NCBI GenBank assembly: GCA_964503465.1
Contig: CAZCYZ010000002.1
Coordinates: 6,995 to 70,994 of the forward strand
Length of the DNA: 64,000 nt
Source of the DNA: an uncultured Gammaproteobacteria bacterium
Lineage (GTDB): Bacteria; Patescibacteriota; Microgenomatia; UBA12405
Reading direction: 5' to 3'
Shown here: piece by piece, positions 1 through 64,000 of the stretch
Layout: each line of letters begins with the position of its first letter
Position numbering within the stretch: position 1 is the first letter of the stretch
Position numbers and translations under genes: made by a program
The notes under the pieces: model-generated
Databases searched by the model: none
Seen by the model: only the letters and a program-made list of their open reading frames with translations
Told to the model about the DNA's origin: nothing

Positions 1-290
1 TGATTGACCGAGAGGCAAAGGACCGGTTTTTTGGCCTGAATAGCCAAGGTGGCTTCGTGGCCTAACTGAAAATCCTCTTGGCTGATCTCGATGACAATGG
101 CATCGGCCCAAGAAATGCCTTGACGAATGGCTTGATAATGAGCTTGGGGGTCAATGGAAGGGTGGGGAAAGCGGGTCAACTCGGGAGATTCAAGTTCAAT
201 GGGATGGGATTGAAGAGCTGATAAGACTTGATTGTAATTCGGTTGATATTTGTCCTTACCCCAAAAGGAAGCGGTGTAAAAAATTTTCAT
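1..290 (-). CDS. hypothetical protein, N-terminal part only (gene continues beyond window start); N-term MKIFYTASFWGKDKYQPNYNQVLSALQ...
   Basis: Reverse-strand translation by eye; ATG at 288-290 (rc); open frame to position 1; no family recognised. Confidence 0.35.
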   Translation of the reverse strand, partial: MKIFYTASFWGKDKYQPNYNQVLSALQSHPIELESPELTRFPHPSIDPQAHYQAIRQGISWADAIVIEISQEDFQLGHEATLAIQAKKPVLCLSVN

Positions 291-459
291 ATGTATGTAT
301 GTAGAGTATTTGTTTGATTATACCGTATGGTGGGGTTATATTACAATACGTATGAAAAAAGAGAGAACAACTATAATGATAATTGCAGAGATGAATGTAC
401 CGGAGGATTTACGTTTAAGTTTATTATCGGCGCACGTCAAATTGAGGCAGCGATACAAT

Positions 460-1287
460 TTATGGTTGGCAAATCGAAGAGTCGTTGGAGACAACCATGG
501 CCAGGCGATCGATTCCAAGGCCGCAGCCGGCACAGGGGGGAATGGGTCCCCAGGGGACGGTAATTGATGGCTTAAGGTTTTCGGTGCAACCGTTGGCAAT
601 TTCGACACGGTTGATATAGAGTTCAAAACGTTCGCTTAAGGGGACTCGCAACGATTTTTTTCCGTGCTCACGCGTTGGCGCTTCGCTGACATGATTGCGC
701 GCGGAAAAAAACATTGCTGCGTCCTCTTTGCTCACTTCCGCCAGTGGAGATAAATAGGCCGGATAGCCAACGATAAAAGTGGGGTCGGTGGGAAGTTTTG
801 GTTCGACCTGGTTTAAAAATTGCTGATTAAAGTCGGGCTCGTTGTCGGGATAGGTTTTAAAATATTTTTTAAGCGACAGGTTTTTAAAATTCCTAAAGTT
901 GAAAGTGTGGAGAAGTTGTTGGGTGGTCACCATAATATCGGTGTAGTTTTTGCCGATTTCGTACCATTCGAGCATTAAAAATTCAGGATTATGGTGTGGT
1001 CCTATATTTTCAAGATTTCGAAAGCAGGGACTGATGGCAAAACAATTGCCCAGACCTTGAGAAATCATTTGTTTGAGATAATTTTCGGGGGATGTGGCCA
1101 GAAAATAGTTAACTGGTTTGCCGCGGGATGGTGTCCATTTGGTAGTAAATGGGTAAATATTCGGTTCGATAGGGATGGAGCGATTAAGAATAGGAATAGT
1201 AACTTCGGCAAATTCGCGGTCAAGAAAAAACTGACGGCAGGCAGAAATAATAGATTGTCTTATAGTAAGTTGATTACTGATTGGCAT
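460..1287 (-). CDS. epmA: EF-P lysine aminoacylase EpmA (PoxA/GenX), class II aaRS-like core
   Basis: Class II motif 2 (CFRNLENIGPHHNPEFLMLEWYE) and motif 3 (GCGLGIDRLAM). Aligns by eye to E. coli EpmA apart from a roughly 20-aa insertion corresponding to the repeat at 647-721. Confidence 0.75.
   Translation of the reverse strand: MPISNQLTIRQSIISACRQFFLDREFAEVTIPILNRSIPIEPNIYPFTTKWTPSRGKPVNYFLATSPENYLKQMISQGLGNCFAISPCFRNLENIGPHHNPEFLMLEWYEIGKNYTDIMVTTQQLLHTFNFRNFKNLSLKKYFKTYPDNEPDFNQQFLNQVEPKLPTDPTFIVGYPAYLSPLAEVSKEDAAMFFSARNHVSEAPTREHGKKSLRVPLSERFELYINRVEIANGCTENLKPSITVPWGPIPPCAGCGLGIDRLAMVVSNDSSICQP
647..721. repeat. short palindromic element copy A (arms cgcaacgatttttttccg / cggaaaaaaacattgctgcg), in-frame inside epmA
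   Basis: Shares 12-nt ccgtgctcacgc and 18-nt atgattgcgcgcggaaaa blocks with copy B at 1361-1443; imperfect terminal inverted repeat. Confidence 0.55.
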
Positions 1288-2264
1288 GAGGAGACATTTA
1301 ATTGTTTAATACAACCACAAAGAAAATCGGGTTGGCAACAGCCGTGGCAGGTTCTCTTGTGCTCGCACACAAATTTTGCCGTGCTCACGCCCTCGTACGA
1401 ACACCACTCGGATGATTGCGCGCGGAAAATTTGTGATGCTTCGCCGAACCTGCATTTTTGACAGCTTGATAAACTATTGGTGAAATTTTTAATTATTTTA
1501 TCAACCGGGTCACTGATGGAGGCCAGAGGAACTGATGATTCGCAACAGCCATAAATGTAGCCATCGGATTGGAGGGCCAGTTGGAAGCAACCAAAGTTTT
1601 TTGAAGGGTAAGTGGGGTAGTGGCGAAGAAGATTGAGGGTTTGGTCGGCAGAAAGAGAATTGAGTCTGTCAACTAAATAAGTAATCTTTAGATTAAACAA
1701 ATTAAATTTGTCGATGTGTTGGTAGGAATCTTTGGTGACAAGATAGAAAATTCCCACCGGAAAACCAAGGTCAAGAGCGTGGCGGACAAACTTAACTGAC
1801 TTGTCGAAATTGCCGTTTCCTCGATTGGCATCATGAGTATCTTTGGGCCCGTCAAAAGAAACGATAAGTTGGCAATTGGCGGGATCGGAAATTTCGGAGA
1901 GACGATCGATAGTGCCGTTGGTGATGATGGTAATAAAGATGTGATTGGCCAAAAGTTGGTTGACGAGTTTGGGAAAATCACCAAGGGTAAAGACTTCGCC
2001 GCCACAAAAAAGGATAGATTTAAGGTTTAAACCCCTCCTTAATCCTCCCCTTGAAGAAAGGGAGGACATTTGTTGAAGGTGTTGACGATATTTGGAAACA
2101 AATTTCAGGATTTGGGTGTTGGATAAGACCTGTTTGGTTTTGGTGGTGTAGCAATATTTACAATTTAGATTGCAGGATTCGAGAGGAGAGATGTAAATGT
2201 TCTCAAGCGATCTAGCGATGTGACGAGATGTTAATCTTTGGTGGGTTGAGGGTACCGGGGACAT
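1260..2264 (-). CDS. radical SAM protein with Cys-rich SPASM-like C-terminus
   Basis: CNLNCKYC (CxxxCxxC) near N-terminus; C-terminal cysteine clusters (GCCESS, CQKC, CHGCC, CGC). Confidence 0.7.
   Translation of the reverse strand: MSPVPSTHQRLTSRHIARSLENIYISPLESCNLNCKYCYTTKTKQVLSNTQILKFVSKYRQHLQQMSSLSSRGGLRRGLNLKSILFCGGEVFTLGDFPKLVNQLLANHIFITIITNGTIDRLSEISDPANCQLIVSFDGPKDTHDANRGNGNFDKSVKFVRHALDLGFPVGIFYLVTKDSYQHIDKFNLFNLKITYLVDRLNSLSADQTLNLLRHYPTYPSKNFGCFQLALQSDGYIYGCCESSVPLASISDPVDKIIKNFTNSLSSCQKCRFGEASQIFRAQSSEWCSYEGVSTAKFVCEHKRTCHGCCQPDFLCGCIKQLNVSSCQSVINLL
1361..1443. repeat. short palindromic element copy B, inside 3' end of radical SAM gene
   Basis: Arms cacaaattttgccg / cgcggaaaatttgtg; shared core blocks with copy A. 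Confidence 0.55.
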
Positions 2265-2554
2265 TTGGGGGGAATGGAGGGTCTTGACTTACTAACAACA
2301 CTGCATTTGATATCATTTTCAAGTTTAAAATGTCGAGCTAGACTACTGGCGGTTAAACTAGGGCGGGCTTCTTGTACGGCACTGACGGCATCGAGGGAGA
2401 TTTGGCAACCTGGGGATTTTCTTGAACCCATATAGGAGTTAAGAAAGAGTAGGTGTGTGCAGCCAAGTTTGGAACAGATTTCGGCTGTATCGGAATCAAG
2501 AACGGAGGCATGATATACCTCTAATTGTCGTGCAAATTCTCTTATCCGACTCAT
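2231..2554 (-). CDS. hypothetical protein (possible HTH/recognition partner of adjacent radical SAM enzyme)
   Basis: 107-aa ORF overlapping the rSAM start by 34 nt; no clear family. Confidence 0.4.
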   Translation of the reverse strand: MSRIREFARQLEVYHASVLDSDTAEICSKLGCTHLLFLNSYMGSRKSPGCQISLDAVSAVQEARPSLTASSLARHFKLENDIKCSVVSKSRPSIPPKCPRYPQPTKD

Positions 2555-2563
2555 TGAAATTAA

Positions 2564-2743
2564 TTACTTTAATTTGGTTGATTCTTTGTGCTCGGTACGC
2601 TTGCGACACCAACGGCAATATTTCATGAATTTGAGTTTATCGGGGGTGTTGGTTTTGTTCTTTTCGGAAAGATAATTTTGAGCGCCACAGACGCCACAGA
2701 GAAGGGCAATCAAAATACGAGGTGTTTTCTTTGCTTTGGCCAT
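2564..2743 (-). CDS. rpmG: 50S ribosomal protein L33
   Basis: MAKAKKTPRILIALLCGVCGAQNY...YCRWCRKRTEHKE zinc-ribbon L33 signature; start taken at internal ATG 2741-2743. Confidence 0.85.
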   Translation of the reverse strand: MAKAKKTPRILIALLCGVCGAQNYLSEKNKTNTPDKLKFMKYCRWCRKRTEHKESTKLK

Positions 2744-2751
2744 GGGATAGA

Positions 2752-3588
2752 TTATAGCAGATGGTGGTCGAAAATGGTTTTGGCAAGAATGTTGCAAAAA
2801 AATTGGACGCCGGCGGCAGAGGGGTGGATATAATCAGAACGGTTAATAAAGTCAGGATTACCGTTTTGATTGACAAGGGAGGGATGATAAGCATCGGCTA
2901 GAGGAAGATTTTTGGATTTGGCAAACTTGATAAAGTTGTCAAAATACAGCTTGATAGTGGAAGTTTTTTCGAGGCGTTCCAGGGCGGAGAGATGAAGATC
3001 TTTGACTCCCTGAGCAAAGTGAACCGAATCAGGAGTAATTGTGGTAGCCAGAATAATGGCAGTATTGGGGAGTTGCTGACGGATGAGAGTGACAATGGAA
3101 TCAAGCTGTTGGCGGTGTTGATCAAAACCTGATTGAGTGTTGCCGTAATTGTTGTAGGCAAAAGATTCAATAACGACGACGTCGGGCTGTTGATTGATGA
3201 TGATGGGGAGGCGGTTTTGGGCGAAGGCTAGAGTGGTGGCGCCACGGCCAAAGTTGAGGATATTAAATTTAATATTGGAATAGTATTTTTGAAGGGCGGT
3301 GGCTAGGGTGGGAATGTTTTGACCCAAAGTTTCGATCATGGAATCACCAATGACGGCAATGGTGACAACCCTGCCATCGCCACCGATAGGTGGTGACTGA
3401 GGGTTGGTGGTGGAAACACCTAGGACTTGAGGGATAGGTGAAGGGGTGGGAGTAGAGAAGTTGGGTGGTGAGTAATAATAATTTGGTTGGTAGGAATAAA
3501 GTAGTTGAAAACTGATTGGAAGTTGAGCTAGAGTGATGGCGGAGGAACGCAGGAAAAGGAAAAATAGGGCGACTAAAAAAACAATCAT
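2752..3588 (-). CDS. SGNH/GDSL-family hydrolase with N-terminal membrane anchor
   Basis: IAVIGDSMIE (GDS block) and DVVVIESFAYNN; start taken at MIVFLVALFF. Confidence 0.6.
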   Translation of the reverse strand: MIVFLVALFFLFLRSSAITLAQLPISFQLLYSYQPNYYYSPPNFSTPTPSPIPQVLGVSTTNPQSPPIGGDGRVVTIAVIGDSMIETLGQNIPTLATALQKYYSNIKFNILNFGRGATTLAFAQNRLPIIINQQPDVVVIESFAYNNYGNTQSGFDQHRQQLDSIVTLIRQQLPNTAIILATTITPDSVHFAQGVKDLHLSALERLEKTSTIKLYFDNFIKFAKSKNLPLADAYHPSLVNQNGNPDFINRSDYIHPSAAGVQFFCNILAKTIFDHHLL

Positions 3589-4438
3589 GTCTAAAGAGGA
3601 TAACAGGAGATATCCGGTAGTATCAACCGCGATGGGAATTGGGGTGGGAGTGTTTTTTAATGGGATGAGGCGACCGGGCAAGGATGGAGTTGAAGCAGTG
3701 AGGCGATTTTTTAGATATTCTTTGGTGGATGTTGATGCGGTGGGTGATGGGTTAAACTACCCCAAAGGGAGTAGTAGGATTGAGGGAACGATTAGAAACT
3801 ATCATCCTGATTTGTTTGCTGGTGATGAGGTGGTAACGGTGGTTGAGTTTGAGAGACGATTGAAGGAGAAATTAAAGGTTGAAGGGATTCCGCTAATAGC
3901 TAAGGACTGGTTTGTTACCAATATTGTGTGGGAATATTTAATGGGTGGGGGAACAATAGAGGAATTACCAAATGAGTGGAAGAAGGACGAGTATTTGAGG
4001 GTGAATTTGAACGGGAGGCAAATTGGTTGTCCAACTGATAAGTGTGTGGTTTCGTGGAATGAATGGGCGAGGGAAGAGAGAATATTTGTTTATCGGGTAG
4101 TGACAGGGTATAAATTTACAGAAACGTTCTTGAGGTGTTTGGGTCCGGAATTTAGGAATGTTGAGTCGGTGTTTGGAGCAACGACAATATATCAAATTAT
4201 GACTGACAGATACCATTGTAAAAATCCGGGTGAACCATTATTTTCGGAACTAGTGGATGAAATTAGGAAAAGATGTGATTATAGTGATTGGGAGGAGGCG
4301 AGGCTGGTTGGGAGAATGACTCGAATTTGGCCAATTTTGACAATGGCCGGAACGGTAGCGGCGGGAATAATCTGCCGGGCCGGACGGGGTCGGGAGGAAT
4401 GGGCAAAAAGGCAATGTTTAGTGGCTGGTGAGCTCTGA
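3587..4438 (+). CDS. hypothetical protein (W/G/R-rich)
   Basis: Long ORF with no antisense competitor over most of its length; start codon overlaps SGNH start on the other strand (cATg 3586-3589). Confidence 0.45.
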   Translation: MSKEDNRRYPVVSTAMGIGVGVFFNGMRRPGKDGVEAVRRFFRYSLVDVDAVGDGLNYPKGSSRIEGTIRNYHPDLFAGDEVVTVVEFERRLKEKLKVEGIPLIAKDWFVTNIVWEYLMGGGTIEELPNEWKKDEYLRVNLNGRQIGCPTDKCVVSWNEWAREERIFVYRVVTGYKFTETFLRCLGPEFRNVESVFGATTIYQIMTDRYHCKNPGEPLFSELVDEIRKRCDYSDWEEARLVGRMTRIWPILTMAGTVAAGIICRAGRGREEWAKRQCLVAGEL

Positions 4439-4726
4439 TTTGTATTTTTCCAATTGACGGCTAACCTGGTGTTCGAGGTGAATGATTGCCGAACGAAGAA
4501 GAAGATGTTGGGACGAAGCGTAAACGTGTTCGTGGCCAGGAAGGGACATGTCAAAGGTAACTTTGAAAATACCAATTTTATTACGTTGAATATTGAGTTG
4601 AGCTATTTTGACATCGTTATCGAAGTGGGAAAGAAGACGGTCGAGTTTGGTGGCAAGTTTGTCGTCGATAAGTCGACGGGTGCGGTCGGTTAAGGGATAG
4701 CGATCACAGCTGATCTGGATATTCAT
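4418..4726 (-). CDS. hpf: ribosome hibernation promoting factor (HPF/RaiA, sigma54 modulation protein family)
   Basis: MNIQISCDRYPLTDRTRRLIDDKLATKLDRL... matches the HPF pattern MNIxIxGxxxxITxALxxYVxxKL. Confidence 0.75.
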   Translation of the reverse strand: MNIQISCDRYPLTDRTRRLIDDKLATKLDRLLSHFDNDVKIAQLNIQRNKIGIFKVTFDMSLPGHEHVYASSQHLLLRSAIIHLEHQVSRQLEKYKSELTSH

Positions 4727-4858
4727 GGGTGAGTTTTAATTAGTAATTGGTGAGATCCGGGAAAGTCAAGGTAAGCAGAGTCAAAACACAAATTAAGCAC
4801 TTGGAACAAGTATAACAAAATATTGTAAGGGTTAGAAACTGGACATAATTGATAGTTA

Positions 4859-5668
4859 ATGTTATATAGAGATACATTTGGTGTGTATATGAAGAAAGAA
4901 TTAAAACTAGCTCATGTCCATATCGAAAAAACCGGAGGAACCTCTTTGCAAAAGTGGTTGGCGGACTCCTTTGGGGGGAAACATGTTTTTCAGTGGGATG
5001 GGACAGTGGGGGCGTTTATGTGTATGGATGATATTTTTGAGGTGAGAACAAACCCAACACTTCACCTTATAAGGGAGAAACTGGGGAAGACCAGATTGAT
5101 GCGGGTGGCCTATGGTTTATATCGGGGGGCTTATAGAATGTCGTTGTCAAGGGCAGAGAAGGTGGCCGATGTGGCCGCACTACCCAGTTCGGCTCGTGTT
5201 GTTATTGGACACGTAACAATATCTCAATATGAAGGTTTGGGAAGTAATTGGCTAAAGACGACAGTAGTGAGAGAACCTCTGGAGAGGTCGTGGTCACAGT
5301 ATGAACATTGGCAACGAACAAGAGGGAGCCGGGGGTGGAGGGTGGATTTACCCTATGATCCTACGATTGGTGCGTTTGGTTATATGACTCAACCGTGTTA
5401 TTTGGATTATCAGCGAAAAGCAGTAGGGGAGGACTTATCGGTATATGGAGTGGTGGGTGTTTGTGAGGATCTGGGTGGTTTTGTTGGTAGGGTGGCTGGC
5501 TTAATGGAGGGTAGACGCCGGGAGGGCGAAATTGGACGTTTGAATTGTGCTCCGAGAAAGAAGGGAGTAGACGAAGTGTTAACTCAAGAGCAGATTGAGG
5601 AATTTAAGGGGCTTAACGAAGGTGATTACCGCCTGTATGACGATATTCGGCGAAGGCTGAGAAGTTAG
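4859..5668 (+). CDS. sulfotransferase family protein (Sulfotransfer_2-like)
   Basis: HIEKTGGTSLQ motif resembling the 5'-PSB loop of family-2 sulfotransferases; true start may be ATG at 4889. Confidence 0.5.
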   Translation: MLYRDTFGVYMKKELKLAHVHIEKTGGTSLQKWLADSFGGKHVFQWDGTVGAFMCMDDIFEVRTNPTLHLIREKLGKTRLMRVAYGLYRGAYRMSLSRAEKVADVAALPSSARVVIGHVTISQYEGLGSNWLKTTVVREPLERSWSQYEHWQRTRGSRGWRVDLPYDPTIGAFGYMTQPCYLDYQRKAVGEDLSVYGVVGVCEDLGGFVGRVAGLMEGRRREGEIGRLNCAPRKKGVDEVLTQEQIEEFKGLNEGDYRLYDDIRRRLRS

Positions 5669-5680
5669 TGATGGTATACA

Positions 5681-5765
5681 GGCGGAGAGGACAGGAGTCG
5701 AACCTGCATGCCATTGCTGGCGCTTGTTTTCAAAACAAGTTCCTTACCATTCGGAGCACCTCTCC
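5681..5765 (-). tRNA. tRNA-Ser (anticodon TGA), long variable arm
   Basis: Hand-folded cloverleaf: acceptor GGAGAGG/CCTCTCC, anticodon stem CTTGT/ACAAG with loop TTTGAAA, extra arm GCCAgcaaTGGC, T-loop TTCGACT, discriminator G. Confidence 0.8.
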
Positions 5766-5775
5766 TTAAAAAATT

Positions 5776-5851
5776 TGGAGCCCGGAAAGGAACTTGAATC
5801 CTTGACCTTCCCCTTACCAAGGGGATGCTCTACCAACTGAGCTATCCGGGC
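5776..5851 (-). tRNA. tRNA-Thr (anticodon GGT), CCA encoded
   Basis: GCCCGGA acceptor, D-arm GCTCAGTTGGTAGAGC, anticodon loop TTGGTAA, T-loop TTCAAGT, 3' CCA. Confidence 0.85.
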
Positions 5852-5901
5852 GAGTAAGTTATTGTAGCAAAAGGGTGGAGGATGGGAGAAGATGATATAA
5901 T

Positions 5902-7116
5902 TTGACTATGAAAAAGATACTAATGGAGATAGTCAAGAAATTACCATTAGTGGTTTGGATAGGGATGTTGTCGATTGCCAGCTGGGGTTTTGCGGTCAGA
6001 ATGTCGAGTCGCAACCAGGGAAGTTATGTACGAAGCCGAAGAAGCGAAGTGATGACTAACTGGGGGGCAAACTTGGATCAAAAATCCCCCTACCTTAAGT
6101 CAGAAGTATATTATGAAGGTGGAATAAAAAATGTTGAAGACGATAAGGTGGTGGCCAAGAATGTGAAGGTAGGTAGTAGCTTGGTGAAGGCCAAAATAAA
6201 AATGGACTCGCGGCGAAAAGGTTTGGCATATTTTCCGACTTTTGTGACCGATTTTGAGGGTATTTATAAGGTAAAAAACGAAAGCAGTCGAAACGTAAAA
6301 GCTTATTTGAACTTTCCCTTACCTGGAAGTGGTAATTTGGTGTGGAATGTGGAGGTATTGGCTAATGGTAGTAGTGAGGGAGCAGTAATTAACAGTCGGG
6401 AGTTGGCTTGGAGTGGGTTGATGAAGGCAGGGGAGGAAAAGGAAGTAGTGGTGCGATATGCGGCCAGGGGGATGGAGGAATTTTCCTATTCGTTGGCGGA
6501 AAGTAGCGGATTACAGGATTTTTATTTGCAGGTGGAAGTGGATGGGGCTGATAGGATCGATTTTCCCAGCGGGGCTTTGTCGCCGGTTAAAAGTGTTGAG
6601 GATAGTGAAAACAAAAAATGGAATTTGGAATGGAAGTTTGACAAAGTGTTAACCAGTCCCGAAATTACTGTCAAAACTTTTGCCAAACAAAATATTTCGG
6701 AACAAGTGGCTAAGCTTTTTTGGGTGGCACCGTTGTTGCTGGTGGCTTTCCTGATGGCGATTATTGGACTTGGGTTTTATAGAGGAAAATCAGTAGCGAC
6801 TTTCGACAATATGGTGATGTCGGCATTGTATATGGTCTATTATCCGTTATTGGCTTATGTAGTAAGTGTTTTTGAAAATATTAATATTTACCAGGGACTG
6901 GCAATTTCGGCAGGAGTGATTAGCTTGATATTGGGGTATTATTATCGGTTTTTGTTTGATACCAAATGGGCACTAACAACCGGAGTGATGTTGCAAGTTA
7001 TTTTTATGGCATTCTTCCCAGTGGCGATGCTGATTCCGCAGTTGACCGGATTTTTAGTGGTTTGCGGAGTGATTGCAATATTGGGGGTAGTGGTGAAATT
7101 AAGAGTGGAAAGATAA
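5902..7116 (+). CDS. CreD-like inner-membrane protein (N-terminal anchor, large extracytoplasmic domain, C-terminal multi-TM block)
   Basis: Architecture and local similarity to E. coli CreD (FPSGALSPVKSVEDSENKKWNLEW vs FLGDFLPAKREISESGFQAHWQ) judged by eye. Confidence 0.45.
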   Translation: MTMKKILMEIVKKLPLVVWIGMLSIASWGFAVRMSSRNQGSYVRSRRSEVMTNWGANLDQKSPYLKSEVYYEGGIKNVEDDKVVAKNVKVGSSLVKAKIKMDSRRKGLAYFPTFVTDFEGIYKVKNESSRNVKAYLNFPLPGSGNLVWNVEVLANGSSEGAVINSRELAWSGLMKAGEEKEVVVRYAARGMEEFSYSLAESSGLQDFYLQVEVDGADRIDFPSGALSPVKSVEDSENKKWNLEWKFDKVLTSPEITVKTFAKQNISEQVAKLFWVAPLLLVAFLMAIIGLGFYRGKSVATFDNMVMSALYMVYYPLLAYVVSVFENINIYQGLAISAGVISLILGYYYRFLFDTKWALTTGVMLQVIFMAFFPVAMLIPQLTGFLVVCGVIAILGVVVKLRVER

Positions 7117-7180
7117 GGCGGAAAACTATTTGGATGAGGTTGTGTAGTATTATGGGACATTAGTTTGGGATTGGTATATA

Positions 7181-7516
7181 ATGAAATCTGTGGGTAAAAT
7201 AGTGAAATTGACAGAGAATGTTGAAAAGTTTTTGAATAGGCAGGAAGAGAGACTAAGAGCAAAACTGTTACGACAATTGAAATACATTCAGGAATTTGGA
7301 TTGACCGTGAAAGTACCGAGCTTGAAGAAGTTGATTGGGACTGAGCTTTGGGAGGTAAGGGTGTTGGGCCGAGACAATGCTAGGCTAATGTGTTGGGAGA
7401 GTAATGAGGTAATCTGGGTGGTACATGGGTTTATCAAGAAAAAACAAAAGACAGACAAGGGAGACATTCAAGAGGCTTTAAGAATGGTGCAAAAATTATT
7501 GATGGTTGACATTTGA
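7181..7516 (+). CDS. type II toxin, HigB/Gp49-like (RelE/ParE superfamily)
   Basis: LWEVRVLGRDNARLMCWESNEVIWVVHGFIKKKQKT matches Gp49/HigB-type toxin pattern; followed by an XRE HTH gene. Confidence 0.7.
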   Translation: MKSVGKIVKLTENVEKFLNRQEERLRAKLLRQLKYIQEFGLTVKVPSLKKLIGTELWEVRVLGRDNARLMCWESNEVIWVVHGFIKKKQKTDKGDIQEALRMVQKLLMVDI

Positions 7517-7540
7517 TATCTGATCGGGTATCATACAGTT

Positions 7541-7819
7541 ATGAAAAATACGTCATTGGATGATTATTTGAAGAAACAGCTTATATCCGATTCTTTTAGG
7601 AAGGAATGGGAAAAGAGTGAGAGTCAGTACCAGTTGGTGAGGGCCTTGATTGCGACCAGATTGAGTAAAAAGGTATCACAAAGGGAACTGGCCAGGAAAG
7701 CGAAGACGACTCAGGCGGTGGTGTCAAGAATAGAACAGATGACAATGAGTCCGTCGTTGGGATTAGTTGATAGGTTGGCCGGTGCACTGGGAAAAAAATT
7801 GGTAATCGGATTGAGATAG
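7541..7819 (+). CDS. XRE-family HTH antitoxin (HigA-like)
   Basis: RLSKKVSQRELARKAKTTQAVVSRIE helix-turn-helix; immediately downstream of toxin gene. Confidence 0.7.
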   Translation: MKNTSLDDYLKKQLISDSFRKEWEKSESQYQLVRALIATRLSKKVSQRELARKAKTTQAVVSRIEQMTMSPSLGLVDRLAGALGKKLVIGLR

Positions 7820-7860
7820 GGTATTGACGTGACTTGATACTCACACTAAAATAGTGGTAG

Positions 7861-9018
7861 ATGAAAAAAAGAAAAGTATATTTGGATTATGCGGCGACTA
7901 CGCCGGTGGATCCACGGGTGGTGAGGGCGATGTTGCCGTATTTTTATGATAGTTTTGGCAATACCATGTCGTTGCATCAATATGGTCGGGTCGAGGCGGA
8001 GGTGGTGGAAAAAATACGGGAGAAAGTAGCCAGGTTGGTTGGGGCTAAGACAGATGAAATAATTTTTACCGGGAGTGCAACTGAAAGTAATAATTTGGCT
8101 TTAAAGGGGTTGGCAGAAGCTAACCCAACAAAAAAGCAAATCATTATTTCGGCAATTGAACATGACTGTGTGCTAAAAAGCGCTGAATGGTTGGAGGGTA
8201 AGGGTTACAAAGTTGATAGGGTGGGAGTGGATCAATATGGACGGGTGAAGCTTGACGAATTGAAAAGATTATTGGGTGGGGAAACTTTGGTGGTGTCAAT
8301 AATTTTGGCCAACAATGAGGTGGGGACAGTTCAGGATGTTGAGGCGATTGGAAAACTTTGTCGAGACAAGGGGGTATACTTTCACACTGATGCTTCCCAG
8401 GCCTTGGGAAAAGTAAAAATTGAAGTAAATGAACAACAAATTGATTTGTTGACGGCTTCGAGTCATAAAATTTATGGCCCCAAAGGAGTGGCGGTGTTGT
8501 ACGTTCGGGAAGGAACAAAATTGACGCCAATACTCCATGGCGGTGGACATGAGGGAGGATTACGGTCGTCAACGGTCAACGTGCCGGCAATTGTGGGTCT
8601 TGGAAAAGCAATTGATTTGGATCAAAAACTAAATATTAAAAATCAAAAATTAAGTGAATTGAGGGACAGATTGGTGGAAGGAGTGTTAAAAAATATCCCT
8701 GGAACGAAGTTAAACGGAGATTCAGATCATCGACTGCCTAATATTGCCAATATTTCCTTTGACTATATTGAAGGGGAAGGAGTGGTGTTGGAGCTGGATA
8801 GAATGGGGGTGATGGTGTCGACTGGATCGGCTTGTTCCTCGACCAGTTTGGAGCCAAGTCATGTGTTGTTGGCGATGGGGTTGACACATCAACAAGCTCA
8901 TGGGTCATTGCGGTTTAGTGTTGGCAGGTGGACAACTAAAAGTGAGATTGATTATGTGTTGACGGTGTTGCCAAAAATTGTGGCCAAATTTAGAAAAATT
9001 TCACCTTATAAGTTATGA
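7861..9018 (+). CDS. iscS: cysteine desulfurase IscS/NifS
   Basis: YLDYAATTPVDPRV..., SSHKIYGPKG PLP-lysine region, GGGHEGGLRSSTVNVP. Confidence 0.9.
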   Translation: MKKRKVYLDYAATTPVDPRVVRAMLPYFYDSFGNTMSLHQYGRVEAEVVEKIREKVARLVGAKTDEIIFTGSATESNNLALKGLAEANPTKKQIIISAIEHDCVLKSAEWLEGKGYKVDRVGVDQYGRVKLDELKRLLGGETLVVSIILANNEVGTVQDVEAIGKLCRDKGVYFHTDASQALGKVKIEVNEQQIDLLTASSHKIYGPKGVAVLYVREGTKLTPILHGGGHEGGLRSSTVNVPAIVGLGKAIDLDQKLNIKNQKLSELRDRLVEGVLKNIPGTKLNGDSDHRLPNIANISFDYIEGEGVVLELDRMGVMVSTGSACSSTSLEPSHVLLAMGLTHQQAHGSLRFSVGRWTTKSEIDYVLTVLPKIVAKFRKISPYKL

Positions 9019-9029
9019 AAATTCCTAGC

Positions 9030-9120
9030 TTGCAACAAATTTTTTGCAGTACTCGCTACCTTCGGGCTCCGATCCTGCGGTTCTCGCGTTCGCTGCGTGC
9101 TGAAAAAATTGTTGCGGCGC
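9030..9120. repeat. palindromic element copy C between iscS and iscU (arms gcaacaaattttttgcag / ctgaaaaaattgttgcgg)
   Basis: About 18-nt imperfect inverted repeat flanking a GC-rich core related to copies A and B. Confidence 0.5.
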
Positions 9121-9136
9121 TGTCATTTTCACTTAA

Positions 9137-9601
9137 TTGATGATTATGATTCAAAATATAAATTACTCAAAAAAGGTTTTAAAACATTTTAGGAATCCCC
9201 ATAACCTGGGAAAGATTGCCAATGCCAGTGGAACAGGGGAGGTGGGGAACATGGCTTGTGGCGATGTGATGAAGTTGTATATTAAGGTGAAGGATGGGGT
9301 AATTACTGGGGTGAAATTTGAAACTTATGGTTGTGCGGCGGCGATTGCCACTAGTAGCGTGATTACTGATATGGTCAAAGGGAAAACGATTGAAGAGGCA
9401 TTGGAGTTGACCAACCAAGATGTGATTGAATCACTTGAAGGTTTGCCGCCGGTAAAGATCCATTGTTCACTACTGTCGGTGGATGCTTTGTCGGAGGCGA
9501 TTTATGATTATTTGCGAGAAAACAAATTGGAGATACCAAAAGACTTGGAGTTGAGACACAAAAGAATTGTGACTTTGGCAAAAGAAGACCATCATCATTA
9601 G
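9137..9601 (+). CDS. iscU: Fe-S cluster scaffold IscU/NifU
   Basis: GTGEVGNMACGDVMKL, TYGCAAAIATSS, LPPVKIHCSLL motifs. Confidence 0.9.
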   Translation: MMIMIQNINYSKKVLKHFRNPHNLGKIANASGTGEVGNMACGDVMKLYIKVKDGVITGVKFETYGCAAAIATSSVITDMVKGKTIEEALELTNQDVIESLEGLPPVKIHCSLLSVDALSEAIYDYLRENKLEIPKDLELRHKRIVTLAKEDHHH

Positions 9602-9904
9602 ATGCTAGAATCAGTAATGGAGAAGAAGGGCATTAGAATAATTAGAGAATTAGTAGTGCCAGTTGATCCAGAAGAGGATTTTGGGGCTCCTTGGTATGGA
9701 GAATATGGTGGTTATAAAGTGGTTGATGTAAGACGGCATCAAGGTGTCAGGGGTAGGTTACCCTTTGGACTGGGTCAATATGAAGGCGCCTCGTACGGAA
9801 TGGGTGGAATGTCACTGGCAGAAGCAATAAGAACGGCCGAGCAGTGTGCTGATGATGCGCTGGGGACGATGACAGTTCGTCCAGTTAGGCCGAGTCTTTG
9901 GTAG
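9602..9904 (+). CDS. hypothetical protein
   Basis: ATG directly follows the iscU stop; G/Y-rich 100-aa ORF. Confidence 0.35.
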   Translation: MLESVMEKKGIRIIRELVVPVDPEEDFGAPWYGEYGGYKVVDVRRHQGVRGRLPFGLGQYEGASYGMGGMSLAEAIRTAEQCADDALGTMTVRPVRPSLW

Positions 9905-10578
9905 AATTGGTCATGAAGGTAATTTGTTTTGATCGGGATGGAGTGGTGGTTAAAAGAGGAACTTGGTGGGATAGGGGGGAAATCAAGACCTATGAGATAG
10001 AGGATAGAGTTAAGGAAAAGATAGCGAAATTGTGTAAAGGATATTTTGTGTGTGTCACCAGTGGAAGAAGTATTGAGTTTTTGGAATCTGAGTGGAAGGA
10101 TTTGATGGGGGAAAAATTTGCGGTTCACGGGGAAATTGGAAATTTGATTAAATATGATGGTGGTCTGTGGGAGGAAGAGTGGAGCGAAGAGGAAACGAGG
10201 TTACTAGAGAACATTAGACAACAATGGAGTATGTTGCGAGATGGGAGAATAAATGGCTTTGAACCAAAGCGAAAAATTGTAACGATGCACTGTAGTCGGA
10301 GGGTAGAAGAGGCAGAAAAGATGGTAACCGATGAAAGGCTTTATTGTTGGTGGAATGAGGAGGCCTATGATGTGGGACTAAAAAGGATTACCAAGTTAAC
10401 AGGAATTAAAAAATGGGCTGAAATGTTGGGGATAGATTTGAGTGAAGTGATAATGGTGGGGCATGGAATTAATGACCAGGGGGCAATGGGAGGAGTTGGG
10501 AAGACCATAAGTGTAGCCGAGAACGAGGAGATTGGGGGAGAAAGAACAATGGATGAGTTGCTGGAACTGATAAAATAG
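9898..10578 (+). CDS. HAD-superfamily hydrolase (Cof/HAD-IIB-like)
   Basis: ICFDRDGVV (DxDG motif I) and MVGHGINDQGAM (GDGxND motif IV). Confidence 0.65.
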   Translation: MVELVMKVICFDRDGVVVKRGTWWDRGEIKTYEIEDRVKEKIAKLCKGYFVCVTSGRSIEFLESEWKDLMGEKFAVHGEIGNLIKYDGGLWEEEWSEEETRLLENIRQQWSMLRDGRINGFEPKRKIVTMHCSRRVEEAEKMVTDERLYCWWNEEAYDVGLKRITKLTGIKKWAEMLGIDLSEVIMVGHGINDQGAMGGVGKTISVAENEEIGGERTMDELLELIK

Positions 10579-10585
10579 TCTTGTT

Positions 10586-10661
10586 GCCTGAGTAGCTCAG
10601 TTGGTCAGAGCGCATGTTTTGTAAACATGATGTCGTGGGTCCGAATCCCACCTCAGGCTCC
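10586..10661 (+). tRNA. tRNA-Thr (anticodon TGT)
   Basis: GCCTGAG acceptor, D-arm GCTCAGTTGGTCAGAGC, anticodon stem CATGT/ACATG with loop TTTGTAA, T-loop TCCGAAT. Confidence 0.8.
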
Positions 10662-10663
10662 GA

Positions 10664-11812
10664 ATGTCTCAAAAACGAATATTAGTGCTAACCGATCATA
10701 TGCCCTGGGGACATCGGGCAATTGCCAGGGCGATTTTTGGTTACCTAAAAAAACACGAGAAGGAGGTCGACGTTAAGGTTGATTATGTCGAGGTTGACCC
10801 AAGATTGGGGTTAGCAAATGACTTTTATACTTTTGCGTACAGGCTGATTCCGTCAACTAATCGGGTATCCCACAAACTGATGAATTATCGGATTTTAAGA
10901 GATTTGTTGTTGGAGACCACAGTACGTGATATGGCCGGACTCAAAAAGGTGATTGGAAAGTATAAACCCGACCTAGTTATTAGCTGTTATTTTTTCCATA
11001 GTATTGCCTTGGCTAAGTTAAAGGCAGAAGTCGAGACTAAATATAAGTTGTGGACAATAGTGGCCGATCCATGGTCGATTAATCCGATATCTTTTGTTAA
11101 AGAGGCTGATTTGAACTTGGTTTATGATGAGGTGGGAATAAAAGAGGGATTAAAACAGGGAGTGAGAAAGGATAGGTTGGTGGCAACTGGCTGGTGGACT
11201 AGGGAGGAAATGTGGCAGCAATATGACCGAGTGGCAGTAAGAAAAAAATTGGGATTCAAGGATGACAGGCCGATAATATTTGTGGGCGGGGGAAGCTTGG
11301 GAACGAGTTCGTTGCCTCGGGTGTTGGCGGCGTTGATGTTGGTTAAAAGTCCGGTAGGTTTGATTATTAACACTGGAACGGATAAGTTGAGTTACAACTT
11401 GGTGGAAGAATATATACGGTTGTTCAAAAGGATTAGGACTAATGATTTGGTCTGGGTCAAAAATATGGGATGGATCGATAATATGGGGGAAGTACTGGCG
11501 GCAAGTGATATTGTTTTTGGTAAGGCGGGACCAAATTTTTTGTTTGATGTAGTAGCGGCAAAAAAGCCGTTTGTGGCAATTACTCATATTGGAGGACAGG
11601 AAGATGGCAATATTGACATAATTAAGAAGAAAAAATTGGGTTGGGTGAAGGAAAATAAGTGGGAGATATCGGAGTTTATGTTGGCTTATTTAAAGAAACC
11701 TGAATGGTATCACCAGCGTTTTGAGGAATCGATTAAGAGGGAGGCGGAAAGGAATATGGACTGTTGGCCGACGATGTTGGAATTGGTGAAAAAATACCTA
11801 CCAAAAGGTTGA
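10664..11812 (+). CDS. glycosyltransferase family 28, MGDG synthase/UgtP-like diacylglycerol glycosyltransferase
   Basis: N-terminal ILVLTDHMPWGHRAIARAI resembles the MGDG-synthase G-G-GH motif; size and C-terminal GT-B features. Confidence 0.6.
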   Translation: MSQKRILVLTDHMPWGHRAIARAIFGYLKKHEKEVDVKVDYVEVDPRLGLANDFYTFAYRLIPSTNRVSHKLMNYRILRDLLLETTVRDMAGLKKVIGKYKPDLVISCYFFHSIALAKLKAEVETKYKLWTIVADPWSINPISFVKEADLNLVYDEVGIKEGLKQGVRKDRLVATGWWTREEMWQQYDRVAVRKKLGFKDDRPIIFVGGGSLGTSSLPRVLAALMLVKSPVGLIINTGTDKLSYNLVEEYIRLFKRIRTNDLVWVKNMGWIDNMGEVLAASDIVFGKAGPNFLFDVVAAKKPFVAITHIGGQEDGNIDIIKKKKLGWVKENKWEISEFMLAYLKKPEWYHQRFEESIKREAERNMDCWPTMLELVKKYLPKG

Positions 11813-11965
11813 CTTCGATAGAGGCTTTTCCACGCTACGAAACGTGGCGGAAAGCTATCTTGGTAAAACACGTGGGCTTACCAAAAACGCGCTTTCCTTA
11901 GAAAGAAGGTTAGCTAGAAAAAACACCTTCTCAAAGATCCTTTTGGTAGGATATATAATTCTATC

Positions 11966-12352
11966 ATGATTTCGATTCCAAAAAAGATTGAATACTCGTT
12001 GGAACTGATAGCATATTTGTCAAAAAATGAGGGTCGGTTGGTGTCACTATCAAAGGCGGCAGAAGTGTTGAAATTGCCCTACAGATTTTTGGGGCAGTTG
12101 GCTATTCCTCTAAAGAAAGCGGGAATAATTGAAGGGAAGGAAGGAAAGAGCGGAGGTTATAATTTGACTGGCAGGTGGGGGGAGAAAAGTGTTTACGATG
12201 TGGTGGAGGCCTTGGGAGAAAATAGGAAGTTAGTAAAATGTTTGGGAGGGGATTGTGTGCGAAGTCATATTTGTCGAATGGGGAAGGTTTGGCGAAGAGT
12301 GGAGGAGAGTTTTATTAATGAGTTAAAAAAGATAAAACTACAAGATCTATGA
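11966..12352 (+). CDS. Rrf2-family transcriptional regulator (IscR-like)
   Basis: IEYSLELIAYLSK... LSKAAEVLKLPYRFLGQLAIPLKKAGII Rrf2 HTH; C-terminal Cys residues. Confidence 0.75.
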   Translation: MISIPKKIEYSLELIAYLSKNEGRLVSLSKAAEVLKLPYRFLGQLAIPLKKAGIIEGKEGKSGGYNLTGRWGEKSVYDVVEALGENRKLVKCLGGDCVRSHICRMGKVWRRVEESFINELKKIKLQDL

Positions 12353-12549
12353 TTACAAAAAAAACATTATTGGCGGAGATTGTGGAAAAATACCCGAAAG
12401 CGGCGGAGGAGCTGGTGTTTAAATATGGTTTTCATTGCATTGGCTGTGGGGCAGCAGCGATGGAGACTTTGGAGCAGGGGGCGATGGTTCATGGAATGAC
12501 AACAAAAGAGGTGGAGAAACTGGTGAAGAAACTTAATTCCCTGATTTAG
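12349..12549 (+). CDS. DUF1858-domain small redox protein
   Basis: IVEKYPKAAEELVFKYGFHCIGCGAAAMETLEQGAMVHG matches the DUF1858 pattern. Confidence 0.75.
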   Translation: MITKKTLLAEIVEKYPKAAEELVFKYGFHCIGCGAAAMETLEQGAMVHGMTTKEVEKLVKKLNSLI

Positions 12550-12731
12550 GACAAATACAGTTGCAAACTGGGGCGGTAGTTTTGGCGCCAAGAACTTGGG
12601 AGCCAGAGCGGGAGATAAGACCAACCCCTTGGATAATGGCCAAAGAAAATAGAGCGATGACCAGAACGGTCATTAACGGTTGGTTTCCTGATTCGTTCAT
12701 AGAATAATAATGAACTTTGAGAGATTGGTTG

Positions 12732-13331
12732 TCAAACAATTGGAGCCAGAAAAAGACGAAGGATGAAGTTGATGATAGGACTAATAATGAGGGTAACAAT
12801 ATTGGAACCACCAATTGGAAGAAAGAGAAGAACAGCCAAAAGGTAATAGCCATAGCGGGCGAAGGCCCGATCCCACTCGATAGATTGTTCTGGTGGCAGA
12901 AGGTTTAAAAAGATTTTGGAACCATCAAGCGGGGGGACGGGAAGGAGATTGAAAACTGCCAGGGAAACATTGACAGAGATAAGAATGTAATAAATAGAAT
13001 AGGGAATATTTATAGGTAAGAAACGCCAAATAAGTGAAGTTATGAGAGCCAAAATCAGGTTGCTACCTGGTCCAGCAAGAGAAACTAAAAATTCGTCGCG
13101 ACGAGGAAAACGGAAATTGTAGGGATCAATTGGGACTGGTTTGCCCCAGCCAATACCGGCGAAAATGAGCATAATAGTACCGAGAGGATCAAGATGTTTG
13201 AGAGGATTGAGGCTGAGACGATCATTGGCCCGAGGAGTGGGATCACCCAGACGATCGGCAGCAAAAGCATGGGCAAACTCGTGAATAGTAATGGCGACAA
13301 TTAGGGCCAGGAAGGACAAGATGGAAAGCAT
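12732..13331 (-). CDS. site-2 protease family (M50) zinc metalloprotease
   Basis: HEFAHAFAA (HExxH) in first TM; LLPVPPLDGSKI (LDG motif). Confidence 0.8.
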   Translation of the reverse strand: MLSILSFLALIVAITIHEFAHAFAADRLGDPTPRANDRLSLNPLKHLDPLGTIMLIFAGIGWGKPVPIDPYNFRFPRRDEFLVSLAGPGSNLILALITSLIWRFLPINIPYSIYYILISVNVSLAVFNLLPVPPLDGSKIFLNLLPPEQSIEWDRAFARYGYYLLAVLLFLPIGGSNIVTLIISPIINFILRLFLAPIV

Positions 13332-13380
13332 CAAAAATTCAAAATTTTAAATTAAAAATTGATATGGTATAGTATAGCCT

Positions 13381-13563
13381 ATGAAAAGAAGCTGTGATTT
13401 GTGCAGTAAAGGGACCAAAATAGGGCGAAATCGGTCACACGCCCAAAACAGAACTGCAAGGACTTTTGGGGCTAATGTTCAAAAAGTGAGTATGACGATT
13501 GGGGAGGACAAAATCTCGGGGAATTTTTGTACCAAGTGTATTAAGAAACTAAAGAAAGCTTGA
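13381..13563 (+). CDS. rpmB: 50S ribosomal protein L28
   Basis: CDLCSKGTKIGRNRSHAQNRTARTFGANVQKV matches L28. Confidence 0.85.
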   Translation: MKRSCDLCSKGTKIGRNRSHAQNRTARTFGANVQKVSMTIGEDKISGNFCTKCIKKLKKA

Positions 13564-13668
13564 TTTGAAAGGGATGGCACATTGGTTCGTAACAATTTTT
13601 TCGCTCCTGTCAAATACGTGACCGTGTTGAACGGATCGAAAAAATATTACTTCACCTGTGCCTCGTTT

Positions 13669-14526
13669 TTAGGTCAAGTTGTTTTTGATTTGATCCCAAA
13701 GGATTGGAGTTTTGCCTTCGAGCTGAACGGTAAGAGGGTTGATGGCGATGATTTTGAGACGTCGGTGGTTGGGGGTGGTGGTCCAAACTCCGGGCCAGGG
13801 GTGAAGAGCACGATAGAGAGTGTTGAGCTGGGGAGCAAAGTGTGGGTCAAGGAAATTGGCCCAAGTGACAAAACCGTCGTCACGGGTTAATTGGCGAGCA
13901 TAGGTTGGATCGTTGACTGTTGGTCGTCGAGTTTGAGGGATGGGGGTGATTTGGTTAATTTTAGGAAGAGTGTCGATAATTAAATCGGCACTAAGGCGGT
14001 AGAGTTTGTCATAAAGAGTTTGGCGAGTATCAGTGGGGGTAATGGGAATGGTGGATTGGGTCAGGATATCCCCCTGATCGAATTTGGCCGACATTTTGAT
14101 AAGAGTGACTCCAGTCTTGGATTCGCCTTTTAAAATGGCCCATTCAGCCGGGAAACGGCCGGCATAATCGGGAAGAAGTGATTGATGAGCATTAAGAGAG
14201 GTGTTGAGGGGAAACTCAAGCCATGTTTTTGGGATTAACCGGCCAAAACCTGCAACGATAATAAAATCAGGTCGGTCTAGTTTCGGGGGGATAGTGTCAA
14301 GGTTTTCCAGGGGGAACACTGGTAATTGATGGTCAAGACAATATTGGTGAACAGCGGTGGGGGTGATAATCCCACGGTCGCCGGGACGGGGAGGGGTAGT
14401 CACCACGGCGATAATTTTAATGTTGGGGGAATGGTGAAGAGCCTCAAGAGTAAGAACCGAGTAGTGCTGGAAGGAGCCAAAAAATATGATATGGCTAATT
14501 GACATTGGTATTTGGTTTTGTTTCAA
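13669..14526 (-). CDS. fmt: methionyl-tRNA formyltransferase
   Basis: HQSLLPDYAGRFPAEWAILKGESKTGVTLIKMSAKFDQGDIL formyl-transferase core. Confidence 0.8.
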   Translation of the reverse strand: MKQNQIPMSISHIIFFGSFQHYSVLTLEALHHSPNIKIIAVVTTPPRPGDRGIITPTAVHQYCLDHQLPVFPLENLDTIPPKLDRPDFIIVAGFGRLIPKTWLEFPLNTSLNAHQSLLPDYAGRFPAEWAILKGESKTGVTLIKMSAKFDQGDILTQSTIPITPTDTRQTLYDKLYRLSADLIIDTLPKINQITPIPQTRRPTVNDPTYARQLTRDDGFVTWANFLDPHFAPQLNTLYRALHPWPGVWTTTPNHRRLKIIAINPLTVQLEGKTPILWDQIKNNLT

Positions 14527-14566
14527 TAAATTTGGTATCGTTATGTATTATATTTTAAATTAAATA

Positions 14567-14833
14567 ATGTTTGCTAAAAAAGAAAGTAAAAGTTGGCTAG
14601 AGAAGAATGGGGCTATTATGGTTATTATTTTGATGTCGGTGACTATAGTGGCAGGTTTGGTATTGGTAAGTAGAAATCAAGATATTCGAGACGAGGCGGC
14701 GGGGAAAAAGCCCGGTAGTGGTATTCAACAAGGTGGTGTTGGTTCTGGTGGTGGGAAAAAACCTGGTAGTGATGTGCAACAGCAGGATAGTGTTCGGCAA
14801 ACCAAGAAACCACGAAGTAGCAACCAGCAGTAA
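14567..14833 (+). CDS. small membrane-anchored protein with post-TM SRNQDIRDEA motif and Gly/Gln-rich tail
   Basis: Single N-terminal TM; shares the Q[DE][TI]R motif with proteins at 42363 and 47278. Confidence 0.45.
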   Translation: MFAKKESKSWLEKNGAIMVIILMSVTIVAGLVLVSRNQDIRDEAAGKKPGSGIQQGGVGSGGGKKPGSDVQQQDSVRQTKKPRSSNQQ

Positions 14834-14862
14834 CTAACGTCTTGGCTTTGATATAATTTGGA

Positions 14863-15420
14863 GTGAGAAAAATCGTTCTATACCCTGATTCTGTGTTAAG
14901 ACAGAAGTCGGACAAGGTGGAGGCGGTGGACGATCAGTTGTTAGCCGAAATTGAGGAAATAAGAACGATGTTGGAGGACAAGGATAATGGGGCTGGGTTG
15001 GCGGCGCCGCAGGTGGGGATATTGAAACGTTTTTTTGTAACCAAGGAGATGAAGAGTCGGAAGGCGGTGACGATGATAAATCCAGAAATAATAGCTGGTG
15101 TGGGTGAGAAAACTTTTCCAGTAATTAGATTGGAAAAAGGGGGAGAGGAGAATTTTTTGGAGGGCTGTTTGTCGTTTCCGGGTATTTGGGGAACAGCCAA
15201 AAGATACCTAAGGATTGAAGCTAAATGGGAGGTGATAAAAAGAGGAAAATTAGTTGAAATAAGAAAAACATTGGTTGGATTTGAGGCAATTGTGTTTCAA
15301 CATGAGACAGATCATCTGGATGGGGCGCTTTTTGTTGATCGAATCAAAGAAAGTGATGGAAAACTATACCGACAAACGGGGGAGAAAATGGAGGAAATAT
15401 CAATTGGGGATTTTGTTTAA
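14863..15420 (+). CDS. def: peptide deformylase
   Basis: GLAAPQVG, EGCLSFPG, QHETDHLDG motifs; GTG start. Confidence 0.9.
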   Translation: MRKIVLYPDSVLRQKSDKVEAVDDQLLAEIEEIRTMLEDKDNGAGLAAPQVGILKRFFVTKEMKSRKAVTMINPEIIAGVGEKTFPVIRLEKGGEENFLEGCLSFPGIWGTAKRYLRIEAKWEVIKRGKLVEIRKTLVGFEAIVFQHETDHLDGALFVDRIKESDGKLYRQTGEKMEEISIGDFV

Positions 15421-17313
15421 AAATTCTTTGGCGTCGGAGTTAGTAGGAGCAAGTTCCAGGACTTTGGTGAAAGCGGTTTTGGCAGATGGGTAATCCTTGG
15501 CGTTAAAATATAGTCGACCCAGGGCAAAATAAGCGTGATCGTAGTTGGGTTTGAGAATGGTGGCTTGTTGGTAGAATTTGATGGACTCGGCAGTTTGACC
15601 ACCAGATTCGAAAAATTGTCCGAGGAGGAAAAAGGTTCTGGCATCAGTGGGGGCCAGGGTGGCAGTTTTGACTAGGGTGTCGATGGCGGTGGCAAGATAT
15701 TTAGAATCGATGGCGGAAAGATAGTAAAAGACCTGAGCTCGCTGTTTTAAAAGATTGGTGTTGGCGGGACTAAGGCTGGTAGCAGCATCGGAGTATGAAA
15801 TGGCGGCAGAAACGTACTGAGAATCTTTGGTGGTAAGAGCCAACTCGGAGGCGATGGTGGCCGCTTGAGACAAATAGATAGGCTCGTTGAGGCGGTAGCC
15901 AAGACTTAGCTTAATTTGGTTGTAGGCTAATTGGAGAAGTTTGGCGGTGTCGTATTTTTCTGATTGAGAGTAAGTGATGTCGGCTAGATAATAAAACAAA
16001 ATTTTGGAGGAGAAATAGAAAAAGAAAAGAATTAGAGCTAGTTTATAGATAAAAGATTTTTTGGTAGTAGATTGGTGAGTGACGGGAGAGATTGACAGTG
16101 TGGGGAGAAGAAAAAAATAGATGGAAGTAATGACCACCGAGAAACCGGTAGCATTGGTAATGAGGATTGACAGAAACGAGATTAGTAATCTGTAATCGGT
16201 GAAGAGTAGTTTTAGAATTAGAACAATTAAAACCAAATAGGTGATGAGGCCAAAAAGGCCGGTGGTAGCAAGATAATTTAGGTATTCGTTGTGGGCTTTG
16301 TTGTAAAGGAAATCCCATTCAGAGGTAAGGTTGTGAGCAGCCGGACGGGTCCAATAATAGCTATAGGCGAAGGTTTCGGGGCCGGTGCCAATTAGAGGGA
16401 ATTTTTTCCAGAGATTAATAGCTCCGGTCCAAACAATTTTACGGATATCTTCAGAAGGAGTAATGTTCTGTAAAACCCCCTTGTTTTCCCCCTTGACAGG
16501 GGGAACCGGGAAAATGAGGTCTTTGATTGGGTTGGGGATAGTGAGGGATAATAAGATAAGAAGAAGAATTATGAGGTATGACTTATGGTTTCTGAATAGA
16601 ATTTTGTTTTTGAAAAAAGAAATCAGGAAATAAATACCTAAGGAAATAATGGCAGCGGCTAAGCCGGTTTTGGACTTGGTAAAGAGTAAACAAAGATAAA
16701 GAACTGAAGTATGAAATATGAAATATGATTGATGAATAAAAATTTTTGAATTTAAAAATTTTTCGATAGATAAGGGGAGGAGAATACAAAGATAGGCGGC
16801 TAGCCAATTGGGTTGGCCAAGGGTGGAAAAGACTCGGGCGACGACATCCTGGGCCCAAATGTGATCATCGATACCAAAATGTTGAAGGATGCCGTAAATG
16901 GAGACAACTAGTCCGGCCAGAAGAGAGGTGTTGACGATTTTTTCCTTAAATTGATCATCAAGGTAAACGATTAGAATCCAGTAGAGGGTGGAGTAACAAA
17001 GTAGGGAAAGTAGTCCACCGTTAAGCCTTGAGTAATATCCAAAAAAAGAAGTGTGTGGATCGATAGAGAAAATAGTGGAGATAGTTTGTGAAATTAAAAA
17101 TAAGATTAGAGGGATATCAAGTGGGGTGCGGCGAAAGAGCGGGACCTGGCCATTGAAAAATTCCAAAAGGTGAAGAGTAAGGGTGGTTAGGGTAATGATA
17201 TAGACAAAATACATTTTGGGAAGTTCAAAAAGTTCAGAGTTAAAGGAGGTAAAGATTAGGGGGGTGAAGAAAAAAAGACAGAGGTAGAGGAAGCGGATGA
17301 TTTTTGAGGCCAT
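15400..17313 (-). CDS. O-antigen ligase (Wzy_C)-like polytopic membrane protein with C-terminal TPR repeats
   Basis: About 12 predicted TM segments followed by TPR-like repeats (YFALGRLYFNAKDYPSAKTAF...). Confidence 0.65.
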   Translation of the reverse strand: MASKIIRFLYLCLFFFTPLIFTSFNSELFELPKMYFVYIITLTTLTLHLLEFFNGQVPLFRRTPLDIPLILFLISQTISTIFSIDPHTSFFGYYSRLNGGLLSLLCYSTLYWILIVYLDDQFKEKIVNTSLLAGLVVSIYGILQHFGIDDHIWAQDVVARVFSTLGQPNWLAAYLCILLPLSIEKFLNSKIFIHQSYFIFHTSVLYLCLLFTKSKTGLAAAIISLGIYFLISFFKNKILFRNHKSYLIILLLILLSLTIPNPIKDLIFPVPPVKGENKGVLQNITPSEDIRKIVWTGAINLWKKFPLIGTGPETFAYSYYWTRPAAHNLTSEWDFLYNKAHNEYLNYLATTGLFGLITYLVLIVLILKLLFTDYRLLISFLSILITNATGFSVVITSIYFFLLPTLSISPVTHQSTTKKSFIYKLALILFFFYFSSKILFYYLADITYSQSEKYDTAKLLQLAYNQIKLSLGYRLNEPIYLSQAATIASELALTTKDSQYVSAAISYSDAATSLSPANTNLLKQRAQVFYYLSAIDSKYLATAIDTLVKTATLAPTDARTFFLLGQFFESGGQTAESIKFYQQATILKPNYDHAYFALGRLYFNAKDYPSAKTAFTKVLELAPTNSDAKEFLNKIPN

Positions 17314-19249
17314 GGTGATAATAGATTATAATGGGTTTGTGAGTGGTGATGGTGGGAAAAAAGATGTTTTATCATTTTTCGAGGTTGGTGTGAATGGACC
17401 ACCTCCGACGATTGAGCGGAGCCAGAGGGTTCAAACTGATATGGTTCCGATAACGGTGGTAAATGTTGGCGGGCGAAAGGGGACTCTGGTCCAGTTTCAG
17501 GGTGGATATAATACTCCTCAGGGAGGGTTGTTGGGAATGTTTGGGGCAACGAGGCGAGTAGAAGGCGAGGCGATGGTAGTACCTGATGGTCGAGTGATAG
17601 TGGCCGGTGGTGAAAAATGGGCAAGATTCAGGAATTATCAGTTTAGTATGGTGGTAACTGCGGGAGGAGAATTGTTGATTGGATCGGGGAATGTAGTTCC
17701 CACAAGAGAAGGGGGAATTAATTTTGGTGGTTTGATTGCAGGCCAAGGAGATAATTTAATGCTGATGCCAGATGGTAATTTTGTGCAGGTTGGAGGTGGC
17801 ACAGGGATTCGAATTGGGGTTGATGGCCTGAAGGGCGGAGTGGTGTTGGCATTGGGAGTGGAGAAGGGGGGTGGGGACGGTTTCCCCGACAGTTGCGACA
17901 GTATGATAGCGGTTCGATGTGATGATGGGAGAAGGTTGATGTTTTATCCAGTTGACAGGAAGGCGGTGAAGAAAAACCAACAAGAGATGTTGGCACGACC
18001 GAGAGTGGCGGGCAGAATGATGGAGTTGATAGGTGAAGATGTTGGGCCAAGAGAACCCAGGAAGTTTAGGTTTGGAGGAAGAGATGATTGGGTGGCAGTA
18101 GGTTTCAATCGAGTGAGTGGTGGTTCTGAATTGATGTTGGCAAGATTGCCCAATGGAGGAGAGGAAGGGTTTGTGAGATGTCGAGTCGATGACTTTTGTA
18201 GGGACAATGGGATTTTAGCTAGTAATTTGTCGGAAATAATTGATCAGGGAACAGTGACAAATTTTGCCGATGATGAAAAAAATAGAGGTCAATGGGTGAC
18301 GATAGTTAGGCGTGAGGAGGGGCAGGTGTTGGTTGGCCGTGTTAGATATGATATACAGTCTGGACAACCGTTGGTGGAACAAATTTGGGTACCACACAAG
18401 AGGTTGGTGCGTAAAGATAAGGTAGCTGAAATAGAAGCAAATGAGTGGCCTGATGTTAGTCGGGTGGAAGTGATGGCAAAAGGTAGAAAGTTGACGGTTG
18501 AAGGGTGGAGTTGGCGAGGTGATAGTGATGACAGGTTGGTAGATGAGGATGCAATTGGAGTGGTAAGGTTGGACGATGGTAAAGGCAAGGTGGCTGGGGT
18601 AAGAGTTATTTTGGCTGACGGTATGGGAGGACACGGTAGGGGCGAGATAGCCTCAAGCCAAGCGGTTGAAGCCATGGGGGAGAGTGATGATTTGGCCTTA
18701 GCAATGAAAATAGCCAATGAGAAGGTGGTAAAGGTGGCTAAGGGTGGGGGCTCAACAGTGGTGGTGGCGGATGTGGTGGTTGGTGAAAATGGGATGGTGG
18801 AAACGGGGTATGTTTGGCGGGGTGATTCGCGTTTGTTTGCGGTGGGAAAAGGCGGACAGGTGGTACAGGTGACAAAGGACCATTCGTTGGTACAGAGTTT
18901 GTTAGAGAAAGGAATAATTACAGCTGCTGATGTTAGGAGTCATCCTCAGCGTAATGTGATTTATCGAAACTTAGGTGATCCAAAGTCGCCGGTAAATTTA
19001 GAGACAGAGGGTGTTAGGCATTTGGATGGTCAGCCGCCGCTATTGCTGTGTTGTGATGGTTTTTATGGTTATATTGAGGCAATGGGGGGGACGATTGATG
19101 GTTTTTTGCGTGATTGTGTTGCAAGGACCAGAAAGGGAAGTGTGGGGGAGTTGTCGGGAGAGGATATTGTTGAGAGCTTGAGAATATTGAAACAGCAAAA
19201 CGGACAAATTGGGTTTGATGACAACGTCAGTTTTTTGTGGGTTCACTAG
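17297..19249 (+). CDS. protein with C-terminal PP2C-type Ser/Thr phosphatase domain and ~430-aa N-terminal domain of unknown function
   Basis: ILADGMGGHGRGEIAS, LFAVGKGGQVVQVTKDHSL, LLLCCDGFYG (PP2C motifs) in the C-terminal third. Confidence 0.6.
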   Translation: MIFEAMVIIDYNGFVSGDGGKKDVLSFFEVGVNGPPPTIERSQRVQTDMVPITVVNVGGRKGTLVQFQGGYNTPQGGLLGMFGATRRVEGEAMVVPDGRVIVAGGEKWARFRNYQFSMVVTAGGELLIGSGNVVPTREGGINFGGLIAGQGDNLMLMPDGNFVQVGGGTGIRIGVDGLKGGVVLALGVEKGGGDGFPDSCDSMIAVRCDDGRRLMFYPVDRKAVKKNQQEMLARPRVAGRMMELIGEDVGPREPRKFRFGGRDDWVAVGFNRVSGGSELMLARLPNGGEEGFVRCRVDDFCRDNGILASNLSEIIDQGTVTNFADDEKNRGQWVTIVRREEGQVLVGRVRYDIQSGQPLVEQIWVPHKRLVRKDKVAEIEANEWPDVSRVEVMAKGRKLTVEGWSWRGDSDDRLVDEDAIGVVRLDDGKGKVAGVRVILADGMGGHGRGEIASSQAVEAMGESDDLALAMKIANEKVVKVAKGGGSTVVVADVVVGENGMVETGYVWRGDSRLFAVGKGGQVVQVTKDHSLVQSLLEKGIITAADVRSHPQRNVIYRNLGDPKSPVNLETEGVRHLDGQPPLLLCCDGFYGYIEAMGGTIDGFLRDCVARTRKGSVGELSGEDIVESLRILKQQNGQIGFDDNVSFLWVH

Positions 19250-19266
19250 AGTTGGTATACTGACAA

Positions 19267-20328
19267 GTGATGAGAAATTGGGGAGTAAATTTGAGATGGC
19301 AGATGGGAGTGGATCTGGGGAGTAGTAATACTAGAGTATTTGTTAAGGACAAAGGAATAGTAATTGATGAGCCAACGTTGTTGGCAAGGATCAAGAGAAA
19401 AAAATTTAGCAGAAAGAGAAATGGGATTTTGGCGGCAGGGATAAGGGCAAAGGAAATGTGGTGTCGAGAGCCAAAGCAGATTGAAGTGGTGGCGCCGATT
19501 AGAAACGGAGTGGTGGTAGATTTGGAGGCGGCGGAAAAATTGGTTCAATATTTTTTGAAGCTGGTATATGACATTCCTAGTCGGTTCCCGAAAATTTTTA
19601 AGCCATTGGCAGTGGTGGGGGTGTCGAGTGGGGCGACCGAGGTTCAAAAAAGAGCGGTGAAAGAAGTGTTTAAAACTGCCGGGGTAGGTAAAGTGTTGAC
19701 GGTTGAGGAAATTGTACTGGCGGCGGTGGGCTTGGGGTTACCAATGCTTGACGGAGGGGGCTTAATGGTGGTGAGTGTTGGCGGGGGGAAGACGGAGGTC
19801 GGGGTGATTTCAATGGGAGGGGTAGTGGTGGGAAGAAGTATTCGGACGGCTGGAGATGATTTTGATCAAGCGATAGTTAATTACACCCGAATGAAATATG
19901 GAATATTGATTGGATTGAGTACGGCGGCGAGGGTAAAGATTGAACTAGGCAATAAGAAAAAAGAGGAAGTGGCTCTTATTCGGGGTCGAGATTTGGAGAG
20001 TGGTCTACCAAAAACGGTTAAGTTAACGGCGGCGGAGGTGGGGGAGGCGGTTAATATGGAGCTGGTCAAGATTGTTAAATTAGTGGCTGAGGTTTTGGAT
20101 GAAACTCCACCAGAATTGATGGATGACATCATCAAACGAGGAATAATAATGACAGGAGGAGGGTCGCAAGTAATGGGGTTAGCAGAGATGCTTTCGGTGG
20201 AGACAAAAATAAATACAGTAGTGGCGGAGGACCCGGGGTGGTGTGTAATTAAAGGGGTGGGAGAAATAGTATCGCGGTGGGAAAGGACTGACTGGGTAAA
20301 GTTGATTTTGGAAATGGGAGAAAAATGA
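19267..20328 (+). CDS. mreB: rod-shape protein MreB
   Basis: GVDLGSSNTRVFVK, VVGVSSGATEVQKRAV, MVVSVGGGKTEVGVIS, MTGGGSQVMGLAE; likely true start ATG near 19303. Confidence 0.9.
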   Translation: MMRNWGVNLRWQMGVDLGSSNTRVFVKDKGIVIDEPTLLARIKRKKFSRKRNGILAAGIRAKEMWCREPKQIEVVAPIRNGVVVDLEAAEKLVQYFLKLVYDIPSRFPKIFKPLAVVGVSSGATEVQKRAVKEVFKTAGVGKVLTVEEIVLAAVGLGLPMLDGGGLMVVSVGGGKTEVGVISMGGVVVGRSIRTAGDDFDQAIVNYTRMKYGILIGLSTAARVKIELGNKKKEEVALIRGRDLESGLPKTVKLTAAEVGEAVNMELVKIVKLVAEVLDETPPELMDDIIKRGIIMTGGGSQVMGLAEMLSVETKINTVVAEDPGWCVIKGVGEIVSRWERTDWVKLILEMGEK

Positions 20329-21962
20329 ATCGAGGGGAAGAGGAATACAATTGGTGGTGGATTAGAGCCCTGGTGGCAATTAGCCTGGGTTTGTTGTTAA
20401 CGATAATAATTAAATTAACTCTAATTGAGGGAAGGGTGTATCAAAACTTGGCTCGGGGAAACCGAGTGCTTGAAGGGACCATTCCAGCGGCAAGGGGGAG
20501 AATGGTTGACCGCAAGGGACGAGTGGTGGCGGAGAGTGTGTACCAGTATTTTCGGATGGAGGGAGAAAGTAAAATTTATGAAGATTCTGGGGATTATTCG
20601 GGAGAGAGATTTGAAGGAAAAGACTTATCATTTGAGCTCAAAAGACATTATCCTTATAAGGAGGTAATGGGAGCCATAACCGGATATGTAGGTAAAATTA
20701 AGGAAGAGGAAATAAAAAAAAACATTTGTGATCGAGAGATGAATAACGAGAGTTTAATGGGGCGAGGTGGGGTAGAGGAATCGATGGATTGTGAGTTGAG
20801 GGGGGCCGATGGGCGAAGGTTGGTGGAAGTTGATGCCCTGGGGCGATATGTGCGGGAGTTGGGAAGAATGGAACCGGAAAGTGGAGAAGAAATCAAGTTG
20901 AGTGTTGATGCTTTTTGGCAGGAAAAAATTTACAAAATGCTTGGGGGTAAAAAAGCAGTGGTAATAATTTCGGAACCGCAAACCGGCAGGATATTGGCGA
21001 TGGTGACCAGTCCTGGTTTTGATCCGAATGTTTTTAGTTTTGATAAAAACGACAAAATAATTGAAAGTTACTTAAACGATGATGATGGCTTACCGCTTCT
21101 GAATCGAGCGGTGGCGGCGAGGTATCATCCGGGGTCAGTATTTAAAATTAGTATTGCTAGTGGGGGTTTGGAATCGGGAAAAATCGATGCCGAAACGACC
21201 TTTGAGGATACCGGCTTTATTAAAGTAGGAGATTATACTTATACCAATTGGCTGTGGACCAAGCGGGGAGGTACTGATGGGCAAGTAAACGTGGTTAAGG
21301 CTTTAAGGCGATCAAACGATATCTTTTTTTATCGATTAGGGGAACAAATGGGATCGTCGTTGATGCGAACTTGGGCGGAAAAATTTGGTTTGGGGGTGAA
21401 AACTGGGATTGAATTGCCAGGTGAGTTGACTGGAATTGTGCCGGATGAAAAATGGAAAAAAGAAAACAAGGGGGAGAATTGGTTTTTGGGGAATAGTTAT
21501 CATATGGCCATAGGACAGGGGGACGTGGCGGTAACACCATTGCAGGTTAATGTAATGACGGCGGTAATTGCCAATGGGGGGGTTAAATGTCAACCAACAT
21601 TGCGAGAGGATGGCGAAAAGAGGTGTGTGGATTTGGGGCTAAAGCAGTCAACAATTGAGCTGGTGACAGCAGGGATGAAAGCGGCCTGTGAATCTGGTGG
21701 GACAGCCTGGCCGCTTTTTAATTTTAAAACCGAAATTGCCTGCAAAACTGGAACGGCGGAAGTAGGTGATGGGAGCAAGGACACCCATGCTTGGTTGACG
21801 GCTTTTGCGCCGGCCAACGACCCGCAAATAGCAATTACAGTGTTGGTAGAGCGTGGGGGTGAAGGCTCGGATGTGGCGGCGCCGATTGTTGGAGATATCC
21901 TAAAGGATTGGTTTGAGGAAACCAAGACAGTAGTGCCAAGATATAAAGATGGGACGAATTAG
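20325..21962 (+). CDS. mrdA: penicillin-binding protein 2 (class B transpeptidase)
   Basis: N-terminal TM, GSVFK (SxxK), KTGTAE (KTG) motifs. Confidence 0.85.
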   Translation: MNRGEEEYNWWWIRALVAISLGLLLTIIIKLTLIEGRVYQNLARGNRVLEGTIPAARGRMVDRKGRVVAESVYQYFRMEGESKIYEDSGDYSGERFEGKDLSFELKRHYPYKEVMGAITGYVGKIKEEEIKKNICDREMNNESLMGRGGVEESMDCELRGADGRRLVEVDALGRYVRELGRMEPESGEEIKLSVDAFWQEKIYKMLGGKKAVVIISEPQTGRILAMVTSPGFDPNVFSFDKNDKIIESYLNDDDGLPLLNRAVAARYHPGSVFKISIASGGLESGKIDAETTFEDTGFIKVGDYTYTNWLWTKRGGTDGQVNVVKALRRSNDIFFYRLGEQMGSSLMRTWAEKFGLGVKTGIELPGELTGIVPDEKWKKENKGENWFLGNSYHMAIGQGDVAVTPLQVNVMTAVIANGGVKCQPTLREDGEKRCVDLGLKQSTIELVTAGMKAACESGGTAWPLFNFKTEIACKTGTAEVGDGSKDTHAWLTAFAPANDPQIAITVLVERGGEGSDVAAPIVGDILKDWFEETKTVVPRYKDGTN

Positions 21963-22023
21963 TTAGAAATTGGTATAATTGGCTAGTAAGTTTCTCGTTA
22001 TAAGGTATTTTTAAATAAAAAAA

Positions 22024-22455
22024 ATGGCAGATCGCGAACCAATAAGGCAGACAATAAAAAATCATTTACCTTCTGGAGAAACAGCAGGGGGTGTGTGGAA
22101 ACAGTTTCGTGGACTTTTGAGTTCAGCAGCCAGAGCAGGAACTACTGCTGAGTTAACCCAACTGGTTGCCAAAGCGAGTCCCGGGCAAATAATTACATAC
22201 ACCGGGGTTCATCCGGTGGGTGATAGGGATATAGGTCGTTTTATGCATGAGCTTAGGGGTGTGAGTCCTCGAGAGGTTGGAGCGAGTTTGCAGGATGGTG
22301 TTGAGCGTGTAGAAGTGATTGATAATGAGTGTCAGGTACCATATGTGACCGAAGATGCAAAAAATCAGCAGCTAGATAAGCACCGAAGTGTTTATGTTGT
22401 GTGGAGACAACAACTTGGTTCGATGGGTAGAAGAAGATCAACAAGGATGAAGTAA
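22024..22455 (+). CDS. hypothetical protein
   Basis: 143-aa ORF between pbp2 and topA; no family recognised. Confidence 0.3.
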   Translation: MADREPIRQTIKNHLPSGETAGGVWKQFRGLLSSAARAGTTAELTQLVAKASPGQIITYTGVHPVGDRDIGRFMHELRGVSPREVGASLQDGVERVEVIDNECQVPYVTEDAKNQQLDKHRSVYVVWRQQLGSMGRRRSTRMK

Positions 22456-22502
22456 AATTTACAGAAGCAAAAAATTGGAAATTGACACCGGGTTTAGAAT
22501 AG

Positions 22503-24479
22503 ATGACAATGGCTGATATGCAAAAGAGGTTGTTGGTGGTGGAGTCACCGACCAAGGCAAAAACAATTACCAAATATTTGGGTCCTTTAGCTAGCTCGGG
22601 GTGGGAAGTAGTGGCGACAGTGGGGCATCTGCGTGATTTACCCAAAGGGAAGATGGGTGTAGATACGGCTAAAGATTTTGAGATTGAATATAAAATTGAT
22701 CCGGAAAAAAAGAAAGTAGTTGAGGCTCTAATTAAGGCAGCCGGCAAGGCGGAGGGAGTTTACCTGGCGACAGATCCGGATCGGGAAGGGGAGGCAATTG
22801 CCTGGCATGTAAAGATAATTATTAATGATGAAAAGGCCAAAAGAGTTAGCTTTCATGAAATTACTAAGGAAGCGGTGGAGGAGGCGATTAAAAATCCTCG
22901 GGAAATTGATATGGATTTGGTTGATGCCCAGCAGGGGAGACGAGTACTTGACAGGCTAGTAGGTTATTCTCTGTCGCCGGTGTTGTGGAAGAAGGTAAGG
23001 CGGGGTTTGTCGGCGGGAAGGGTGCAGTCGGTGGCGGTGAGGTTAATTGTGGAGCGGGAAAGGGAGATTGAGAAATTTGTGTTGGAAAAATATTTTAAGA
23101 TTTATGCTGATTTGAAAGGGGGATTTAGAGCTGAACTGGTCAAAGTTGACGGGAAAAATGTAGCTAGAACAGAAAAGACTAAATTGTTTGATGGGGAATA
23201 CAGTGTTAGTAAGACAATTTATAATGACAGGAAAGCGGTCGATGATTTTGTTGGTAGTTTGGGGAAGGAGTTGGTGGTGGATAGGGTGGTGGGCAAGGAA
23301 ATAACCAGAACGCCGCTGCCGCCGTTGACAACTTCCAAACTTCAACAATTAGCGGCTAGGCGGTGGGGTTGGTCGGGGAAACAAACAATGAGAATTGCTC
23401 AAAGACTTTATGAACAGGGGTTGATTACTTATCATCGGACTGATTCGGTGAATTTGTCATCGAAGGCAATTGCCGAATTTAGGGATTATATTGGCAAAAA
23501 ATATGGGAATAATTATGTAGCTTCAAAAGAAAGGGTGTTTAAGAATCACTCCAAAAATGCCCAGGAGGCTCACGAGGCCATTAGGCCAACGGTGGTAGGT
23601 AAACTTGAAGTAAGTGGGGATGCCAAGGAACAGAAGTTGTATCAGGTGGTTTGGAATCGGGCAGTGGCAACTCAAGCGGCGGGAGCAAGATTAAAAACGA
23701 CTACGGTTGATTTGACCACCAATAATGCTTTGTTTCGGGCTAGTGGAATTAGAATGTTGTTTGATGGGTTTTTAAAAATTACCGGTGAAAAGTTTGAGGA
23801 ACAGGCCCTACCGGAGTTGACAGAAAAACAAAAAGTTGATGTCAAGAAGTTTGGAGTGGACGAAGCCCAAACTTTGCCGCCGCCACGTTATAGCGAGGCC
23901 TCGTTGGTGGCAAGTCTTGAAAGGCAGGGGATTGGTCGACCGTCGACTTATGCCCCAATAATTTCCACTATTCAGTTGAGACAATACGTTGATAAGGATG
24001 AGGGAAAGTTTAAGCCAACAGCATTAGGAGTGGCGGTAAACGAATATTTGGTGAAAAATTTTGAGGAAATTGTGTCGTTGCCGTTTACGGCGGGTATGGA
24101 AGAGAACTTGGATGAGGTGGCGGCGGGGGATTTGGGTTGGAAGAAAATGATGAAAGATTTTTGGACAGGGTTTTACAAGTCGGTTAAAACGGCCGAGAAA
24201 GAGTCGGAAAGAGTCAAGGTAGCGGCGGAACGATTGGGGGAAAAGTGTCCCGACTGCAAGGAAGGGGAGTTGGTGATTAGATTGGGAAGATTTGGAAAAT
24301 TTGTCAGCTGTGAACGATTTCCGGAGTGTAAGTACACTAGGGCCTTTAAGGAAAATGCCGGTTTTAAGTGTCCGACTTGTGGGGCGGAAGGAGTGGTGAG
24401 GAAAACCAAAACGGGGAGACGATTTTATGGCTGCAGTGCTTACCCAAAGTGCAAGTGGGCAGGGTGGAAAAAACCTTGA
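22503..24479 (+). CDS. topA: DNA topoisomerase I with C-terminal zinc ribbons
   Basis: LVVVESPTKAKTI, TVGHLRDLPK, YHRTDS; CPDCKEG and CPTCGAEG zinc fingers; TGA stop at 24477-24479. Confidence 0.95.
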   Translation: MTMADMQKRLLVVESPTKAKTITKYLGPLASSGWEVVATVGHLRDLPKGKMGVDTAKDFEIEYKIDPEKKKVVEALIKAAGKAEGVYLATDPDREGEAIAWHVKIIINDEKAKRVSFHEITKEAVEEAIKNPREIDMDLVDAQQGRRVLDRLVGYSLSPVLWKKVRRGLSAGRVQSVAVRLIVEREREIEKFVLEKYFKIYADLKGGFRAELVKVDGKNVARTEKTKLFDGEYSVSKTIYNDRKAVDDFVGSLGKELVVDRVVGKEITRTPLPPLTTSKLQQLAARRWGWSGKQTMRIAQRLYEQGLITYHRTDSVNLSSKAIAEFRDYIGKKYGNNYVASKERVFKNHSKNAQEAHEAIRPTVVGKLEVSGDAKEQKLYQVVWNRAVATQAAGARLKTTTVDLTTNNALFRASGIRMLFDGFLKITGEKFEEQALPELTEKQKVDVKKFGVDEAQTLPPPRYSEASLVASLERQGIGRPSTYAPIISTIQLRQYVDKDEGKFKPTALGVAVNEYLVKNFEEIVSLPFTAGMEENLDEVAAGDLGWKKMMKDFWTGFYKSVKTAEKESERVKVAAERLGEKCPDCKEGELVIRLGRFGKFVSCERFPECKYTRAFKENAGFKCPTCGAEGVVRKTKTGRRFYGCSAYPKCKWAGWKKP

Positions 24480-24489
24480 AATGGTGACT

Positions 24490-24720
24490 TTAATCTTCGT
24501 TTAGTCTAAAGACTCGTGTTAGAGGACAATCTGGAGTTCCAATTTTTTCAGCGCACCAAAAGTCGGCCGCAGGAACACCGCCATACTTTCTTAGGGAACA
24601 TCGAGCGCAGGTGGTTTGGACAGCTCGATCTGCGGGGCTAGTGATATTTTCTTTTTGTAGTGGAACAATTCTTGTTTGCCATGAGCCAAGTCTGGCGCCT
24701 TTCCTGGGTTGTTCGGCCAT
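24490..24720 (-). CDS. small hypothetical protein (Cys-containing)
   Basis: 76-aa ORF; first of a run of small minus-strand ORFs. Confidence 0.3.
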   Translation of the reverse strand: MAEQPRKGARLGSWQTRIVPLQKENITSPADRAVQTTCARCSLRKYGGVPAADFWCAEKIGTPDCPLTRVFRLNED

Positions 24721-24794
24721 GTTGGTATTATAAACTATAGGATGATGGAGACTGAAAGTTTAGCGTAATAGAACTTCGTTTTTTTATTCAATAA

Positions 24795-25031
24795 TTAACC
24801 TTTGGCATCCTTGTGCATACCGAGGAAACTGGCATTGAGCATATCGGTGTCTGTCTGTCTGTTCTCTGGTGGGACAATATCAGCGGCAGTTAGTTCATCA
24901 AGCCTGTGGTTTTCGGCTGGCCTTTTGGTTATACCCTCGTGTGGTTTACCAGGGTGGGCATTGATAACACTACCAACTCCGGCTGTCTCTCGAGCGTTGG
25001 CTGATTTGGTGATAGTAATGATTGTGGCCAT
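24795..25031 (-). CDS. small hypothetical protein
   Basis: 78-aa ORF (MATIITITKSANARETAGVG...). Confidence 0.3.
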   Translation of the reverse strand: MATIITITKSANARETAGVGSVINAHPGKPHEGITKRPAENHRLDELTAADIVPPENRQTDTDMLNASFLGMHKDAKG

Positions 25032-25049
25032 ATTTATTGACGAGGTTGA

Positions 25050-25077
25050 AAATTAAAAGAAGGGGAGACTTCCCCGA
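25050..25077 (-). terminator. intrinsic terminator (ggggagacttcccc stem plus T-run on minus strand)
   Basis: Hairpin 25063-25076 followed (minus strand) by T-rich tract 25051-25061; downstream of ORF 25176..25361. Confidence 0.45.
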
Positions 25078-25175
25078 GCGTAGCTAAATTGGATCTAAAT
25101 CTGGCGATTCGAGTAGCTGGTTTTTCTAAGCCTTTAAAATATTTTGGTTTTTCTGACATATTTGTTGATTAAAAA

Positions 25176-25361
25176 TTATGATTGCATCGCTGAAAGGATG
25201 GCAACGAAGTCTCTAAATGTTGCAGAGTCGGGGTTAACCCGAGCAAGGACTGAGTCTCCGTAGCGGAGTGGTTCAACCCGTCGGCTTAGAATCTCTAAGT
25301 TATGTCGGTGGGATTGTTGCTCTGAACCGAGTCTTCCATGACTATGAATTATTTCTGACAT
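25176..25361 (-). CDS. small hypothetical protein
   Basis: 61-aa ORF with its own terminator. Confidence 0.3.
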   Translation of the reverse strand: MSEIIHSHGRLGSEQQSHRHNLEILSRRVEPLRYGDSVLARVNPDSATFRDFVAILSAMQS

Positions 25362-25427
25362 GTATTAAGTAACCTGTAATATATTCATATTAGACAGACT
25401 TATAATACTTGTCAAGGGGATAATTTA

Positions 25428-25456
25428 GGCACCAAAAACCCGGCAGCTGCCGGGTT
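25428..25456 (-). terminator. intrinsic terminator (aacccggcagctgccgggtt stem plus T-run on minus strand)
   Basis: Perfect 8-bp stem at 25436-25455 followed by tttt on the minus strand; downstream of ORF 25477..25689. Confidence 0.55.
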
Positions 25457-25476
25457 GATAGCATTGTCGAAATCAA

Positions 25477-25689
25477 CTAATCAACAATGGAAACACGTGG
25501 ACAAACACCTCTTTTACACTTGATTCCGAGTATTTTACATGTTGGTTTATCGTTACAGGTGTCTGGGTCAACATTGTCCCGTGCTGGTTTGACGGCTCTA
25601 GTTGATTTTTCGATGTGGACATGTTCACCCATCCCTCGAGGAAGGGCAGGAGCTTGAGATGCCGACTGTTCGGGTAAAGTTTTACTCAC
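25477..25689 (-). CDS. small Cys-rich hypothetical protein (CNDKPTCKILGIKCKRGVC)
   Basis: 70-aa ORF with a clustered Cys motif and a strong terminator. Confidence 0.35.
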   Translation of the reverse strand: MSKTLPEQSASQAPALPRGMGEHVHIEKSTRAVKPARDNVDPDTCNDKPTCKILGIKCKRGVCPRVSIVD

Positions 25690-26296
25690 TTGTTTTTCAA
25701 TTTATAAATGTGTGGAGTGTAAGAGAAAAATATGCGGGATTCAAGGAATGTCAATATGGGTGGTGGTTGTGTATAATCGAAAGGTTGTAGTCAGCGGCAA
25801 GGGTAGTTGGTTTTGAGCCTGGGTCGGAAACAACAGCCGCGATCGCCATCGTCAACATCACAATCTTTTTCATTAGTGCAAATTGAACAGTGGTCATCAA
25901 TTAGAGCTTTGAGGGCTTGGAGGTTTTGGGGAGAATAGGGTGAACCGGGCGGAATTCGACGTCGCTTGGTTTTGGCAGGTGAACGGGCGATGGTGATAGC
26001 TTCTTGAATAGCGATAGAAGAGTTTACTACTTTTGGGAAGGATTAGTAAAAATATGTAATATATATGTATTTTCTTGTTGACTTTCTGGAAAGTGAATAG
26101 TATTATAGGTGCCATGAATAAAGAAGCAATCGACCCAAATAAGACTGTTATTACCGGAAAACCGTTAGTTGAAGTAACTGGGGTAGCTGCTGCACCTCCT
26201 AAGCAAGATGTGTCTAGTTCAGGAGAAAGAATACAGAAAGTGGGAATTCCACCAGAGCGAGTGCAGAAACTGATTGACTTTATCAGAGGTATGTAG

Positions 26297-35195: not shown

Positions 35196-36296
35196 ATGTT
35201 TGGTGAACGAAAAAGAAATAAAGGAAAGTCGTTAGTTGTTGCTGGAGTAGCTCGAGATATAGCTTCAACCAGACCACGGGCGGAAGTGCTTATGTCGCCG
35301 AAAGAAGTGGAGAGGCGGAGACTTGCACAGGCTTGGAGGTGGTGGGACCAGGAGGGCAGGGAGAGGTCGGAGGCTGATTTGGCGGCGGCGGACCGGGCTG
35401 ATACTGAGAGAGAGGAACAAATCAGTGGTCTAAGGCGATCTTTGGATCGTAGGGAGCCAGGAGAAAGAGTTCGGAAGGTTGTCGAGTATAGGTTGAACCC
35501 AATGACTCCAGCTAGGGCTGCAAAAGAGGCGGCGGCGGTGTTGGTGGAAGAAGAGAATGACCCCGTACAAAAAATGCAATTAATAGCGAGTTTAGCAGTT
35601 GAAGAAAAAGCAGAAAGGGATAGAAGGGCTAAAGAAAAGAATGATCGCAGATTGAAAAATGAAGCTGAGTTAAGAGAATGGTTAGACGGTGGTGGTAGTC
35701 GGAAAGCATTTAAAGAAGCAGCACAGAGAGTAGCAGATATGGTTGGTGCTGGGATGACAGAAGAGCAAATGGAGCAAGCTGTTAAATTAGGCAAACATAA
35801 GGCACGTGTATTTAGGTTTGGTAAAGACGGGACTTGCGAGCAGGTTGACCAGGAGGTTGGCACAGTTGAAACTTACTTGTTGCAGGCAATTTTGGACGAA
35901 AGGAATGCCAAAAGGAGAGATGGTCACAGGAGAGCAGCCTTTGAAAGAGCTAGAGAACAGACGGGTGAAGGTGTTGCGAGTTTTTCTAGGGCTTTGGGGG
36001 GGCTGGCAGGGGAGCGGGTCGTAGGTTCACTTACTCGATTGGCACTTGCCGCAGGCGAGGAGGCAGGGAGGAGATATGACGGAAGCGTCAGACAATTAGC
36101 GGACGGTAATCCTAGAAGAGAGCAACAGGTGCAACAAAGAAGAGCGGTGGTGCAGGCGGGAGTTGACAACTCACCAGCGATGAGGATATTGCGTCGAATG
36201 GAACAAGCCTTGTCAGGTGTTCGCGACGAAGTCCATGGTTCGAGAGTTAGATTGCAGGGTCGTGGTGAAAATGAGGATGAAGATACTAGAAAATAA
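35196..36296 (+). CDS. hypothetical charged/coiled-coil protein
   Basis: Arg/Glu/Ala-rich 366-aa ORF immediately downstream of the ribozyme. Confidence 0.4.
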   Translation: MFGERKRNKGKSLVVAGVARDIASTRPRAEVLMSPKEVERRRLAQAWRWWDQEGRERSEADLAAADRADTEREEQISGLRRSLDRREPGERVRKVVEYRLNPMTPARAAKEAAAVLVEEENDPVQKMQLIASLAVEEKAERDRRAKEKNDRRLKNEAELREWLDGGGSRKAFKEAAQRVADMVGAGMTEEQMEQAVKLGKHKARVFRFGKDGTCEQVDQEVGTVETYLLQAILDERNAKRRDGHRRAAFERAREQTGEGVASFSRALGGLAGERVVGSLTRLALAAGEEAGRRYDGSVRQLADGNPRREQQVQQRRAVVQAGVDNSPAMRILRRMEQALSGVRDEVHGSRVRLQGRGENEDEDTRK

Positions 36297-36319
36297 TTAT
36301 CAGTATCAACGCAATTAAG

Positions 36320-37024
36320 ATGATGAAGGAAAAGGGATTGGCGGTTTGCGGTGTTGGCGATGCTGAGTTGAGCATTTTTTTGCCGATTTTGAGGGAACGA
36401 TTGGGGTCGAGTGATGGGGGAGGGGTGAGGTCACTAGCAGTGACACGGGCCTTATTGAGTAGACTGACGAGTGGTGTCTGGTGGGAGACGGAGGGGGTTA
36501 GGTTTACGGGCTTGGTGTCCAAAGAAGGTAGCCAAAGAATGATATTGGCTATTGAGCAGGATAATTGTCGACCTGGTGGTCGAATTTACGGTGGTGGTTT
36601 TTTCCCTGGTGGAAGATCCGTGGGTTTTGTTGGTTGTGATCCAATTGACTATCTCGCTAGCTTAAGAAAACTTCCTGGGTTTAGTTGGCCAAGAATGTTT
36701 GACGCTTTTGAGAGTGACGTTTGGGAAGCGGAAGAGATTGGTAGCGAAGCGAGGAGGACGGTGATTGATTTGTGGGCAGAGGTTGTTGGCCAATTTTGGT
36801 TGGTTGAAAGATTAAACCAGGAAGGTTTACCAGTAATCTTTGTAGCTGGAGGTAGTGCCGGAAAATATTTTGATGATCTAGTATTGGGCGGCAAGATGAT
36901 GGATTTGAGGTGGAATAGAGTGGGAGGGGAGATGAGTCGGAGATGGAAAATCTTGAGAGGAGAACTGGGAAAATTGGGTAAAACCAGGGGTGAATGGCAC
37001 AGTTGGATGAGGAAGACTGACTAG
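36320..37024 (+). CDS. hypothetical protein
   Basis: 234-aa ORF; no family recognised. Confidence 0.35.
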   Translation: MMKEKGLAVCGVGDAELSIFLPILRERLGSSDGGGVRSLAVTRALLSRLTSGVWWETEGVRFTGLVSKEGSQRMILAIEQDNCRPGGRIYGGGFFPGGRSVGFVGCDPIDYLASLRKLPGFSWPRMFDAFESDVWEAEEIGSEARRTVIDLWAEVVGQFWLVERLNQEGLPVIFVAGGSAGKYFDDLVLGGKMMDLRWNRVGGEMSRRWKILRGELGKLGKTRGEWHSWMRKTD

Positions 37025-37063
37025 CTTGTGTTATACTCCTCTGTTTAAAAATTAATTTTAATT

Positions 37064-38011
37064 TTGTTGTCTTCCCCGCCGCTGCGGGGCAATGATGATA
37101 ATAAAGACAATATGGCAAAAACAATCAAAAAAACAGTCAACCGGACTGGGAAAAAACTGGTAGAAAAGGCGTTAGTTATCAAAGCCAAGAAAGCGGTTAA
37201 GGTGACGGACAAAGAGGCGATTAAGAAAGCCAACGAAAGAGTTCAAAAATCTAAGATCAAGGATCAAAACTTGGATCAAAATGTAAAGTTGGTAGAAAAA
37301 GAGAGCAAGACAGAAGAGAAGACAAAACCCGAAGAAAAATATAATTTGACCATTGGACTTAAAGATCTACTTGATGCCGGATGTCACTTGGGGCATAAAG
37401 TTAGCAAGACTCATCCTAGGGCTTTGGAAAATATTTATACCGCCAAGGATGGAATACAAGTATTTGACTTGATCAAAACCCAGGCAGCACTGGAGAAAGC
37501 TTGTACATTCCTGCACAATGCCAAAAAGAGTGGTAAAAAGATAGTTTTGTTGGGAACCAAGAGGCAAGCCAGGGAAGTGGTTAAGCGGGTCGCCGAGGAA
37601 ACTGGGGTGGCTTATATTACCGATAGATGGTTGGGGGGGACAATCACCAATTGGAATCAAATTTACAAAAGTGTTAGAAGATTGGGGAGTTTACGGGAAG
37701 GGTTGTCAAAGGGAACTTTTAAAGAAGCCACCAAGAAGGAATTATTGGAGATGAACAAGGAGATGATCAAGCTGGAGCGAGTTTTGGGTGGTCTTGTTGG
37801 CCTGGAGAAAATATTTGATGTTTTATTTGTAGTTGATGTTGGGTTTGAAAAAACGGCCATTAAGGAAGCCAAGCTTAAAGGGATTAAGGTGGTAGCCATA
37901 GTGGATACTGACTCTGATCCCAATAAAGCCGATTATCCAATTCCGGCCAATGATGATTCGGTCAAATCGGTAAACATAATAGTTGAGGAAATTGGTAGAG
38001 CTTTAAAATAA
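37064..38011 (+). CDS. rpsB: 30S ribosomal protein S2 with ~95-aa Lys-rich N-terminal extension
   Basis: LLDAGCHLGHKVSKTHP, KIVLLGTKRQAREVV, VDVGFEKTAIKEAKLKGIKVVAIVDTDSDP; probable start ATG at 37112. Confidence 0.9.
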   Translation: MLSSPPLRGNDDNKDNMAKTIKKTVNRTGKKLVEKALVIKAKKAVKVTDKEAIKKANERVQKSKIKDQNLDQNVKLVEKESKTEEKTKPEEKYNLTIGLKDLLDAGCHLGHKVSKTHPRALENIYTAKDGIQVFDLIKTQAALEKACTFLHNAKKSGKKIVLLGTKRQAREVVKRVAEETGVAYITDRWLGGTITNWNQIYKSVRRLGSLREGLSKGTFKEATKKELLEMNKEMIKLERVLGGLVGLEKIFDVLFVVDVGFEKTAIKEAKLKGIKVVAIVDTDSDPNKADYPIPANDDSVKSVNIIVEEIGRALK

Positions 38012-38026
38012 AAATTCGTAAAAATT

Positions 38027-38485
38027 ATGGATCAAAAAGAATTAATCAATAAAGTTAAAAAACTCCGAGTTGAGCTGGGGTTGGGAATAATGGAAATTAA
38101 AGCGGCTTTGGAAGCAGGCGAAGGTGATGAGGCCAAAGCCAAAGAAATCCTAAAACAGCAGGGTTTTAAAAAAGCCGAGAAACGAGCCGAGAAAGAAACC
38201 CATCAGGGATTGGTAGCTACCTATACCCACGCCAATGGCAAGATTGGGGTGATGGTGGAACTTCTCTGCGAGACTGACTTTGTGGCCAAAAATGAAGAGT
38301 TTGTTGGAGTGGCTCATGATTTGTGTTTGCAAGTAGCGGCTACGAATCCGGAAAAGCTTGAAGATTTGCTGGAGCAGGAATTCATCAAGGACGGGAGTAG
38401 AAAAATCAAAGATTTGGTGACAGCTTTGGTGGCCAAATTTGGGGAGAACATCAGAATTGGCAGATTTGGCCGGTTTGAAATATAA
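38027..38485 (+). CDS. tsf: elongation factor Ts (short form)
   Basis: LRVELGLGIMEIKAALE UBA-like N-terminus; LLCETDFVAKNEEF. Confidence 0.9.
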   Translation: MDQKELINKVKKLRVELGLGIMEIKAALEAGEGDEAKAKEILKQQGFKKAEKRAEKETHQGLVATYTHANGKIGVMVELLCETDFVAKNEEFVGVAHDLCLQVAATNPEKLEDLLEQEFIKDGSRKIKDLVTALVAKFGENIRIGRFGRFEI

Positions 38486-38492
38486 TTGAGGC

Positions 38493-39044
38493 ATGATAAA
38501 TTCCCAAGATCTTAAAGTCCGGATGGACAAGATAGTTGATATTTTTGTAAATGATATTGGGACAATTCGAACTGGTAGGGCAACTCCGGGGTTGATTGAG
38601 AATATTGTGGTGACGGTTTATGGGACTCAAAAAATGCGTTTGATTGAACTGGGGAGTATCGGGGTGCCGGATGTGCGATCGCTAACTTTTCAACCTTGGG
38701 ATACAGCGGCTATCAGGGAAATCGCCAATGGAATACAGGCGGCCAATTTGGGGTTTAACCCGGTAGTTGATGGGGCCATAATTCGGATTGCCCTGCCAAT
38801 GTTGACGGTGGAGCAACGGGAAGAATATGTCAAACTATTGGGACGGAAGCTTGAGGGGGCGAGAAATTTGATTCGGGATGCCCGAGGGGATGAGCGACGA
38901 AAAGTGATGGAGGCAAAAAATAACAAAACGATTAGTGAGGATGAATTCAAGCGTGACGAAGCAGAGCTTCAAAAAATGACTGATGAGTATATTGGTCGAC
39001 TGGAAGAGATAAGTAAGAAAAAGGAAATTGAAATCAGGGGATAG
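38493..39044 (+). CDS. frr: ribosome recycling factor
   Basis: Full-length RRF pattern (FVNDIGTIRTGRATPGLIENI...LTVEQREEYVK...). Confidence 0.9.
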   Translation: MINSQDLKVRMDKIVDIFVNDIGTIRTGRATPGLIENIVVTVYGTQKMRLIELGSIGVPDVRSLTFQPWDTAAIREIANGIQAANLGFNPVVDGAIIRIALPMLTVEQREEYVKLLGRKLEGARNLIRDARGDERRKVMEAKNNKTISEDEFKRDEAELQKMTDEYIGRLEEISKKKEIEIRG

Positions 39045-39047
39045 GGA

Positions 39048-40115
39048 TTATTTTCTAATCAGGCGGAGAACATCACTGGCGGTGATAAGGAATATTAGGG
39101 AGAGAAGAATTAACATGCCGGCTTGATTAACGAAGGCCTCAAATTTTTGATTGGCGGGTTTTTTGCGAATTAGTTCGTAGATCACAAAAATAATTCGGCC
39201 GCCGTCGAGGGCAGGGAAGGGGAGAATGTTAACGATTGCCAGATTAACTGAAACCACGCCAAAGAAATGAGCCACGGCCAGCAGCCCCTGATTTTTTTTG
39301 ATACTACTAGTGGCTTGGTACATGCCAATTGGTCCAGAGACGTCGGAGGGAAGGTGGCCGGAAACCAAACCAGCAATCATGTTAAAGACACCACCAGCAA
39401 TAATTTTTCCCCAATAAAAAGCCTCTTTGAAGCCAGCACCAATACCGAGGTAGAACTGGTACCAACGGACTTTAACTAATTCGGTGTTGGAGATAGTAAC
39501 TCCCATGGAACCTTCACCTTCGGGAGGGTTGTCGCGAACTTTAACCAGAACAACCCGGCCTTGACCATTTTTGTCTTCAACCCACAAAACGACCTCTTTG
39601 CCCTTGTATTGACCAACTTTGGTAGTTAGTTCGCTAGATTTAACGATAGGTTGACCTTCAACTTCACGAATCCAGTCATCTTCCTTGAGCCCGGATTCTT
39701 GAGCAGGGCTGTTGGGGGCAATACCAATAATTTTGACCTTATCCGTTTCCCGGGGAACACCAAGGATAGTGTAAACGATGGCAAAAATAGTGATGGCCAA
39801 GATAATATTCATCAGGACACCGCCAATGACGATAAGACCTTTTTGATAGGGGTTTTTGTGGTTAAAAGAATCACGGCCAGTAGCGGCGCTGTCTTCACCG
39901 TAAAGTTTACAGAAACCGCCAATGGGAAGCCAGTTAAGACTCCAGATAGTGTGGCCGATTTTTCGACCCCAGATTTTGGGTGGTAGTCCGAGGCCAAACT
40001 CCTCGACTCGGACTCCGGTAAGCCTGGCGGCACAGTAGTGACCAAGTTCGTGAACCAAAACCAGAACCGATAAAGCCAAAACGAAAACAATAAGATCCAT
40101 GAGGACAATTATCAA
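39048..40115 (-). CDS. rseP: RIP metalloprotease RseP (M50 site-2 protease with PDZ)
   Basis: VLVHELGHYCAAR (HExxH), PDZ region, C-terminal LDGG motif. Confidence 0.85.
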   Translation of the reverse strand: MIIVLMDLIVFVLALSVLVLVHELGHYCAARLTGVRVEEFGLGLPPKIWGRKIGHTIWSLNWLPIGGFCKLYGEDSAATGRDSFNHKNPYQKGLIVIGGVLMNIILAITIFAIVYTILGVPRETDKVKIIGIAPNSPAQESGLKEDDWIREVEGQPIVKSSELTTKVGQYKGKEVVLWVEDKNGQGRVVLVKVRDNPPEGEGSMGVTISNTELVKVRWYQFYLGIGAGFKEAFYWGKIIAGGVFNMIAGLVSGHLPSDVSGPIGMYQATSSIKKNQGLLAVAHFFGVVSVNLAIVNILPFPALDGGRIIFVIYELIRKKPANQKFEAFVNQAGMLILLSLIFLITASDVLRLIRK

Positions 40116-40207
40116 TTACGAATTACGAATTAGCAATTACGAAAATAAAAGTTCCTCCCTTTCTTCAAGGGGAGATGTCCCGAGCTTGTCGAGGGACGGA
40201 GGGGTTT

Positions 40208-41572
40208 TTAAAATGGACTTAACTCAAGCAAAACAGCAGTGTTGGGATCAAAGTAAATATTGGTCATGAAACGGTTACTAACAACGTTAAGGCTTTGACT
40301 AGTGGTGGCACCAAGATATTTGGTGGTTTTGAGTTGATATTTACCCGGGTTAAGACCGTTGAAGGTGACAGGAACGGTTTCAACATGTTGACCGCGCGGG
40401 TCGTAGTTGACCAGTAAGGTTTGGATAACTCCATTATTGAGGGAAGATATTGAGGTAACGTGGGAACCATCACCACTACTACTTAACCGTTGACCGGCAA
40501 GTTGATTTAGGAATTGGAGGGCGTAGTAGCGGGGTTTGATTTTGGCACCGCTACTGGGGTGAGTAATCAAGCCCCAGCCGGAGGATTTGTCCGATCGGGG
40601 GGAAGGACCATCGACCGGTTCGAAAGTAAAAAGACGATGAATTTTGCCTGACAGTCGGGTAGAAAGAGAAATAAGATGAATACCAGAAAGGGAGTTGTCA
40701 TACCAGGGGTCGGGTTCGGGGTTGGGGCCAACTTCGGTGATTAAACGTTCAATGTCAAAATATTGAGGATAATCGTCAAGAATACTGTTGAGGTTTTCGA
40801 AATCGTTGTCGTAGTCATCGGGGTTTTTGGAATATTTGTGCCAGGAAATAAAATCAAGCCGGAGACGGTTAGTGGAAGCAGTTTTGAACAACGCTTTGAT
40901 CCAATTACTGTAGTAGGCGGTGATGGCTGGACCACCAATCTTGTAGGAGGTAGAACCGGCACCGTCAACAATGGCTTTGGCGGTTTGGGTATAAAGGGTG
41001 GAGTAGGAAGGGGATTTGCCGTAATGCCAACCACCAAACAAATCGGGTTCATTCCAAACCTCGTAGTAAATACCACTAATTTTCTTTTCGACTGAATAAC
41101 GGTAAGCGGTGGCTTTGACTAGTTGATACCACTGGTTCCAGTCGCTAGGTTCACCGGCGTTCTGGCCATTCTTGGCCATAGAGGCAGTGGTGTAGGAGAC
41201 AGATAGCATTGGTCGGGCGCCAGTGGCCAAGATACTATTAATTACAGTGTCAAGCTTGGAGAAATCGTAGTTTCCTGGTCCCTGATAAACCTGATAATAG
41301 TCAAAGAGATGGTCGACACGGATAAGTTGGGGCTGAAGAGCGCGAACTTGGTTGATAATTGGGCCAATCATGTCTAGAGGTTCTTCTCCGCCTTGGGACA
41401 GGTTTCGCCAAAGAGAGGAGGGAACTTTGCCTTGGATTGATTTGGTGTCGATACTAATGTTAGCTGGAGTGGGAGCGGCAGATTTGCGAAGATCAATGAC
41501 AGTTTTGACTCCAAAAATAAGGAGTGGCAGAGCCAGTAGCAATAGTATGGTCTTAATAGTTTTGTTGGCCAT
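40208..41572 (-). CDS. secreted glycoside hydrolase (GH39/GH5-like TIM-barrel family)
   Basis: Signal peptide MANKTIKTILLLLALPLLIFG; YYEVWNEPD (catalytic acid/base NEP motif). Confidence 0.55.
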   Translation of the reverse strand: MANKTIKTILLLLALPLLIFGVKTVIDLRKSAAPTPANISIDTKSIQGKVPSSLWRNLSQGGEEPLDMIGPIINQVRALQPQLIRVDHLFDYYQVYQGPGNYDFSKLDTVINSILATGARPMLSVSYTTASMAKNGQNAGEPSDWNQWYQLVKATAYRYSVEKKISGIYYEVWNEPDLFGGWHYGKSPSYSTLYTQTAKAIVDGAGSTSYKIGGPAITAYYSNWIKALFKTASTNRLRLDFISWHKYSKNPDDYDNDFENLNSILDDYPQYFDIERLITEVGPNPEPDPWYDNSLSGIHLISLSTRLSGKIHRLFTFEPVDGPSPRSDKSSGWGLITHPSSGAKIKPRYYALQFLNQLAGQRLSSSGDGSHVTSISSLNNGVIQTLLVNYDPRGQHVETVPVTFNGLNPGKYQLKTTKYLGATTSQSLNVVSNRFMTNIYFDPNTAVLLELSPF

Positions 41573-41579
41573 GGATAAT

Positions 41580-42284
41580 TTATTCTAGCGTTATTTTGGT
41601 AAAAATGGCTTTGTGATCGGAATAGAATTTTGGTTGAGGTAAATATTGTGATTGGTAAGACTTTAGTTTTTTCCCCCAGTAAAATATGTAGTCAAGTTTG
41701 CGAAAATCTTTTGGGCGGTTGTGAGAACCACCAAGTTGACTGGTGAGGTCTGTCCAGGGAATTGTGTGATATGCCTGACTTGTGGGGGTGAAGTTGAGGT
41801 CACCAGAGATTATAAAACTGCTTTGTGGGTCAGTAATTGATGTTTCTTGGATAAAATTGTTGAGTTCGGTGATTTGGGAAAGATGAACTGCTTGGTCACG
41901 GTAGTTTTCGCCAAAATAGGTGGCAGTTAAGTGGGTGTTAATAATGTATAACTTGAGAGAAATAATGTGGCTAATTGAAAATCCCATTCCTAGTAGTCGT
42001 CCGGTTACTTGAAGATTAAATAATTTGCCCTGCTTTTTGAATTTGTTGAATTTGAAATCAGAGAATTGGGTGAGTCGGTGGTGAACTAGAGTAATCAAAT
42101 CACTTTTAATTGGGGTCCTGTGGTAGAACGGTTTAATTTTCTGGAGTCGAAAACGTTGTGGGGGAGTGAAGAACTCTTGGAGAGTGACAATATCTGGTTG
42201 AAATTGAAGTATTTGATGTATAAATCGCTGACTATACGGAGAAAGGAAACAACTGTTGAGGGAATAGATGGTGATGCTTTTCAT
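41580..42284 (-). CDS. endonuclease/exonuclease/phosphatase (EEP) family protein
   Basis: DIVTLQE, GDLNFTP, SDH motifs in the canonical order. Confidence 0.7.
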   Translation of the reverse strand: MKSITIYSLNSCFLSPYSQRFIHQILQFQPDIVTLQEFFTPPQRFRLQKIKPFYHRTPIKSDLITLVHHRLTQFSDFKFNKFKKQGKLFNLQVTGRLLGMGFSISHIISLKLYIINTHLTATYFGENYRDQAVHLSQITELNNFIQETSITDPQSSFIISGDLNFTPTSQAYHTIPWTDLTSQLGGSHNRPKDFRKLDYIFYWGKKLKSYQSQYLPQPKFYSDHKAIFTKITLE

Positions 42285-42362
42285 GATTATAAAGAATATA
42301 TCATTATTAGATACTACTAATGTAGTAGATTTGGCCCTACCTTTTGACCTATTGACGCGATT

Positions 42363-45300
42363 TTGAAAACAGGTAAACTTTTTTCAGACTATATTAAGGT
42401 TAAAAATAACAAAATGAATAAAATCTTTCGAAGGATAGGTAGTAATAGTGGTTTGGCTCAAATTCCCTTGGTAATTGGTTTGTTGATAATGGCGGTGGCA
42501 ATACCAGTAGCTACCAAATTAAGTCAGACGGAACAGGATACAAGAGATAAGGCGGCTGCTAAGGTATGTACTGTGGGAAATTTGGGAACTCGTTGTACTA
42601 ATAGTAGTGGTCAGTCTTGTCAGGAATATAGATTAGCGAATTGCGATATTTTATGTAATCAAAATTGTACTGGTGGGGGTGGAGGAAGTACTCCAAAGTT
42701 GCCAAAACCGACTAGTGGTGGCGGTGGAGGATCGACTTGTGAAGCTGGTCGTGAGAACGTTGGTTGCGGGAAAACCGGGCGAGTGAGTGGTGATTGTCGA
42801 CAAGCGGTGACATTTAACTGCTCAAGTAATCAGATGGGAGTTTTGGAAATTAGCAGGGATTGTACTTGTCGGGCGACTTGTGTTAATTCGTCTTCTTGTG
42901 CTGAACCAACCTCTCCACCCCGGGCAACTAATACACCAGAACCGTCATGTCAGGCGGGTCGTCAGGAGTTTTTGGGTGAATGTGGCAAGAAAGGTCGGGT
43001 GTCTACTATAAGGTTTGGATCGAGGTCGTATGAATGCGCCCAGCCGGTGGATTTTAATTGTCAGAGTGGACAAATTGGAGTTATTGAAATGGCTGGACCA
43101 AATTGTGTTTGTAGTGCCAGGTGTTTGAACGAATCTACTTGTGCCGCGGCCACGCCGACTACTAGACCAACTTCTCGACCAACTTCGACTTCGACTCCTC
43201 GGCCGACCACAGCTTGTGTTCGAAATGGATTAACGACAGGCTCAACGTCGAATTGTTGTAGTAAAAGTAGTGTTACTTATGCTGGTACTGGTGGGAGTCT
43301 TGTCACCTGTTGTGCTGCTAATGGAACAGTGGCGGAAAATAAGGCTGAATGTTGTAGTGGTAATGGGACAGTGATCACAGGTGGGCGGGACCAAGGTGCT
43401 TATACTTGTGGTGCTGCGCCAACCTCTACTCCTAGACCGACAGCTACTCCGACAGCGTCAAATTTGGGGAGTTGTGCCGCCACTTCAAGCCATCCAGTAA
43501 TGGCTAATGGTGAGACCTACTGTCAGAGTCCGTATCTTCTTGGTTCTCGAGCTTGGGCTTGTAACAATGGTACGGCAACAGTGAGAACAAACTATTTGAA
43601 TACCCGAAATTGTGACGGTAATGTCCCAACCGGGTTGCCAGTGGGTAACTGTGCTGCCACTGGTAATCATCCAGAGATGACTAATGGTGGATCCTATTGT
43701 CAGACCCCTTATTTGGCTGGTTCCAGAAGGTGGACTTGTAACAATGGGGATGCAACCATATCGCGTAATTTCTTGGCTACTAGAAATTGTGAAGAGACTG
43801 TTCCGACTGGAGCAGGAGGGAGTTGTACAGCAACTACCAATACTCCAGCTCTAGCTAATGGTGAGTCTTATTGTCAGAGTCCTTATTTGGCTGGTTCCAG
43901 AAGGTGGACTTGTAACAATGGAGTAGTATCGGTATCTCATGACTTTTTATTGACTAGAAATTGTAGTGGAACAGTGCCGACTGGATTACCGGCGGGTAAC
44001 TGTGCTGCGTCGCCAAATCATCCGGCCATGACTAACGGTCAGTCTTATTGTCAAAGTCCGTATCTTTTGGGATCAAGAGTTTGGACTTGTAGTAATGGAG
44101 ATGCAGTAATAACTAATAATTACGAGGCGACTCGAAATTGTAATGGAACTATTCCAACAGGATTACCGGCAGGTAACTGTCCGGCCACTTCAAGCCATCC
44201 AGTAATGGCTAATGGTGAGACCTACTGTCAGAGTCCGTATCTTCTTGGTTCTCGAGCTTGGGCTTGTAACAATGGTACGGCAACAGTGAGAACAAACTAT
44301 TTGAATACCCGAAATTGTGACGGTAATGTCCCAACCGGGTTGCCAGTGGGTAACTGTGCTGCCACTGGTAATCATCCAGAGATGACTAATGGTGGATCCT
44401 ATTGTCAGACCCCTTATTTGGCTGGTTCCAGAAGGTGGACTTGTAACAATGGGGATGCAACCATATCGCGTAATTTCTTGGCTACTAGAAATTGTGAAGA
44501 GACTGTTCCGACTGGAGCAGGAGGGAGTTGTACAGCAACTACCAATACTCCAGCTCTAGCTAATGGTGAGTCTTATTGTCAGAGTCCTTACAGATTAGGA
44601 TCAAGAAGATGGCATTGCGACAATGGGGTGGTATCGGTGGAGTCTATATATCTTCTTACTAGAGATTGTCGGGGAACCGTGCCAACTGGAACGACTCCGG
44701 GAAATTGTGCCGCGACTGACGAGACTCCGGTTTTGACTAACGGTCAGTCTTATTGTCAAAGTCCGTATAGGTTGGGGTCAAGAAGATGGGTTTGTAACAA
44801 TGGGGTGGTATCGGTAACAAATAATTATTTGACTACAGCCAATTGTGCCAGTTCATCACTGACTCCAATTCCTGGTTGTGTGATAGTCAATCCTTTAGGA
44901 GGGTGTCTATTAACACAAACAGCGATTGACAATCTAAACGAGTGTAGTGCGATAAGCTCTTTGCCTATTAGTAGCAGTTTGAGGGCGAGTGTATGTAGTG
45001 CTGTTGGTTTGAGGGCAGTGTTACCACTTCATTGTCAATGGTCAAATGGAAGTTGTGTACCTCGTTACAATGTCAATCCTTTTACTTGTAAAGTTGGAGG
45101 AGTGGCTGGTGTCTGTACTACTCGAAGTAACTGTAGTGGAACCTTTGACCAAACACAGGTTGTTGACTGTGGCGGTGCTCTAGGGCCTTTGTATACTGTT
45201 CTGGGTGTTGGCTGTTGTGTGACTGGAGGCACTGGAGGAATAGTAACTCCAATTCCGGGTTGTATTGTTGCTAATCCGGCTGGTGGTTGTTGGTTGACCC

Positions 45301-47294
45301 AGGCTGATTTGAATAATCTTAATGAGTGTAGTGCGATAAATTCTATTCCCTACATAGGGGCGAGTTTAAAGTCAAGTATCTGTAGTGCAGTGGGACTTAG
45401 GCCGGTGTTACCACTTCATTGTCAATGGTCAAATGGAAGTTGTGTACCTCGTTACAATGTCAATCCTTTTACTTGTAAAGTTGGAGGAGTGGCTGGTGTC
45501 TGTACTACTCGAAGTAACTGTAGTGGAACCTTTGACCAAACACAGGTTGTTGACTGTGGCGGTGCTCTAGGGCCTTTGTATACTGTTCTGGGTGTTGGCT
45601 GTTGTGTGACTGGAGGAGCTAGTCCTACCCCAACTGCTACCCCAACTGTTACGGTGACAGGGATTTGTGGTAGTGTTTGTGGAAGAGTCCCCTTACTAGT
45701 GAGGTCAGCTTGTGTTGCTGCGTGTACTAATATTGTTAATAATGGTTGTGCAGCGGGAAGAAATACCTTTATTGATGGGTGTATGACTACTTGTAATAGG
45801 TCGTCGGTGTTGAGGTTGGCGGGTGTTTGTTCGAATATATGTCGTCTGGCCGCCGATGAGATTTGTACTGATATACCAGGTACGGATTGTCCTAATCCGG
45901 GAACTACTACTTGTGAAGATGGTAGGGTACGGGCCTGTAAAGGCGATGGTGCTTGGGGCGAATGGATTACCTGTTTGTCGGGTCAGTGTAACACCGATGG
46001 AACAGAGTGTAAGTTCCCCCCAATATCGCCGTTGCCAACTAAGGGTGTTCGAGGAACACCGACAGGAACCAGGTGTCAAGATGGGGTAAGGGAGTTAAGA
46101 TGTGGAATTCAGGGTCGAGTAACTGGAACTGAATTTGGCTGTGAGCGTCCAGTAGATTTTAACTGTGCCGCAAATCAAATGGGTACGATTCGGGTTAGTC
46201 CTGATTGTCGATGTCAGCCGGTGTGTATGAATTCTTCGGCTTGTAGTTTAATTCCAACTGGTCAGCCGACAGGAACCAGGTGTCAAGATGGGGTAAGGGA
46301 GTTAAGATGTGGAATTCAGGGTCGAGTAACTGGAACTGAATTTGGCTGTGAGCGTCCAGTAGATTTTAACTGTGCCGCAAATCAAATGGGTACGATTCGG
46401 GTTAGTCCTGATTGTCGATGTCAGCCGGTGTGTATGAATTCTTCGGCTTGTAGTTTGGAGCCGACTCCGACTACTGGAAGGGGAATAACACCGGTAGTAA
46501 CAAGAGAGCCGACAACTCCTCCAGGACCAGGTTCATGTGACCAGAAATGTCCGACGAGTGACGGTAAAATCTTGAAAAACTGTACTCCGCCAGATAGTGA
46601 TGGCTCTAGTCAGGATAGCAATTGTGACCGTAGGGGTAGAGTTGAGCCCTGTGGTGGTAGCCAGTACTGCTGTGATGGAAGTAAGTGGAGTACTGACATG
46701 GCAGCTTGCGGAAATGTACCTACCACCCCTCCCGGTTGTGACCAAAAGTGCCCAACAAGTGATGGAAAAATCTTGAAAAACTGCACTCCACCAGACAGTG
46801 ATGGTACCAGTCAGGATAGCAATTGTGACCGTAGGGGTAGAGTAGAATCTTGTGGTGGTAGCCAGTACTGCTGTGATGGAAGTAAGTGGAGTACTGACAT
46901 GGCAGCTTGTGGGTCGGGTAAGTGTAAACGGTGCCCAGCAGACTTTAAGTGTTACACCGATGGGAGTGAGTATCGGTGGTTTGTGACAGGATATGCAATG
47001 GAGGGATTTGAGCTGGTGGCTTCACCGGATACCACTAGTTGTGGTGGTGTGACTCAACCGAGTTATATGGGCAAACAGAAGGGTGATGCCAATTGTGATG
47101 GCTTTGTCGATGGTTATGACTATTCGATTTGGAGAACGGAGTATGTGGATGTTAGCGGCGGTGAGCCATTAGTTCGAGATAATTGGGAGGCTGACTTCAC
47201 TGGTAACGACGGTCTGTGTGATGGAGTGGTGGATGGATACGATTACTCCTTGTGGAGAAATCAATATAAAGATTTAAATGGAGGAGGAAACTAA
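42363..47294 (+). CDS. giant Cys-rich repetitive surface protein (1643 aa) with N-terminal anchor and C-terminal dockerin-like repeat pair
   Basis: About ten 55-aa modules (GNCAAT..HP.M.NG.SYCQ.PYL.GSR.W.CNNG...TRNC); duplicated 70-80-aa modules; C-terminal DANCDGFVDGYDYSIW and DGLCDGVVDGYDYSLW. Confidence 0.7.
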   Translation: MKTGKLFSDYIKVKNNKMNKIFRRIGSNSGLAQIPLVIGLLIMAVAIPVATKLSQTEQDTRDKAAAKVCTVGNLGTRCTNSSGQSCQEYRLANCDILCNQNCTGGGGGSTPKLPKPTSGGGGGSTCEAGRENVGCGKTGRVSGDCRQAVTFNCSSNQMGVLEISRDCTCRATCVNSSSCAEPTSPPRATNTPEPSCQAGRQEFLGECGKKGRVSTIRFGSRSYECAQPVDFNCQSGQIGVIEMAGPNCVCSARCLNESTCAAATPTTRPTSRPTSTSTPRPTTACVRNGLTTGSTSNCCSKSSVTYAGTGGSLVTCCAANGTVAENKAECCSGNGTVITGGRDQGAYTCGAAPTSTPRPTATPTASNLGSCAATSSHPVMANGETYCQSPYLLGSRAWACNNGTATVRTNYLNTRNCDGNVPTGLPVGNCAATGNHPEMTNGGSYCQTPYLAGSRRWTCNNGDATISRNFLATRNCEETVPTGAGGSCTATTNTPALANGESYCQSPYLAGSRRWTCNNGVVSVSHDFLLTRNCSGTVPTGLPAGNCAASPNHPAMTNGQSYCQSPYLLGSRVWTCSNGDAVITNNYEATRNCNGTIPTGLPAGNCPATSSHPVMANGETYCQSPYLLGSRAWACNNGTATVRTNYLNTRNCDGNVPTGLPVGNCAATGNHPEMTNGGSYCQTPYLAGSRRWTCNNGDATISRNFLATRNCEETVPTGAGGSCTATTNTPALANGESYCQSPYRLGSRRWHCDNGVVSVESIYLLTRDCRGTVPTGTTPGNCAATDETPVLTNGQSYCQSPYRLGSRRWVCNNGVVSVTNNYLTTANCASSSLTPIPGCVIVNPLGGCLLTQTAIDNLNECSAISSLPISSSLRASVCSAVGLRAVLPLHCQWSNGSCVPRYNVNPFTCKVGGVAGVCTTRSNCSGTFDQTQVVDCGGALGPLYTVLGVGCCVTGGTGGIVTPIPGCIVANPAGGCWLTQADLNNLNECSAINSIPYIGASLKSSICSAVGLRPVLPLHCQWSNGSCVPRYNVNPFTCKVGGVAGVCTTRSNCSGTFDQTQVVDCGGALGPLYTVLGVGCCVTGGASPTPTATPTVTVTGICGSVCGRVPLLVRSACVAACTNIVNNGCAAGRNTFIDGCMTTCNRSSVLRLAGVCSNICRLAADEICTDIPGTDCPNPGTTTCEDGRVRACKGDGAWGEWITCLSGQCNTDGTECKFPPISPLPTKGVRGTPTGTRCQDGVRELRCGIQGRVTGTEFGCERPVDFNCAANQMGTIRVSPDCRCQPVCMNSSACSLIPTGQPTGTRCQDGVRELRCGIQGRVTGTEFGCERPVDFNCAANQMGTIRVSPDCRCQPVCMNSSACSLEPTPTTGRGITPVVTREPTTPPGPGSCDQKCPTSDGKILKNCTPPDSDGSSQDSNCDRRGRVEPCGGSQYCCDGSKWSTDMAACGNVPTTPPGCDQKCPTSDGKILKNCTPPDSDGTSQDSNCDRRGRVESCGGSQYCCDGSKWSTDMAACGSGKCKRCPADFKCYTDGSEYRWFVTGYAMEGFELVASPDTTSCGGVTQPSYMGKQKGDANCDGFVDGYDYSIWRTEYVDVSGGEPLVRDNWEADFTGNDGLCDGVVDGYDYSLWRNQYKDLNGGGN
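43470..44590. repeat. near-identical tandem direct repeat (~0.4 kb identical core within a 705-bp period) inside the giant gene
   Basis: Identical antisense ORFs reported at 43485..43670 and 44190..44375; DNA identical by eye from ~43470-43885 and 44175-44590. Confidence 0.7.
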
Positions 47295-48579
47295 AATGAC
47301 TATCCGAAGTAAACAGATGTCGGTTGCGTCACTAATAATACCTTTGTTGTTGGTGGCAGCCTTGATAGCTGGTTTAACCTTAGTTAAAACTAATCAAGAA
47401 ACACGAAGGGGGGCGTATTTTGCCAGCACCAAGATGTTGTTACAACCAGAGTCGTCGACAAAGAGGGTGGGGGAGGAAATACCTTTTGCTTTGTATGTGG
47501 AGACTCCTGCAAAAGTAGACTTTGTTAAGGCTAAAATCTGCTATACTAACTTGATAAGTCTGGATGGGAGTGATTTAGATTCAAAGATAGTTGTTAATCG
47601 AGAAGCTTTCGATGTGGCAGTTTTGACAAAGGTGGGGGAGTCAACGATTCCCGAACAGAAATGTTTAACAATGTCGATCAAATCAGAGAAGGCGGCGGAG
47701 AATTTAAAATCCGGATTGGTTCAGGTGGCCTTAATCAAGTTTAAGGCTTTGGCCAAAGGAAACGGTAATTTGGTTATTGACAAAGCCTCTTCACAAGTCG
47801 GCGGTCACAATGCTGGTAAAACCGATAAAAGTATCAAGATTGAAGAGGTGGCAGGAGCTAGCTTCACCATAACTGAAGGTGTAACTGGAGAGTGTGGTTG
47901 GTGTGGGCTTGATTGTATTCGTAAAGCCGCGGGCATGAATTGTATCGATGTAGCTCCGCCAGTTGGACAGAGATGTGTTGAAGTTGATGGTAACTGTGTG
48001 GCTCAACCAATTAGTACCGGAGGAGATTCGGTTTTGAACTACAAGATATTGTTTGGGGGTTTGCAATCAGATGCCAAGTGTGTGGCGAATTGGCCAGTAT
48101 CGATTACTGTTTTGGCAAATGGAGTATCCAAAACTTATAGCCATACTCCAGTCAGGGATGGTGATTCTTTTAGTGGTAGTTTAGTATTGACTGGATTTAC
48201 GGCTAGGGAAGGGGTGGCGGTTTTTATCAAAGGTTCGAAGCATCTTCAGATGAAGTATGGTAAGGACAATCAAGTTGGGGCGTATGCAAAGGCGGGGGGT
48301 GAAATTAGCCTGACCGATTCGGTATCTACCAGTCCATGGTATGTTTTTTCGGGATATCCACTGGTGGCAGGTGATGTTACCGGAGTCAACTCTGATGCCC
48401 AAGATGGATGGATTAATGGAGTTGACTTTTCTTATGTCAAGCAGCGTTCCTTGACACATGAAATGGTGGCAGAAGGAGCGTATCTTCAGGCCGATTTGGA
48501 TGGTAACTGTCAGGTTAACAGTAATGATGTTAACGTATTAAAGATTTCTCTCAATGAAAAACAGGGAGAGCTGTATTAA
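47278..48579 (+). CDS. membrane-anchored protein with cohesin-like N-terminal domain and C-terminal dockerin-like repeats
   Basis: N-terminal TM plus KTNQETRR motif; C-terminal DGWINGVDFSYV and DLDGNCQVNSNDVNVL. Confidence 0.5.
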   Translation: MEEETKMTIRSKQMSVASLIIPLLLVAALIAGLTLVKTNQETRRGAYFASTKMLLQPESSTKRVGEEIPFALYVETPAKVDFVKAKICYTNLISLDGSDLDSKIVVNREAFDVAVLTKVGESTIPEQKCLTMSIKSEKAAENLKSGLVQVALIKFKALAKGNGNLVIDKASSQVGGHNAGKTDKSIKIEEVAGASFTITEGVTGECGWCGLDCIRKAAGMNCIDVAPPVGQRCVEVDGNCVAQPISTGGDSVLNYKILFGGLQSDAKCVANWPVSITVLANGVSKTYSHTPVRDGDSFSGSLVLTGFTAREGVAVFIKGSKHLQMKYGKDNQVGAYAKAGGEISLTDSVSTSPWYVFSGYPLVAGDVTGVNSDAQDGWINGVDFSYVKQRSLTHEMVAEGAYLQADLDGNCQVNSNDVNVLKISLNEKQGELY

Positions 48580-48588
48580 GGAGAAAAT

Positions 48589-49176
48589 ATGAAAAAAGAA
48601 CAAATAATAAGGTTTTTAATTCCAGTAGTGGCAGTGTTGGTAATTGTTGAAAGTGTGGTTCTGGTTACTGGGGCTTTAAAGAGGAATAGAGAAGTGGTGC
48701 AGGATAAGCCGTTAGTTGCGGACGAAGAGTCGCGGTTGATCCAGATGGGTTTGGATGCGCCTAAATCATCGATAGCAGTGGGCGAGAAATTGCCGGTAAA
48801 CTTTAGATTGGTATCAACTAAGGATTTGGCGGTAGACGCCTTTGAGACGTATATTAAATACGATCCGACGGCTTTTGAAGTTTCCGGTTTAAGTTTTAAC
48901 AATGATTTACCAGCTCCAGCGATAGCAAAAATCAGTCGACAAAAAGGGATGATTATTGTTACTTATCTTGTTGATGAGGCGAGGGGTTATCAGTTGAAGT
49001 CGGGGGTTGAAGTGATGTTGGCAAGCTTTAATGTGACCGCTAAAAAAGCTGGTTCGTATGATTTTGAAATTACCACTAGCACTGGTGAGCAAGGCTCTGC
49101 TAGTATGGTAGTAGAGAATGCAACATCGAAGGTGATTCCATTTGATGGTAGCAGTCTAAAAGTTAACGTTTTTTAA
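48589..49176 (+). CDS. cohesin-domain protein (membrane-anchored)
   Basis: VGEKLPVNFRLVSTKDLAVDAFETYIKYDPTAFEV...ASFNVTAKKAGSYDFEI matches the cohesin beta-sandwich signature pattern. Confidence 0.5.
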   Translation: MKKEQIIRFLIPVVAVLVIVESVVLVTGALKRNREVVQDKPLVADEESRLIQMGLDAPKSSIAVGEKLPVNFRLVSTKDLAVDAFETYIKYDPTAFEVSGLSFNNDLPAPAIAKISRQKGMIIVTYLVDEARGYQLKSGVEVMLASFNVTAKKAGSYDFEITTSTGEQGSASMVVENATSKVIPFDGSSLKVNVF

Positions 49177-49185
49177 ATAAAGATA

Positions 49186-49887
49186 ATGAAAAAAACTGCC
49201 CTTAGTTTGGTAATGACCTTGGCCTTGATGGGGGCAGGGGTTAAAGGAGTAATGGCCGGGCCCCATCTGACTTTATCTCCTTCGGCGGGGAATTATACGG
49301 TTGGGTCTGAGTTTACGGTGACAATTGGGGTGGATTCGGGAACAGAGAAAACGGCGGCGATTGATATTTGGGCGAATTTTGACTTGTCCAAGCTGGAGGT
49401 GGTGTCGATTACAAAGACTGCCCCTCCGGATCCAAATAATGACGATTTTCCTTTTAGTTTGGGCCAGAACATTAAGAACAGTGAAGGTAAATTTGATGTA
49501 AGTTGCACCTCAAGTAACATGAGTGGATTGGAAACCGTGGCAATTAAGAGGGACTTGGTGGCGGTAGTGTTTAAAGCTAAGGCTGAAGGAGTGGCATCGC
49601 TTAATTTTAGTTGCTCATCAGGCTCAAGTATTGATACTAATATTTTTAATGCCAGTGCGGTAGATGTAATTGAGTGTTCGAGTAATCAAAGCGGATCTTA
49701 CACTATTACGGCTGCTTCAAGTGGTGGTACGAGCGAGCCAACGGCGACACCAACACCAACGACAGCGGCAACAACAACGACTACAAGTTCTAGCTTGCCA
49801 CAGACTGGGGTGATTGAAAATACGGTTGGATTAGTGGTTTTTGGTTTGATGTCGGTGCTTGGAGCGGCAGTTTTACGTTGGCTATGA
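49186..49887 (+). CDS. cohesin-like surface protein with LPQTG sortase sorting signal
   Basis: Signal peptide; cohesin-like core; Thr-rich linker; LPQTG (49795-49809) followed by hydrophobic segment and RWL tail. Confidence 0.6.
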   Translation: MKKTALSLVMTLALMGAGVKGVMAGPHLTLSPSAGNYTVGSEFTVTIGVDSGTEKTAAIDIWANFDLSKLEVVSITKTAPPDPNNDDFPFSLGQNIKNSEGKFDVSCTSSNMSGLETVAIKRDLVAVVFKAKAEGVASLNFSCSSGSSIDTNIFNASAVDVIECSSNQSGSYTITAASSGGTSEPTATPTPTTAATTTTTSSSLPQTGVIENTVGLVVFGLMSVLGAAVLRWL

Positions 49888-50579
49888 GTAGGGGAGCGAT
49901 TAACATTAAGACAATATTGATTTTGGTTATTTTGGTGTTGGTGGGAGTGTTGAGTGTTTTGGGTATCAATACTGCCAAAACATTGATTGGAAGTGCGGCG
50001 GCTGGAGTTGAGCCCAAAAATGTAATTGCTAAGCCGGATATGGTGACTGATAGTGGCCGGGAAGAGTTTACGGCGAAAGTTGAGTGGACTTCGGAAAAAC
50101 CAGCGATGGGAATTGTCGAGTATGGGACGACACCGGCCAGTTTGCTATTACGGGCAGCAGAATCGGAACAGTCAACCAGCCATTCGGTTAAATTGTCACC
50201 CTTAAAATCAAATACTAGTTATTATTTTCGAATTAAAATAGGGGAAGAAGTCTTTGATAACAACGGTATTCCCTATTCTTTTAAAACTAAGGCGACAACC
50301 GCGAGTGGGAGCAGTCAGCAACAACCAACAGTGGCGCCAACTAAGCCAGTAGGAGCGGCACCAACGGTGGTTAATGATAAAGGTTGCAATCGTGCGACTG
50401 ACTACAATAAGGATGGGGTGATCAATAGCCTTGACTATGTCGTTTGTATGGGTGGCCAAAAGAGTGGTACTCCGTCGGCTAGTAGTAGTGCTAGTAGTTG
50501 CAAGGCAGGAGTGGATTTTGATGGCAATGGGGTGGCGAATAGTCTTGATATGATCAAGTGTTTACAAAACAAGAAGTAA
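49878..50579 (+). CDS. FN3-like domain protein with C-terminal dockerin (two repeats)
   Basis: VEWTSEKPAMGIVEYGTTP...TSYYFRIK (FN3-like); DYNKDGVINSLDYVV and DFDGNGVANSLDMI dockerin repeats. Confidence 0.6.
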   Translation: MAMSRGAINIKTILILVILVLVGVLSVLGINTAKTLIGSAAAGVEPKNVIAKPDMVTDSGREEFTAKVEWTSEKPAMGIVEYGTTPASLLLRAAESEQSTSHSVKLSPLKSNTSYYFRIKIGEEVFDNNGIPYSFKTKATTASGSSQQQPTVAPTKPVGAAPTVVNDKGCNRATDYNKDGVINSLDYVVCMGGQKSGTPSASSSASSCKAGVDFDGNGVANSLDMIKCLQNKK

Positions 50580-50600
50580 TAGGGTAAAATAGCTACCTAT

Positions 50601-50822
50601 ATGGCCATTGTGGTAAAGAAAACAAAAGGTGAGTCGAAGGACGATATAATTGGTAAGTTTCGTCGACTGTGTATTGAGGAGGATATCGCTGAAGAAGTCA
50701 AGAAAAGGACTGCTTATAGCAAACCGTCTATCGAACGTTATGCCAAAAAAAAGATTATTCTTTGGAGGGAAAAGTGTCGAAGACGGGCGAAGAAATTGAG
50801 AAATCGAAGTAGTCATTCCTAA
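50601..50822 (+). CDS. rpsU: 30S ribosomal protein S21
   Basis: KFRRLCIEEDIAEEVKKRTAYSKPSIERYAKKK matches S21. Confidence 0.8.
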   Translation: MAIVVKKTKGESKDDIIGKFRRLCIEEDIAEEVKKRTAYSKPSIERYAKKKIILWREKCRRRAKKLRNRSSHS

Positions 50823-50832
50823 AGTGTAAATT

Positions 50833-51267
50833 ATGCTAAGGGATACAATTAAACAGGAAGTGGTCAAAGCTTTGAAGGCCGGGGATGAGCGGCGGGTGGA
50901 GACATTGCGATTTTTGGTGTCATTGTTGGACAAAAGGGCTCTGGATTTACCGGTAGGGGCAATGAAGGACGAGGAGGAATTGGCAGTTTTAAGAAAAGAG
51001 CTTAAACACAAAGAGGAGGCAAAGGAGATGTTTGTGAAGGGCGAAAGGAGCGATTTGGTGGCGGAGACTGATTATGAAATTGAAGTGTTAAGGGAGTATT
51101 TGCCACCAGAAATTAATGATGAGGAGATTAGGAAAGTGGTAACCGAGATAGTAGGGAATAATAGTGGAGCTAATTTCGGAATGGTGATGGGAATGGTGAT
51201 GAAGAGACTAGCTGGTCAGGTTAGTGGGGATCGGGTAGCTTCAATAGTCAAGGAATGTCTAACTTAG
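50833..51267 (+). CDS. GatB/YqeY-domain protein
   Basis: IKQEVVKALKAGDERRVETLRFLVSLL...; C-terminal NFGMVMGMVMK. Confidence 0.8.
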   Translation: MLRDTIKQEVVKALKAGDERRVETLRFLVSLLDKRALDLPVGAMKDEEELAVLRKELKHKEEAKEMFVKGERSDLVAETDYEIEVLREYLPPEINDEEIRKVVTEIVGNNSGANFGMVMGMVMKRLAGQVSGDRVASIVKECLT

Positions 51268-51593
51268 TTTTGATCAAGCATCCAAGTAATTGGGGTTTGG
51301 AAGAAAAATTGGTGGAAAGGTTGGCGAAGACGGTGTTGAGAGAAAAGAAGCTTGATGGAGTAGAGTTAAGCTTGGTTTTTGTCGGACGAAAACGGGCTAG
51401 AGATTTAAATGTTAGGTATCGAGGGATGAGTTATGTTCCTCAGGTATTAGGTTTTCCAATGGATAAAGAAACAGAAATTGATGGTTTGATACACTTAGGT
51501 GATGTGGTTATATGTACTAATCGGCTAAAGCGGGAGGGACAGGAGATACTGATTGAGTGGTTAAGACATGGGGTGCAAAATTTGTTGAAGTAG
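51255..51593 (+). CDS. YbeY-like protein, C-terminally truncated (lacks HxxxHxxxxxH zinc site)
   Basis: LSLVFVGRKRARDLNVRYRGMSYVPQVLGFPM...LGDVVICTNRL matches the YbeY N-terminal two-thirds; the ORF stops at LRHGVQNLLK before the His triad. Confidence 0.5.
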   Translation: MSNLVLIKHPSNWGLEEKLVERLAKTVLREKKLDGVELSLVFVGRKRARDLNVRYRGMSYVPQVLGFPMDKETEIDGLIHLGDVVICTNRLKREGQEILIEWLRHGVQNLLK

Positions 51594-51607
51594 TCTAGAA
51601 TGAGACG

Positions 51608-53074
51608 ATGTCGGTCTTTCATTTAAAATATCGTCCTCAAAGAATTGCTGACTTGGACTCGGTGGAGGTGGTTGAAGTTTTAACACGAATACTTGAGGGT
51701 GGAGATATTCCGCCGGCTTTTTTGTTTACCGGACCAAAAGGGGCCGGGAAAACTTCAGCGGCAAGAATTTTAGCTCGAGCGGTTAATTGTCAAAAAAAGA
51801 AGGGAATCGAACCTTGTGGGGAATGTGACAATTGTATTGAGGTTGGTGGTGGTCGATCGATAGATGTGTTGGAAATTGATGCCGCTTCGAATCGTGGGGT
51901 GGATGATGCTAGGAGTTTGCGGGAAAAGGCGGTGTTGTTGCCAAGCAAACTCAAAACAAAAGTGTTTATTGTTGACGAGGTTCACATGTTGACCAAAGAG
52001 GCCTTTAACGCCTTGCTGAAATTAATCGAGGAACCACCAATACACACAATGTTTATCTTGTGCACGACGGATGTTAGTAAAATTCCGGAAACTGTTTTGT
52101 CGCGACTGATCCGAGTTGATTTTAAGAAGGGAAGGAAAACCGAACTTCAAAGTGCTTTAAAAAGAGTGATTGAAGGGGAAAAAATTAGTATTGAGGATGA
52201 AAGTTTGAATTTAATTGTGGACAAAAGTGATGGGAGTTTTCGAAATATCCACAGGTTGTTCAATGAAATAGTGTTACGTTACGGTCAGAAAATAAAACAA
52301 GAGCAAGTGGAGGAGTTTTTTAAAACGAAGGGTGGTAGTTATAGTGAAAATGAGTTTGAGAAGGATTTGGGGGTGGGTGATGCCCAGAGAGTAATGACTA
52401 AGTTGGAACAGTTGGCTGAGGTAGGAACAGATTTTGCAAACTTTAGGGAGGGATTGATTAGGTATTTTCAGGAGAGATTGTTGAGTTTTTATGGAGTTGG
52501 AGCCGAGAATTTGGGGGAGCTTAAAAAGGAAGAAGTGGTTAGATTGCTGGGGTGTTTAATTAGGGCGGGGGAGTTGGAGAAATTAGTAGGAATTGATCAG
52601 TTGCCATTGGAGTTGGCAGTGATTGAGTTTTTGGGCGATAAGGAGCCGATTAAAAAACAAGGTGATAGCTTGGAGCCGAAAGTTGAGCCAATGGTTGAGA
52701 TAAAGAAAATCGAAGGAGAGGTAACCCTGGAGGCAATAGAACGTGAATGGGGGAATGTCTTGCGGGTAGTCAAGCCATTTAATCATTCTGTGGAGGCTTT
52801 TTTGAGGGCGGCCAGGCCAAAGGCGGTTGAAGGTAAGGCGTTGGTTATTGAGGTGTTCTATCCGTTTCATAAGGATAGGTTGGAGGAGGAGAGGAACAGA
52901 CAGGTGGTGGAAAAGGGACTGAAAACAGTTTTAGGAGTGGATTTGCATCTGAAGTGTGAGTTGAGTCAGAGTAAGAAGCCACCGCTGGTGATTAAGAATG
53001 AAACGCCGATGGAGCAAGTAACACCTGGAGGGGAGAAGGATATTTACGAGGTGGCCAAGGAAATTTTTGGATGA
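51608..53074 (+). CDS. dnaX: DNA polymerase III subunit gamma/tau
   Basis: FTGPKGAGKTSAARILA (Walker A), CGECDNC zinc module, VFIVDEVHML. Confidence 0.9.
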   Translation: MSVFHLKYRPQRIADLDSVEVVEVLTRILEGGDIPPAFLFTGPKGAGKTSAARILARAVNCQKKKGIEPCGECDNCIEVGGGRSIDVLEIDAASNRGVDDARSLREKAVLLPSKLKTKVFIVDEVHMLTKEAFNALLKLIEEPPIHTMFILCTTDVSKIPETVLSRLIRVDFKKGRKTELQSALKRVIEGEKISIEDESLNLIVDKSDGSFRNIHRLFNEIVLRYGQKIKQEQVEEFFKTKGGSYSENEFEKDLGVGDAQRVMTKLEQLAEVGTDFANFREGLIRYFQERLLSFYGVGAENLGELKKEEVVRLLGCLIRAGELEKLVGIDQLPLELAVIEFLGDKEPIKKQGDSLEPKVEPMVEIKKIEGEVTLEAIEREWGNVLRVVKPFNHSVEAFLRAARPKAVEGKALVIEVFYPFHKDRLEEERNRQVVEKGLKTVLGVDLHLKCELSQSKKPPLVIKNETPMEQVTPGGEKDIYEVAKEIFG

Positions 53075-53182
53075 TTGTTGTTAATTTGTAATTTCTAATT
53101 TCTAATTTATAATCAATTCTTAGCTATCTAACTAATTTTGAAACATTAGAAGTTCAATAAACATTAAAAATTAAATTAAGGT

Positions 53183-53431
53183 ATGTTTGATAAAGCTAAA
53201 ATGTTGGCCCAGGCTTTTAAACTAAAGAGAGCTATTGAGGCAGAGGTTATTATGGTTGATGAGAACGGGGTGATGATTGAGGTTGGCGGGGATCAAAAAA
53301 TTCGGAAATTAGTAATCAATGGGGTGGAAAACAGGGCGGTGTTGGAAGTGATTAACAAAGCGATGAAGAAAGCACAGGAAACTGCGGCTCGTAAAATGAA
53401 GGATATGGGAGGACTCGAGGGTTTGTTTTAA
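53183..53431 (+). CDS. ybaB: YbaB/EbfC nucleoid-associated protein
   Basis: Position between dnaX and recR; size and pattern of YbaB. Confidence 0.75.
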   Translation: MFDKAKMLAQAFKLKRAIEAEVIMVDENGVMIEVGGDQKIRKLVINGVENRAVLEVINKAMKKAQETAARKMKDMGGLEGLF

Positions 53432-53465
53432 ACCCTCAATTTCTAGTTTTTAACCTCTAATTTTA

Positions 53466-54098
53466 ATGGCACAGTTGCCGAAGTCGATTAACAATCTGGT
53501 AAATGCTTTTGGCCAATTACCGGGTATTGGGCCCAAAAGTGCTACTAGACTGGCATTTTATTTATTAACCACTCCGACAACTTATGTGGCTAACCTAGCT
53601 GGGGCGATGTTGGAGGTGAAGGAGAAAGTTAAGGCATGTCGAGAGTGTTATTCGGTGACCGAAAGTGAGTTGTGTGATGTTTGCAAAGATGAGAAACGTA
53701 ACCATAGGCAGATTTGCGTGGTTGAGCGGGCAATGGACATGTTGGCAATCGAGAATGTGGGGGGTTATGGTGGTGTTTATCATGTTTTGGGTGGAGTAGT
53801 AAATCCATTGGAACATGTTGGCCCGGAAGATCTAAAAATTGCAGAATTATTAAAGAGACTTGGTAATTGGTCCGGCAGTGGCCGGACTTCGGATGATCTT
53901 GAGATCATCCTTGCAATGAATCCGACCATGGAAGGGGAGGCAACGGCGCTATATATCAAGAATCAAATAGCAAAAGTCAAAGGTTTGGCAGACATAAAGA
54001 TAACTAGAATTGGCAGTGGTTTGCCGATGGGAGCGGATTTGGAGTTTGCTGATCAGGCAACTATTGCCCGGGCGATGGAGGGACGAAGAGGATTATAA
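53466..54098 (+). CDS. recR: recombination protein RecR
   Basis: HhH N-terminus, C4 zinc finger CRECYSVTESELCDVC, Toprim-like core. Confidence 0.9.
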   Translation: MAQLPKSINNLVNAFGQLPGIGPKSATRLAFYLLTTPTTYVANLAGAMLEVKEKVKACRECYSVTESELCDVCKDEKRNHRQICVVERAMDMLAIENVGGYGGVYHVLGGVVNPLEHVGPEDLKIAELLKRLGNWSGSGRTSDDLEIILAMNPTMEGEATALYIKNQIAKVKGLADIKITRIGSGLPMGADLEFADQATIARAMEGRRGL

Positions 54099-54137
54099 AA
54101 ATCCTTTGATTCACGGATTTTGTTAGAATGATGGTAT

Positions 54138-54614
54138 ATGACATTCTCGATTCCCAAACAAGTATTGCAGGGATTAAAACAGGTGGTGGTGGAAACAGGG
54201 GAGCAGGCGGTAGAGAATACGGTAAAAGCGGTAGATGCGGTAATAAGTGGTAAGGAATTGGTGGCTGATGCCAAAGAAATTGGACAGAAACATGAAGAGG
54301 CACTAAAGAAAAAGGATCAAGAAGAATTGGCTAAGTTGCGTCAAGGAATGGGGAGGAATGTAGAACCGGAAATAAAACAAGTTAGGGATGAAAAAAAACG
54401 GGAGGAGGAGGATAAAGAGAGGGTGTTTTTGGAAAATCTAAAAAGGCAGCGGGAGGCGGAGCAGGCGGAAATGGCGGCGGTAATGTCGTTGGAGTCGGCT
54501 AATCCAGCCAAAAGAAAAAAGAAACGAGGTAGTGCTTTTGCTAAAGGTGGTAAGTCACGACCGTCACAGAGTGATATGTCGGCAACGGGTGAATTTAAAG
54601 GGAAGGTTGATTGA
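54138..54614 (+). CDS. hypothetical charged protein
   Basis: 158-aa Lys/Glu-rich ORF followed by a strong terminator. Confidence 0.4.
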   Translation: MTFSIPKQVLQGLKQVVVETGEQAVENTVKAVDAVISGKELVADAKEIGQKHEEALKKKDQEELAKLRQGMGRNVEPEIKQVRDEKKREEEDKERVFLENLKRQREAEQAEMAAVMSLESANPAKRKKKRGSAFAKGGKSRPSQSDMSATGEFKGKVD

Positions 54615-54702
54615 TGTGCTAAGATAAAGAAAATGAAAATTTCAAAATATTTTGAATTGATCTGTTGTACCTCCTGTTGACGGGAGGTATTAGTGGCTTT
54701 TG

Positions 54703-54734
54703 ACCTCCCAAAATTGGGAGGTTTTTTGTTTTTT
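54703..54734 (+). terminator. intrinsic terminator (cctccc-aaaatt-gggagg plus T-run)
   Basis: 6-bp GC stem then ttttttgtttttt; preceded by a second hairpin acctcctgttgacgggaggt. Confidence 0.7.
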
Positions 54735-54745
54735 AAAAATAATTT

Positions 54746-55609
54746 ATGCAAAATAATAATTTAATAAAATTAATTGGAAATACGCCGGTAATCGAGCTGA
54801 CTGGTTATTCTAGGAAAGGAGTTAGAATTATGGCGAAAATTGAGGGGGGGAATCCTGGTGGGTCGATTAAAGATAGGGTGGGATGGTACTTGATCAAGGA
54901 TGCTTTGGGCAACGGGAGGATTGGGAAGAAGACAGTATTGATTGAATCAACCAGCGGTAATACAGGGATTGGAATGGCGATGATTTCGGCCTCGATGGGG
55001 ATAAAATTTATAGCGGTAATGAAAAATAATGTAAGTTTGGAAAGAAGGAAGATAATAGAAAGTTATGGGGCAACGGCGGTGGTAACAGATGATCCGTTTG
55101 AATACGTGAGGGGAATATTGGAGGAAAGCAGAAATTATTTGTGGCTTAATCAGTATCAGAATATTGCCAATGTATTGGCGCACTATGAAACGACTGGTCA
55201 GGAGCTAGTAAACCAAATACCTGAAGTGACTCACTTTGTGGCCGGAATGGGGACAGGTGGGACGTTAATGGGAGTAGGAAGAAAATTAAAAAGATGGAAG
55301 AAGGTAGTGGAGATTTTTGGGGTCGAACCGTCGGGGGATTCGGCTATACAAGGATTAAGAAATCATGGGAAATATACCCCGGAAATATTTAAGAGGGATG
55401 AACTTGATGGGGTGATGAGGGTTGAAGATGAAGCGGCTTTTGATTTGGCTAGAGATTTGGCAAAACGACATGGTTTGTCGGTGGGAATATCGTCTGGAGC
55501 GGCACTGTGGGGGGCAATAGAAGTAGGCAAAAAGGTCGGGGAGGGGACAATTGTAACTGTATTTCCTGACAAGGGGGATAGGTATTTGTCTACTAAGTTA
55601 TTTAATTAA
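54746..55609 (+). CDS. cysK: cysteine synthase (PLP-dependent, CysK/CysM family)
   Basis: LIGNTPVIELTG, GGSIKDR PLP-lysine motif, STSGNTGIGMAM, GMGTGGT. Confidence 0.8.
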   Translation: MQNNNLIKLIGNTPVIELTGYSRKGVRIMAKIEGGNPGGSIKDRVGWYLIKDALGNGRIGKKTVLIESTSGNTGIGMAMISASMGIKFIAVMKNNVSLERRKIIESYGATAVVTDDPFEYVRGILEESRNYLWLNQYQNIANVLAHYETTGQELVNQIPEVTHFVAGMGTGGTLMGVGRKLKRWKKVVEIFGVEPSGDSAIQGLRNHGKYTPEIFKRDELDGVMRVEDEAAFDLARDLAKRHGLSVGISSGAALWGAIEVGKKVGEGTIVTVFPDKGDRYLSTKLFN

Positions 55610-55629
55610 AATTTAGGTAAAATCAGATT

Positions 55630-57006
55630 ATGCAAAAAGTTTATTTGTACAACACGGCTACAAGAAAGAAAGAGGAGTTTAAACCGGTTATTGAAGGCAA
55701 GGTGGGGATCTATTCCTGTGGGCCGACGGTTTATTGGAATCAGCATATTGGTAATATGTATGCCTTTACTGTTTGGGATACTTTAGTCAGAGCCTTGCAG
55801 TATGTGGGTTACGAAACAAAGTGGGTGGTCAATATTACTGATGTTGGCCACAATACGTCGGATGCAGACAGTGGTGAAGACAAGATGGAAAAGGGGGCGA
55901 AACGAGAAAGCCTGTCGGTATGGGAAATTGCCAAAAAATACGAAGCCCAATATGTTGATAGTTTGCAGAAATTAAACATTAAACCTGATATATCGCCGCG
56001 AGCAACGGAACATATTAAGGAACAAATTGATTTGGCTCAAAAAATTGAAGCCAATGGGTTTGCCTACAAAACTAAAACCGGATTAGTGTTTGATACCGGT
56101 AAGTTTGGTGATTATGCTAAGTTTGCTAATTTAAAATTGGAGGAAATGGAGTCGGGGGCGAGGGTAGAAGTGGACAGGGAAAAGAAAAATCCTTGGGATT
56201 TTTTGTTGTGGGTGACCAATCAACCAAATCATATTATGCAATGGGACAGTCCTTGGGGGAGGGGATTTCCGGGTTGGCATTTGGAGTGTACGGCGATGTC
56301 AACAAAATATTTGGGGGAAACTTTTGATATTCACACTGGAGGAATTGAACATATCGGGGTGCATCATACCGATGAGATTGCCCAAGGTTTTGGGGCTTTT
56401 GGTCATCAAACGGCGAAATTCTGGATGCACAATGCGTGGCTGACTCTAAAAGAAGGAAAAATGAGCAAGAGTTTGGGGAATGTATACACAGTTGGGCAGT
56501 TAATTGAGATGGGCTATGATCCGCTGGCTTATAGATATTTGGTTTTAAGTTCCCACTATCGAAAAGGGTTGGTGTTTTCGCTGGAGTCATTATCGGCAGC
56601 TCAGGTGGCGTTGTTTAAGCTAAGAGATTTGGCGGGTGGGAGTGGAATGGTGGGTGAGGTGCATCAGGGGTATCGAGAGCAGTTTGGTGGATTGGTGGTC
56701 GATGATTTGGCGACACCAGAAGCATTGGCGTTAATGTGGAAACTGGTTAAGGACGTATCGGTGAAGGATGAGGATAAGCGGGCAACAATTTTGGATTTTG
56801 ATAGGGTGCTGGGGTTGGAGTTGGTCCGCCGGTTGGCGGATGAGGTGCCGGAGGAGATCAAGGAACTGGTCAAGAAGCGGGAAGAAGCCAGACTCTCCAC
56901 AAACTTCCAAGAGTCTGATAGAATAAGGGAGGAAATAAAAAGCCGTGGCTATGTGTTAGAAGATACGGCAGATGGTTGTAAAATAAAAAAACTCATGTTA
57001 TCTTAG
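55630..57006 (+). CDS. cysS: cysteinyl-tRNA synthetase
   Basis: YSCGPTVYWNQHIGN (HIGH region), KMSKSLGN (KMSKS). Confidence 0.9.
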   Translation: MQKVYLYNTATRKKEEFKPVIEGKVGIYSCGPTVYWNQHIGNMYAFTVWDTLVRALQYVGYETKWVVNITDVGHNTSDADSGEDKMEKGAKRESLSVWEIAKKYEAQYVDSLQKLNIKPDISPRATEHIKEQIDLAQKIEANGFAYKTKTGLVFDTGKFGDYAKFANLKLEEMESGARVEVDREKKNPWDFLLWVTNQPNHIMQWDSPWGRGFPGWHLECTAMSTKYLGETFDIHTGGIEHIGVHHTDEIAQGFGAFGHQTAKFWMHNAWLTLKEGKMSKSLGNVYTVGQLIEMGYDPLAYRYLVLSSHYRKGLVFSLESLSAAQVALFKLRDLAGGSGMVGEVHQGYREQFGGLVVDDLATPEALALMWKLVKDVSVKDEDKRATILDFDRVLGLELVRRLADEVPEEIKELVKKREEARLSTNFQESDRIREEIKSRGYVLEDTADGCKIKKLMLS

Positions 57007-57023
57007 ACCGTTTATAACAATGT

Positions 57024-57305
57024 ATGAAAGAAGAATATAGTTTGGTAGTGGTGTTTAAACCCGGTTTAACCGAGAAGGAATTGCCGGTGGATAAGGTGGT
57101 TACATGGGTAGAGGAAGTTGGAGGGAAGGTAGTGGCCAAAAACCATCTGGGACTAAAGAGTCTGGCTTATAGAATTAAAACTTTCAATAAAGGTGATTTT
57201 TGGGAGCTGGAGATTGAGTCGGCAAGACCGTTGAAGATAAAAGACCTAAGTTTATACATGAATCGAGAAACAAATGTTATTCGTTATTTAGTATTAAGGA
57301 AATAA
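57024..57305 (+). CDS. rpsF: 30S ribosomal protein S6
   Basis: YSLVVVFKPGLTEKE... matches S6; rpsF-ssb-rpsR order. Confidence 0.8.
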   Translation: MKEEYSLVVVFKPGLTEKELPVDKVVTWVEEVGGKVVAKNHLGLKSLAYRIKTFNKGDFWELEIESARPLKIKDLSLYMNRETNVIRYLVLRK

Positions 57306-57306
57306 T

Positions 57307-57807
57307 ATGCCTAGTAGATGCTTAAACAGGGTAATGTTAATTGGTAATTTAACTCGTGACCCAGAGTTACGTTATACTCCAGGCGGGATGGCGGTAGTGT
57401 CATTTGGTTTGGCGACTAATAGAGTTTGGGTGACCAAACAAGGAGAAAGGAAGGAAGATGCTCAATTTCATCGAATAGTAGCTTGGAACAAATTGGCCGA
57501 ACTATGCTCACAACTGTTGGCCAAGGGTCGAAGAATTTATGTTGAGGGTCGAATTCAATATCGAGAGATTACTGATGCGAGTGGTAACAGAAAGCAGGTA
57601 TCAGAAATTGTGATTGATGACATGATAATTTTGGACAACAAAGGGCAGAATCAAGCCGGAGCAGAACATAGCACTCCAGATTTAGCTGGTGAAGCACCAG
57701 TAGCCGAAGAGGAAGTTCCGGCCGATTTGGGGGAGATAGTAATTCCCGATATAGAGGAGAAAACTGAGGATAAAAAAGAAGACAAAGTTGAAGAGGTTCC
57801 TTTTTAG
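57307..57807 (+). CDS. ssb: single-stranded DNA-binding protein
   Basis: LNRVMLIGNLTRDPELRYTPGG OB-fold start; acidic C-terminal tail ending DIEEKTEDKKEDKVEEVPF. Confidence 0.9.
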   Translation: MPSRCLNRVMLIGNLTRDPELRYTPGGMAVVSFGLATNRVWVTKQGERKEDAQFHRIVAWNKLAELCSQLLAKGRRIYVEGRIQYREITDASGNRKQVSEIVIDDMIILDNKGQNQAGAEHSTPDLAGEAPVAEEEVPADLGEIVIPDIEEKTEDKKEDKVEEVPF

Positions 57808-57816
57808 ACAAAATTT

Positions 57817-58047
57817 ATGGCAACCAAAGTTAGAAGAATCAAAACCAACAAGCCGTGTGCCTTTTGCGGATCTAAAACATTACCTGTGTGGTCTGACTAT
57901 GAAAAGTTGGTGGAATATTTATCGCCTCGGGGGAGAATGTTGCCGCGAATGTTAACGGGTGTTTGTGTCAAACATCAGCGGGAACTAGCGACGGCAATTA
58001 AGCAGGCAAGACATTTGGGATTGTTGCCATTCACTACTTTGGTCTAA
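57817..58047 (+). CDS. rpsR: 30S ribosomal protein S18
   Basis: CAFCGSKTLPVWSDYEKLVEYLSPRGRMLPRMLTGVCVKHQRELATAIKQARHLGLLPF. Confidence 0.9.
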   Translation: MATKVRRIKTNKPCAFCGSKTLPVWSDYEKLVEYLSPRGRMLPRMLTGVCVKHQRELATAIKQARHLGLLPFTTLV

Positions 58048-58064
58048 CGTAGTAAAATCTTTGG

Positions 58065-58814
58065 ATGAAGACAAAAGTTAAGGCCAGGTGGGTGGTGGAA
58101 GTGCCGTCGGGGGCCAAGGTATTGGTTAGCAAGGGGCAGGAAGTTAGGCAGGGAGAGTTGTTGTCCAAGTTTAGTCAAGTTCGAGTGGAACGGGTAAATT
58201 GCCGGTCGATGTTGTTGCGTTTAGGAAGGGGTGAGATTGATGAGCTTAACAAGATGGGGGGTACTCGAATAACTAAGGGAGAAACCTTTTTTAAAGGTAA
58301 GGGTTTTGGTGGGGTTAAGTTGGTGGCTCCGGTGGATGGAAAATTCTTGAGTGTAGATGAGTTTGGGAATTTGTTAATTGAAGTCGAGACTGGAGAAAAA
58401 CGGGAGTTACGAAGTCCAGTGGCGGGAAGAGTATTTGAGGTTGAAGGTGGAGAGGTTGGGTTAGAATTTGAGGCCAGAGAATTTAAGGGTGAAGGGGTGG
58501 GCTCGGGACGCGTCTGGGCCAGTGGAGAGTTTAAATTACTTAATAAATTAAGCGATCTGGATTGGCACTATGAGGGAAGGGTGATATTTTGCGATCAGAT
58601 TAGCTTGGCAATGGTGAACAAGGCGGAGGTGGTTGGAGTAAAAGCCTTAGTAGCCAAGGGGGGCAGGGACGATGATTTTGATAAAATGGATGTTACCTTT
58701 CCGATTATGCTGTTGTCGGCAGATGACATGGAGGCTTTGGGACAGGCGATGGTTAAGGAAGGGGAGTGTCAGTTGTTATTGGATGTGGCCGAAGATAGAT
58801 TATTAGTAGTCTAA
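58065..58814 (+). CDS. hypothetical protein
   Basis: 249-aa ORF; no family recognised. Confidence 0.4.
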   Translation: MKTKVKARWVVEVPSGAKVLVSKGQEVRQGELLSKFSQVRVERVNCRSMLLRLGRGEIDELNKMGGTRITKGETFFKGKGFGGVKLVAPVDGKFLSVDEFGNLLIEVETGEKRELRSPVAGRVFEVEGGEVGLEFEAREFKGEGVGSGRVWASGEFKLLNKLSDLDWHYEGRVIFCDQISLAMVNKAEVVGVKALVAKGGRDDDFDKMDVTFPIMLLSADDMEALGQAMVKEGECQLLLDVAEDRLLVV

Positions 58815-58821
58815 AATATAA

Positions 58822-60015
58822 ATGAAAAAAATTAGAAATATCGCGTTGGGATTACTAGTGTTGACGGTGGTGGGGGTGGGGAGTTTTTGGTTGGGGGAAC
58901 GACGGGTGGTGGCCGGTATTGAGGAGTCGGGAAAACTTGACTTGTCACTGATGTGGAAGGTCAAGGAAAAGTTGGGGGAGAGTTTTTTGGAAAAGGACAA
59001 AATTGATAATAAAAACTTAATTTACGGAGCAATCGAGGGGATGGTGGCGGCTCTCGACGATCCCTACACTGTGTTTCTACCACCGAAAGATAACAAATCA
59101 GCCAATGAGGATTTACAAGGTGAGTTTGGTGGAGTAGGAATACAGTTGGGGTACAAGGATAAAACCTTGTCGGTAATGACACCGTTACCTAAAACTCCAG
59201 CGGCCAATGCAGGCTTAGTGGCTGGAGATTTAATACTAAAAATTGTTGACAAGAAAAAAAATGTTGACCGGGATACGACGGGAATTAGTTTGGCCGAGGC
59301 AGTGGAATTAATTAGAGGGGAAATTGGGACCGAAGTGACTTTAAAAATATTTAGGGAGGGGAAGGATGAAGCGTTTGATGTGGCCTTGAAACGGGATAAT
59401 ATTGTGGTTCCAAGTTTGGAGTTGGAGTGGATTGAGAAGGATGGGGGGAAGGTTGCTTGGGTGAAACTTTACAAGTTTAGCGAGCAGGTATACAACGATT
59501 GGCCAGCAATGGTTAGTAAAATTGCAGCTGAGAAGCATGACGGTATAGTGTTGGATTTGAGGAATAACCCCGGTGGATTTTTGCAGGCAAGTGTCTTGGT
59601 CGGATCTGATTTTATTGCTGATGGAGTAATAACTTCACAGCAATCATCGGATGGACGAGAAGAGAAATATTATGTTGATAAAAGTCGGCGGAAATTGTTG
59701 GGTGACAAGTTGGTGGTATTGGTTAATGGGGGTTCAGCGTCAGCGGCAGAAATTTTGGCTGGGGCGATTAAAGAGTATGGACGAGGGAAGTTGGTGGGGG
59801 AGAAAACTTTTGGTAAGGGTACGGTTCAACAACCCCAAGATTTTCCGGATGGATCGGGGTTACATGTAACAGTAGCCAAATGGTTATTGCCAAATGGTAA
59901 AAATATTCACAAGGAGGGAGTGATGCCCGACATAGAGGTCAAATTTGTGCGAGACGAGAAGGATCCGAAGAAAGACAACCAACTTGATCGGGCGGTGGAA
60001 GAATTATTGAAATAA
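58822..60015 (+). CDS. carboxyl-terminal processing protease (S41)
   Basis: PDZ region (AGLVAGDLILKI), LDLRNNPGG, GGSASAAEILAGAIKEYGRGKLVGEKTFGKGTVQ. Confidence 0.9.
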   Translation: MKKIRNIALGLLVLTVVGVGSFWLGERRVVAGIEESGKLDLSLMWKVKEKLGESFLEKDKIDNKNLIYGAIEGMVAALDDPYTVFLPPKDNKSANEDLQGEFGGVGIQLGYKDKTLSVMTPLPKTPAANAGLVAGDLILKIVDKKKNVDRDTTGISLAEAVELIRGEIGTEVTLKIFREGKDEAFDVALKRDNIVVPSLELEWIEKDGGKVAWVKLYKFSEQVYNDWPAMVSKIAAEKHDGIVLDLRNNPGGFLQASVLVGSDFIADGVITSQQSSDGREEKYYVDKSRRKLLGDKLVVLVNGGSASAAEILAGAIKEYGRGKLVGEKTFGKGTVQQPQDFPDGSGLHVTVAKWLLPNGKNIHKEGVMPDIEVKFVRDEKDPKKDNQLDRAVEELLK

Positions 60016-60053
60016 TTTTTCAGAATATCTTCAGATTGTGTTTATAATATAAT

Positions 60054-61217
60054 TTGTTTATGGATAGCAAAACAATAAGGAGTTTTTTGGGAGGATTGGT
60101 AGTTGGTGGGGTGCTGGTGGCTGGGGTGGTTGGAGGGGTGTTGATTGACCGAAAGATCTTAGTCAAGGGTGGTAACGGGGCAATAGAGGTTGGAGGTGGG
60201 GGAACGAGGGAGATCGTGGATGAGGAATCGGTAGTGACAAAGGTGGTTGAACAGGCAACTCCGAGTGTGGTAACGGTGTCGATTAGCAAAACTCAACGGT
60301 TGTCTTTTGATCCTTTTGGCTTTGATTTTTTTGGAGGCTTTTTTAATATCCCCCGACAGCAAACCCAGGAGCAGAAAATTGAACAGGATATTGGTACTGG
60401 CTTTATTATTAGTGCCGATGGATTGATAGTAACCAATAAGCACGTGGTGTCCGATACACAAGCAAAATATAAAGTAGTTATTGGCAAGGACGAGGTAATT
60501 GAGGTTAAGGATATCTATCGTGATCCAGTAACTGATTTGGCGATTTTACGAGTGGATAGGAAAGATTTAAAGCCGGTGAAGTTGGGTGACTCAAGTAAAT
60601 TAAAAGTTGGTCAAACAGTGATTGCTATTGGAACAGCTTTGGGGGAGTTTCGGTCAACGGTAACCACTGGAGTGATATCGGGTCTAGGGCGGGGGATCAC
60701 TGCCGGCAGTCCTTTTGAAGGATCAGAGAAGCTTGATGATGTAATTCAAACCGACGCGGCTATTAACCCCGGGAACTCGGGTGGACCACTGTTTAACTCC
60801 TCTGGTGAGGTGATTGGGGTTAATGTGGCCGTGTCCCAGTCGGGACAGAATATTGGTTTTGCCTTGCCAATAAACTTGGTTAAGGAATCGATTAACAATT
60901 TTAAAACAACTGGGGAGTTTGAAAGGCCGTATTTGGGGGTATCTTACAAGTTAATTAGTAAGCAGGCAGCACTTCTTAATGAAGTTCCGGCTGGGGCGTA
61001 TGTTCAAGAGGTGGTAGCAGATAGCCCGGCGGCGAAGGCAGGAATCAAGGTGGGGGATATAATTACTGAAATTGATGGACAAAAATTAGTTGACGGTAAG
61101 GACACTTCTTTGGCGACAATGGTTAACAGGAAGAAGGTGGGGGATAGTCTGAAGGTTAAGTATTGGCGAGATGGTAAGGATGCGACAGTAGAGGTGAAGT
61201 TGGAGAAGAGGCAGTAA
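60054..61217 (+). CDS. htrA: HtrA/DegP-family serine protease with PDZ domain
   Basis: GTGFIISADGLIVTNKHVV (His), GNSGGPLFNSSGEVIGVN (Ser), C-terminal PDZ. Confidence 0.9.
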   Translation: MFMDSKTIRSFLGGLVVGGVLVAGVVGGVLIDRKILVKGGNGAIEVGGGGTREIVDEESVVTKVVEQATPSVVTVSISKTQRLSFDPFGFDFFGGFFNIPRQQTQEQKIEQDIGTGFIISADGLIVTNKHVVSDTQAKYKVVIGKDEVIEVKDIYRDPVTDLAILRVDRKDLKPVKLGDSSKLKVGQTVIAIGTALGEFRSTVTTGVISGLGRGITAGSPFEGSEKLDDVIQTDAAINPGNSGGPLFNSSGEVIGVNVAVSQSGQNIGFALPINLVKESINNFKTTGEFERPYLGVSYKLISKQAALLNEVPAGAYVQEVVADSPAAKAGIKVGDIITEIDGQKLVDGKDTSLATMVNRKKVGDSLKVKYWRDGKDATVEVKLEKRQ

Positions 61218-61218
61218 A

Positions 61219-61641
61219 TTAACGACGCTGGTAAGAGGTGATGCTTGATGTTGGTGGTAAATCTTCGCCGCCAACCGCCACATTTATTTTGAAGTTGTCG
61301 GTGTGTCCACTCAGTCTTTGTTTTATGGCCAAAGCGGCTTTGGTTCTATCGCGCCGAGTGTCGGCATAGGCTTCAGTGAGACCTGATACGTTTGGTTGTC
61401 CCCACGGATGCCATATGGCTTGATATTTGAATGAGCCAGCTTTTTGGTTTTCTTCTTCAAGTTCCTTTACTGTGAGGGCTAGTCGAGGGTCAATAATATT
61501 GGCATGTGTCATTGTGCCGTCTGATCTGATGATAATGCTACCTGCATTTTCTCTACCAGACCCGTGGCGTGAAGCGATGGTTATTTTAACTTCACGAGTG
61601 TCGACTTTGGGGTGTAAGAGTTGTTCTATTGTCTTAAGCAT
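61219..61641 (-). CDS. hypothetical protein
   Basis: 140-aa ORF convergent with htrA; sigma70-like promoter upstream (TTGACT - 17 nt - ATTATA near 61700-61735, minus strand). Confidence 0.4.
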   Translation of the reverse strand: MLKTIEQLLHPKVDTREVKITIASRHGSGRENAGSIIIRSDGTMTHANIIDPRLALTVKELEEENQKAGSFKYQAIWHPWGQPNVSGLTEAYADTRRDRTKAALAIKQRLSGHTDNFKINVAVGGEDLPPTSSITSYQRR

Positions 61642-62186
61642 TGTAACGGAAAACTATAACTATCTTTCGATTAAGGTCAGCGTGGAACGGAATCTGGCTT
61701 CGACTAATAACATGGCCTATAATACCAAACTCAAGGGAAAAGTCAAATTTCTGGACGTCGTGACATATGCGGTTGTTTTTTTTATTTGTGAGATGGGCGG
61801 CCGGTAATTAGATCGATGTCTGGTTTGGGAGCTTTTGGTTGACTGCCGATTTTGGGTAATTTCTCCACATTTGGGAGTGTTGGAAGTCGAGGTGTTTTTT
61901 CAGGTCGGCGTTGGGTTCTATTGGGTGGATGTCTATGACCGCCTTCTAGGCCAGTCAGTTTTTCCCAACTAGGAGATAATGACATGGGGGATTATATCAT
62001 ATTATGGGTTATTTTTTGGATGGAGGGGGAGAGGGGGGCTGGTCAGAGGCACAGTGGCCCCAATCTGGAACTATGCCATCTTTGGAGACGTTTTTGCATA
62101 GGGCACTGGCAGCTTGTTTTGGATCACGAGGGTTGATGACGTCTAGACAACGTTTACAGAATGGCCCGTATCGTTCCCGGCAATTT

Positions 62187-62915
62187 TCAGGAGTTTTGGG
62201 AGGGTTGGTCAGAAGGATTAAGAATTGATAACTCAAGAAGTAGGTCAACTAAATCACCATCGAGACAAGAAGAAAGATTGAAGGATTTGTTGATACGGTG
62301 ATCTTTGATTTGATTACGAGCATAATTGTAGGTACGGATTTTATCGGCTCGAAGAGCCTGGCCAATAGAGGAGCGGGCGGAGCCAATTTGACTTGATCGG
62401 TGCTCTTCTTCGATTTGCCACAATTTGGCACGCAACAACTCCATGGCAATTTCCCGGTTTTGTTGTTGGGAACGTTCTTGACGAACGGAGAAAGTTAAGC
62501 CGGTGGGTTTGTGAAGCAATCTAACGGCAGTACTGACTTTGTTAACATTTTGACCGCCATGACCGCCGGCGCGGGAAGCAGTGATTTCAACATCATCGGG
62601 ATTAATCTGAACATCGGAGGAAATTATTTGGGGGAGGACAACAATGGCCGCAGTGGAAGTGTGAATTCGGCCGTGTTTTTCGGTGACTGGGATACGTTGG
62701 ACTCGGTGGGTACCGGTTTCCCACTTAAGTTGATCATAGGCGCCGATACCGCTAATTTTGATGACATTGTCGTCAAGTTCACTGACCTTCCAACCAACTT
62801 TATTAGCGTAGCGAATGTACATTTTTTGAAGGTCGGAAAGCCAAAGATAGGATTCTTCACCACCAGGTCCGGGACGAAATTCAAGGATAGCAATGTCGGG
62901 ATTAATTGTAGGCAC
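62187..62915 (-). CDS. prfA: class I peptide chain release factor, RF1-type (PVT motif), lacking N-terminal domain 1
   Basis: GGQ motif ([13 protein letters not shown]), [14 protein letters not shown] (PxT tripeptide), alignment by eye begins at E. coli RF1 residue ~105; only 9 nt separate it from rpmE. Confidence 0.7.
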
Positions 62916-62924
62916 AGTGATTAG

Positions 62925-63182
62925 CTATTTGACAATTTTTTTGGACTTTTTGACTGGTTTCTTCTTGGCTTGATAGCTTTTGCCCTTAGCAACTTTTTCT
63001 TGGAATTTTTCGATTCTTCCCTTGGTATCAACAAATTTTTGCTGACCGGTAAAGAAGGGGTGGCATTTGCTGCAAACCTCAACGTCAATTTTTTCCAAGG
63101 TTGAGCCGGTGGTAAATTTGTTGCCACAGGCGCAGGTGACTTGGCAATTGTCAAAATATTGCGGGTGAATATTGGTTTTCAT
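62925..63182 (-). CDS. rpmE: 50S ribosomal protein L31
   Basis: [10 protein letters not shown]...CACGNKF...[10 protein letters not shown] matches L31. Confidence 0.85.
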
Positions 63183-63196
63183 AAGGATAGATTATA

Positions 63197-63475
63197 TCAT
63201 TTTTTGGGTCTCGATGGTGTCATGGGTCCAGCATAGGGGACACGTATTCCTGAGTGTTGTGGTCGTCTGGTTGTTCTTGGTTTGTAGGTTTGACGTGTCA
63301 GCACTGTTTCCCAGCCGGTACTTTGCTGAAGAGTATCCAGGGCGATTAGGTCCTCTGGTGATAATTGGCTAGCAAGGTTGTGGCGAATGTTGCCGATATC
63401 GCTTTTGAATGAAACCTCCAGCCCGTGACCGCGAAGTATGTTTTGGGCTTGTTCGACGGTTAGGGGTTTGGCCAT
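63197..63475 (-). CDS. hypothetical protein
   Basis: 92-aa ORF overlapping the hisS stop by 16 nt. Confidence 0.35.
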   Translation of the reverse strand: MAKPLTVEQAQNILRGHGLEVSFKSDIGNIRHNLASQLSPEDLIALDTLQQSTGWETVLTRQTYKPRTTRRPQHSGIRVPYAGPMTPSRPKK

Positions 63476-64000
63476 AGTTTGATTATGTCTTGTTGGTCGA
63501 GTAATTGTTGTTCACCAGTAGTCATGTCTTTGAGGGTTATTTTGTTTTGTGCAAGTTCGTCGGGGCCGAGGACGGCAACAAAAGGAATACCCTTATCACT
63601 GGCATATTTAAATTGTTTGCCAAGTTTGTCGGCGGTGGGGTAGAGGAGAGTGGTAATGTTTTGAGAGCGAAGGTTCGAGGCTAGTTTTAAGAGTGGTGGT
63701 TCATCACCAAAGTTGGCGATCATTATTTTAGTAGTGGTTTTGGAAAGATTAGGAAGAAGATTTAGGTCTTGGATGCAATCAACGATGCGGTCCAGGCCGA
63801 TAGTGGTGCCGACGGCAGGAATGTCGGGGCCACCTAGAGTTTTGACTAGATTGTCATAGCGACCACCACCGGTGATGGAACCAATTTTTGGCTCTTCGAC
63901 ATAAGTTTCAAAAATAGGACCAGTGTAATAATTAAGTCCTCGAACCATAGTGGGGTCAAAAAGATAAACATCTTTGGGGATAGCAAAACTGTCAAGAAGG
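63460..64000 (-). CDS. hisS: histidyl-tRNA synthetase, C-terminal part (gene continues beyond window end)
   Basis: GLNYYTGPIFE, GGGRYDNL, GTTIGLDRI (motif 3) and anticodon-binding domain. Confidence 0.8.
   Translation of the reverse strand, partial: LLDSFAIPKDVYLFDPTMVRGLNYYTGPIFETYVEEPKIGSITGGGRYDNLVKTLGGPDIPAVGTTIGLDRIVDCIQDLNLLPNLSKTTTKIMIANFGDEPPLLKLASNLRSQNITTLLYPTADKLGKQFKYASDKGIPFVAVLGPDELAQNKITLKDMTTGEQQLLDQQDIIKLWPNP

Follow-up and report, generated by a model that had tools for sequence, protein, structure and literature searches.

Results

Two overlapping minus-strand genes, each containing one copy of a palindromic element, lie at the locus within the 64-kb window (the whole stretch of DNA that was analysed). 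The genes and the two copies are as follows.

460..1287, minus strand: host gene 1, an EpmA/GenX-like class-II aminoacyl-tRNA-synthetase core paralogue of 275 aa (Pfam PF00152, 4.6e-35)
641..724, minus strand: copy A of the palindromic element, in frame in the EpmA-like gene and encoding about residues 188-216 (..DAAMFFSARNHVSEAPTREHGKKSLRVPL..)
1260..2264, minus strand: host gene 2, a radical-SAM enzyme of 334 aa (Pfam PF04055, 2.2e-15)
1358..1446, minus strand: copy B of the palindromic element, in frame in the radical-SAM gene, encoding ..ASQIFRAQSSEWCSYEGVSTAKFVCEH.. and splitting a C-x2-C / C-x-G-C-C motif

The radical-SAM gene overlaps the start of the EpmA-like gene by 28 nt, and the pair is syntenic in relatives (loci L002-L007). 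Homologues of the EpmA-like protein carry the JGI name "elongation factor P--(R)-beta-lysine ligase", and its nearest relative among 5.8 billion proteins is 76% identical.

Copies A and B share two blocks exactly on the plus strand, CCGTGCTCACGC at 662-673 and 1379-1390 and ATGATTGCGCGCGGAAAA at 691-708 and 1412-1429. Two matches to the 18-mer shared block, with up to 3 mismatches, were observed in 0 of 100 dinucleotide shuffles. A covariance model (R1) trained on copies from other genomes scored copy A at 69.9 bits (E=8e-13) and copy B at 66 bits (E=6e-12). The long hairpin had a z-score of -4.0 on the plus strand and -2.8 on the minus strand for copy A, and of -4.3 and -1.9, respectively, for copy B. 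The sequence-only reading, which had placed two same-strand copies with identical blocks at 647-721 and 1361-1443, is thus confirmed by the shuffle control, the covariance model and the exact block matches. Its description of a short palindrome of 75-85 nt with imperfect terminal inverted repeats was correct in part: the real extent is about 85-90 nt, because the variable outer stem runs on past the T/A runs, and those runs are present but the conserved part is the core while the termini vary.

Both copies are contained within unbroken minus-strand ORFs. Copy A had been proposed to sit in frame in the EpmA gene and copy B to be read through near the 3' end of the radical-SAM gene; accordingly, ORFs 460-1287 and 1260-2264 are uninterrupted. 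The shared blocks are translated differently in the two window genes (FSARNH... vs IFRAQSS...), and since different frames are used the repeat exists at the nucleotide level and not at the peptide level. Copy B is located 32 codons ahead of the radical-SAM stop, dividing the conserved C-x2-C / C-x-G-C-C cysteine motif, and conserved Cys motifs flank the insert on both sides in radical-SAM homologues. Copy B is no dispensable tail.

Orthologues with and without the insert

Orthologue alignments were prepared with 33 EpmA-like and 32 radical-SAM homologues. Many homologues in these two sets (33 EpmA-like, 32 radical-SAM) that are 45-65% identical to the window proteins lack the extra residues entirely, as in the EpmA example "...SPLAKA-SERFELY" and the radical-SAM example "CQKCQQ-CLGCC", and other homologues carry an insert at the same point as the window protein. 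The radical-SAM site of copy B is also filled in L003, L006/L007, L013, L030, L067, L075 and L098. This outcome favours the in-frame insertion reading. The extra residues were earlier estimated by eye at about 20 in EpmA; the insert is real, but the extra length is about 31 aa, equal to the full 87-95-nt element. AlphaFold returned a confident core for the EpmA-like protein (pTM 0.82), with pLDDT of 45-50 only over insert residues 191-210 and above 90 on either side, and predicts that the element forms a disordered loop. The possibility that the shared blocks encode a conserved domain was also addressed: they correspond to no protein domain, one nucleotide string being read in all three frames across hosts.

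Further copies in the window and in related genomes

Additional matches to the covariance model were identified elsewhere in the window, listed here with the neighbouring genes.

7861-9018, plus strand: cysteine desulfurase gene (Pfam Aminotran_5)
9026..9121, minus strand: copy C of the element, intergenic (covariance model R1, 40.2 bits, E=2.8e-6)
9137-9601, plus strand: NifU/IscU-like gene (Pfam NifU_N)
13581..13658, minus strand: possible degenerate fourth copy, doubtful (covariance model R1, 20 bits, E=0.078; core unaligned)

Copy C occupies the 118-bp spacer between the cysteine desulfurase gene and the NifU/IscU-like gene (nifS-nifU spacer), begins 8 nt past the cysteine desulfurase stop codon, and is antisense to both flanking genes but shares its absolute strand with copies A and B. 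The doubtful fourth copy, just downstream of a formyltransferase-like ORF at 13669-14526 on the minus strand, retains the outer stem and T/A runs only. The 64-kb window thus holds 3-4 copies, or roughly one per 15-20 kb.

The family pattern TTTTN{4,5}GCGCARN{15,45}GYGAGCACNGNAAAA returned 101 exact-pattern stretches in species-representative genomes, many of which were matched on several contigs. The pattern-bearing genomes are mostly Shapiro-, Woese- and Roizmanbacteria and other Patescibacteria MAGs. In related Microgenomates/Patescibacteria DNA totalling 708 kb, a covariance model recovered 114 copies. Whether the two initial copies had further counterparts had been set as a check, and the third window copy and the 101 stretches elsewhere provide them.

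Pattern matches in Planctomycetota CarB, Methylophilus, Pseudoalteromonas, Acidobacteriaceae and Gemmatimonadota were rejected as chance matches in real coding sequence, and five Nitrospirales matches look like one orthologous 45-nt locus that is missed by the covariance model. One deltaproteobacterial MAG gave four weak covariance-model matches. Rfam contained no relevant match at E<=10 for the window copies or at E<=1 for seven canonical-copy loci, and nothing like the family was found in the searchable literature; it is apparently undescribed. A viral-contig scan with the family pattern gave 0 matches and therefore no sign of a phage vector.

Architecture and covariation of the hairpin

The element is an imperfect palindrome of about 85-95 nt that is dispersed in Microgenomates-type CPR/Patescibacteria genomes. 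Its outermost part is a stem that varies yet is self-complementary and is interrupted by a small internal loop (GAA/GA), followed inward by a T-run paired to an A-run, a CNG/CNG stem and an invariant asymmetric loop (N vs GAGCA). Inside this loop comes a stem of GC/GC and GC/GY, then a bulge of the AAUCAU type and, innermost, a terminal hairpin that varies. A K-turn reading of the GAA/GA internal loop was dropped by eye in favour of a Watson-Crick register for the outer stem, which gave the better fit.

Each arm varies between copies in its outer 12-16 nt, which nonetheless stay complementary, and the central core is conserved. Across 70 copies, 79.6% of cells were paired, compared to 65% when shuffled and 37-49% with partners slid, and the covariation score was 0.366 vs 0.139 (0/500). 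Among 112 covariance-model-aligned copies, pairing reached 88.5% and both sides change in 24 of 29 pairs; one stem pair occurs as AU in 50, CG in 39 and GC in 19 copies and is broken in none. Compensatory changes are thereby shown to maintain the hairpin, which has a stability of about -30 kcal/mol. G·T wobbles favour the element strand that lies on the C-rich strand (53 vs 13 in intergenic copies antisense to their genes), and the invariant pair occurs as G·U 74 times and as G-C 34 times.

Genomic context and replication-strand polarity

About three quarters of the copies are intergenic, in short spacers and typically within tens of bases past the upstream stop codon. The remaining quarter or so lie in genes, in any of the three frames, with the same sites recurring across species. 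Hosts include genes for the EpmA-like protein, the radical-SAM enzyme, MurB, GT1/GT4 glycosyltransferases, a NadD-like cytidylyltransferase and a TrwB/HerA-like ATPase, with conserved domains on both sides of the insert, and the three frames are read in different hosts as FSARNH..REHGKK, FFRAQ..GVSTAK and FQRAIIR... All in-gene copies that were examined preserve the reading frame and are free of stop codons, although in neutral copies only about one frame in three is open on average; this result is expected only if the insert is translated.

The same element strand was found on the C-rich strand in 109 of 111 copies (mean skew about -0.3, binomial p=5e-30), and this polarity holds in every context class of the 111. 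Judged by GC skew and gene-strand bias, the C-rich strand is the lagging strand; in the window, GC skew is +0.2 to +0.5 throughout and 72% of coding bases are on the G-rich strand. All copies are co-oriented in every multi-copy locus. Relative to flanking genes, intergenic copies are antisense in 40 cases and sense in 14, and those between convergent (9) or divergent (4) genes show unchanged strand polarity. Gene direction was rejected as the determinant of orientation by comparison with GC skew: because 109/111 copies share a strand in genomes with extreme GC skew, orientation follows replication and not transcription.

In-gene copies are sense in 21-22 cases and antisense in 3. Stop codons were rejected as the source of this bias, as neutral copies average 0.81 open frames in the sense and 1.03 in the antisense orientation. 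Peptides read in the sense orientation are more hydrophilic (KD hydropathy -0.70 vs +0.09, p=8e-20), with fewer hydrophobic residues (24.5% vs 36.3%) and less Cys (2.5% vs 5.6%). Genes on the C-rich strand are enriched for in-gene copies (p=0.006, from 13 independent sites only).

Signs of proliferation, decay and insertion

Of 81 copies, 31 have their nearest neighbour within their own genome, where 3.3 would be expected; two copies at separate loci can be as much as 97.6% identical, and copies within a genome form near-identical subfamilies at unrelated loci. The EpmA site within the window's own clade presents a series from full to degraded to internally deleted elements and finally outer remnants only, and the closest relative carries a different element subtype at this site that is 61% identical, compared to 73-84% in the flanks. 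The near-identical copies specific to one genome and the decay series at the EpmA site are together indicative of a selfish DNA element that proliferates. Lineages that share only 45-55% protein identity have a nearly identical core, and where sites are orthologous this core often exceeds the coding DNA around it in conservation (79 vs 50-56%; 80 vs 49%). Spacing is irregular, with three copies within 4 kb in L043.

No abutting direct repeat indicative of target-site duplication (TSD) was present in 96 of 112 copies, and the rest have 2-3 nt, as expected in AT-rich flanks. The flank profile is A-rich only, with no position above about 59%, and yielded no target motif. A Y1/HUH transposase was sought among 3060 ORFs in about 770 kb of fragments with an approximate query, without a phmmer or motif match. 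Orphan half-sites, as would be left by a longer autonomous element with the same arms, were represented in the same roughly 770 kb by diverged or nested copies only.

Comparison with known repeat families

Rickettsia palindromic elements (RPEs) are short palindromic repeats found in frame in unrelated housekeeping genes, compatible with fold and function and with orthologous sites common to species (PMC10969869). The present element likewise combines a palindromic repeat in frame in unrelated genes, a small reduced genome and orthologous sites common to species. It differs in being about 88 nt long and read in three frames, compared to about 100-150 bp and one conserved peptide frame per RPE family, in being mostly intergenic and in its host phylum; the comparison with RPE-1 to RPE-10 draws on their descriptions. 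To our knowledge, strict replication-strand polarity is not a described property of RPEs, and we know of no sequence relation between them and the CPR element. The RPE-like behaviour that had been suggested for copies A and B therefore holds for in-frame palindromic inserts in unrelated genes, but not for the family as a whole, in which intergenic copies predominate, no single frame yields a conserved peptide and replication-strand orientation is fixed.

REP/BIME sequences are dispersed imperfect palindromes with compensatory stems and retained mismatches or bulges; they are largely extragenic, lying downstream of genes, lack TSDs and are presumably processed as folded single-stranded DNA (PMC3333891). 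Complementary stems with bulges, a position mostly just downstream of genes and the lack of a TSD are shared, and processing as a folded single strand is presumed for both. REPs, however, are about 20-40 nt with a 5' GTAG and usually form inverted BIME/REPIN pairs, whereas the present element is a single hairpin of about 88 nt with no GTAG and no inverted doublets; its copies within a locus are all co-oriented, some lie in genes, and a RAYT was not found in the fragmentary DNA.

The orientation of IS200/IS605 elements and PATE derivatives is tied to replication direction, no TSD is produced and an irregular hairpin is recognized (PMC5027513). Replication-linked orientation (109/111), the absence of a TSD and an irregular hairpin are in common. 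Those elements carry two different subterminal hairpins and integrate 3' of a fixed 4-5-nt target, whereas this one is a single continuous hairpin with no conserved flank. The active strand of IS200/IS605 is on the lagging-strand template, whereas the better-pairing strand here is on the C-rich strand, the leading-strand template. No TnpA was found for the element in about 770 kb of fragments using an approximate query.

MITEs such as ERIC, Correia/CREE, RUP, Nezha and Chunjie produce hairpin transcripts, prefer intergenic sites and have occasional in-frame copies (PMC10969869). The element matches them in size class, hairpin-forming transcripts, intergenic preference and occasional in-frame copies. 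It is not a classical TIR-MITE, because the core and not the termini is conserved: classical MITEs have conserved TIRs, a variable interior and a TSD, whereas this element has a conserved core, a varying outer stem and no TSD. MITE families are usually limited to a genus or family, but this element spans several candidate phyla of the Microgenomates group.

Integron attC sites (cf. PMC5371416) are also single imperfect hairpins (57-141 nt) with extrahelical features and a variable terminal structure, and are strand-specific, co-oriented and placed right after stop codons. Unlike attC, the element has no R''/R' boxes (RYYYAAC/GTTRRRY), cassette arrays or integrase context; its neighbours are housekeeping genes and some copies are in genes.

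Discussion

We favour, with moderate confidence, a selfish non-autonomous DNA element that is mobilised via single-stranded DNA (ssDNA) at the replication fork and translated as a loop where it lies in genes. A structure-specific enzyme acting on fork ssDNA, REP/RAYT-like or of the IS200/IS605-like "peel and paste" type, would copy or move the element, and coupling of mobility to the fork would fix its polarity and leave no target duplication. Within genes, insertions would survive only where they preserve the frame, fall at a site encoding a surface loop and lie in a gene of the C-rich strand, on which every open frame of the element would give hydrophilic, Lys/Arg/Glu/Ser-rich peptides. A surviving element would then form a disordered loop about 30 residues long, the situation proposed here for EpmA and the radical-SAM enzyme, and old copies might decay, suffer partial deletion or be refreshed by conversion from other copies.

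Mobilisation through ssDNA at the fork is probable. The absence of a TSD and the replication-linked orientation are hallmarks of ssDNA transposition (PMC5027513, PMC3333891) and support the mobile-element reading. The G·T-tolerant element strand counts against it, being the leading-strand template, unlike the lagging-strand template of IS608. Also against it are the lack of a transposase or other trans-acting enzyme in the roughly 770 kb of fragments, a weak test, and the departure from IS200/IS605 in having one long hairpin and flanks marked by A-richness alone. Conservation of the core above the flanks at orthologous sites is explained as well by host-level selection as by turnover.

Host-level selection is central to an alternative that we regard as unlikely, namely that the element is a polar DNA signal of the host, such as a site of ssDNA initiation or priming, a binding site of a fork or segregation protein, or an architecture-imparting sequence, selected at about one per 15-20 kb even over coding sequence. 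The 98% strand polarity is similar to or stronger than that of classical polar motifs, and the asymmetric core is invariant over class- or phylum-level divergence, exceeding flanking coding DNA at orthologous sites that are filled in many species. The wobbles lie on one specific strand, contrary to the expectation from mutational skew, and the lack of a detected transposase (a weak test, on fragments with an approximate query), TSD or target motif also fits such a signal. Single copies are nevertheless dispensable, as shown by the decay and deletion series at the EpmA site and by mosaic absence. The genome-specific, near-identical subfamilies at unrelated loci look like amplification bursts, the spacing is irregular (e.g. 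three copies within 4 kb in L043), and clustering after stop codons and at loop-coding positions is what would remain after purifying selection had acted on random insertions. It is unlikely that the element is, beyond selfish DNA, a clade-wide, strand-specific CPR/Microgenomates chromosomal signal, in which a structured ssDNA motif would be read by the replication, repair or segregation machinery of these minimal genomes. Constraint on it would then be strong enough to preserve it through compensatory changes even across coding sequence in any of the three frames, and the loops in essential enzymes would be by-products of a DNA-level code.

It is improbable that the element acts in cis at the RNA level, by terminating or attenuating transcription, as a processing site or by stabilising 3' ends, roles established for certain REP, ERIC and Correia sequences, with in-gene copies incidental or regulatory. 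Intergenic copies start within tens of bases of the upstream stop, hairpins of about -30 kcal/mol are stable, covariation is strong and T-rich sequence, complementary to the A-rich flanks, borders the hairpin when it is read on the G-rich strand, all of which would suit an RNA function. Orientation, however, tracks the replication strand through sense (14), antisense (40), convergent (9) and divergent (4) placements, the G·U-keeping strand is the non-mRNA strand in most intergenic copies, and no Rfam family matches. An intrinsic terminator was rejected specifically: a T-run precedes the stem and an A-run follows it in both orientations, the reverse of a terminator, and orientation is independent of gene direction. 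The T content after the MFE hairpin was uninformative on this point because AT-rich flanks stretched the predicted stem to about 115 nt, and fixed-offset profiles were used instead, which are A-rich on both sense-strand flanks.

It is very improbable that the insert never reaches the mature protein, whether through removal as an intron-like RNA element, excision in the manner of an intein or translational bypass. Bypassed palindromic inserts have precedents in the mitochondrial "byp" elements, and a stable hairpin within coding sequence would be in keeping with them. All in-gene copies examined nonetheless keep the frame and are free of stops, against about one open frame in three in neutral copies, the orientation that gives hydrophilic peptides is selectively retained and no ribozyme or intron family was matched. 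Chance similarity, or a protein-coding module common to both genes, has a negligible probability, being refuted by the shuffle controls, covariance-model E-values of 1e-12, the different reading frames and more than 100 further copies that are mostly non-coding.

Palindromic repeats that colonise essential genes in frame have mostly been seen as a peculiarity of Rickettsia. The same in-gene behaviour of a different element in free-standing CPR lineages suggests a more general route to new surface loops in very small genomes, here in EpmA, a radical-SAM enzyme, MurB and glycosyltransferases. The element explains part of the bimodal lengths of CPR orthologues (about 250 vs 280 aa for EpmA and about 285 vs 330 aa for the radical-SAM enzyme) and can mislead gene callers and alignments. 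As a strand marker it is nearly perfect (98%) and can serve to orient replichores where CPR assemblies are fragmented. A conserved core with fixed replication polarity across lineages of about 50% protein identity implies a structure-specific protein partner. In this group of organisms, in which DNA transactions have hardly been studied, the partner would be either a replication factor of the host or an enzyme of a new kind that mobilises hairpins.

Two repeats within an rSAM-EpmA gene pair

With filters off, a scan of the whole window with the covariance model of the element family (R1) recovered the two reported copies at E of about 1e-12. These copies, their host genes and the other R1 matches are as follows:

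460-1287, minus strand: EpmA/GenX-type class-II aminoacyl-tRNA synthetase-core protein, 275 aa (Pfam PF00152, 4.6e-35)
641-724, minus strand: copy A, inside the EpmA-like gene
1260-2264, minus strand: radical-SAM (rSAM) protein, 334 aa (Pfam PF04055)
1358-1446, minus strand: copy B, inside the rSAM gene
9026-9121, minus strand: third copy (R1 E = 3e-6), which fills the gap separating the genes for a cysteine desulfurase and a NifU-like protein
13581-13658, minus strand: doubtful remnant copy (R1 on the whole window)

The blocks that the sequence-only reading described as shared were located exactly, CCGTGCTCACGC at 662-673 and 1379-1390 and ATGATTGCGCGCGGAAAA at 691-708 and 1412-1429. Two matches to the 18-mer ATGATTGCGCGCGGAAAA with at most three mismatches were obtained in 0 of 100 dinucleotide-preserving shuffles. 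Copies A and B are long hairpins, with folding z-scores against shuffles of -4.0 and -4.3 on the plus strand and -2.8 and -1.9 on the minus strand. As had been claimed, insertion is in-frame and leaves the genes intact, both ORFs running uninterrupted across the repeats. The shared block is read TTT TCC GCG CGC AAT CAT (FSARNH) in the EpmA-like gene and, in another frame, ATT TTC CGC GCG CAA TCA (IFRAQS) in the rSAM gene; because the frames differ between host genes, the repeat common to A and B is one of nucleotides and not of peptides.

The rSAM gene overlaps the EpmA-like gene at 1260-1287, its 3' end reaching 28 nt past the start codon of the latter. In several relatives, L33, a GDSL lipase-like gene and a ribosome-hibernation (S30AE) gene precede the pair, and the neighbourhood is conserved and translation-related. 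By Pfam, the window rSAM protein is not of the KamA/EpmB type, though it adjoins an EpmA-like gene. Stand-alone GIY-YIG domain genes of 85-86 aa lie a few kb from the rSAM-EpmA locus on two unrelated contigs (fetched loci L002, 11301-11558, and L006, 7042-7302); speculatively, they are candidates for a nuclease partner of the element.

The additional residues are insertions

Lengths of the 120 best EpmA-like homologues are bimodal (~250 versus ~280-290 aa), and an alignment of 33 homologues assigns the difference to a single point between the conserved blocks "YPAFLSPLA" and "RFELYINGIEIANG". Many EpmA-like proteins 45-53% identical to that of the window lack the insert ("SPLAKA-SERFELY"), and other homologues in the alignment carry ~25-35 additional residues at that point. 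These insert peptides are variants of FSARNH..REHGKK, FFRAQ..GVSTAK and FSERSE..EGSEHRK, and represent one DNA sequence in three reading frames, as confirmed in the DNA of seven loci. The use of all three frames speaks against the shared blocks being a conserved domain-coding sequence. An AlphaFold2 model from the EpmA alignment has a confident core (mean pLDDT 84, pTM 0.82), and pLDDT falls to 45-50 only over residues ~191-210, the insert, flanking residues on both sides scoring above 90, so that a disordered surface loop is the prediction for this segment.

Homologues of the rSAM protein without an insert share C-x2-C-x2-C-x-G-C-C (e.g. "CQKCQQ-CLGCC"). In the window protein and many others, ~35-45 residues lie between Cys 2 and Cys 3 of this motif; all three frames are used here too, and lineages with and without the insert form a mosaic. 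A second variable in-frame insert region (columns 68-110 of the rSAM-family alignment) lies just before "LKSILFCGGEVF", at window ~2030-2075 (codons ~65-80). Several homologues have "RDFFSTLSLATDSPEKK.."-type segments there, with Phe codons first and Lys codons last, as expected from a T-run and an A-run, and a short inverted repeat, tcctcccc..ggggagga, occurs at this place in the window. A further palindromic element, or a degenerate one, may occupy the region; R1 gave no detection at window ~2030-2075.

Family size and host range

A degenerate pattern built from the first copies in gene-sense orientation, TTTTN{4,5}GCGCARN{15,45}GYGAGCACNGNAAAA, matched 101 stretches in a collection with one genome per species. 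Approximately 85% were in Shapirobacteria, Woesebacteria, Roizmanbacteria, "Parcubacteria" or Patescibacteria MAGs, or in TPA MAGs titled Gammaproteobacteria or Pseudomonadales. Many TPA 'binchicken'/SRP co-assembly MAGs that contain the element (L009, L011, L020, L025, L029, L031 etc.) bear titles of the latter kind. Because at least one of them (CAYUZS01, GCA_964448705.1) has a CPR-type rSAM-EpmA locus, the record taxonomy of these MAGs appears to be wrong or unreliable. Matches spread over several contigs were found in CAZKMY01 (at least 9), DBRI01 (6) and DAONDY01 (4), and R1 returned 114 matches in 708 kb of fetched loci, so that further copies, whose absence would have refuted the sequence-only reading, do exist. 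Pattern matches in Planctomycetota, Methylophilus and others were set aside as chance hits in real coding sequence such as CarB. No Rfam family matched the element, and no copy was present in the viral collection.

Four weak R1 matches (E = 2e-4 to 5e-3) were found in a deltaproteobacterial MAG, CAIWCD01:

L036, 7110-7203 and 7775-7867
L099, 768-860
L100, 6998-7092

They have the same TTTT..GCGCGCAG..GCGAGCACGGAAAAA core with CGAG..CC ends in a GC-rich form; either a distant relative from beyond CPR or contamination during binning may explain them. In each of five Nitrospirales genomes (L014, L015, L023, L077, L080) the pattern matched a single 45-nt stretch (TTTTTTGCGCGCAGAGCGTACTTCCAGTACGTGAGCACGGAAAAA), and the flanks are similar; R1 found no match at these loci, and the sequence looks more like one conserved orthologous hairpin than like a family member.

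Anatomy and covariation

In an alignment of 70 copies, the outermost part is a stem that varies between copies yet remains complementary, broken by a small GAA/GA loop. Inward of it, a T-run pairs with an A-run, followed by a CNG/CNG stem and then an invariant asymmetric loop in which one base faces GAGCA. Next come two GC pairs, a GA bulge, a GC/GY stem, an AAUCAU-type segment and a CC..GG or GU..AC pairing, with a variable terminal hairpin innermost. With the structure written by hand, 79.6% of cells in the 70 copies were paired versus 65% in shuffles and 37-49% with partners slid, and the covariation score was 0.366 versus 0.139, reached by 0 of 500 shuffles. The R1-based alignment, which is fitted to the model and hence leans towards it, gave 88.5% paired cells and changes on both sides in 24 of 29 pairs, one pair being AU in 50 copies, CG in 39 and GC in 19 with none broken; the MAFFT-based count agrees.

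CAZKMY01 and CAZKZW01 contain composite or nested copies: either unrelated AT-rich sequence separates a left arm from a second element that comes after it, or an additional hairpin (CACCTGCCTCGCCGGCAAGGCGGGTCTGAG) is inserted within the core. These forms suggest element-into-element insertion or recombination:

L062, 1051-1200 and 4563-4700
L091, 922-1023
L108, 5566-5667

Genomic placement

Gene calls made crudely from ORFs place about three quarters of the copies between genes, where spacers measure ~130-150 nt and the element typically starts no more than a few tens of bases past the upstream stop codon. About one quarter lie within long ORFs, with identities checked by Pfam:

EpmA and rSAM: many genomes
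MurB: same site in three genomes
GT1/GT4 glycosyltransferase: same site in three genomes
Cytidylyltransferase (NadD-like)
TrwB/HerA-like ATPase
MnmA: one genome, opposite orientation

One copy (L049, 3358-3442, minus strand) lies 20 nt past a 5S rRNA gene (3222-3338, plus strand) at the end of an rRNA operon, and the element is therefore not confined to protein-gene contexts. At L012, 3201-6910, in a Shapirobacteria MAG, the 23S rRNA match spans 3710 nt versus a 2925-position model, which implies ~0.8 kb of insertion(s); such insertions are a known CPR trait. Window 43473-46912 contains large direct or tandem repeats (300-nt units at 177/351-nt spacing, and 254-, 191- and 176-nt pairs, at 90-100% identity) that probably encode a repeat-domain, possibly surface, protein.

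Orientation and replication polarity

Copies inside genes are mostly "sense", the orientation read in the host genes of A and B (21-27 versus 3 antisense), and intergenic copies between co-directional genes are mostly antisense (34-40 versus 7-14 sense). Stop codons were rejected as the cause, neutral copies having 0.81 open frames in sense and 1.03 in antisense orientation. All copies share one absolute strand in every multi-copy locus, and the three copies in the window all lie on its minus strand despite differing gene directions. GC skew, (G-C)/(G+C), of the window plus strand is +0.17 to +0.51 over all 64 kb regardless of local gene direction, and the G-rich strand carries 72% of coding bases; related loci have absolute values of about 0.15-0.45. 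Skew of the window type is far above that of most bacteria.

Element orientation tracks this compositional polarity and not transcription, because in 109 of 111 copies, and in all context classes, the "sense" strand lies on the C-rich strand (binomial p = 5e-30, the copies being partly non-independent since some are at orthologous sites). Over all loci, sense-strand skew was below -0.1 in 106 of these copies and above +0.1 in none. Since GC-skew polarity as a rule reflects replication, and 61-72% of coding bases in the window and loci are on the G-rich strand, the polarity is read as that of replication, and "sense" in-gene copies are those whose host genes lie on the C-rich (lagging) strand. 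Hosts come from this strand more often than expected (p = 0.006 counting only ~13 independent sites). A protein-level filter would account for this enrichment, because open sense frames encode hydrophilic peptides (KD -0.70, 28% charged, 24.5% hydrophobic, 2.5% Cys) versus open antisense frames with KD +0.09, 36% hydrophobic and 5.6% Cys (p = 8e-20).

Proliferating element or host signal

The nearest relative of a copy is at another locus in the same genome for 31 of 81 copies versus 3.3 expected, and some such pairs are 97.6% identical, outer stem included. Within the window's own clade, the EpmA site presents a decay series:

Window and L002: full elements with differing inner subtypes
L003: degraded core
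L110: internal deletion, outer stem left
L109: outermost remnants only

Copy A is nearer to the copy in L001 (EpmA 52% identical) than to that in L002 (76% identical), which implies turnover or conversion at an already occupied site. Together, these three observations favor a proliferating element over a substantial rival, a polar DNA signal used by the host, for which signs of constraint argue. The element exceeds the surrounding coding DNA in conservation in most distant comparisons (79 versus 50-56%, 80 versus 49%, 97 versus 77%), and its asymmetric core shows essentially no variation within the clade. Wobble is tolerated on one strand: intergenic copies antisense to their genes have 53 G·U as against 13 A·C pairs, and at the invariant pair 74 copies have G·U and 34 have G-C. 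Mutational skew would presumably favor the opposite strand, as G enrichment on the other strand should give G·T there.

Comparison with known repeats and possible mechanism

The proposed resemblance to Rickettsia palindromic elements (RPEs) holds for copies A and B, which are in-frame, fold-compatible palindrome insertions in housekeeping genes retained at orthologous sites, as is described for the dispersed RPE palindromes (PMC10969869). Unlike RPEs, which encode one conserved peptide, the element is read in three frames; it is also shorter, mostly intergenic, spread over several candidate phyla and strictly polar with respect to replication. The defining tests failed for a classical MITE (conserved terminal inverted repeats and target-site duplication absent), REP (GTAG, 20-40 nt, doublets), an intrinsic terminator and any Rfam family.

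Element copies lack a target-site duplication, and their flanks are A-rich but share no conserved motif. No longer element with the same arms occurred in the fetched loci, and no Y1/HUH-like ORF in the ~770 kb of DNA examined, a weak test given fragmentary DNA and an approximate query. In IS200/IS605 'peel and paste' transposition, folded single strands are processed at the fork with replication polarity and without target-site duplication (PMC5027513), and REP/BIME with RAYT transposases are, by extension, likewise processed as folded single strands (PMC3333891). Given the structure-defined core, the lack of target-site duplication and the near-absolute replication polarity, the family is most likely, by this analogy, a non-autonomous element, defined by its hairpin, whose mobilisation or copying is coupled to replication and specific to one strand. 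It has one hairpin and no fixed target, whereas IS608-like elements have two hairpins and a fixed target, and its better-pairing strand lies on the leading-strand template; because of these three misfits it was filed under no known family.

A literature search on such elements in CPR found nothing; in-frame palindromic repeats are a known phenomenon, and the searchable literature appears to contain no description of this family, of its host range or of its polarity with respect to replication. The element would be mobilised or copied strand-specifically as folded ssDNA at the fork by a putative mobilising enzyme. Host selection would then spare copies in intergenic spacers and in loop-coding positions of lagging-strand genes, where they would be translated. 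Of this account, the analysis demonstrates family membership, structure, polarity, the potential for in-frame translation, the loop prediction, amplification within genomes and decay, and infers the ssDNA intermediate, the enzyme and what causes the in-gene bias. The extreme and uniform GC skew of the window deserves explanation in its own right.

What the first reader, a model, noticed from the sequence alone, without database searches (positions are those of the whole stretch)
14669..14698. Recurrent post-transmembrane Q[DE][TI]R motif in several surface proteins (possible new sorting or processing signal)
Three proteins begin with one hydrophobic anchor immediately followed by a similar motif. 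At 14567 the motif is VSRNQDIRDEA. In the giant repeat protein (about 42513-42566) it is TKLSQTEQDTRDKAAA. In the cohesin/dockerin protein at 47278 (about 47386-47415) it is VKTNQETRRGA. A fourth protein, the CreD-like one at 5902, has SSRNQG after its first TM. The shared spacing, TM then S/T-x-N/E-Q-[DE]-[TI]-R-[DR]-x-A, suggests a common N-terminal processing or anchoring signal rather than chance.
Basis: seen in the sequence. Interest (0 to 1): 0.55.

Follow-up and report, generated by a model that had tools for sequence, protein, structure and literature searches.

The report
Conserved signal-peptide motif in CPR bacteria
Many exported proteins of one group of ultra-small (CPR/Microgenomates) bacteria share a strictly conserved short motif right after their N-terminal membrane-targeting segment, most likely an unusual cleavage cassette of the secretion signal that no database or paper searched here describes.

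Summary
Three window proteins (88-aa ORF at 14567, giant protein at 42414, cohesin/dockerin protein at 47296) carry Q-[DE]-[TI]-R-x-x-A about 10 residues after an N-terminal hydrophobic segment.

Chance is excluded: 3 hits in 304 post-TM positions against 0 in 19,272 elsewhere, and 0 of 20,000 shuffles reach the observed count. The motif is kept in orthologs (113 of 120 GH39; most of the cohesin family). A 34-column profile finds 329 protein clusters among 1.84 billion representatives, nearly all matching at the N-terminus, in at least 22 groups with no detectable similarity between their mature parts. Every named source is Patescibacteria/Microgenomates.

Carriers are cohesin, dockerin, glycosidase and sortase-tailed (LPXTG-like) proteins. 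True membrane anchors (PBP2, HtrA, CtpA, RseP) lack the motif.

Best reading (about 0.55): a lineage-specific, extended and conserved c-region of cleavable Sec signal peptides, cut after the invariant Ala. The basic or Asn residue at -3 is non-canonical, and canonical AxA signals sit in the same operon. A dedicated processing or sorting enzyme therefore remains possible (about 0.2). No Pfam or NCBIfam model and no paper was found.

The parts
14567..14833 (+). 88-aa small exported protein. N-terminal signal MFAKKESKSWLEKNGAIMVIILMSVTIVAGLVLVSRNQDIRDEA, then a low-complexity G/K/P/Q-rich tail.
   Evidence: translation. Present as a predicted protein in the public library (P0323). No Pfam or NCBIfam hit. 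No sequence or positional ortholog between fmt and def in relatives.
14669..14698 (+). The flagged motif SRNQDIRDEA. The core Q-D-I-R-D-E-A is 14678-14698, with the invariant Arg and Ala inside it.
42414..47294 (+). Giant Cys-rich repeat protein with C-terminal dockerin-like Ca loops. N-terminus MNKIFRRIGSNSGLAQIPLVIGLLIMAVAIPVATKLSQTEQDTRDKAAA.
   Evidence: Orthologs in 39 syntenic loci keep ...PVATKLVQxNQDTRNxAA.
42534..42554 (+). Motif core QDTRDKA of the giant protein.
47296..48579 (+). Cohesin (N-terminal) / middle domain / dockerin (C-terminal) adaptor protein. P0001 starts at Met 47296; the ORF could start at 47278.
   Evidence: (P0001, 100% identical); AF2 model; Foldseek hits to cohesins; weak Pfam dockerin hit.
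47395..47415 (+). Motif core QETRRGA. The first cohesin beta-strand starts 5 residues after the Ala.
   Evidence: 90 homologs were inspected: most keep NQ[DE]TR[RK]GA, and a minority have the amide variant NQNTQ[RK]GA.
40208..41572 (-). GH39-family glycosidase with N-terminus MANKTIKTILLLLALPLLIFGVKTVIDLRKSAAPTPAN.
   Evidence: Pfam PF01229, E = 6e-21. 113 of 120 orthologs carry [DE][LIT]R[KR][GS]A.
41477..41494 (-). Motif core DLRKSA of GH39.
   Evidence: The Ala is invariant in alignment A6, where a 39%-identical ortholog has T-R-A at that column.
49186..49887 (+). Contrast, not a member. Cohesin protein with a classical short signal peptide (MKKTALSLVMTLALMGAGVKGVMA|G) and a C-terminal LPXTG anchor.
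   Evidence: Pfam Cohesin and Gram_pos_anchor; TIGR01167.
48589..49176 (+). Contrast, not a member. N-terminally TM-anchored cohesin (LIPVVAVLVIVESVVLV) with neither the motif nor an AxA site.
49878..50579 (+). Contrast / borderline. Dockerin protein whose hydrophobic segment is followed by NTAKTLIGSAAAG. Its orthologs read NTAKTY[LM]SGA[SA]A, a 10-residue c-region ending in G-A at the same spacing but with a canonical small residue at -3.
5902..7116 (+). SSRNQGSYVRS lacks the acid-x-Arg-x-x-Ala core.

Best explanation
The motif is the conserved, unusually long (about 10-residue) c-region of a subclass of cleavable Sec-type signal peptides. This subclass is specific to Microgenomates (Shapirobacteria, Levybacteria and relatives; Patescibacteria/CPR).

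Architecture:
- a Lys-rich n-region;
- a 15-22-residue hydrophobic core;
- then L-V-x-[QK]-N-Q-[DE]-[TLI]-R-[KRN]-x-A.

Proposed sequence of events: the protein is exported through Sec. A type I signal peptidase (or a specialised paralog) cuts right after the invariant Ala. This releases the mature protein, whose first folded domain begins 3-5 residues later. The mature protein is then held at the surface by its own C-terminal device (dockerin binding to cohesins, or a sortase LPXTG-like tail) or is free (GH39, small peptides).

Shown here: the existence, conservation, position, taxonomic restriction and cargo spectrum of the motif. Inferred: Sec dependence, cleavage, and the exact cleavage site.
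For: (1) Fixed geometry. The Ala lies about 10 residues after the hydrophobic core, and the core is 15-22 residues long (mode 17-18), as in signal peptides of monoderm bacteria.

(2) Ala and its successor. The Ala is invariant in homology-derived alignments (A1; A6; A5). Pro never follows it (0 of 334 unique segments), although Pro is found at +2 in 15. This matches the type I signal peptidase rule (established knowledge).

(3) Canonical site in a divergent ortholog. A 39%-identical GH39 ortholog that lacks the motif has a canonical T-R-A at exactly the aligned Ala.

(4) Cargo must be released.
- 18 of 110 profile hits have Pfam dockerin and 19 have cohesin.
- 61 of 382 carriers have dockerin-like Ca loops.
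- Five carriers end in an LPXTG-like motif plus TM plus basic tail: IPETG, LPEAG, VPEAG, VPTTG, PPVTG. For P0307 there is a weak TIGR01167 hit.
- Sortase is near-ubiquitous in Microgenomates (PMC6744442).

(5) Proteins expected to stay N-terminally anchored lack the motif: PBP2, HtrA, CtpA/S41, M23 peptidase and the TM-cohesin.

(6) The folded cohesin domain starts 5 residues after the Ala (AF2 model; Foldseek).

(7) Selection acts on the protein. All Arg and Ala codons are used at the invariant positions.

(8) Breadth. 329 clusters at E <= 1e-3, matching at residues about 3-55, in at least 22 groups with no detectable similarity between their mature parts.
Against: - The residue at -3 relative to the proposed cut is Lys, Arg or Asn (93% of segments). 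This violates the canonical small/aliphatic -3 rule.
- The c-region is about twice the usual length.
- The hydrophobic core is at the long end for a cleaved signal.
- AF2 draws the motif as a continuation of the TM helix, though at low confidence (pLDDT 54).
- Canonical A-x-A signals with 5-residue c-regions occur in the same operon (49186 and its orthologs). One peptidase would therefore have to accept two quite different site types.
- No signal peptidase gene could be examined: none lies in the roughly 1.1 Mb of sequence held.
- No cleavage has been observed experimentally, and SignalP could not be run.
Confidence: 0.55

Rival explanations
1. A dedicated N-terminal sorting or processing signal with its own enzyme. 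It would be a mirror image of the tripartite C-terminal signals (LPXTG, PEP-CTERM): basic tail, TM helix, signature motif on the outer face. A specialised peptidase would cut it (a second S26 paralog like B. subtilis SipW, a rhomboid, or another membrane protease), and it might route cargo to a particular surface structure such as the cohesin-dockerin assembly.
For: - The motif is far more conserved than signal peptides normally are. In A1, R and G-A are 90% or more conserved against 38% mean column identity. 113 of 120 GH39 orthologs carry it.
- It marks a stable subset of exported families, while canonical AxA signals persist in the same operon across about 30 genomes.
- The -3 residue is basic or Asn, which is non-canonical for type I peptidase.
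- The acid and the Arg change together. [DE]..R occurs 122 times and N/S/I..Q 11 times. The mixed pairings acid..Q and N..R never occur, and there is a single N..E. The amide change is seen in both homology-derived families tabulated, cohesin and GH39, and the amide form also appears in small proteins with giant-type N-termini in the def loci. This implies a specific recognised conformation.
- The motif is enriched in cohesin/dockerin proteins.
Against: - No candidate enzyme is encoded next to the carriers. The adjacent rseP sits in its usual rpsB-tsf-frr neighbourhood.
- The cargo is heterogeneous (GH39, tiny peptides, Ig-domain proteins), and some dockerin proteins lack the motif.
- All positive evidence is equally compatible with an ordinary peptidase that has lineage-specific specificity.
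- No phylogenetic profiling could be done.
Confidence: 0.2
2. An uncleaved signal-anchor. The hydrophobic segment stays as an N-terminal membrane anchor, and the motif is a retained juxtamembrane element. It could be a helix cap or stalk, or a contact site for wall, S-layer or a partner protein.
For: - The hydrophobic segment is 15-22 residues long.
- AF2 predicts one continuous helix, residues 10-41, through the motif.
- Two positive charges directly after the core and a basic -3 residue are unfavourable for classical cleavage.
- The conservation could reflect a structural role in the mature protein.
Against: - Carriers with C-terminal sortase-type tails or dockerins would be tethered twice.
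- Bona fide N-terminal anchors in the same genomes (PBP2, HtrA, CtpA, M23, TM-cohesin) never carry the motif.
- Pro is excluded at Ala+1.
- A canonical T-R-A occupies the same column in a divergent ortholog.
- Only 3-5 residues separate the Ala from the first domain, which would pin large enzymes and a 1,600-aa protein flat on the membrane.
Confidence: 0.15
3. A shared leader module spread by common descent or recombination among surface-protein genes, with no function beyond being a working signal sequence. The conservation would be historical.
For: - Many carriers share other modules (dockerin, Cys-rich repeats), so single-linkage clustering merges 161 of 293 carriers.
- The giant-family N-terminus (GLAQIPLMIGLL...PVATKLVQ) is clearly one homologous module reused on proteins of 80-1,600 aa.
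Against: - The hydrophobic cores of the GH39, cohesin and giant families are unrelated, while the polar motif is the same.
- Synonymous sites are saturated while the residues are fixed.
- The motif is kept in GH39 orthologs down to 60% identity, more strictly than most of the mature enzyme surface.
- At least 22 groups show no detectable similarity between their mature parts.
Confidence: 0.08
4. Chance similarity of polar residues after hydrophobic segments.
For: The motif is short and was defined post hoc from three sequences.
Against: - 0 of 20,000 shuffles reach the observed count.
- Fisher p = 4e-6 in the window and 2e-62 in the loci.
- The motif is conserved in orthologs.
- 329 profile hits, almost all at the N-terminus.
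Confidence: 0.01

Closest known systems
Sec / type I signal peptidase signal peptides (n-h-c regions, von Heijne -3,-1 'AxA' rule)
   Same: Basic n-region, hydrophobic core, polar c-region ending in Ala. No Pro at +1. The cargo is extracellular. A divergent ortholog has a canonical T-x-A at the same column.
   Different: The c-region is about 10 residues long rather than 3-7, and its sequence is fixed. The -3 residue is Lys, Arg or Asn instead of small or aliphatic. There is an invariant Arg at -4 paired with an acid at -6. The motif marks only a subset of exported families, next to canonical AxA signals.
YSIRK-G/S signal peptides of Gram-positive cocci (also KxYKxGKxW and ESPR extended signals)
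   Same: A conserved, lineage-restricted sequence motif inside the signal peptide of a subset of surface proteins (many sortase substrates), coexisting with ordinary signal peptides. In staphylococci the YSIRK motif directs where secretion occurs (PMC5962339, abstract seen).
   Different: YSIRK lies at the n/h boundary, upstream of the hydrophobic core. The present motif lies downstream, at the presumed cleavage site. There is no sequence similarity, and no localisation data exist here.
Bacteroidetes 'Q-rule' (Gln at +1 after signal peptidase I cleavage, cyclised to pyroglutamate)
   Same: A phylum-level peculiarity of the residues around the signal peptidase site, found by proteome-wide statistics. 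(Recalled from my own knowledge, not tested here.)
   Different: The Q-rule concerns the first mature residue. Here the conserved Gln/Asn residues lie upstream of the proposed cut, and the +1 residue is Ala, Ser, Thr or Tyr.
SipW-dependent signals (TasA/TapA of Bacillus subtilis)
   Same: A second, specialised signal peptidase serving a few matrix or surface proteins alongside the housekeeping enzymes. This is a precedent for two classes of signals in one cell. (Own knowledge.)
   Different: No second peptidase has been identified here. SipW substrates have no comparable conserved motif.
Tripartite C-terminal sorting signals (LPXTG/sortase, PEP-CTERM/exosortase, GlyGly-CTERM/rhombosortase)
   Same: A signature motif on the outer face next to a TM helix, with a basic cluster on the cytoplasmic side. 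One signal is shared by many cargo proteins. The signal is restricted to a lineage.
   Different: The signal is at the opposite end of the protein and has opposite polarity, so transpeptidation of the cargo through an acyl-enzyme is not possible. No partner enzyme is known. Some carriers have an LPXTG-like tail as well.
Twin-arginine (Tat) and type IV prepilin (class III) signals
   Same: The cohesin family reads T-R-R-G-A-x-F, which superficially resembles [ST]-R-R-x-F-L-K. The giant family has G-[LF]-A-Q-I-P-L before the core, which resembles a prepilin peptidase site.
   Different: The Arg pair lies after the hydrophobic core, not before it, and is R-N or R-K in other families. There is no Glu at +5, and most carriers have no Gly before the core. 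True pilins in the same genomes (GFTLIELL...) lack the motif.

Membership tests
Sec-type signal peptide cleaved by type I signal peptidase | Positively charged n-region followed by a hydrophobic h-region within the first ~40 residues | tested here: met
   All carriers show this, e.g. MKK.../MKNK... followed by a 15-22-residue core.
Sec-type signal peptide cleaved by type I signal peptidase | Small neutral residue at -1 | tested here: met
   The Ala is invariant in homology-derived alignments A1, A5 and A6.
Sec-type signal peptide cleaved by type I signal peptidase | Small or aliphatic residue at -3 | tested here: not met
   With the cut placed after the invariant Ala, -3 is K 44%, R 29%, N 20%. 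If the cut is one residue later, -3 is G/S in GH39 and the cohesin family but Q/K/M/L in the giant family.
Sec-type signal peptide cleaved by type I signal peptidase | No proline at +1 | tested here: met
   0 of 334 unique segments have Pro after the Ala. 15 have Pro at +2, and Pro reaches 29% at +4.
Sec-type signal peptide cleaved by type I signal peptidase | Actual removal of the leader from the mature protein | not testable with these tools
   Only indirect evidence: dockerin or LPXTG-like C-termini on carriers, and absence of the motif from true anchors.
Tat signal peptide | [ST]-R-R-x-F-L-K motif between the n- and h-regions, upstream of the hydrophobic core | tested here: not met
   The Arg-containing motif lies downstream of the core, and the second basic residue is often Asn.
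Lipoprotein signal peptide | Lipobox L-x-x-C at the end of the h-region | tested here: not met
   No Cys in or next to the motif. The window does have one true lipobox protein, 32136 (...LLLTGC), without the motif.
Type IV prepilin (class III) signal | Gly at -1 before the hydrophobic segment, with Glu at +5 | tested here: not met
   The GH39 and cohesin families show no conserved prepilin-type Gly-Phe/Leu cleavage site before the core and no Glu at +5 (read). The giant family has G-[LF]-A-Q-I-P, with Pro in place of Glu5. Genuine pilins in the related loci have GFTLIE and no motif.
YSIRK-G/S signal peptide | YSIRK...G/S motif at the n/h boundary | tested here: not met
   No such sequence. No NCBIfam or Pfam signal-motif model hits at E <= 10.
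Any curated family (Pfam-A, NCBIfam 20.0) | Significant match of the N-terminal 50-60 residues to a model | tested here: not met
   Searches returned only chance-level hits (E about 0.1) to unrelated TM-containing families.

The most novel reading that the evidence does not exclude
The motif is the signature of a previously unrecognised N-terminal protein-sorting system of CPR bacteria. It would be the mirror image of the LPXTG and PEP-CTERM tripartite signals. A dedicated membrane peptidase would read it and commit a defined set of surface proteins (cohesin-dockerin components, glycosidases, giant adhesins, small peptides) to a particular export site or surface assembly.
Probability: 0.2. Interest if true: 0.8.

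Novelty: new variant of a known kind. Interest (0 to 1): 0.55.

Why it matters
CPR/Patescibacteria are a large share of bacterial diversity. They live attached to other cells, and most of their surface proteins have no annotation.

- A lineage-specific, easily searched signal gives a direct way to list the exported proteome of Microgenomates.
- It would explain cases where standard predictors waver between 'signal peptide' and 'TM anchor'.
- It would let mature N-termini be set correctly for structure prediction and expression.
- The non-canonical basic -3 residue and the coupled acid-Arg pair predict either a signal peptidase with altered specificity or a second, dedicated enzyme. Both are testable.
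- If the enzyme is dedicated, this would be the first N-terminal counterpart of the sortase/exosortase type of one-enzyme-many-cargo system.

Tried and rejected
- Word-indexed profile search with the 34-column motif alignment. The third returned only 2 hits because the word index does not collect such short, TM-rich matches. The exhaustive representative search was used instead.
- Orthologs of the focal 88-aa protein. A metagenome scan found none. In 80 def-containing loci of relatives, the space between fmt and def holds no TM+motif ORF. The gene is therefore lineage-specific, and ortholog conservation cannot be shown for that one example.
- Looking for the responsible peptidase. rseP next to the cluster is explained by the ancestral rpsB-tsf-frr-rseP synteny.
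- Taxonomy of the profile hits. Two cluster look-ups gave names for only three clusters: a 'Patescibacteria group bacterium', 'Candidatus Shapirobacteria bacterium', and an uninformative 'hypothetical protein'.
- PDB sequence search with the profile returned only chance hits to a eukaryotic chloride channel TM helix.
- Literature. Six full-text searches and two papers read turned up no description of the motif.
- Tat, lipoprotein, prepilin and YSIRK readings were rejected on position and sequence (see the membership test).
- An RNA- or DNA-level explanation was rejected because synonymous codons vary freely.

Full report
**Observation.**
- SRNQDIRDEA is at 14669-14698, in an 88-aa ORF (14567-14833).
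- QDTRDKA is at 42534-42554, in the giant ORF. Its likely start is the ATG at 42414.
- QETRRGA is at 47395-47415, in the 47278/47296-48579 ORF.

Each follows a single N-terminal hydrophobic segment. A fourth genuine carrier was missed: the GH39 glycosidase on the minus strand (40208-41572), whose N-terminus reads ...LIFGVKTVIDLRKSAAPTPAN.

**Chance.**
- In all six frames, Q[DE][TIVL]R occurs five times in 64 kb, three of them directly after an N-terminal hydrophobic segment.
- In called genes the strict pattern hits 3 of 304 post-TM positions and 0 of 19,272 others (p = 4e-6). The broader core [DE][TILV]R[RKND].A hits 4 and 0.
- Shuffling residues within the sixteen post-TM segments gives 0.008 expected carriers against 3 observed. 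None of 20,000 shuffles reaches the observed count.
- These window statistics are post hoc. The same core in 39 independent loci gives 44 of 4,779 against 6 of 169,259, with the caveat that orthologs are not independent.

**Orthologs and organism.**
- The 433-aa protein has 90 homologs. One of them (P0001) is identical and lies on a 147-kb NCBI contig. The named sources are Microgenomates, Shapirobacteria and 'Patescibacteria group'.
- Most of these homologs read ...LV[KRS]QNQ[ED]TR[RK]GA[AYT]FA. A minority read NQNTQ[RK]GA, and shorter relatives read NADNRNMA or SLDNRNRAA.
- A genome-collection scan returned 39 syntenic loci, nearly all Candidatus Shapirobacteria. A few MAG titles say 'uncultured Gammaproteobacteria' but share the same gene order.
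- The conserved gene order is rseP, GH39, giant protein, cohesin/dockerin adaptor, TM-anchored cohesin, LPXTG cohesin, dockerin protein.
- The GH39 enzyme has 1,678 homologs. Of the best 120 (all 60% identical or more), 113 carry [DE][LIT]R[KR][GS]A.
- Each protein family keeps its type of leader across about 30 genomes. GH39, the giant protein and the adaptor have the motif. The LPXTG cohesin has a classical short leader ending A-x-A|A-P. The TM-cohesin has neither.

**Breadth.**
- A 34-column profile of leaders from the window and from homology-search hits (A4) was run with HMMER against 1.84 billion cluster representatives. It gave 329 proteins at E <= 0.001.
- Among the 150 listed, all but a handful match at about residues 3-55. 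On inspection, virtually all show a hydrophobic core followed by the motif. New variants include LVKQRQEIRK[KE]AA.
- Lengths range from 44 to 1,569 residues.
- Of 110 scanned with Pfam, 19 have cohesin, 18 have dockerin, a few have Ig-like domains, and most have nothing.
- Even single-linkage clustering of the mature parts, which merges families through shared dockerin and Cys-rich modules, leaves 22 groups with no detectable similarity to one another.
- The few clusters with source names are Patescibacteria or Shapirobacteria.
- In an unbiased sample of 356 kb around the def genes of relatives, only three distinct small proteins carry the motif, all in the amide form. The motif therefore marks roughly 1% of genes in housekeeping regions and is concentrated in surface-protein clusters.
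- No Pfam or NCBIfam model, no PDB chain, no IMG/VR contig and no paper in the held library describes it.

**Anatomy.** The logo is anchored on the Arg, from 334 unique segments.

| Position | Residues |
|---|---|
| -8 | L |
| -7 | V |
| -6 | K/Q |
| -5 | Q/K |
| -4 | N |
| -3 | Q |
| -2 | D/E |
| -1 | T/L/I |
| 0 | R |
| +1 | K/R/N |
| +2 | G/S |
| +3 | A |
| +4 | A/S/T/Y |

- Arg, Ala and the acid are fixed by the selection regex in that count. Arg and Ala are also invariant in MAFFT alignments that were not built that way (A1, A5, A6).
- The hydrophobic core is 15-22 residues long (mode 17-18), and the Ala lies about 10 residues after it.
- Pro never follows the Ala (0 of 334), although it is present at +2 (15 cases) and reaches 29% at +4.
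- All Arg codons (AGA, AGG, CGA, CGC, CGT) and all four Ala codons are used at the invariant positions, so selection is on the peptide.
- The acid and the Arg covary. In the two homology-derived sets, [DE]..R occurs 122 times and N/S/I..Q 11 times. Acid..Q and N..R never occur, and N..E occurs once. The amide pair turns up in the cohesin and GH39 families in that tabulation, and also in small proteins with giant-type N-termini in the def loci. This points to a paired interaction.
- AlphaFold2 draws one helix from the core through the motif (residues 10-41 of P0001), at low confidence over the motif (pLDDT 54). The first strand of a domain follows at residue 45, and Foldseek identifies that domain as a cohesin.

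**Mechanism.** Four lines of evidence indicate that the leader is removed.
1. Cargo. Many carriers end in a dockerin. Five end in an LPXTG-like motif plus TM plus basic tail: IPETG, LPEAG, VPEAG, VPTTG, PPVTG (weak TIGR01167 hit for P0307). Sortase is near-ubiquitous in Microgenomates (PMC6744442). A protein tethered through its C-terminus has no use for a permanent N-terminal anchor.
2. Proteins that must remain N-terminally anchored lack the motif: PBP2, HtrA, CtpA, the M23 peptidase and the TM-cohesin.
3. The invariant Ala and the absence of Pro at +1 fit type I signal peptidase.
4. A 39%-identical GH39 ortholog without the motif has a canonical T-R-A at exactly the aligned Ala. The neighbouring dockerin family has a c-region of the same length ending S-G-A.

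I therefore read the motif as the c-region of a cleavable Sec signal, cut after the Ala. What does not fit a textbook site is the basic or Asn residue at -3, the invariant Arg at -4, the doubled c-region length, and the coexistence with ordinary A-x-A leaders in the same operon. This leaves two sub-possibilities that I could not separate: a housekeeping peptidase with lineage-specific specificity, or a second dedicated enzyme. No peptidase gene lies in the roughly 1.1 Mb of sequence I could hold. The adjacent rseP is explained by ancestral synteny with rpsB-tsf-frr.

**Comparison with known systems.**
- The motif works like a signal-peptide subclass motif. The nearest analogues are YSIRK-G/S leaders and the Bacteroidetes Q-rule.
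- It fails the -3 criterion of the canonical type I site.
- It fails all criteria for Tat, lipoprotein, prepilin and YSIRK signals (see the membership test).
- It resembles the C-terminal tripartite sorting signals in layout only, with reversed polarity.

**Verdict.** This is a real, conserved feature restricted to Microgenomates and apparently undescribed. It is most likely a new variant of the Sec signal peptide (about 0.55). A dedicated sorting system (about 0.2) and a retained anchor (about 0.15) are not excluded. Interest is moderate to good: 0.55.

Noticed in passing
window 42414-42470; L003:461, L005:7398, L006:3511 and many P02xx proteins: The giant-protein family has a second conserved element before the hydrophobic core: [KR]-x-G-[LFMI]-A-Q-[IL]-P-[LV]-[MIL]-I-G-L-L. 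It resembles a prepilin-peptidase site (G|FTLIE) with Pro in place of Glu5. The same leader is reused on proteins from 68 to about 1,600 aa.
   Followed up: partly
window 42363-50579 and the 39 syntenic loci L001-L039: A compact cohesin-dockerin surface-display operon is conserved in Shapirobacteria. It contains a giant dockerin protein, a cohesin+dockerin adaptor, a TM-anchored cohesin with a conserved Glu inside its TM helix (LIPVVAVxVIxESVxL), an LPXTG-anchored cohesin, and a dockerin protein with a purple-acid-phosphatase-N/fn3-like domain. The literature searches made here turned up no description of such a system in CPR bacteria.
   Followed up: partly
leaders of the cohesin family (e.g. 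P0009-P0014, P0025, P0026) and GH39 family (P0155); giant-type small proteins at L056:356-805 and L069:243-716: The acid and the Arg of the motif change together to Asn/Ser/Ile and Gln (NQETRR to NQNTQR). The mixed states acid..Q and N..R were not seen among 134 non-identical leaders, and N..E occurred once. This suggests a side-chain pair rather than independent recognition of Arg.
   Followed up: yes
whole window (1-64000): GC skew (G-C)/(G+C) is very high on the plus strand, 0.16 to 0.55 in every 2-kb bin, on whichever strand the genes lie. This is far above the few hundredths to about 0.1 that I recall as typical for bacterial chromosomes.
   Followed up: no
window ~26000-36500: A segment has raised GC (0.49-0.54 between 30 and 36 kb, against 0.42-0.45 elsewhere) and lower skew. 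It carries a TrwB/VirD4-like coupling ATPase (26297-28468, minus strand), a lipobox protein (32136), an M23 peptidase (33392-34831) and several unannotated ORFs. It looks like an integrated conjugative or mobile island.
   Followed up: no
window 14527-14862: The 88-aa motif-bearing ORF fills the gap between the divergently oriented fmt (13669-14526, minus strand) and def (14863-15420, plus strand). Relatives with 31-57% identical Def have no such gene there, so it is a young or fast-evolving small secreted peptide gene.
   Followed up: yes
window 47278-47296: The giant gene's stop (47292-47294) overlaps the upstream candidate start of the adaptor gene (ATG 47278). The public gene call (P0001) uses the Met at 47296. 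The start is ambiguous, and translational coupling is possible.
   Followed up: no
window 42363-47294 (protein residues ~370-800 and ~1180-1420): The giant protein contains several near-identical tandem duplications of Cys-rich modules, for example two identical ~70-aa TGTRCQDGVRELRCGIQGRV... units and repeated ~70-aa C..T..P.[LM].NG.[ST]YCQ[ST]PY..GSR.W.C.NG units. This suggests recent internal expansion.
   Followed up: no
L040:11047-12456, L042:8601-9956: In more distant CPR genomes, the GH39 ortholog and an fn3/Big_13 sortase substrate have equally long c-regions (…NTVNILTRA|VGAP; …TQRQATVGTKA|GG) but with canonical small -3 residues. The long c-region may be the older trait, and the acid-Arg-basic signature a later specialisation.
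   Followed up: partly

Follow-up and report, generated by a model that had tools for sequence, protein, structure and literature searches.

A variable cysteine-rich modular protein with a C-terminal dockerin heads a conserved cohesin-dockerin cassette in a Shapirobacteria-like bacterium

Gene 1 of the window (the whole 64,000-nt stretch of DNA analysed here) encodes at least 10 types of Cys-rich module between a conserved leader and a C-terminal dockerin, and its source is a Shapirobacteria-like (CPR) bacterium. It opens a conserved, housekeeping-linked cohesin-dockerin cassette of five genes, probably a surface display system, of which it is the hypervariable member; searches revealed no catalytic domain in the proteins encoded there. 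We favour, with moderate confidence, the view that gene 1 encodes a disulfide-rich secreted mosaic cargo displayed by cohesin-dockerin binding, most plausibly an adhesin. A reading made from the sequence alone had described a modular, Cys-rich, secreted or surface protein ending in a dockerin, and this description is supported.

The open reading frame spans 42363..47294 on the forward strand and gives the 1643-aa protein of the sequence-only reading when translated from TTG, but the true start is likely to be the ATG at 42414, with a product of 1626 aa. The ATG is preferred because this shorter product is the sole database entry (P0001) and matches the N-termini of orthologues, and because the TTG sits within a promoter-like site. 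The latter is a consensus match only, and such sites are no more numerous in the region than expected from shuffled sequence. P0001, an NCBI protein from a single contig of 146,967 bp, is identical to the 1626-aa product, and a word-indexed search with the whole protein gave nothing else. Gene 1 is a real gene, since it is a single 4.9-kb reading frame identical to an NCBI protein and dN/dS between its old repeat copies is 0.1-0.3. Its product contains 140 Cys (8.5%), 12% Gly and 10.8% Thr. Coordinates of all features are given in Table 1.

Table 1. Features of gene 1 and of the cassette that it heads, in window positions
Feature	Coordinates	Strand	Description
Promoter-like site	42352..42379	+	TTGACG, 16 nt spacer, TAAACT; 5' of ATG 42414; overlaps TTG 42363
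Gene 1	42414..47294	+	CDS, Cys-rich modular dockerin protein; 1626 aa from ATG; 1643 aa from TTG 42363
Leader N0	42414..42563	+	N-terminal; basic n-region, G-L-A-Q-I-P-L, ~22-residue hydrophobic stretch, then KL(S/V)Q.(N/E)QDTR.KAA
Module S1	42564..42671	+	6 Cys
Module E1	42738-42902	+	8 Cys; diverged E copy
Module E2	42948-43142	+	8 Cys; diverged E copy
Module H	43215..43409	+	8 Cys, pattern C, CC, CC, CC, C
A array	43467..44876	+	8 units of 58-59 aa (177/174 nt), 4 Cys each
407-nt exact tract, copy 1	43479..43885	+	= 44184-44590, 0 mismatches, 705-nt period
407-nt exact tract, copy 2	44184..44590	+	705-nt period
Module B1	44874-45227	+	118 aa, 12 Cys
Module B2	45261-45614	+	118 aa, 12 Cys
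212-nt exact tract	45018-45229 = 45405-45616	+	3' part of B1/B2; 387-nt period
Module C	45663..45872	+	10 Cys
Module D	45888..46013	+	6 Cys, C...C......C.....W....C....C......C
Module E3	46074-46247	+	8 Cys; within 46059..46456
Module E4	46281-46454	+	8 Cys; within 46059..46456
191-nt exact tract	46059-46249 = 46266-46456	+	E3/E4; 207-nt period
Module F1	46533-46736	+	8 Cys
Module F2	46737-46913	+	8 Cys
F1/F2 repeat	46536-46711 vs 46737-46912	+	201-nt period, 90% identical
Module G	46914..47078	+	4 Cys, CK.CP..F.CY..G.EY.WFV.GY.M.GF; immediately 5' of dockerin
Dockerin	47079..47291	+	Two Ca-loop + helix segments: DANCDGFVDGYDYSIW; DFTGNDGLCDGVVDGYDYSLW; invariant Cys per loop
Gene 2, adaptor-like	47278..48579	+	Start 47278 or 47296; N-terminal TM, cohesin-like domain, variable Cys insert, beta domain, dockerin
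Gene 3	48589..49176	+	N-terminal TM anchor and cohesin, no Cys; Pfam Cohesin 31.5 bits (cutoff 24.1); syntenic
Gene 4	49186..49887	+	Cleavable-looking signal peptide, cohesin, Thr/Pro linker, LPQTG sortase anchor
Gene 5	49878..50579	+	N-terminal TM, FN3-like domain (Pur_ac_phosph_N), dockerin

A leader of about 40 residues is followed by small Cys-rich modules on Pro/Thr/Gly linkers, some 1,450 residues in all, then by module G and the dockerin. All 140 Cys lie within modules, every module holds an even number of them and the linkers are Cys-free; these counts fit disulfide-stabilised extracellular domains, as the even Cys spacing had earlier suggested. AF2 models show small beta modules. The earlier count of at least four module families named real families, to which at least five further single-copy Cys-rich modules (S1, H, C, D and G) must be added. 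The tandem family put at about ten units of ~55 aa exists as the A array, with eight somewhat longer units (consensus G.C.A....P.(L/M).NG.SYCQ.PY..GSR.W.C.NG); units 1-4 recur as units 5-8 in a four-unit super-repeat of 705 nt. Two copies of a ~125-aa unit are likewise present as B1 and B2, of 118 aa each, only their identical 3' parts having been located before. The pair of ~71-aa units at 46059-46456 is real and belongs to a 58-aa module, E, with four copies in all, including the diverged E1 and E2. An HMM of this family found these four copies in gene 1 and one in a relative (L014, E 5.7e-7).

The whole protein and ten separate modules gave nothing significant against Pfam, NCBIfam, PHROGs and PDB sequences, in agreement with the earlier view of domains of unknown fold. 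A single-sequence HMM of S1 matched no other protein; BLAST alignments with syntenic orthologues run through the S1 stretch (covering aa 18-116). Modules B, C, D and H were found nowhere outside gene 1 in the proteins and metagenome contigs searched: B had no homologue among 1.84 billion representative proteins or in metagenome contigs, HMM searches with C and H detected none, and a metagenome contig scan with modules B-E returned no relative. F is the sole widespread module (pattern C...CP......L..C.PP.SDG...DS.C...GR.E.CG...YCC......W.TDM..C). Of the 143 proteins collected, 109 contain F; the module is conserved in more than 100 protein clusters (50% identity) and has no Pfam or NCBIfam model; AF2 gave a pLDDT of ~87-96 across F2, the one copy modelled. 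Module G is present in 28 proteins and adjoins a DANCDG-type dockerin in those aligned. It is modelled as beta-rich (pLDDT 85-95) and may be an X-module-like partner of the dockerin. Several unmodelled extracellular domain families are thereby defined, chief among them F, together with a G-dockerin dyad carrying an invariant Cys in each Ca loop.

The A unit resembles the fibronectin type I 'finger' and sushi/CCP modules in its length (~59 aa), four Cys, conserved Trp and tandem, bead-on-string arrangement. By profile, its only matches among PDB sequences were factor H CCP modules, at marginal values (E 0.017-0.5), and it differs from sushi in Cys spacing (16, 12, 17) and Trp position. Membership of sushi/CCP (PF00084) or FnI (PF00039) was rejected on the marginal scores, the different Cys/Trp pattern and the lack of any Pfam Sushi or fn1 match. 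The resemblance would be, at most, convergence.

Identities between the gene-1 repeats are far above chance. The ~0.4-kb identical stretch reported previously within a 705-bp period is indeed exact (407 nt, 0 mismatches), the period being that of the four-unit super-repeat. Diverged copies have dS above 1 and dN/dS of ~0.1-0.3, beside tracts with no difference at all; F1 and F2, for example, show many differences at codon third positions (dN 0.11, dS 1.05). These comparisons between copies indicate purifying selection on the modules. Recent recombination is implied by the exact tracts, which point to gene conversion rather than simple recent duplication because old copies (dS>1, dN/dS ~0.1-0.3) sit next to zero-difference tracts. 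Simple recent tandem duplication was rejected as their origin: only 407 of 705 nt are identical, the remainder being ~62-66% identical with dS>1. Of the two explanations first offered, very recent duplication or ongoing recombination, it is thus recent recombination that stands. Each repeat period (705, 387, 207 and 201 nt) is a multiple of 3, and unequal recombination would therefore alter length and not frame. The suggestion of phase or size variation holds as regards size; on/off phase variation was discarded, the periods being in frame and no SSR or invertible element being present. No homopolymer or SSR occurs in 42240-42480, and no inverted repeats flank gene 1, the one 16-nt pair seen (88% complementarity) lying inside the gene.

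Exact repeats of this size had been flagged as a likely site of assembly collapse, and rightly so. Contigs from an independent k=31 Logan assembly of SRR8925802, a run for which no paper mentioning it was found in the literature, match the window at 100% over 40826-43508 and 46880-57366; the match breaks off and resumes exactly where the outermost repeats of at least 31 nt lie. The repeat copy number is a minimum, because this assembly confirms only the flanks of gene 1 (43509-46879 lies between the confirmed parts). It could be argued that the gene is partly an assembly product, the 407-, 212- and 191-nt tracts, copy number and length having been mis-resolved from short reads, so that the true repeat number differs or strain alleles are mixed. 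The breaks of the k=31 assembly exactly at the repeats, a sole database copy from one contig, a protein about twice as long as any orthologue and a scaffold N-gap inside the internal repeat of a relative's own orthologue would all agree with this. We nevertheless consider it unlikely. The junction between A units 4 and 5 is a normal inter-unit one (..PTGLPAGNC..), unlike the sequence before unit 1, and a single leader and a single dockerin are joined by an unbroken frame. Moreover, each exact tract has two distinct left and two distinct right flanks; a path using all the sequence would therefore pass each tract at least twice, which would make the assembled form a minimum and not an inflation. 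Gene 1 belongs to a class of genes that short-read assemblies systematically break or under-count.

Orthologues of gene 1 range from 363 to 910 aa and have only the two ends in common. When aligned to any of 8 syntenic orthologues, gene 1 is covered only at aa 18-116 and 1368-1643 (in the 1643-aa numbering), so that 76% of the protein aligns to none of those compared. Pairs of orthologues cover one another over just 7-55%, in contrast to genes 2-4, which align along their full length. These alignments show gene 1 as the variable member of the cassette, with the leader and the F/G/dockerin end kept across Shapirobacteria and the interior replaced wholesale. Here the interior has grown to about twice the length of any orthologue, by module duplication with subsequent gene conversion. 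Neither the conserved ends and hypervariable middle nor the downstream cassette had figured in the sequence-only reading.

The C-terminus of gene 1 carries the two tandem 12-residue EF-hand-like loops that define a dockerin (D-x-[ND]-x-[DN]-G-x-[IV]-[DN]-x-x-D), each followed by a helix (AF2 model residues 128-141 and 169-184). Loop 1 (DANCDGFVDGYD) is fully canonical, and loop 2 (DF-TGNDGL-CDGVVDGYD) is canonical save for a 5-residue insertion at position 3 that relatives with ADFNCDGKVD do not have. The score of gene 1 itself against PF00404 (14.7-15.8 bits, E 0.016-0.035) is below the curated threshold of 22.9 bits. Nevertheless, the dockerin is judged genuine because the top matches of the family profile among PDB sequences are dockerins (5m2o_B, E 3e-5, 32% identity) and because 20 of the 25 aligned relatives match PF00404 at E<0.1 (best 1.6e-6). 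A check for the dockerin fold was also positive. The two dockerin-like Ca-binding repeats recognised in the first reading are thus both in place. The 2.6 kb downstream encode three cohesin or cohesin-like modules. Compared by eye across loci, the subtype of the gene-1 dockerin (DANCDG..FTG vs DADCSG..FDCDG) does not track those of the gene 3 and gene 4 cohesins.

Neighbouring cassette genes overlap or are separated by no more than 9 nt, and no terminator lies between them. A Cys-rich dockerin protein is followed by the adaptor, the TM-cohesin, the LPXTG-cohesin and the FN3-dockerin protein, with S21/YqeY/YbeY/DnaX downstream. This order recurs in all relatives' contigs that cover the region completely (~15 of 28 loci; contig ends cut the others), most of them labelled Candidatus Shapirobacteria. 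Loci L001-L005, and those among L006-L028 that are syntenic, agree with the window in this respect. Gene 2, syntenic in all relatives, ends in a strongly conserved dockerin (..DLDGNCQVNSNDVNVLKISL..KQGELY; Pfam Dockerin_1 E 0.0039). Its N-terminal domain goes unrecognised by Pfam as a cohesin and aligns with the gene-4 cohesin in hhalign (probability 94.5%, E 7.5e-8, 152 columns); a metagenome contig scan found no relative of gene 2. Gene 4 scores 34 bits against Pfam Cohesin, 23.3 bits against Gram_pos_anchor (PF00746, cutoff 20) and 17.7 bits against TIGR01167 (cutoff 15.9), and gene 5 scores 30.6 bits against PF16656 and 23.1 bits against Dockerin_1 (cutoff 22.9). A search of the literature returned no paper joining Shapirobacteria with dockerin.

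In Ruminococcus flavefaciens, ScaE is a sortase-anchored cohesin and CttA its dockerin-bearing, non-catalytic partner. The arrangement predicted here from sequence resembles this pair and, more broadly, the anchoring scaffoldins and X-Doc dyads of cellulosomes: a C-terminal dockerin with an accessory module before it (G in gene 1) would attach a substrate-binding protein that is not an enzyme to an LPXTG-anchored protein with a single cohesin. Among solved dockerins, the nearest in sequence profile, 5m2o_B, is itself a group 1 dockerin of R. flavefaciens and has a second loop that is also atypical. Unlike the ScaE/CttA system, the cassette has neither enzymes nor a multi-cohesin scaffoldin, its cohesins reach just 31-34 bits against Pfam, and its cargo, in a CPR host, consists of orphan Cys-rich modules and has an invariant Cys in each Ca loop.

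Cohesin- and dockerin-domain proteins have been detected by metaproteomics in Ca. Shapirobacterales BG1-G2, a member of the same order-level lineage as the gene-1 host, and a 'cellulosome' was reported for this organism and for Ca. Roizmanbacterium, cellulose degradation being inferred from domain names alone (Bell et al. 2022, ISME J, PMC9123182). It is very likely that the BG1-G2 proteins belong to the same cassette family, although the present cassette has no dockerin-bearing hydrolase and its hypervariable Cys-rich first gene is undescribed in that study (PMC9123182). Following that reading of the Shapirobacterales proteins (PMC9123182), gene 1 would be the carbohydrate-binding part of a cellulosome-type polysaccharide-degrading complex and its Cys-rich modules novel CBMs for plant or microbial glycans. 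In the window, a gene for a GH39-family glycosidase is found two genes upstream; it is directly upstream in L005 and recurs in relatives, and Saccharibacteria dockerin proteins have been suggested to target host glycans (PMC10633639). However, this glycosidase is encoded on the other strand, with an N-terminal anchor of its own and no dockerin; the three dockerin-bearing proteins all lack a catalytic domain, the cohesin proteins carry a single cohesin each, so that there is no multi-cohesin scaffoldin, and no module matches any CBM family. We therefore regard the degradative role as improbable. A true cellulosome is rejected for the window, where no dockerin-bearing enzyme, multi-cohesin scaffoldin or CBM is present, and the cassette calls into question the published cellulosome reading of Shapirobacterales cohesin and dockerin proteins. 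Cohesin-dockerin assembly or display outside plant cell-wall degradation has precedents in the NagH/NagJ toxin complexes of Clostridium perfringens (PDB 2ozn) and, among CPR, in SEML1_0315, an essential dockerin-domain envelope protein of Saccharibacteria thought to act in host contact (PMC10633639). These have known enzymatic or lectin domains, and neither a Cys-rich mosaic nor a conserved five-gene cassette has been described for them.

No better placed is the idea of a structural coat, in which gene 1 would supply a disulfide cross-linked surface-layer or matrix part, serving as a spacer or protective coat that cohesins hold in place and that binds no specific ligand; the variability of gene 1 would then reflect relaxed constraint or evasion of phages and predators. 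The high Gly/Thr/Ser/Cys content, the bead-on-string architecture and the unconserved interior are compatible with such a coat, and the position of the cassette amid housekeeping genes suggests a constitutive envelope role. Purifying selection on single modules (dN/dS 0.1-0.3) and the conservation of F over more than 100 protein clusters argue instead for specific folded, functional units rather than filler, and we give the coat little weight.

The leader is present in 25 otherwise unrelated Cys-rich proteins, its alignment (A6) has nine invariant columns, and Pfam and NCBIfam searches with it gave nothing significant. It is very unlikely to be a class III (prepilin-type) signal that would be processed by a prepilin peptidase, with gene 1 a modular pilin-like protein presented on or by a type IV pilus: although its pattern ([KR]..G|[FL]AQIPLMIGLLLMAVAVPVATKLV) shows much stronger conservation than ordinary Sec signals do and a few members have sub-threshold matches to pilin or pseudopilin N-termini (GspH 0.028 in two members, ComGE 0.02, UpsB 0.05), no prepilin N-terminal methylation model (TIGR02532 / PF07963) in Pfam or NCBIfam matches, Pro replaces Glu+5, the Gly found before the hydrophobic stretch in most members gives way to Ala at position -1 in some, and the C-terminal dockerin with its adjacent cohesins already offers an anchoring route. 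A prepilin-type leader was dropped on the lack of a model match in Pfam or NCBIfam. Export and disulfide bonding of the gene-1 product are likely because of the hydrophobic core of the leader, the even number of Cys in each module with all 140 inside modules, and the small beta modules modelled by AF2. Neither a sortase nor a disulfide-forming enzyme was seen within the window. A C-terminal LPXTG with hydrophobic segment and basic tail is present in gene 4 and absent from gene 1, so that wall attachment of gene 1 could only be indirect. If the leader were an uncleaved anchor, the gene-1 protein would be tethered at both ends.

For the adhesin-type cargo that we prefer, the leader would carry the protein across the membrane and the modules would fold outside the cell, with 70 possible disulfides. 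The predicted Ca-binding dockerin would then bind, without a covalent link, to one of the three cohesin modules from the genes directly downstream, the candidate partners being the sortase/LPXTG wall-anchored cohesin, the membrane-anchored cohesin and the adaptor with its cohesin-like domain and dockerin. On this view the cell has a small cohesin-dockerin display system without enzymes, and gene 1 would be its variable cargo. The latter would most likely act as a long multivalent adhesin or ligand-binding stalk attaching to a host cell or particle, and recombination between repeats would change its length in frame without switching it off.

A bolder proposal, which we put forward only tentatively, is that the cassette represents a CPR-specific 'adhesosome', in which a wall- and membrane-anchored cohesin platform would display a fast-evolving, disulfide-rich mosaic adhesin. 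The module repertoire (FnI/sushi-like A, widespread but unmodelled F and orphan B, C, E and H) might set the host cell or surface of an ultra-small episymbiont, gene conversion and in-frame expansion might tune reach and valency, and the 40-residue leader might be a dedicated Microgenomates sorting signal. Outside Saccharibacteria, little is known of how CPR/Patescibacteria cells attach to a host or surface, and this locus provides a concrete, testable candidate.

The open reading frame at 42363..47294 (+) is genuine and unbroken, as the sequence-only reading had it. The Cys-rich dockerin gene it carries (gene 1) is a real, well-supported feature, whose earlier description proves essentially right and whose interpretation holds only in part. 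Its start is likely ATG 42414, giving a product of 1626 aa. This product is identical to a single database entry (P0001; NCBI, single 146,967-bp contig), its N-terminus agrees with those of its relatives, and the TTG at the start of the earlier coordinates lies inside a promoter-like site (42352-42379). The protein contains 140 Cys (8.5%), 12% Gly and 10.8% Thr. Gene 1 has a GC3 of 0.33 and a GC3 skew of 0.31, below most neighbouring + strand genes (0.41-0.48 and 0.5-0.7), with gene 2 in between; a possible cause is the amino-acid or codon bias that comes with a Cys/Gly/Thr-rich sequence, or else a separate evolutionary history.

Four repeat systems were confirmed by repeat finders and direct offset comparison (table), including the predicted ~0.4-kb identical stretch on a 705-bp period, which is a super-repeat of four A units. 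The tandem array described earlier is present, but comprises eight units of 58-59 aa rather than about ten of ~55 aa. Likewise, the two '125-aa' modules (B) are indeed two but measure 118 aa, and the paired ~71-aa family (E) occurs four times, with two diverged copies close to the N-terminus. Beyond the module families described earlier, five further single-copy Cys-rich modules are present. Linkers are of the Pro/Thr/Gly type. All 140 Cys lie within modules, in an even number per module, and none in linkers. This is the pattern expected of intramodule disulfides and agrees with the disulfide-stabilised domains proposed before. The diverged module copies show a dN/dS of ~0.1-0.3 with dS >1 (F1/F2: dN 0.11, dS 1.05), so the duplications are old and purifying selection has acted on them. 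The edges of the zero-difference tracts are sharp and, in two of the three, disregard module borders; recent gene conversion is probably the best explanation.

Features of the window, with gene 1 modules in N-to-C order
Feature	Position	Strand	Remarks
705-nt period	43479-43885 vs 44184-44590	+	407 nt exact
387-nt period	45018-45229 vs 45405-45616	+	212 nt exact
207-nt period	46059-46249 vs 46266-46456	+	191 nt exact
201-nt period	46536-46711 vs 46737-46912	+	90% identity, many differences at codon third positions
Leader N0	aa 18-67		N-terminal
S1			6 Cys
E1, E2			8 Cys each
H			8 Cys
A1-A8	43467-44876		4 Cys each
B1, B2	44874-45227, 45261-45614		12 Cys each
C			10 Cys
D			6 Cys
E3, E4			8 Cys each
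F1, F2			8 Cys each
G			4 Cys
Dockerin			2 Cys, C-terminal
Gene 2	47278/47296-48579	+	TM, cohesin-like domain, C-terminal dockerin
Gene 3	48589-49176	+	TM, cohesin
Gene 4	49186-49887	+	signal peptide, cohesin, LPQTG
Gene 5	49878-50579	+	TM, FN3-like domain, dockerin
L030 (Logan contig, SRR8925802)	40826-43508		100% identical
L029 (Logan contig, SRR8925802)	46880-57366		100% identical
TrwB/VirD4-like coupling ATPase	26297-28468	-	compositional island
Two large ORFs	30759-32129, 32469-33380		no Pfam match; compositional island
M23 peptidase-domain protein	33392-34831		compositional island

Two Logan contigs, found by exact look-ups of neighbouring proteins, are identical to the window and thus independently reproduce the flanks and both ends of gene 1; the order and number of the internal repeats (43509-46879) come from the window assembly alone. 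L030 ends 30 nt into the first exact repeat of at least 31 nt and L029 begins 30 nt before the end of the last, as expected of a k=31 graph. The concern about assembly raised earlier is justified, contigs breaking at the outermost exact repeats (43508 and 46880). Left and right flanks both differ between the two copies of every exact tract, and A units 4 and 5 meet at an ordinary inter-unit junction, so that any path using all the sequence has to traverse every tract two or more times. The repeat count of the assembly would thus be a minimum and the true number may be higher. Since every period is a multiple of 3, the reading frame is kept through any change in copy number. The size variation proposed before is plausible, but on/off phase variation lacks support, no SSR or invertible element having been found. 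The closest orthologue (L014 5609-7800, JBBTXE010000002.1), which has E and A modules in common with gene 1, contains an N run inside its own internal repeat (AAVPTTAAQLGTILKNL present twice). Such genes evidently often come out fragmented in assemblies.

Consistent with the unknown fold suggested earlier, neither the whole protein nor ten separate modules matched Pfam, NCBIfam, PHROGs or PDB sequences, except for a sub-threshold dockerin. With aa 369-1568 as query, an exhaustive HMMER search against 1.84 billion representatives returned 112 matches, nearly all to F or G; A-type units occurred in only five proteins and B, C and E in none. Module HMMs applied to all collected proteins located the leader in 25, the dockerin in 42, G in 28 and F in 109, with A in 5 other proteins and E in 1 other; S1, H, B, C and D were confined to gene 1. 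An AlphaFold2 model of an A di-unit (12-row alignment, pLDDT 72.7) has a three-stranded antiparallel sheet per unit. The A profile retrieves only factor H sushi modules from PDB sequences, at non-significant E values (0.017-0.5), a resemblance that does not make these units sushi members. The F2-G-dockerin model (66-row alignment) reaches a mean pLDDT of 86.4 (F ~87-96; helices 128-141 and 169-184). Among the Foldseek matches listed, none is attributable to F or G, and the dockerin match is weak. Module F (window 46533-46913; related proteins P0002-P0113) has ~63 aa and 8 Cys (C..CP..dG.LrnC.PP..DG...dS.Cn..GR.E.CG...yCCP..gg.WTtdM..C). It occurs in >100 clusters at 50% identity, often in tandem and, among the few proteins that were scanned, together with FN3-like or He_PIG domains. 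Neither Pfam nor NCBIfam has a model for it, and it is a candidate new domain family.

Syntenic gene 1 orthologues have 363-910 aa and 6-9.5% Cys, with the leader and dockerin end in common; the window protein exceeds all of them in length, by ~1.8-fold. When eight orthologues were compared all against all, the window protein could be aligned to any of them only over aa 18-116 and 1368-1643, and pairwise coverage is 7-55%. Genes 2-4 align end to end across loci (25-63% identity). By these alignments gene 1 is the hypervariable member of the cassette. An F module is inserted in gene 2 of L022 (7916-9295), and a gene-1-type leader is joined to a gene-2-type dockerin in L016 (6275-9415) and L021 (7089-9397); in some genomes a gene-1-type leader is fused to both the body and the dockerin of the gene-2 type, or gene 2 is present as two paralogues. 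Module exchange occurs within the cassette, and the gene 1 and gene 2 pools mix in some loci.

A 25-sequence dockerin profile ranks solved dockerins first (5m2o_B, E 3e-5) and 20 of the 25 relatives match PF00404 (best E 1.6e-6). The C-terminal module is therefore, as first read, a genuine if divergent dockerin, in its fold as well. Loop 2 has a 5-residue insertion, and an invariant Cys occupies position 4 of both Ca loops in the family (DANCDG / ..CDG; 47079-47291, alignment A2). The leader (42414-42563; ~40 residues, [KR]..G[FL]AQIPLMIGLLLMAVAVPVATKLVQ.NQDTRNKAA) is nearly invariant despite unrelated mature parts and no family model matches it. Such conservation is higher than an ordinary Sec signal would show and suggests a possible dedicated signal for sorting or processing. 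Gene 2 (47296-47420) and many F-module proteins share its post-TM motif, (V/L).QNQ(D/E).R..A.

Genes 2-5 lie directly downstream; adjacent genes overlap or are separated by no more than 9 nt. The cassette totals three dockerins and three cohesin-type modules, one of the adjacent cohesins carrying a sortase signal, and no catalytic domain was found in any of its proteins. Pfam misses a cohesin-like module at the N-terminus of gene 2, which hhalign aligns to the cohesin family of gene 4 (94.5%, E 7.5e-8). The C-terminal dockerin tail of gene 2, DLDGNCQVNSNDVN.LK.SL..KQGQLY, hardly varies between loci whose identity is otherwise only 35-45%, which suggests that this tail makes the cassette's conserved core interaction. 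Gene order is conserved in five related loci (L001-L005), as are the neighbours, GH39, RseP and RRF upstream and S21, YqeY, YbeY, DnaX and RecR downstream, and the cassette recurs in those of 23 further genome loci (L006-L028) whose contigs span the region. Most cassette-bearing loci carry the label Candidatus Shapirobacteria (Microgenomates, CPR); their cohesins reach at most 55% identity to those of the window, whose own species is therefore absent from the loci compared. Shapirobacteria-type cassette contigs deposited as 'uncultured Gammaproteobacteria bacterium' or 'Candidatus Methanoperedens sp.' (L006, L007, L018, L020, L028, P0003) are probably mis-binned or mislabelled MAG records.

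The window (1-64000) also shows extreme strand asymmetry, with a GC skew of +0.16 to +0.55 in every 2-kb window. Most + strand genes have a GC3 skew between +0.5 and +0.74 (exceptions: the 30-35 kb genes and cassette genes 1-2), whereas values for - strand genes run from -0.44 to -0.68. G is thus enriched on the + DNA strand irrespective of coding strand, an asymmetry unusually strong for a bacterial replichore. An island at ~26000-35000 (GC 0.52-0.535 at 30-34 kb vs ~0.44 elsewhere; weak GC3 skew, 0.07-0.28) could represent a mobile or conjugative element that has integrated.

Probably the leader exports the gene 1 protein, module Cys form disulfides and the dockerin docks Ca-dependently onto a cassette cohesin, which would display the protein at the surface as an adhesin or ligand-binding factor. 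In R. flavefaciens, the LPXTG-cohesin ScaE holds the non-catalytic adhesin CttA via an X-dockerin, and this pair would be the closest functional analogue. Metaproteomics found cohesin- and dockerin-domain proteins in Ca. Shapirobacterales BG1-G2, interpreted as a cellulosome (PMC9123182); at this cassette the absence of any dockerin-bearing enzyme speaks against that reading. An essential dockerin-domain envelope protein is described in Saccharibacteria (PMC10633639). Judged from its architecture, the cassette would represent a non-cellulosomal cohesin-dockerin display system with a cargo of orphan Cys-rich modules. It offers a good starting point for experiments on the surface biology of CPR bacteria.

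Follow-up and report, generated by a model that had tools for sequence, protein, structure and literature searches.

A probable non-cellulosomal cohesin–dockerin scaffold encoded by a conserved gene string in Shapirobacteria

The window, the whole stretch of 64,000 nucleotides that was analysed, contains a single string of genes that probably encodes a non-cellulosomal cohesin–dockerin scaffold holding proteins on the cell surface of Shapirobacteria. A variable gene for a giant Cys-rich secreted protein (the cargo) is followed by four consecutive genes, g1 to g4 (ORFs 47278-48579, 48589-49176, 49186-49887 and 49878-50579), all of which were located where the original prediction had placed them; public gene calls use alternative starts for g1 (47296, 427 aa) and g4 (49884, 231 aa). 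The genes of the cluster are separated by -4 to +9 nt, and this compact string carries three cohesin modules (in g1, g2 and g3) and three dockerin modules (in the giant protein, g1 and g4). The five-gene set looks like a cellulosome scaffold devoid of enzymes, with a socket fixed to the wall, an adaptor, and a highly variable Cys-rich surface protein that carries the plug. It is a real variant of cohesin–dockerin surface display outside cellulosomes, and one not described before: a literature search found no description of such a cluster in CPR bacteria, as the original prediction had supposed for this lineage. Its proposal that the organism belongs to the CPR also agrees with the names carried by the homologues, Candidatus Shapirobacteria or Microgenomates.

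The order cargo-g1-g2-g3-g4-rpsU-yqeY is maintained across the genomes of about 30 Shapirobacteria species, where the cluster is flanked by rseP/GH39 on one side and by rpsU-yqeY-ybeY-dnaX on the other. Because the same module order is repeated in all these genomes, the cluster is not a chance arrangement. In a survey of modules, one cohesin per protein was the rule, the exception being a species (L023) with two. The coordinates of the features are given in Table 1.

Table 1. Features of the cohesin–dockerin cluster (positions in the window)
Feature	Position	Strand	Details
Variable cargo gene, giant Cys-rich secreted protein	42414..47294	+	ORF opens at TTG 42363; ATG 42414 is the likely start
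Conserved cargo N-terminal leader	42450..42554	+	GLAQIPLVIGLLIMAVAIPVATKLSQTEQDTRDKA; G[LF]A[QE]IP, hydrophobic helix, QxNQDxRxxA
Cargo C-terminal dockerin-like pair, IWR type	47055..47291	+	DANCDGFVDGYDYSIW 47085-47132; NDGLCDGVVDGYDYSLW 47205-47255
g1, putative adaptor	47296..48579	+	TM/signal, cohesin, Cys-rich linker, X module, dockerin
g1 cohesin module	47407..47880	+	Residues 44-201 of the 433-aa ORF
g1 Cys-rich linker	47887..48000	+	6 Cys; variable length, expanded in some species
g1 X-like beta-sandwich module	48007..48351	+	Invariant Cys268
g1 dockerin	48352..48576	+	Invariant columns in alignment
g2, single cohesin with N-terminal membrane anchor	48589..49176	+	TM 48604-48678; cohesin 48748-49173
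g3, secreted single cohesin with sortase sorting signal	49186..49887	+	Pfam, NCBIfam, AF2
g3 parts		+	Signal peptide 49186-49257; cohesin 49258-49719; Thr/Pro stalk 49729-49794
g3 C-terminus		+	LPQTG 49795-49809 (residues 204-208); hydrophobic segment and Arg tail 49810-49884
g4, FN3-like protein with dockerin	49884..50579	+	TM/signal 49905-49967; FN3-like 50010-50297; Pro/Thr linker; dockerin 50379-50576
g4 F-hand repeats		+	DYNKDGVINSLD 50400-50435; DFDGNGVANSLD 50514-50549

The g3 product had been described as a secreted cohesin with a Thr-rich stalk and an LPQTG sortase signal, and all these elements were mapped at the positions expected. It matched Pfam Cohesin (PF00963) with 34.0 bits (GA 24.1), and scored above the cut-off with both Gram_pos_anchor (PF00746, 23.3 bits, GA 20) and TIGR01167 (17.7, cut-off 15.9). 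The AF2 model (pLDDT 84.7), with helices at residues 2-22 and 210-232, showed the beta-sandwich (jelly-roll) fold of cohesins, and its top 50 PDB matches were all cohesins (TM up to 0.79). The protein combines the features of a sortase substrate, with a signal peptide at one end and, at the other, an LPXTG motif that precedes a hydrophobic stretch and basic residues. Across 27 homologues the motif never varies at L, P or G and hardly varies at T, the hydrophobic and basic parts following it, and the sorting signal is present in every g3 copy that has a complete C-terminus. No sortase was detected in the window (TLxTC motif scan), in 35 related loci (motif scan and phmmer with S. aureus SrtA) or among the Pfam-annotated gene calls in the ~4.7 kb beyond the 3' end of the window, the search covering ~69 kb of this genome and ~500 kb of related loci. 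Sortases are reported to be near-ubiquitous in Microgenomates (PMC6744442), and one is encoded by a related Microgenomates genome (PMC7143001).

The g1 protein had been credited with a cohesin-like domain and a C-terminal dockerin-like pair, and this description holds. The window protein did not match PF00963, nor did its orthologues except one (of 24), and the profile of its N-terminal domain matched the g3 cohesin profile (hhalign 97.6%, E 3e-12). Its C-terminus scored 17.8 bits with Dockerin_1, below GA (22.9), and 15 of the 24 orthologues match this family, the best at 1.8e-8. In the first dockerin loop (GDVTG..QDGWINGVD, 48370-48438) about 6-7 aa are inserted, this loop being canonical in some orthologues; the second loop (DLDGNCQVNSND, within 48493-48540) has an invariant Cys411 at its position 6, and the protein ends with a conserved KQG(E/Q)LY. 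The AlphaFold model of g1 (pLDDT 89.7) has helices at 375-387 and 409-426 in the dockerin region, and its best full-length structural matches are the Coh-X-Doc fragments of CipA, 3KCP_A (E 9e-12) and 4FL4_I (E 4e-11), over ~390 columns; the CipA XDoc dyad is also among the best matches. In the model an Ig-like X domain lies directly N-terminal to the dockerin and packs with it as one unit, as in X-dockerin dyads. As judged from this prediction, g1 is a protein of Cohesin–X-module–Dockerin architecture, in which C268 of the X module and C411 of the dockerin probably form a disulfide that staples the two modules together.

The other two genes also correspond to what had been proposed. The g2 product is a TM-anchored cohesin that matches PF00963 with 31.5 bits (GA 24.1), and 19 of 29 orthologues also match this family; Ser22 in the TM segment is invariant and Glu21 nearly so. 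The FN3-like domain of g4 is recognized by Pur_ac_phosph_N (30.6 bits, GA 30; 32/32 orthologues) and, in 15 of the 32 orthologues, by fn3. The two canonical dockerin repeats announced at the end of g4 are both present, as tandem F-hands with Ca-binding loops of the type D-x-[DN]-x-[DN]-G-x-x-[DN]-x-x-D, and each is bracketed by a pair of conserved cysteines (C170-C190, 50385-50447; C208-C228, 50499-50561). The best PDB sequence matches of the g4 profile are dockerins (2Y3N_B, 4FL4_A and 1OHZ_B, E 2e-7), and Dockerin_1 is matched by 26 of 32 orthologues; in the alignment, g4 of some species retains a single F-hand repeat. Cohesin HMM matches, on which the original prediction depended, were thus obtained for g2 and g3, whereas the dockerin family (PF00404) gave a mixed answer: g4 exceeded GA by a margin of 0.2 (23.1 bits), but g1 and the tail of the giant protein (17.4 bits) fell below it.

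The giant protein, of 1643 aa and 140 Cys (8.5%), contains internal Cys-rich repeats that fall into four families, and it matched no Pfam domain. Proteins at this position differ in size between species, from ~360 to 1643 aa. The dockerin that had been attributed to the giant protein is present as a C-terminal dockerin-like pair, with DANCDGFVDGYD as first loop and a variant second loop, recognized by an HMM of the IWR-type module (E 9e-31); it is sub-threshold for Dockerin_1 here, but 4 of 10 cargo tails examined are above GA (23.6-28.3 bits). A convincing enzyme domain was found in none of 23 cargo-position proteins, the sole enzyme-family match being GH123_cat (E 3.6e-4). A true minimal cellulosome, recruiting glycoside hydrolases for polysaccharide breakdown, is therefore highly improbable, even though a secreted GH39-like protein is encoded by a conserved neighbour (58-66% identity between loci): that protein lacks a dockerin, no CBM match was obtained for the window proteins or the g1, g2 and g4 orthologues, and proteins with more than one cohesin are absent from most species. 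Identity as a cellulosome was rejected on these grounds, neither enzyme cargo (23 cargo-position proteins, GH39-like neighbour) nor a multi-cohesin CBM scaffoldin being found at the locus. The original label "cellulosome-style" fits this assembly in its architecture alone.

We then asked which modules pair with each other. The cohesin of g1 and the IWR-type dockerin encoded upstream of it were jointly present in 19/19 genomes and jointly absent in 3/3; in the latter three genomes, which may represent only two evolutionary events, a Cys-rich N-terminus is fused straight onto a g1-type X-Doc. In a mirror-tree comparison of 19 related species, a signal that is correlative, distance matrices were correlated for the g3 cohesin and g1 dockerin (r 0.64) and for the g1 cohesin and IWR-type dockerin (r 0.57), values as high being reached in 0 of 20,000 permutations. 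All remaining cohesin–dockerin pairs located on different proteins gave r of 0.28 or less; the g3 cohesin and IWR-type dockerin reached r 0.28 (nominal p 0.018) and the rest were not significant, while the cohesin and dockerin of g1, on the same protein, gave r 0.40. The g1-g3 signal is not due to simple linkage, since the cohesin of g2, which lies physically between g1 and g3, correlates weakly with the g1 dockerin (r 0.21). The g4 dockerin correlated with no cohesin (r 0.19 or less). The g1 and g2 cohesins evolve fast, with mean distances about twice those of YqeY.

Co-occurrence and distance correlation suggest a hierarchy in which the wall-anchored g3 binds the X-dockerin of g1 and the g1 cohesin binds the cargo dockerin. 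Rather than plugging straight into the cohesin on the wall, the giant protein is probably held through g1 as an adaptor. The scaffold-plus-cargo display of the original prediction is retained in its cohesins, dockerins and LPXTG signal, but probably not in the direct contact of g3 with the giant protein, as co-occurrence and co-evolution favour the intermediate adaptor. Genomes contain many 'orphan' dockerins and cohesins, and the modules of this cluster might not bind each other at all but belong to independent surface proteins that share beta-sandwich and Ca-binding EF/F-hand modules. Several dockerin scores at or below the Pfam threshold, the single-repeat g4 orthologues and the lack of co-evolution of the g4 dockerin would fit such independence; we consider it quite improbable given that a single conserved string of genes holds three modules of each kind, that g1 is laid out as Coh-X-Doc like a real scaffoldin, and that there are two pairs with specific co-occurrence and distance correlation.

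In the scaffold that we propose, g3 would be exported and its LPQTG motif cleaved by a sortase that joins it to peptidoglycan, leaving a single type-I-like cohesin atop a Thr/Pro-rich stalk of ~25 residues. The predicted X-dockerin of g1 would then dock in the g3 cohesin, a pairing suggested by co-evolution and by analogy with CipA-SdbA and ScaB-ScaE, and the g1 cohesin would grip the C-terminal dockerin of the Cys-rich cargo, as co-occurrence and co-evolution indicate. The membrane cohesin g2 and g4, with its FN3 domain and Cys-bracketed dockerin, belong invariantly to the cluster. The likely purpose is a modular, swappable display of a fast-diversifying extracellular protein.

Known systems resemble this scheme in part. 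ScaE of Ruminococcus flavefaciens is described as a sortase-anchored attachment of the cellulosome (Rincon et al., 2005, cited in PMC12484212). Like g3, for which wall linkage is presumed, it has a single cohesin, a stalk and a terminal LPXTG for sortase linkage to the wall, and it takes the X-dockerin of another scaffold protein (ScaB/CttA), as proposed for the g3-g1 pair. Both the g1 and the g3 model have the ScaE cohesin (2ZF9) among their structural matches, but g3 resembles compact type I cohesins (TM 0.79 to 5NRM_A) more closely than it does the type III cohesin of ScaE (TM ~0.6). Unlike in R. flavefaciens, the cargo here is non-enzymatic, a multi-cohesin primary scaffoldin is absent and the host of the genes is a CPR bacterium with a ~1 Mb genome. 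In Clostridium thermocellum, CipA CohI9-X-DocII bound to SdbA (3KCP, 4FL4, 5G5D) has the same module order as g1, and the primary scaffold uses its XDoc to engage the cohesin of the anchor, the logic proposed for the g1 adaptor. Compared with CipA, g1 has one cohesin instead of nine, lacks a CBM, and possesses an N-terminal TM/signal, a Cys-rich linker and the invariant C268/C411 pair; the anchor would be of the sortase type here, versus SLH in C. thermocellum.

Non-cellulosomal cohesin and dockerin modules have reportedly been surveyed by Peer et al. in 2009. Those of Archaeoglobus fulgidus (cohesin 2XDH) and of Clostridium perfringens toxins and glycosidases (cohesins 2VO8, 2W1N and 2O4E) likewise lie outside plant cell-wall degradation; they are scattered single modules or enzyme–enzyme links, whereas the present cluster is a complete conserved anchor-adaptor-cargo set.

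The long N-terminal hydrophobic helices of g1, g2 and g4 may be retained in the membrane, and if they stay uncleaved the topology of g1 and g4 departs from the proposed model. Such retention would suit a structural envelope complex, in which cohesin–dockerin contacts tie membrane g1, g2 and g4 to wall-linked g3 and, instead of displaying an adhesin, organise or space the envelope in the manner of an S-layer or wall tether. The strict synteny of the cluster among housekeeping genes, and a relative (P0173) that joins a cohesin to an SLH domain and matches the X-Doc half of g1, point the same way; a purely structural role is nevertheless unlikely, as it leaves unexplained both the hypervariable giant cargo slot and the speed at which the cohesins of g1 and g2 evolve.

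A role of the displayed proteins in attachment of the cell to a host is a reasonable guess, and the cargo could plausibly serve as an adhesin towards a host or surface. Being extracellular, repetitive, rich in disulfides and hypervariable from one species to another, it has traits often seen in adhesins, and the scaffold genes are strictly conserved. Furthermore, the available description of SEML1_0315, a dockerin-bearing envelope protein of the Saccharibacterium Southlakia epibionticum, presents it as essential in co-culture, with host-glycan targeting suggested by the authors (PMC10633639). That protein is likened to the present ones by description only; it belongs to another CPR class, and no partner cohesin or cluster figures in that description. 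The specific proposal that an episymbiotic CPR cell attaches to its host by this assembly, with the wall cohesin directly displaying a giant Cys-rich adhesin, is possible but on balance doubtful: no adhesin domain was matched in the cargo (Pfam), cargo variability is equally explicable by evasion of phages or predators, and the pairing data favour the indirect route via g1.

More tentatively, Shapirobacteria and perhaps other Microgenomates might use the scaffold for plug-and-socket presentation of interchangeable, fast-evolving host-recognition proteins, with the g3 anchor and the Coh-X-Doc adaptor fixed. If so, swapping or remodelling the cargo in the adjacent slot would change host or surface specificity with the anchoring machinery untouched, and some lineages would bypass the adaptor by fusing cargo directly to an X-dockerin. 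Attachment of uncultivated CPR bacteria to partners or surfaces is largely obscure except for the type IV pili of Saccharibacteria; the cluster offers a concrete molecular model, with small expressible modules, an LPQTG peptide as candidate sortase substrate and a hypervariable cargo as the obvious candidate for specificity. The division into anchor, adaptor and cargo known from cellulosomes would here be extended to a lineage with minimal genomes, in a role that involves no enzymes. The dockerin variants, with Cys-bracketed repeats, a probable X-Doc disulfide or a single repeat, may also be of interest for protein engineering.

Five genes on the + strand were called as ORFs in near-gapless succession between 42.4 and 50.6 kb of the window. 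The first encodes a Cys-rich secreted protein (the giant protein, or cargo) and is followed by g1, g2, g3 and g4. That g1 to g4 are four consecutive genes was confirmed, as were the positions originally quoted for the LPQTG motif of g3 and for the two dockerin repeats of g4. With its public start, g4 shares an ATGA overlap with g3. A promoter and terminator scan gave counts at chance level and was uninformative on transcription units.

Coordinates of the cohesin-dockerin cluster and its features in the window
Feature	Position	Strand	Remarks
GH39-like neighbour	40208-41572	-	secreted
Giant protein ORF	42363-47294	+	1643 aa; likely ATG 42414
g1	47278/47296-48579	+	ORF start / public gene-call start (427 aa)
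g2	48589-49176	+	
g3	49186-49887	+	
LPQTG sorting motif of g3	49795-49809		
g4	49878/49884-50579	+	ORF start / public gene-call start (231 aa)
g4 dockerin repeat DYNKDGVINSLD	50400-50435		
g4 dockerin repeat DFDGNGVANSLD	50514-50549		

The Pfam searches proposed with the original prediction returned Cohesin above the gathering score (GA, 24.1 bits) for g2 (31.5 bits) and g3 (34.0 bits), and Dockerin_1 for g4, marginally (23.1 bits, GA 22.9). g4 also matched Pur_ac_phosph_N, an FN3-like fold (30.6 bits, GA 30), and g3 matched Gram_pos_anchor (23.3 bits, GA 20) and, above cut-off, NCBIfam TIGR01167. The dockerins expected in g1 and at the end of the giant protein scored below the GA of Dockerin_1 in the window itself, with 17.8 bits for g1 and 17.4 bits for the last 85 residues of the giant protein, which had no Pfam match at full length. 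The weak window scores of g1, g4 and the cargo tail were strengthened by their orthologues: Dockerin_1 matched 15 of 24 g1 orthologues (best 1.8e-8) and 26/32 g4 orthologues, and among ten cargo tails tested it exceeded GA in four and reached E < 0.03 in seven. Solved dockerins (2Y3N_B, 4FL4_A and 1OHZ_B) ranked first for the g4 family profile, with E-values of 2e-7 to 1e-5. Cohesin matched 19 of 29 g2 orthologues, and the N-terminal domain of g1 (residues 46-203) aligned to the g3 cohesin profile with 97.6% probability (E 3e-12). The cohesin-like and dockerin-like parts attributed to g1, and the dockerin of the giant protein, were supported through orthologues and profile alignment but not by the scores of the window proteins themselves.

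A structural model of g1 was built with 60 homologues (mean pLDDT 89.7). Its best Foldseek matches in the PDB were the CohI9-X-DocII chains of Clostridium thermocellum CipA, 3KCP_A (E 9e-12) and 4FL4_I (E 4e-11), over about 390 columns; single cohesins ranked next, with target TM scores of 0.73-0.75. These matches give g1 the predicted layout of an adaptor scaffoldin: cohesin, Cys-rich linker, X module, dockerin. In the g3 model (pLDDT 84.7), a signal helix leads into a beta-sandwich, after which a disordered stalk rich in Thr runs to a C-terminal helix. The best 50 PDB matches of this model were all cohesins, the nearest being compact type I (TM 0.79 to 5NRM_A). Pfam, NCBIfam and the model agree with the original description of g3 as a secreted cohesin with a Thr-rich stalk and a sortase signal.

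Homologues of g3 and g1 were found almost exclusively in MAGs labelled Candidatus Shapirobacteria, Microgenomates or Patescibacteria, mostly annotated as 'hypothetical' and in a few cases as 'cohesin domain-containing' or 'LPXTG-motif cell wall-anchored protein'. Species-representative genomes were scanned and gave 30 loci. Where the contig was long enough for synteny to be judged, the order was constant: [rseP, GH39-like gene on the - strand]-variable Cys-rich protein-g1-g2-g3-g4-rpsU-yqeY-ybeY-dnaX. The GH39-like gene (Glyco_hydro_39, 6e-21) is kept beside the cluster with 58-66% identity between species.

Which cohesin takes which dockerin was addressed by tabulating one HMM per module over the loci. 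The g2 and g3 cohesins, the X module plus dockerin of g1 type (X-Doc) and the g4 FN3-dockerin were found in every Shapirobacteria locus whose contig spans their position. The g1 cohesin and the C-terminal 'IWR-type' dockerin of the upstream cargo were both present in 19/19 genomes and both absent in 3/3 genomes (L011, L014 and L017), where a Cys-rich N-terminus is fused straight to a g1-type X-Doc; one locus (L002) was ambiguous. Such joint presence and absence is expected if the g1 cohesin takes the cargo dockerin while the X-Doc plugs into a conserved anchor.

Pairwise distances between modules were also correlated across 19 related species, with 20,000 permutations; the test is correlative. 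Two pairs stood out, the g3 cohesin with the g1 dockerin (r 0.64) and the g1 cohesin with the IWR-type dockerin (r 0.57), and in neither case did any of the 20,000 permutations give as high a value. These correlations were unaltered after control for YqeY and S21 distances. The remaining cohesin-dockerin pairs across different proteins had r <= 0.28, the g3 cohesin with the IWR-type dockerin reaching 0.28 (nominal p 0.018) and the others not being significant; the g4 dockerin correlated with no cohesin in these 19 species. The cohesin and dockerin of g1, which belong to the same protein, gave r 0.40. Although g2 is located between g1 and g3, its cohesin correlated poorly with the g1 dockerin (r 0.21), so linkage alone does not account for the g1-g3 signal. 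The two pairings are therefore likely on these comparative data. The X-Doc of g1 would plug into the conserved anchor cohesin of g3 and the g1 cohesin would hold the dockerin of the upstream cargo, making display hierarchical. The scaffold-plus-cargo architecture originally proposed is supported, with the refinement, from co-occurrence and distance correlation, that the giant protein would be displayed via g1; the part in host attachment originally proposed for the assembly is putative.

In the g3 sorting signal, L, P and G were invariant and T nearly so, followed by a run of hydrophobic residues and a tail of Arg/Lys, in 27/27 aligned homologues; the signal was retained in every locus copy with a complete C-terminus and was found on no other ORF in the examined loci. 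No sortase was detected in the window (TLxTC motif, all six frames), in 35 related loci (TLxTC motif and phmmer with Staphylococcus aureus SrtA on every ORF) or in about 4.7 kb past the window. According to published surveys, a PF04203 sortase family occurs in over half of the CPR genomes and is 'near ubiquitous in Microgenomates', in a data set that includes Shapirobacteria (PMC6744442), and a complete Microgenomates genome carries a sortase gene (PMC7143001). These published sortases, together with the invariant signal, make wall anchoring of g3 by a sortase likely. The possibility that g3 is a subunit of a sortase-assembled pilus was rejected by inspection, as g3 shows nothing beyond one cohesin fold and a sorting signal. 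A 641-aa relative (P0173) aligns to the g1 query across only about 44% of its length, like matches limited to the X-Doc half, and has Cohesin and SLH (PF00395) domains in Pfam as well; some lineages might therefore use a different, non-covalent anchor to the wall.

The likeness to cellulosomes is one of architecture only, since no cargo enzyme, CBM or multi-cohesin scaffoldin was found at these loci. None of 23 cargo-position proteins scanned had a convincing enzyme domain, the only enzyme-family match being GH123_cat (E 3.6e-4), and the GH39-like neighbour, with its signal or TM segment, lacks a dockerin; a true cellulosome was rejected on these grounds. The closest systems are Ruminococcus flavefaciens ScaE, a sortase-anchored single cohesin taking XDoc modules (PMC12484212), and C. 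thermocellum CipA XDoc bound to SdbA. Non-cellulosomal cohesin and dockerin modules are already known, solved examples (2XDH and 2VO8) being among the structural matches, and in a cultivated Saccharibacterium a dockerin-domain envelope protein is essential (PMC10633639). In a literature search of partial coverage, no conserved cohesin-dockerin cluster with anchor, adaptor and cargo was found described for CPR, Patescibacteria or Shapirobacteria, in line with the novelty originally claimed for this lineage.

Several details of the proteins were recorded. Two Cys of g1, Cys268 in the X module and Cys411 at position 6 of the second dockerin loop, did not vary in sets of 24 and 60 sequences; because they are the sole Cys left for pairing after the cohesin pair and six linker Cys are set aside, a disulfide joining X module and dockerin is suggested. 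Each F-hand repeat of g4 is flanked by conserved Cys (C170/C190 and C208/C228). g4 has a single repeat in six loci (L002, L009, L015, L017, L034 and L035) and a deleted first Ca loop in L011 and L014; these half-dockerins may offer a natural way to probe binding at a single site. In the membrane helix of g2, residue Ser22 was invariant and Glu21 nearly so in 29 orthologues (residues 21-22, 48649-48654); rseP, which encodes a site-2 protease, is conserved next to the cluster bearing g2.

The giant protein has 140 Cys and contains four repeat families, and a unit of about 58 aa is repeated nine times in residues ~369-830. Antisense ORFs 43485-43670 and 44190-44375 have identical translations because of near-perfect repeats 705 bp apart within the gene, and the repeat number may be unreliable if the assembly is from short reads. 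A homologue search with its C-terminal 131 aa retrieved 3 fragments only and was uninformative on other cargo. The cargo leader (42414-42530, and upstream genes of L004-L033) is highly conserved, with basic residues, G[LFI]A[QE]IP and a hydrophobic helix of about 20 residues. It looks like a class III type IV prepilin signal in which E at +5 is replaced by Q/E at +3; the giant protein had no NCBIfam match of any kind, hence none to a prepilin-type N-terminal model. An N-terminal signal made of a hydrophobic helix and then LVxxNQ[DE]xR..A recurs in the giant protein (42450-42554), in g1 (47329-47415) and in loci L002-L033. A small Gly/Lys-rich ORF (14567-14830, MFAKK...LVLVSRNQDIRDEAAG) carries it too, and the GH39-like protein has a weak version; this motif may mark a site of processing or sorting specific to the lineage.

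Elsewhere in the window, a TrwB/TraG-like type IV coupling protein (26297-28468, - strand), two ORFs without Pfam match and an M23 peptidase-domain protein (33392-34831) lie within 26297-34831, which may be a secretion or conjugation-related island; GC content is 0.52-0.535 at 30-34 kb vs about 0.44 elsewhere. The + strand shows an extreme excess of G over C, with a GC skew of +0.16 to +0.55 in every 2-kb bin from 1 to 64000, matching what has been published for Microgenomates genomes of the order UBA1400, namely strand disparity and a cumulative skew that is monotonic (PMC7143001).
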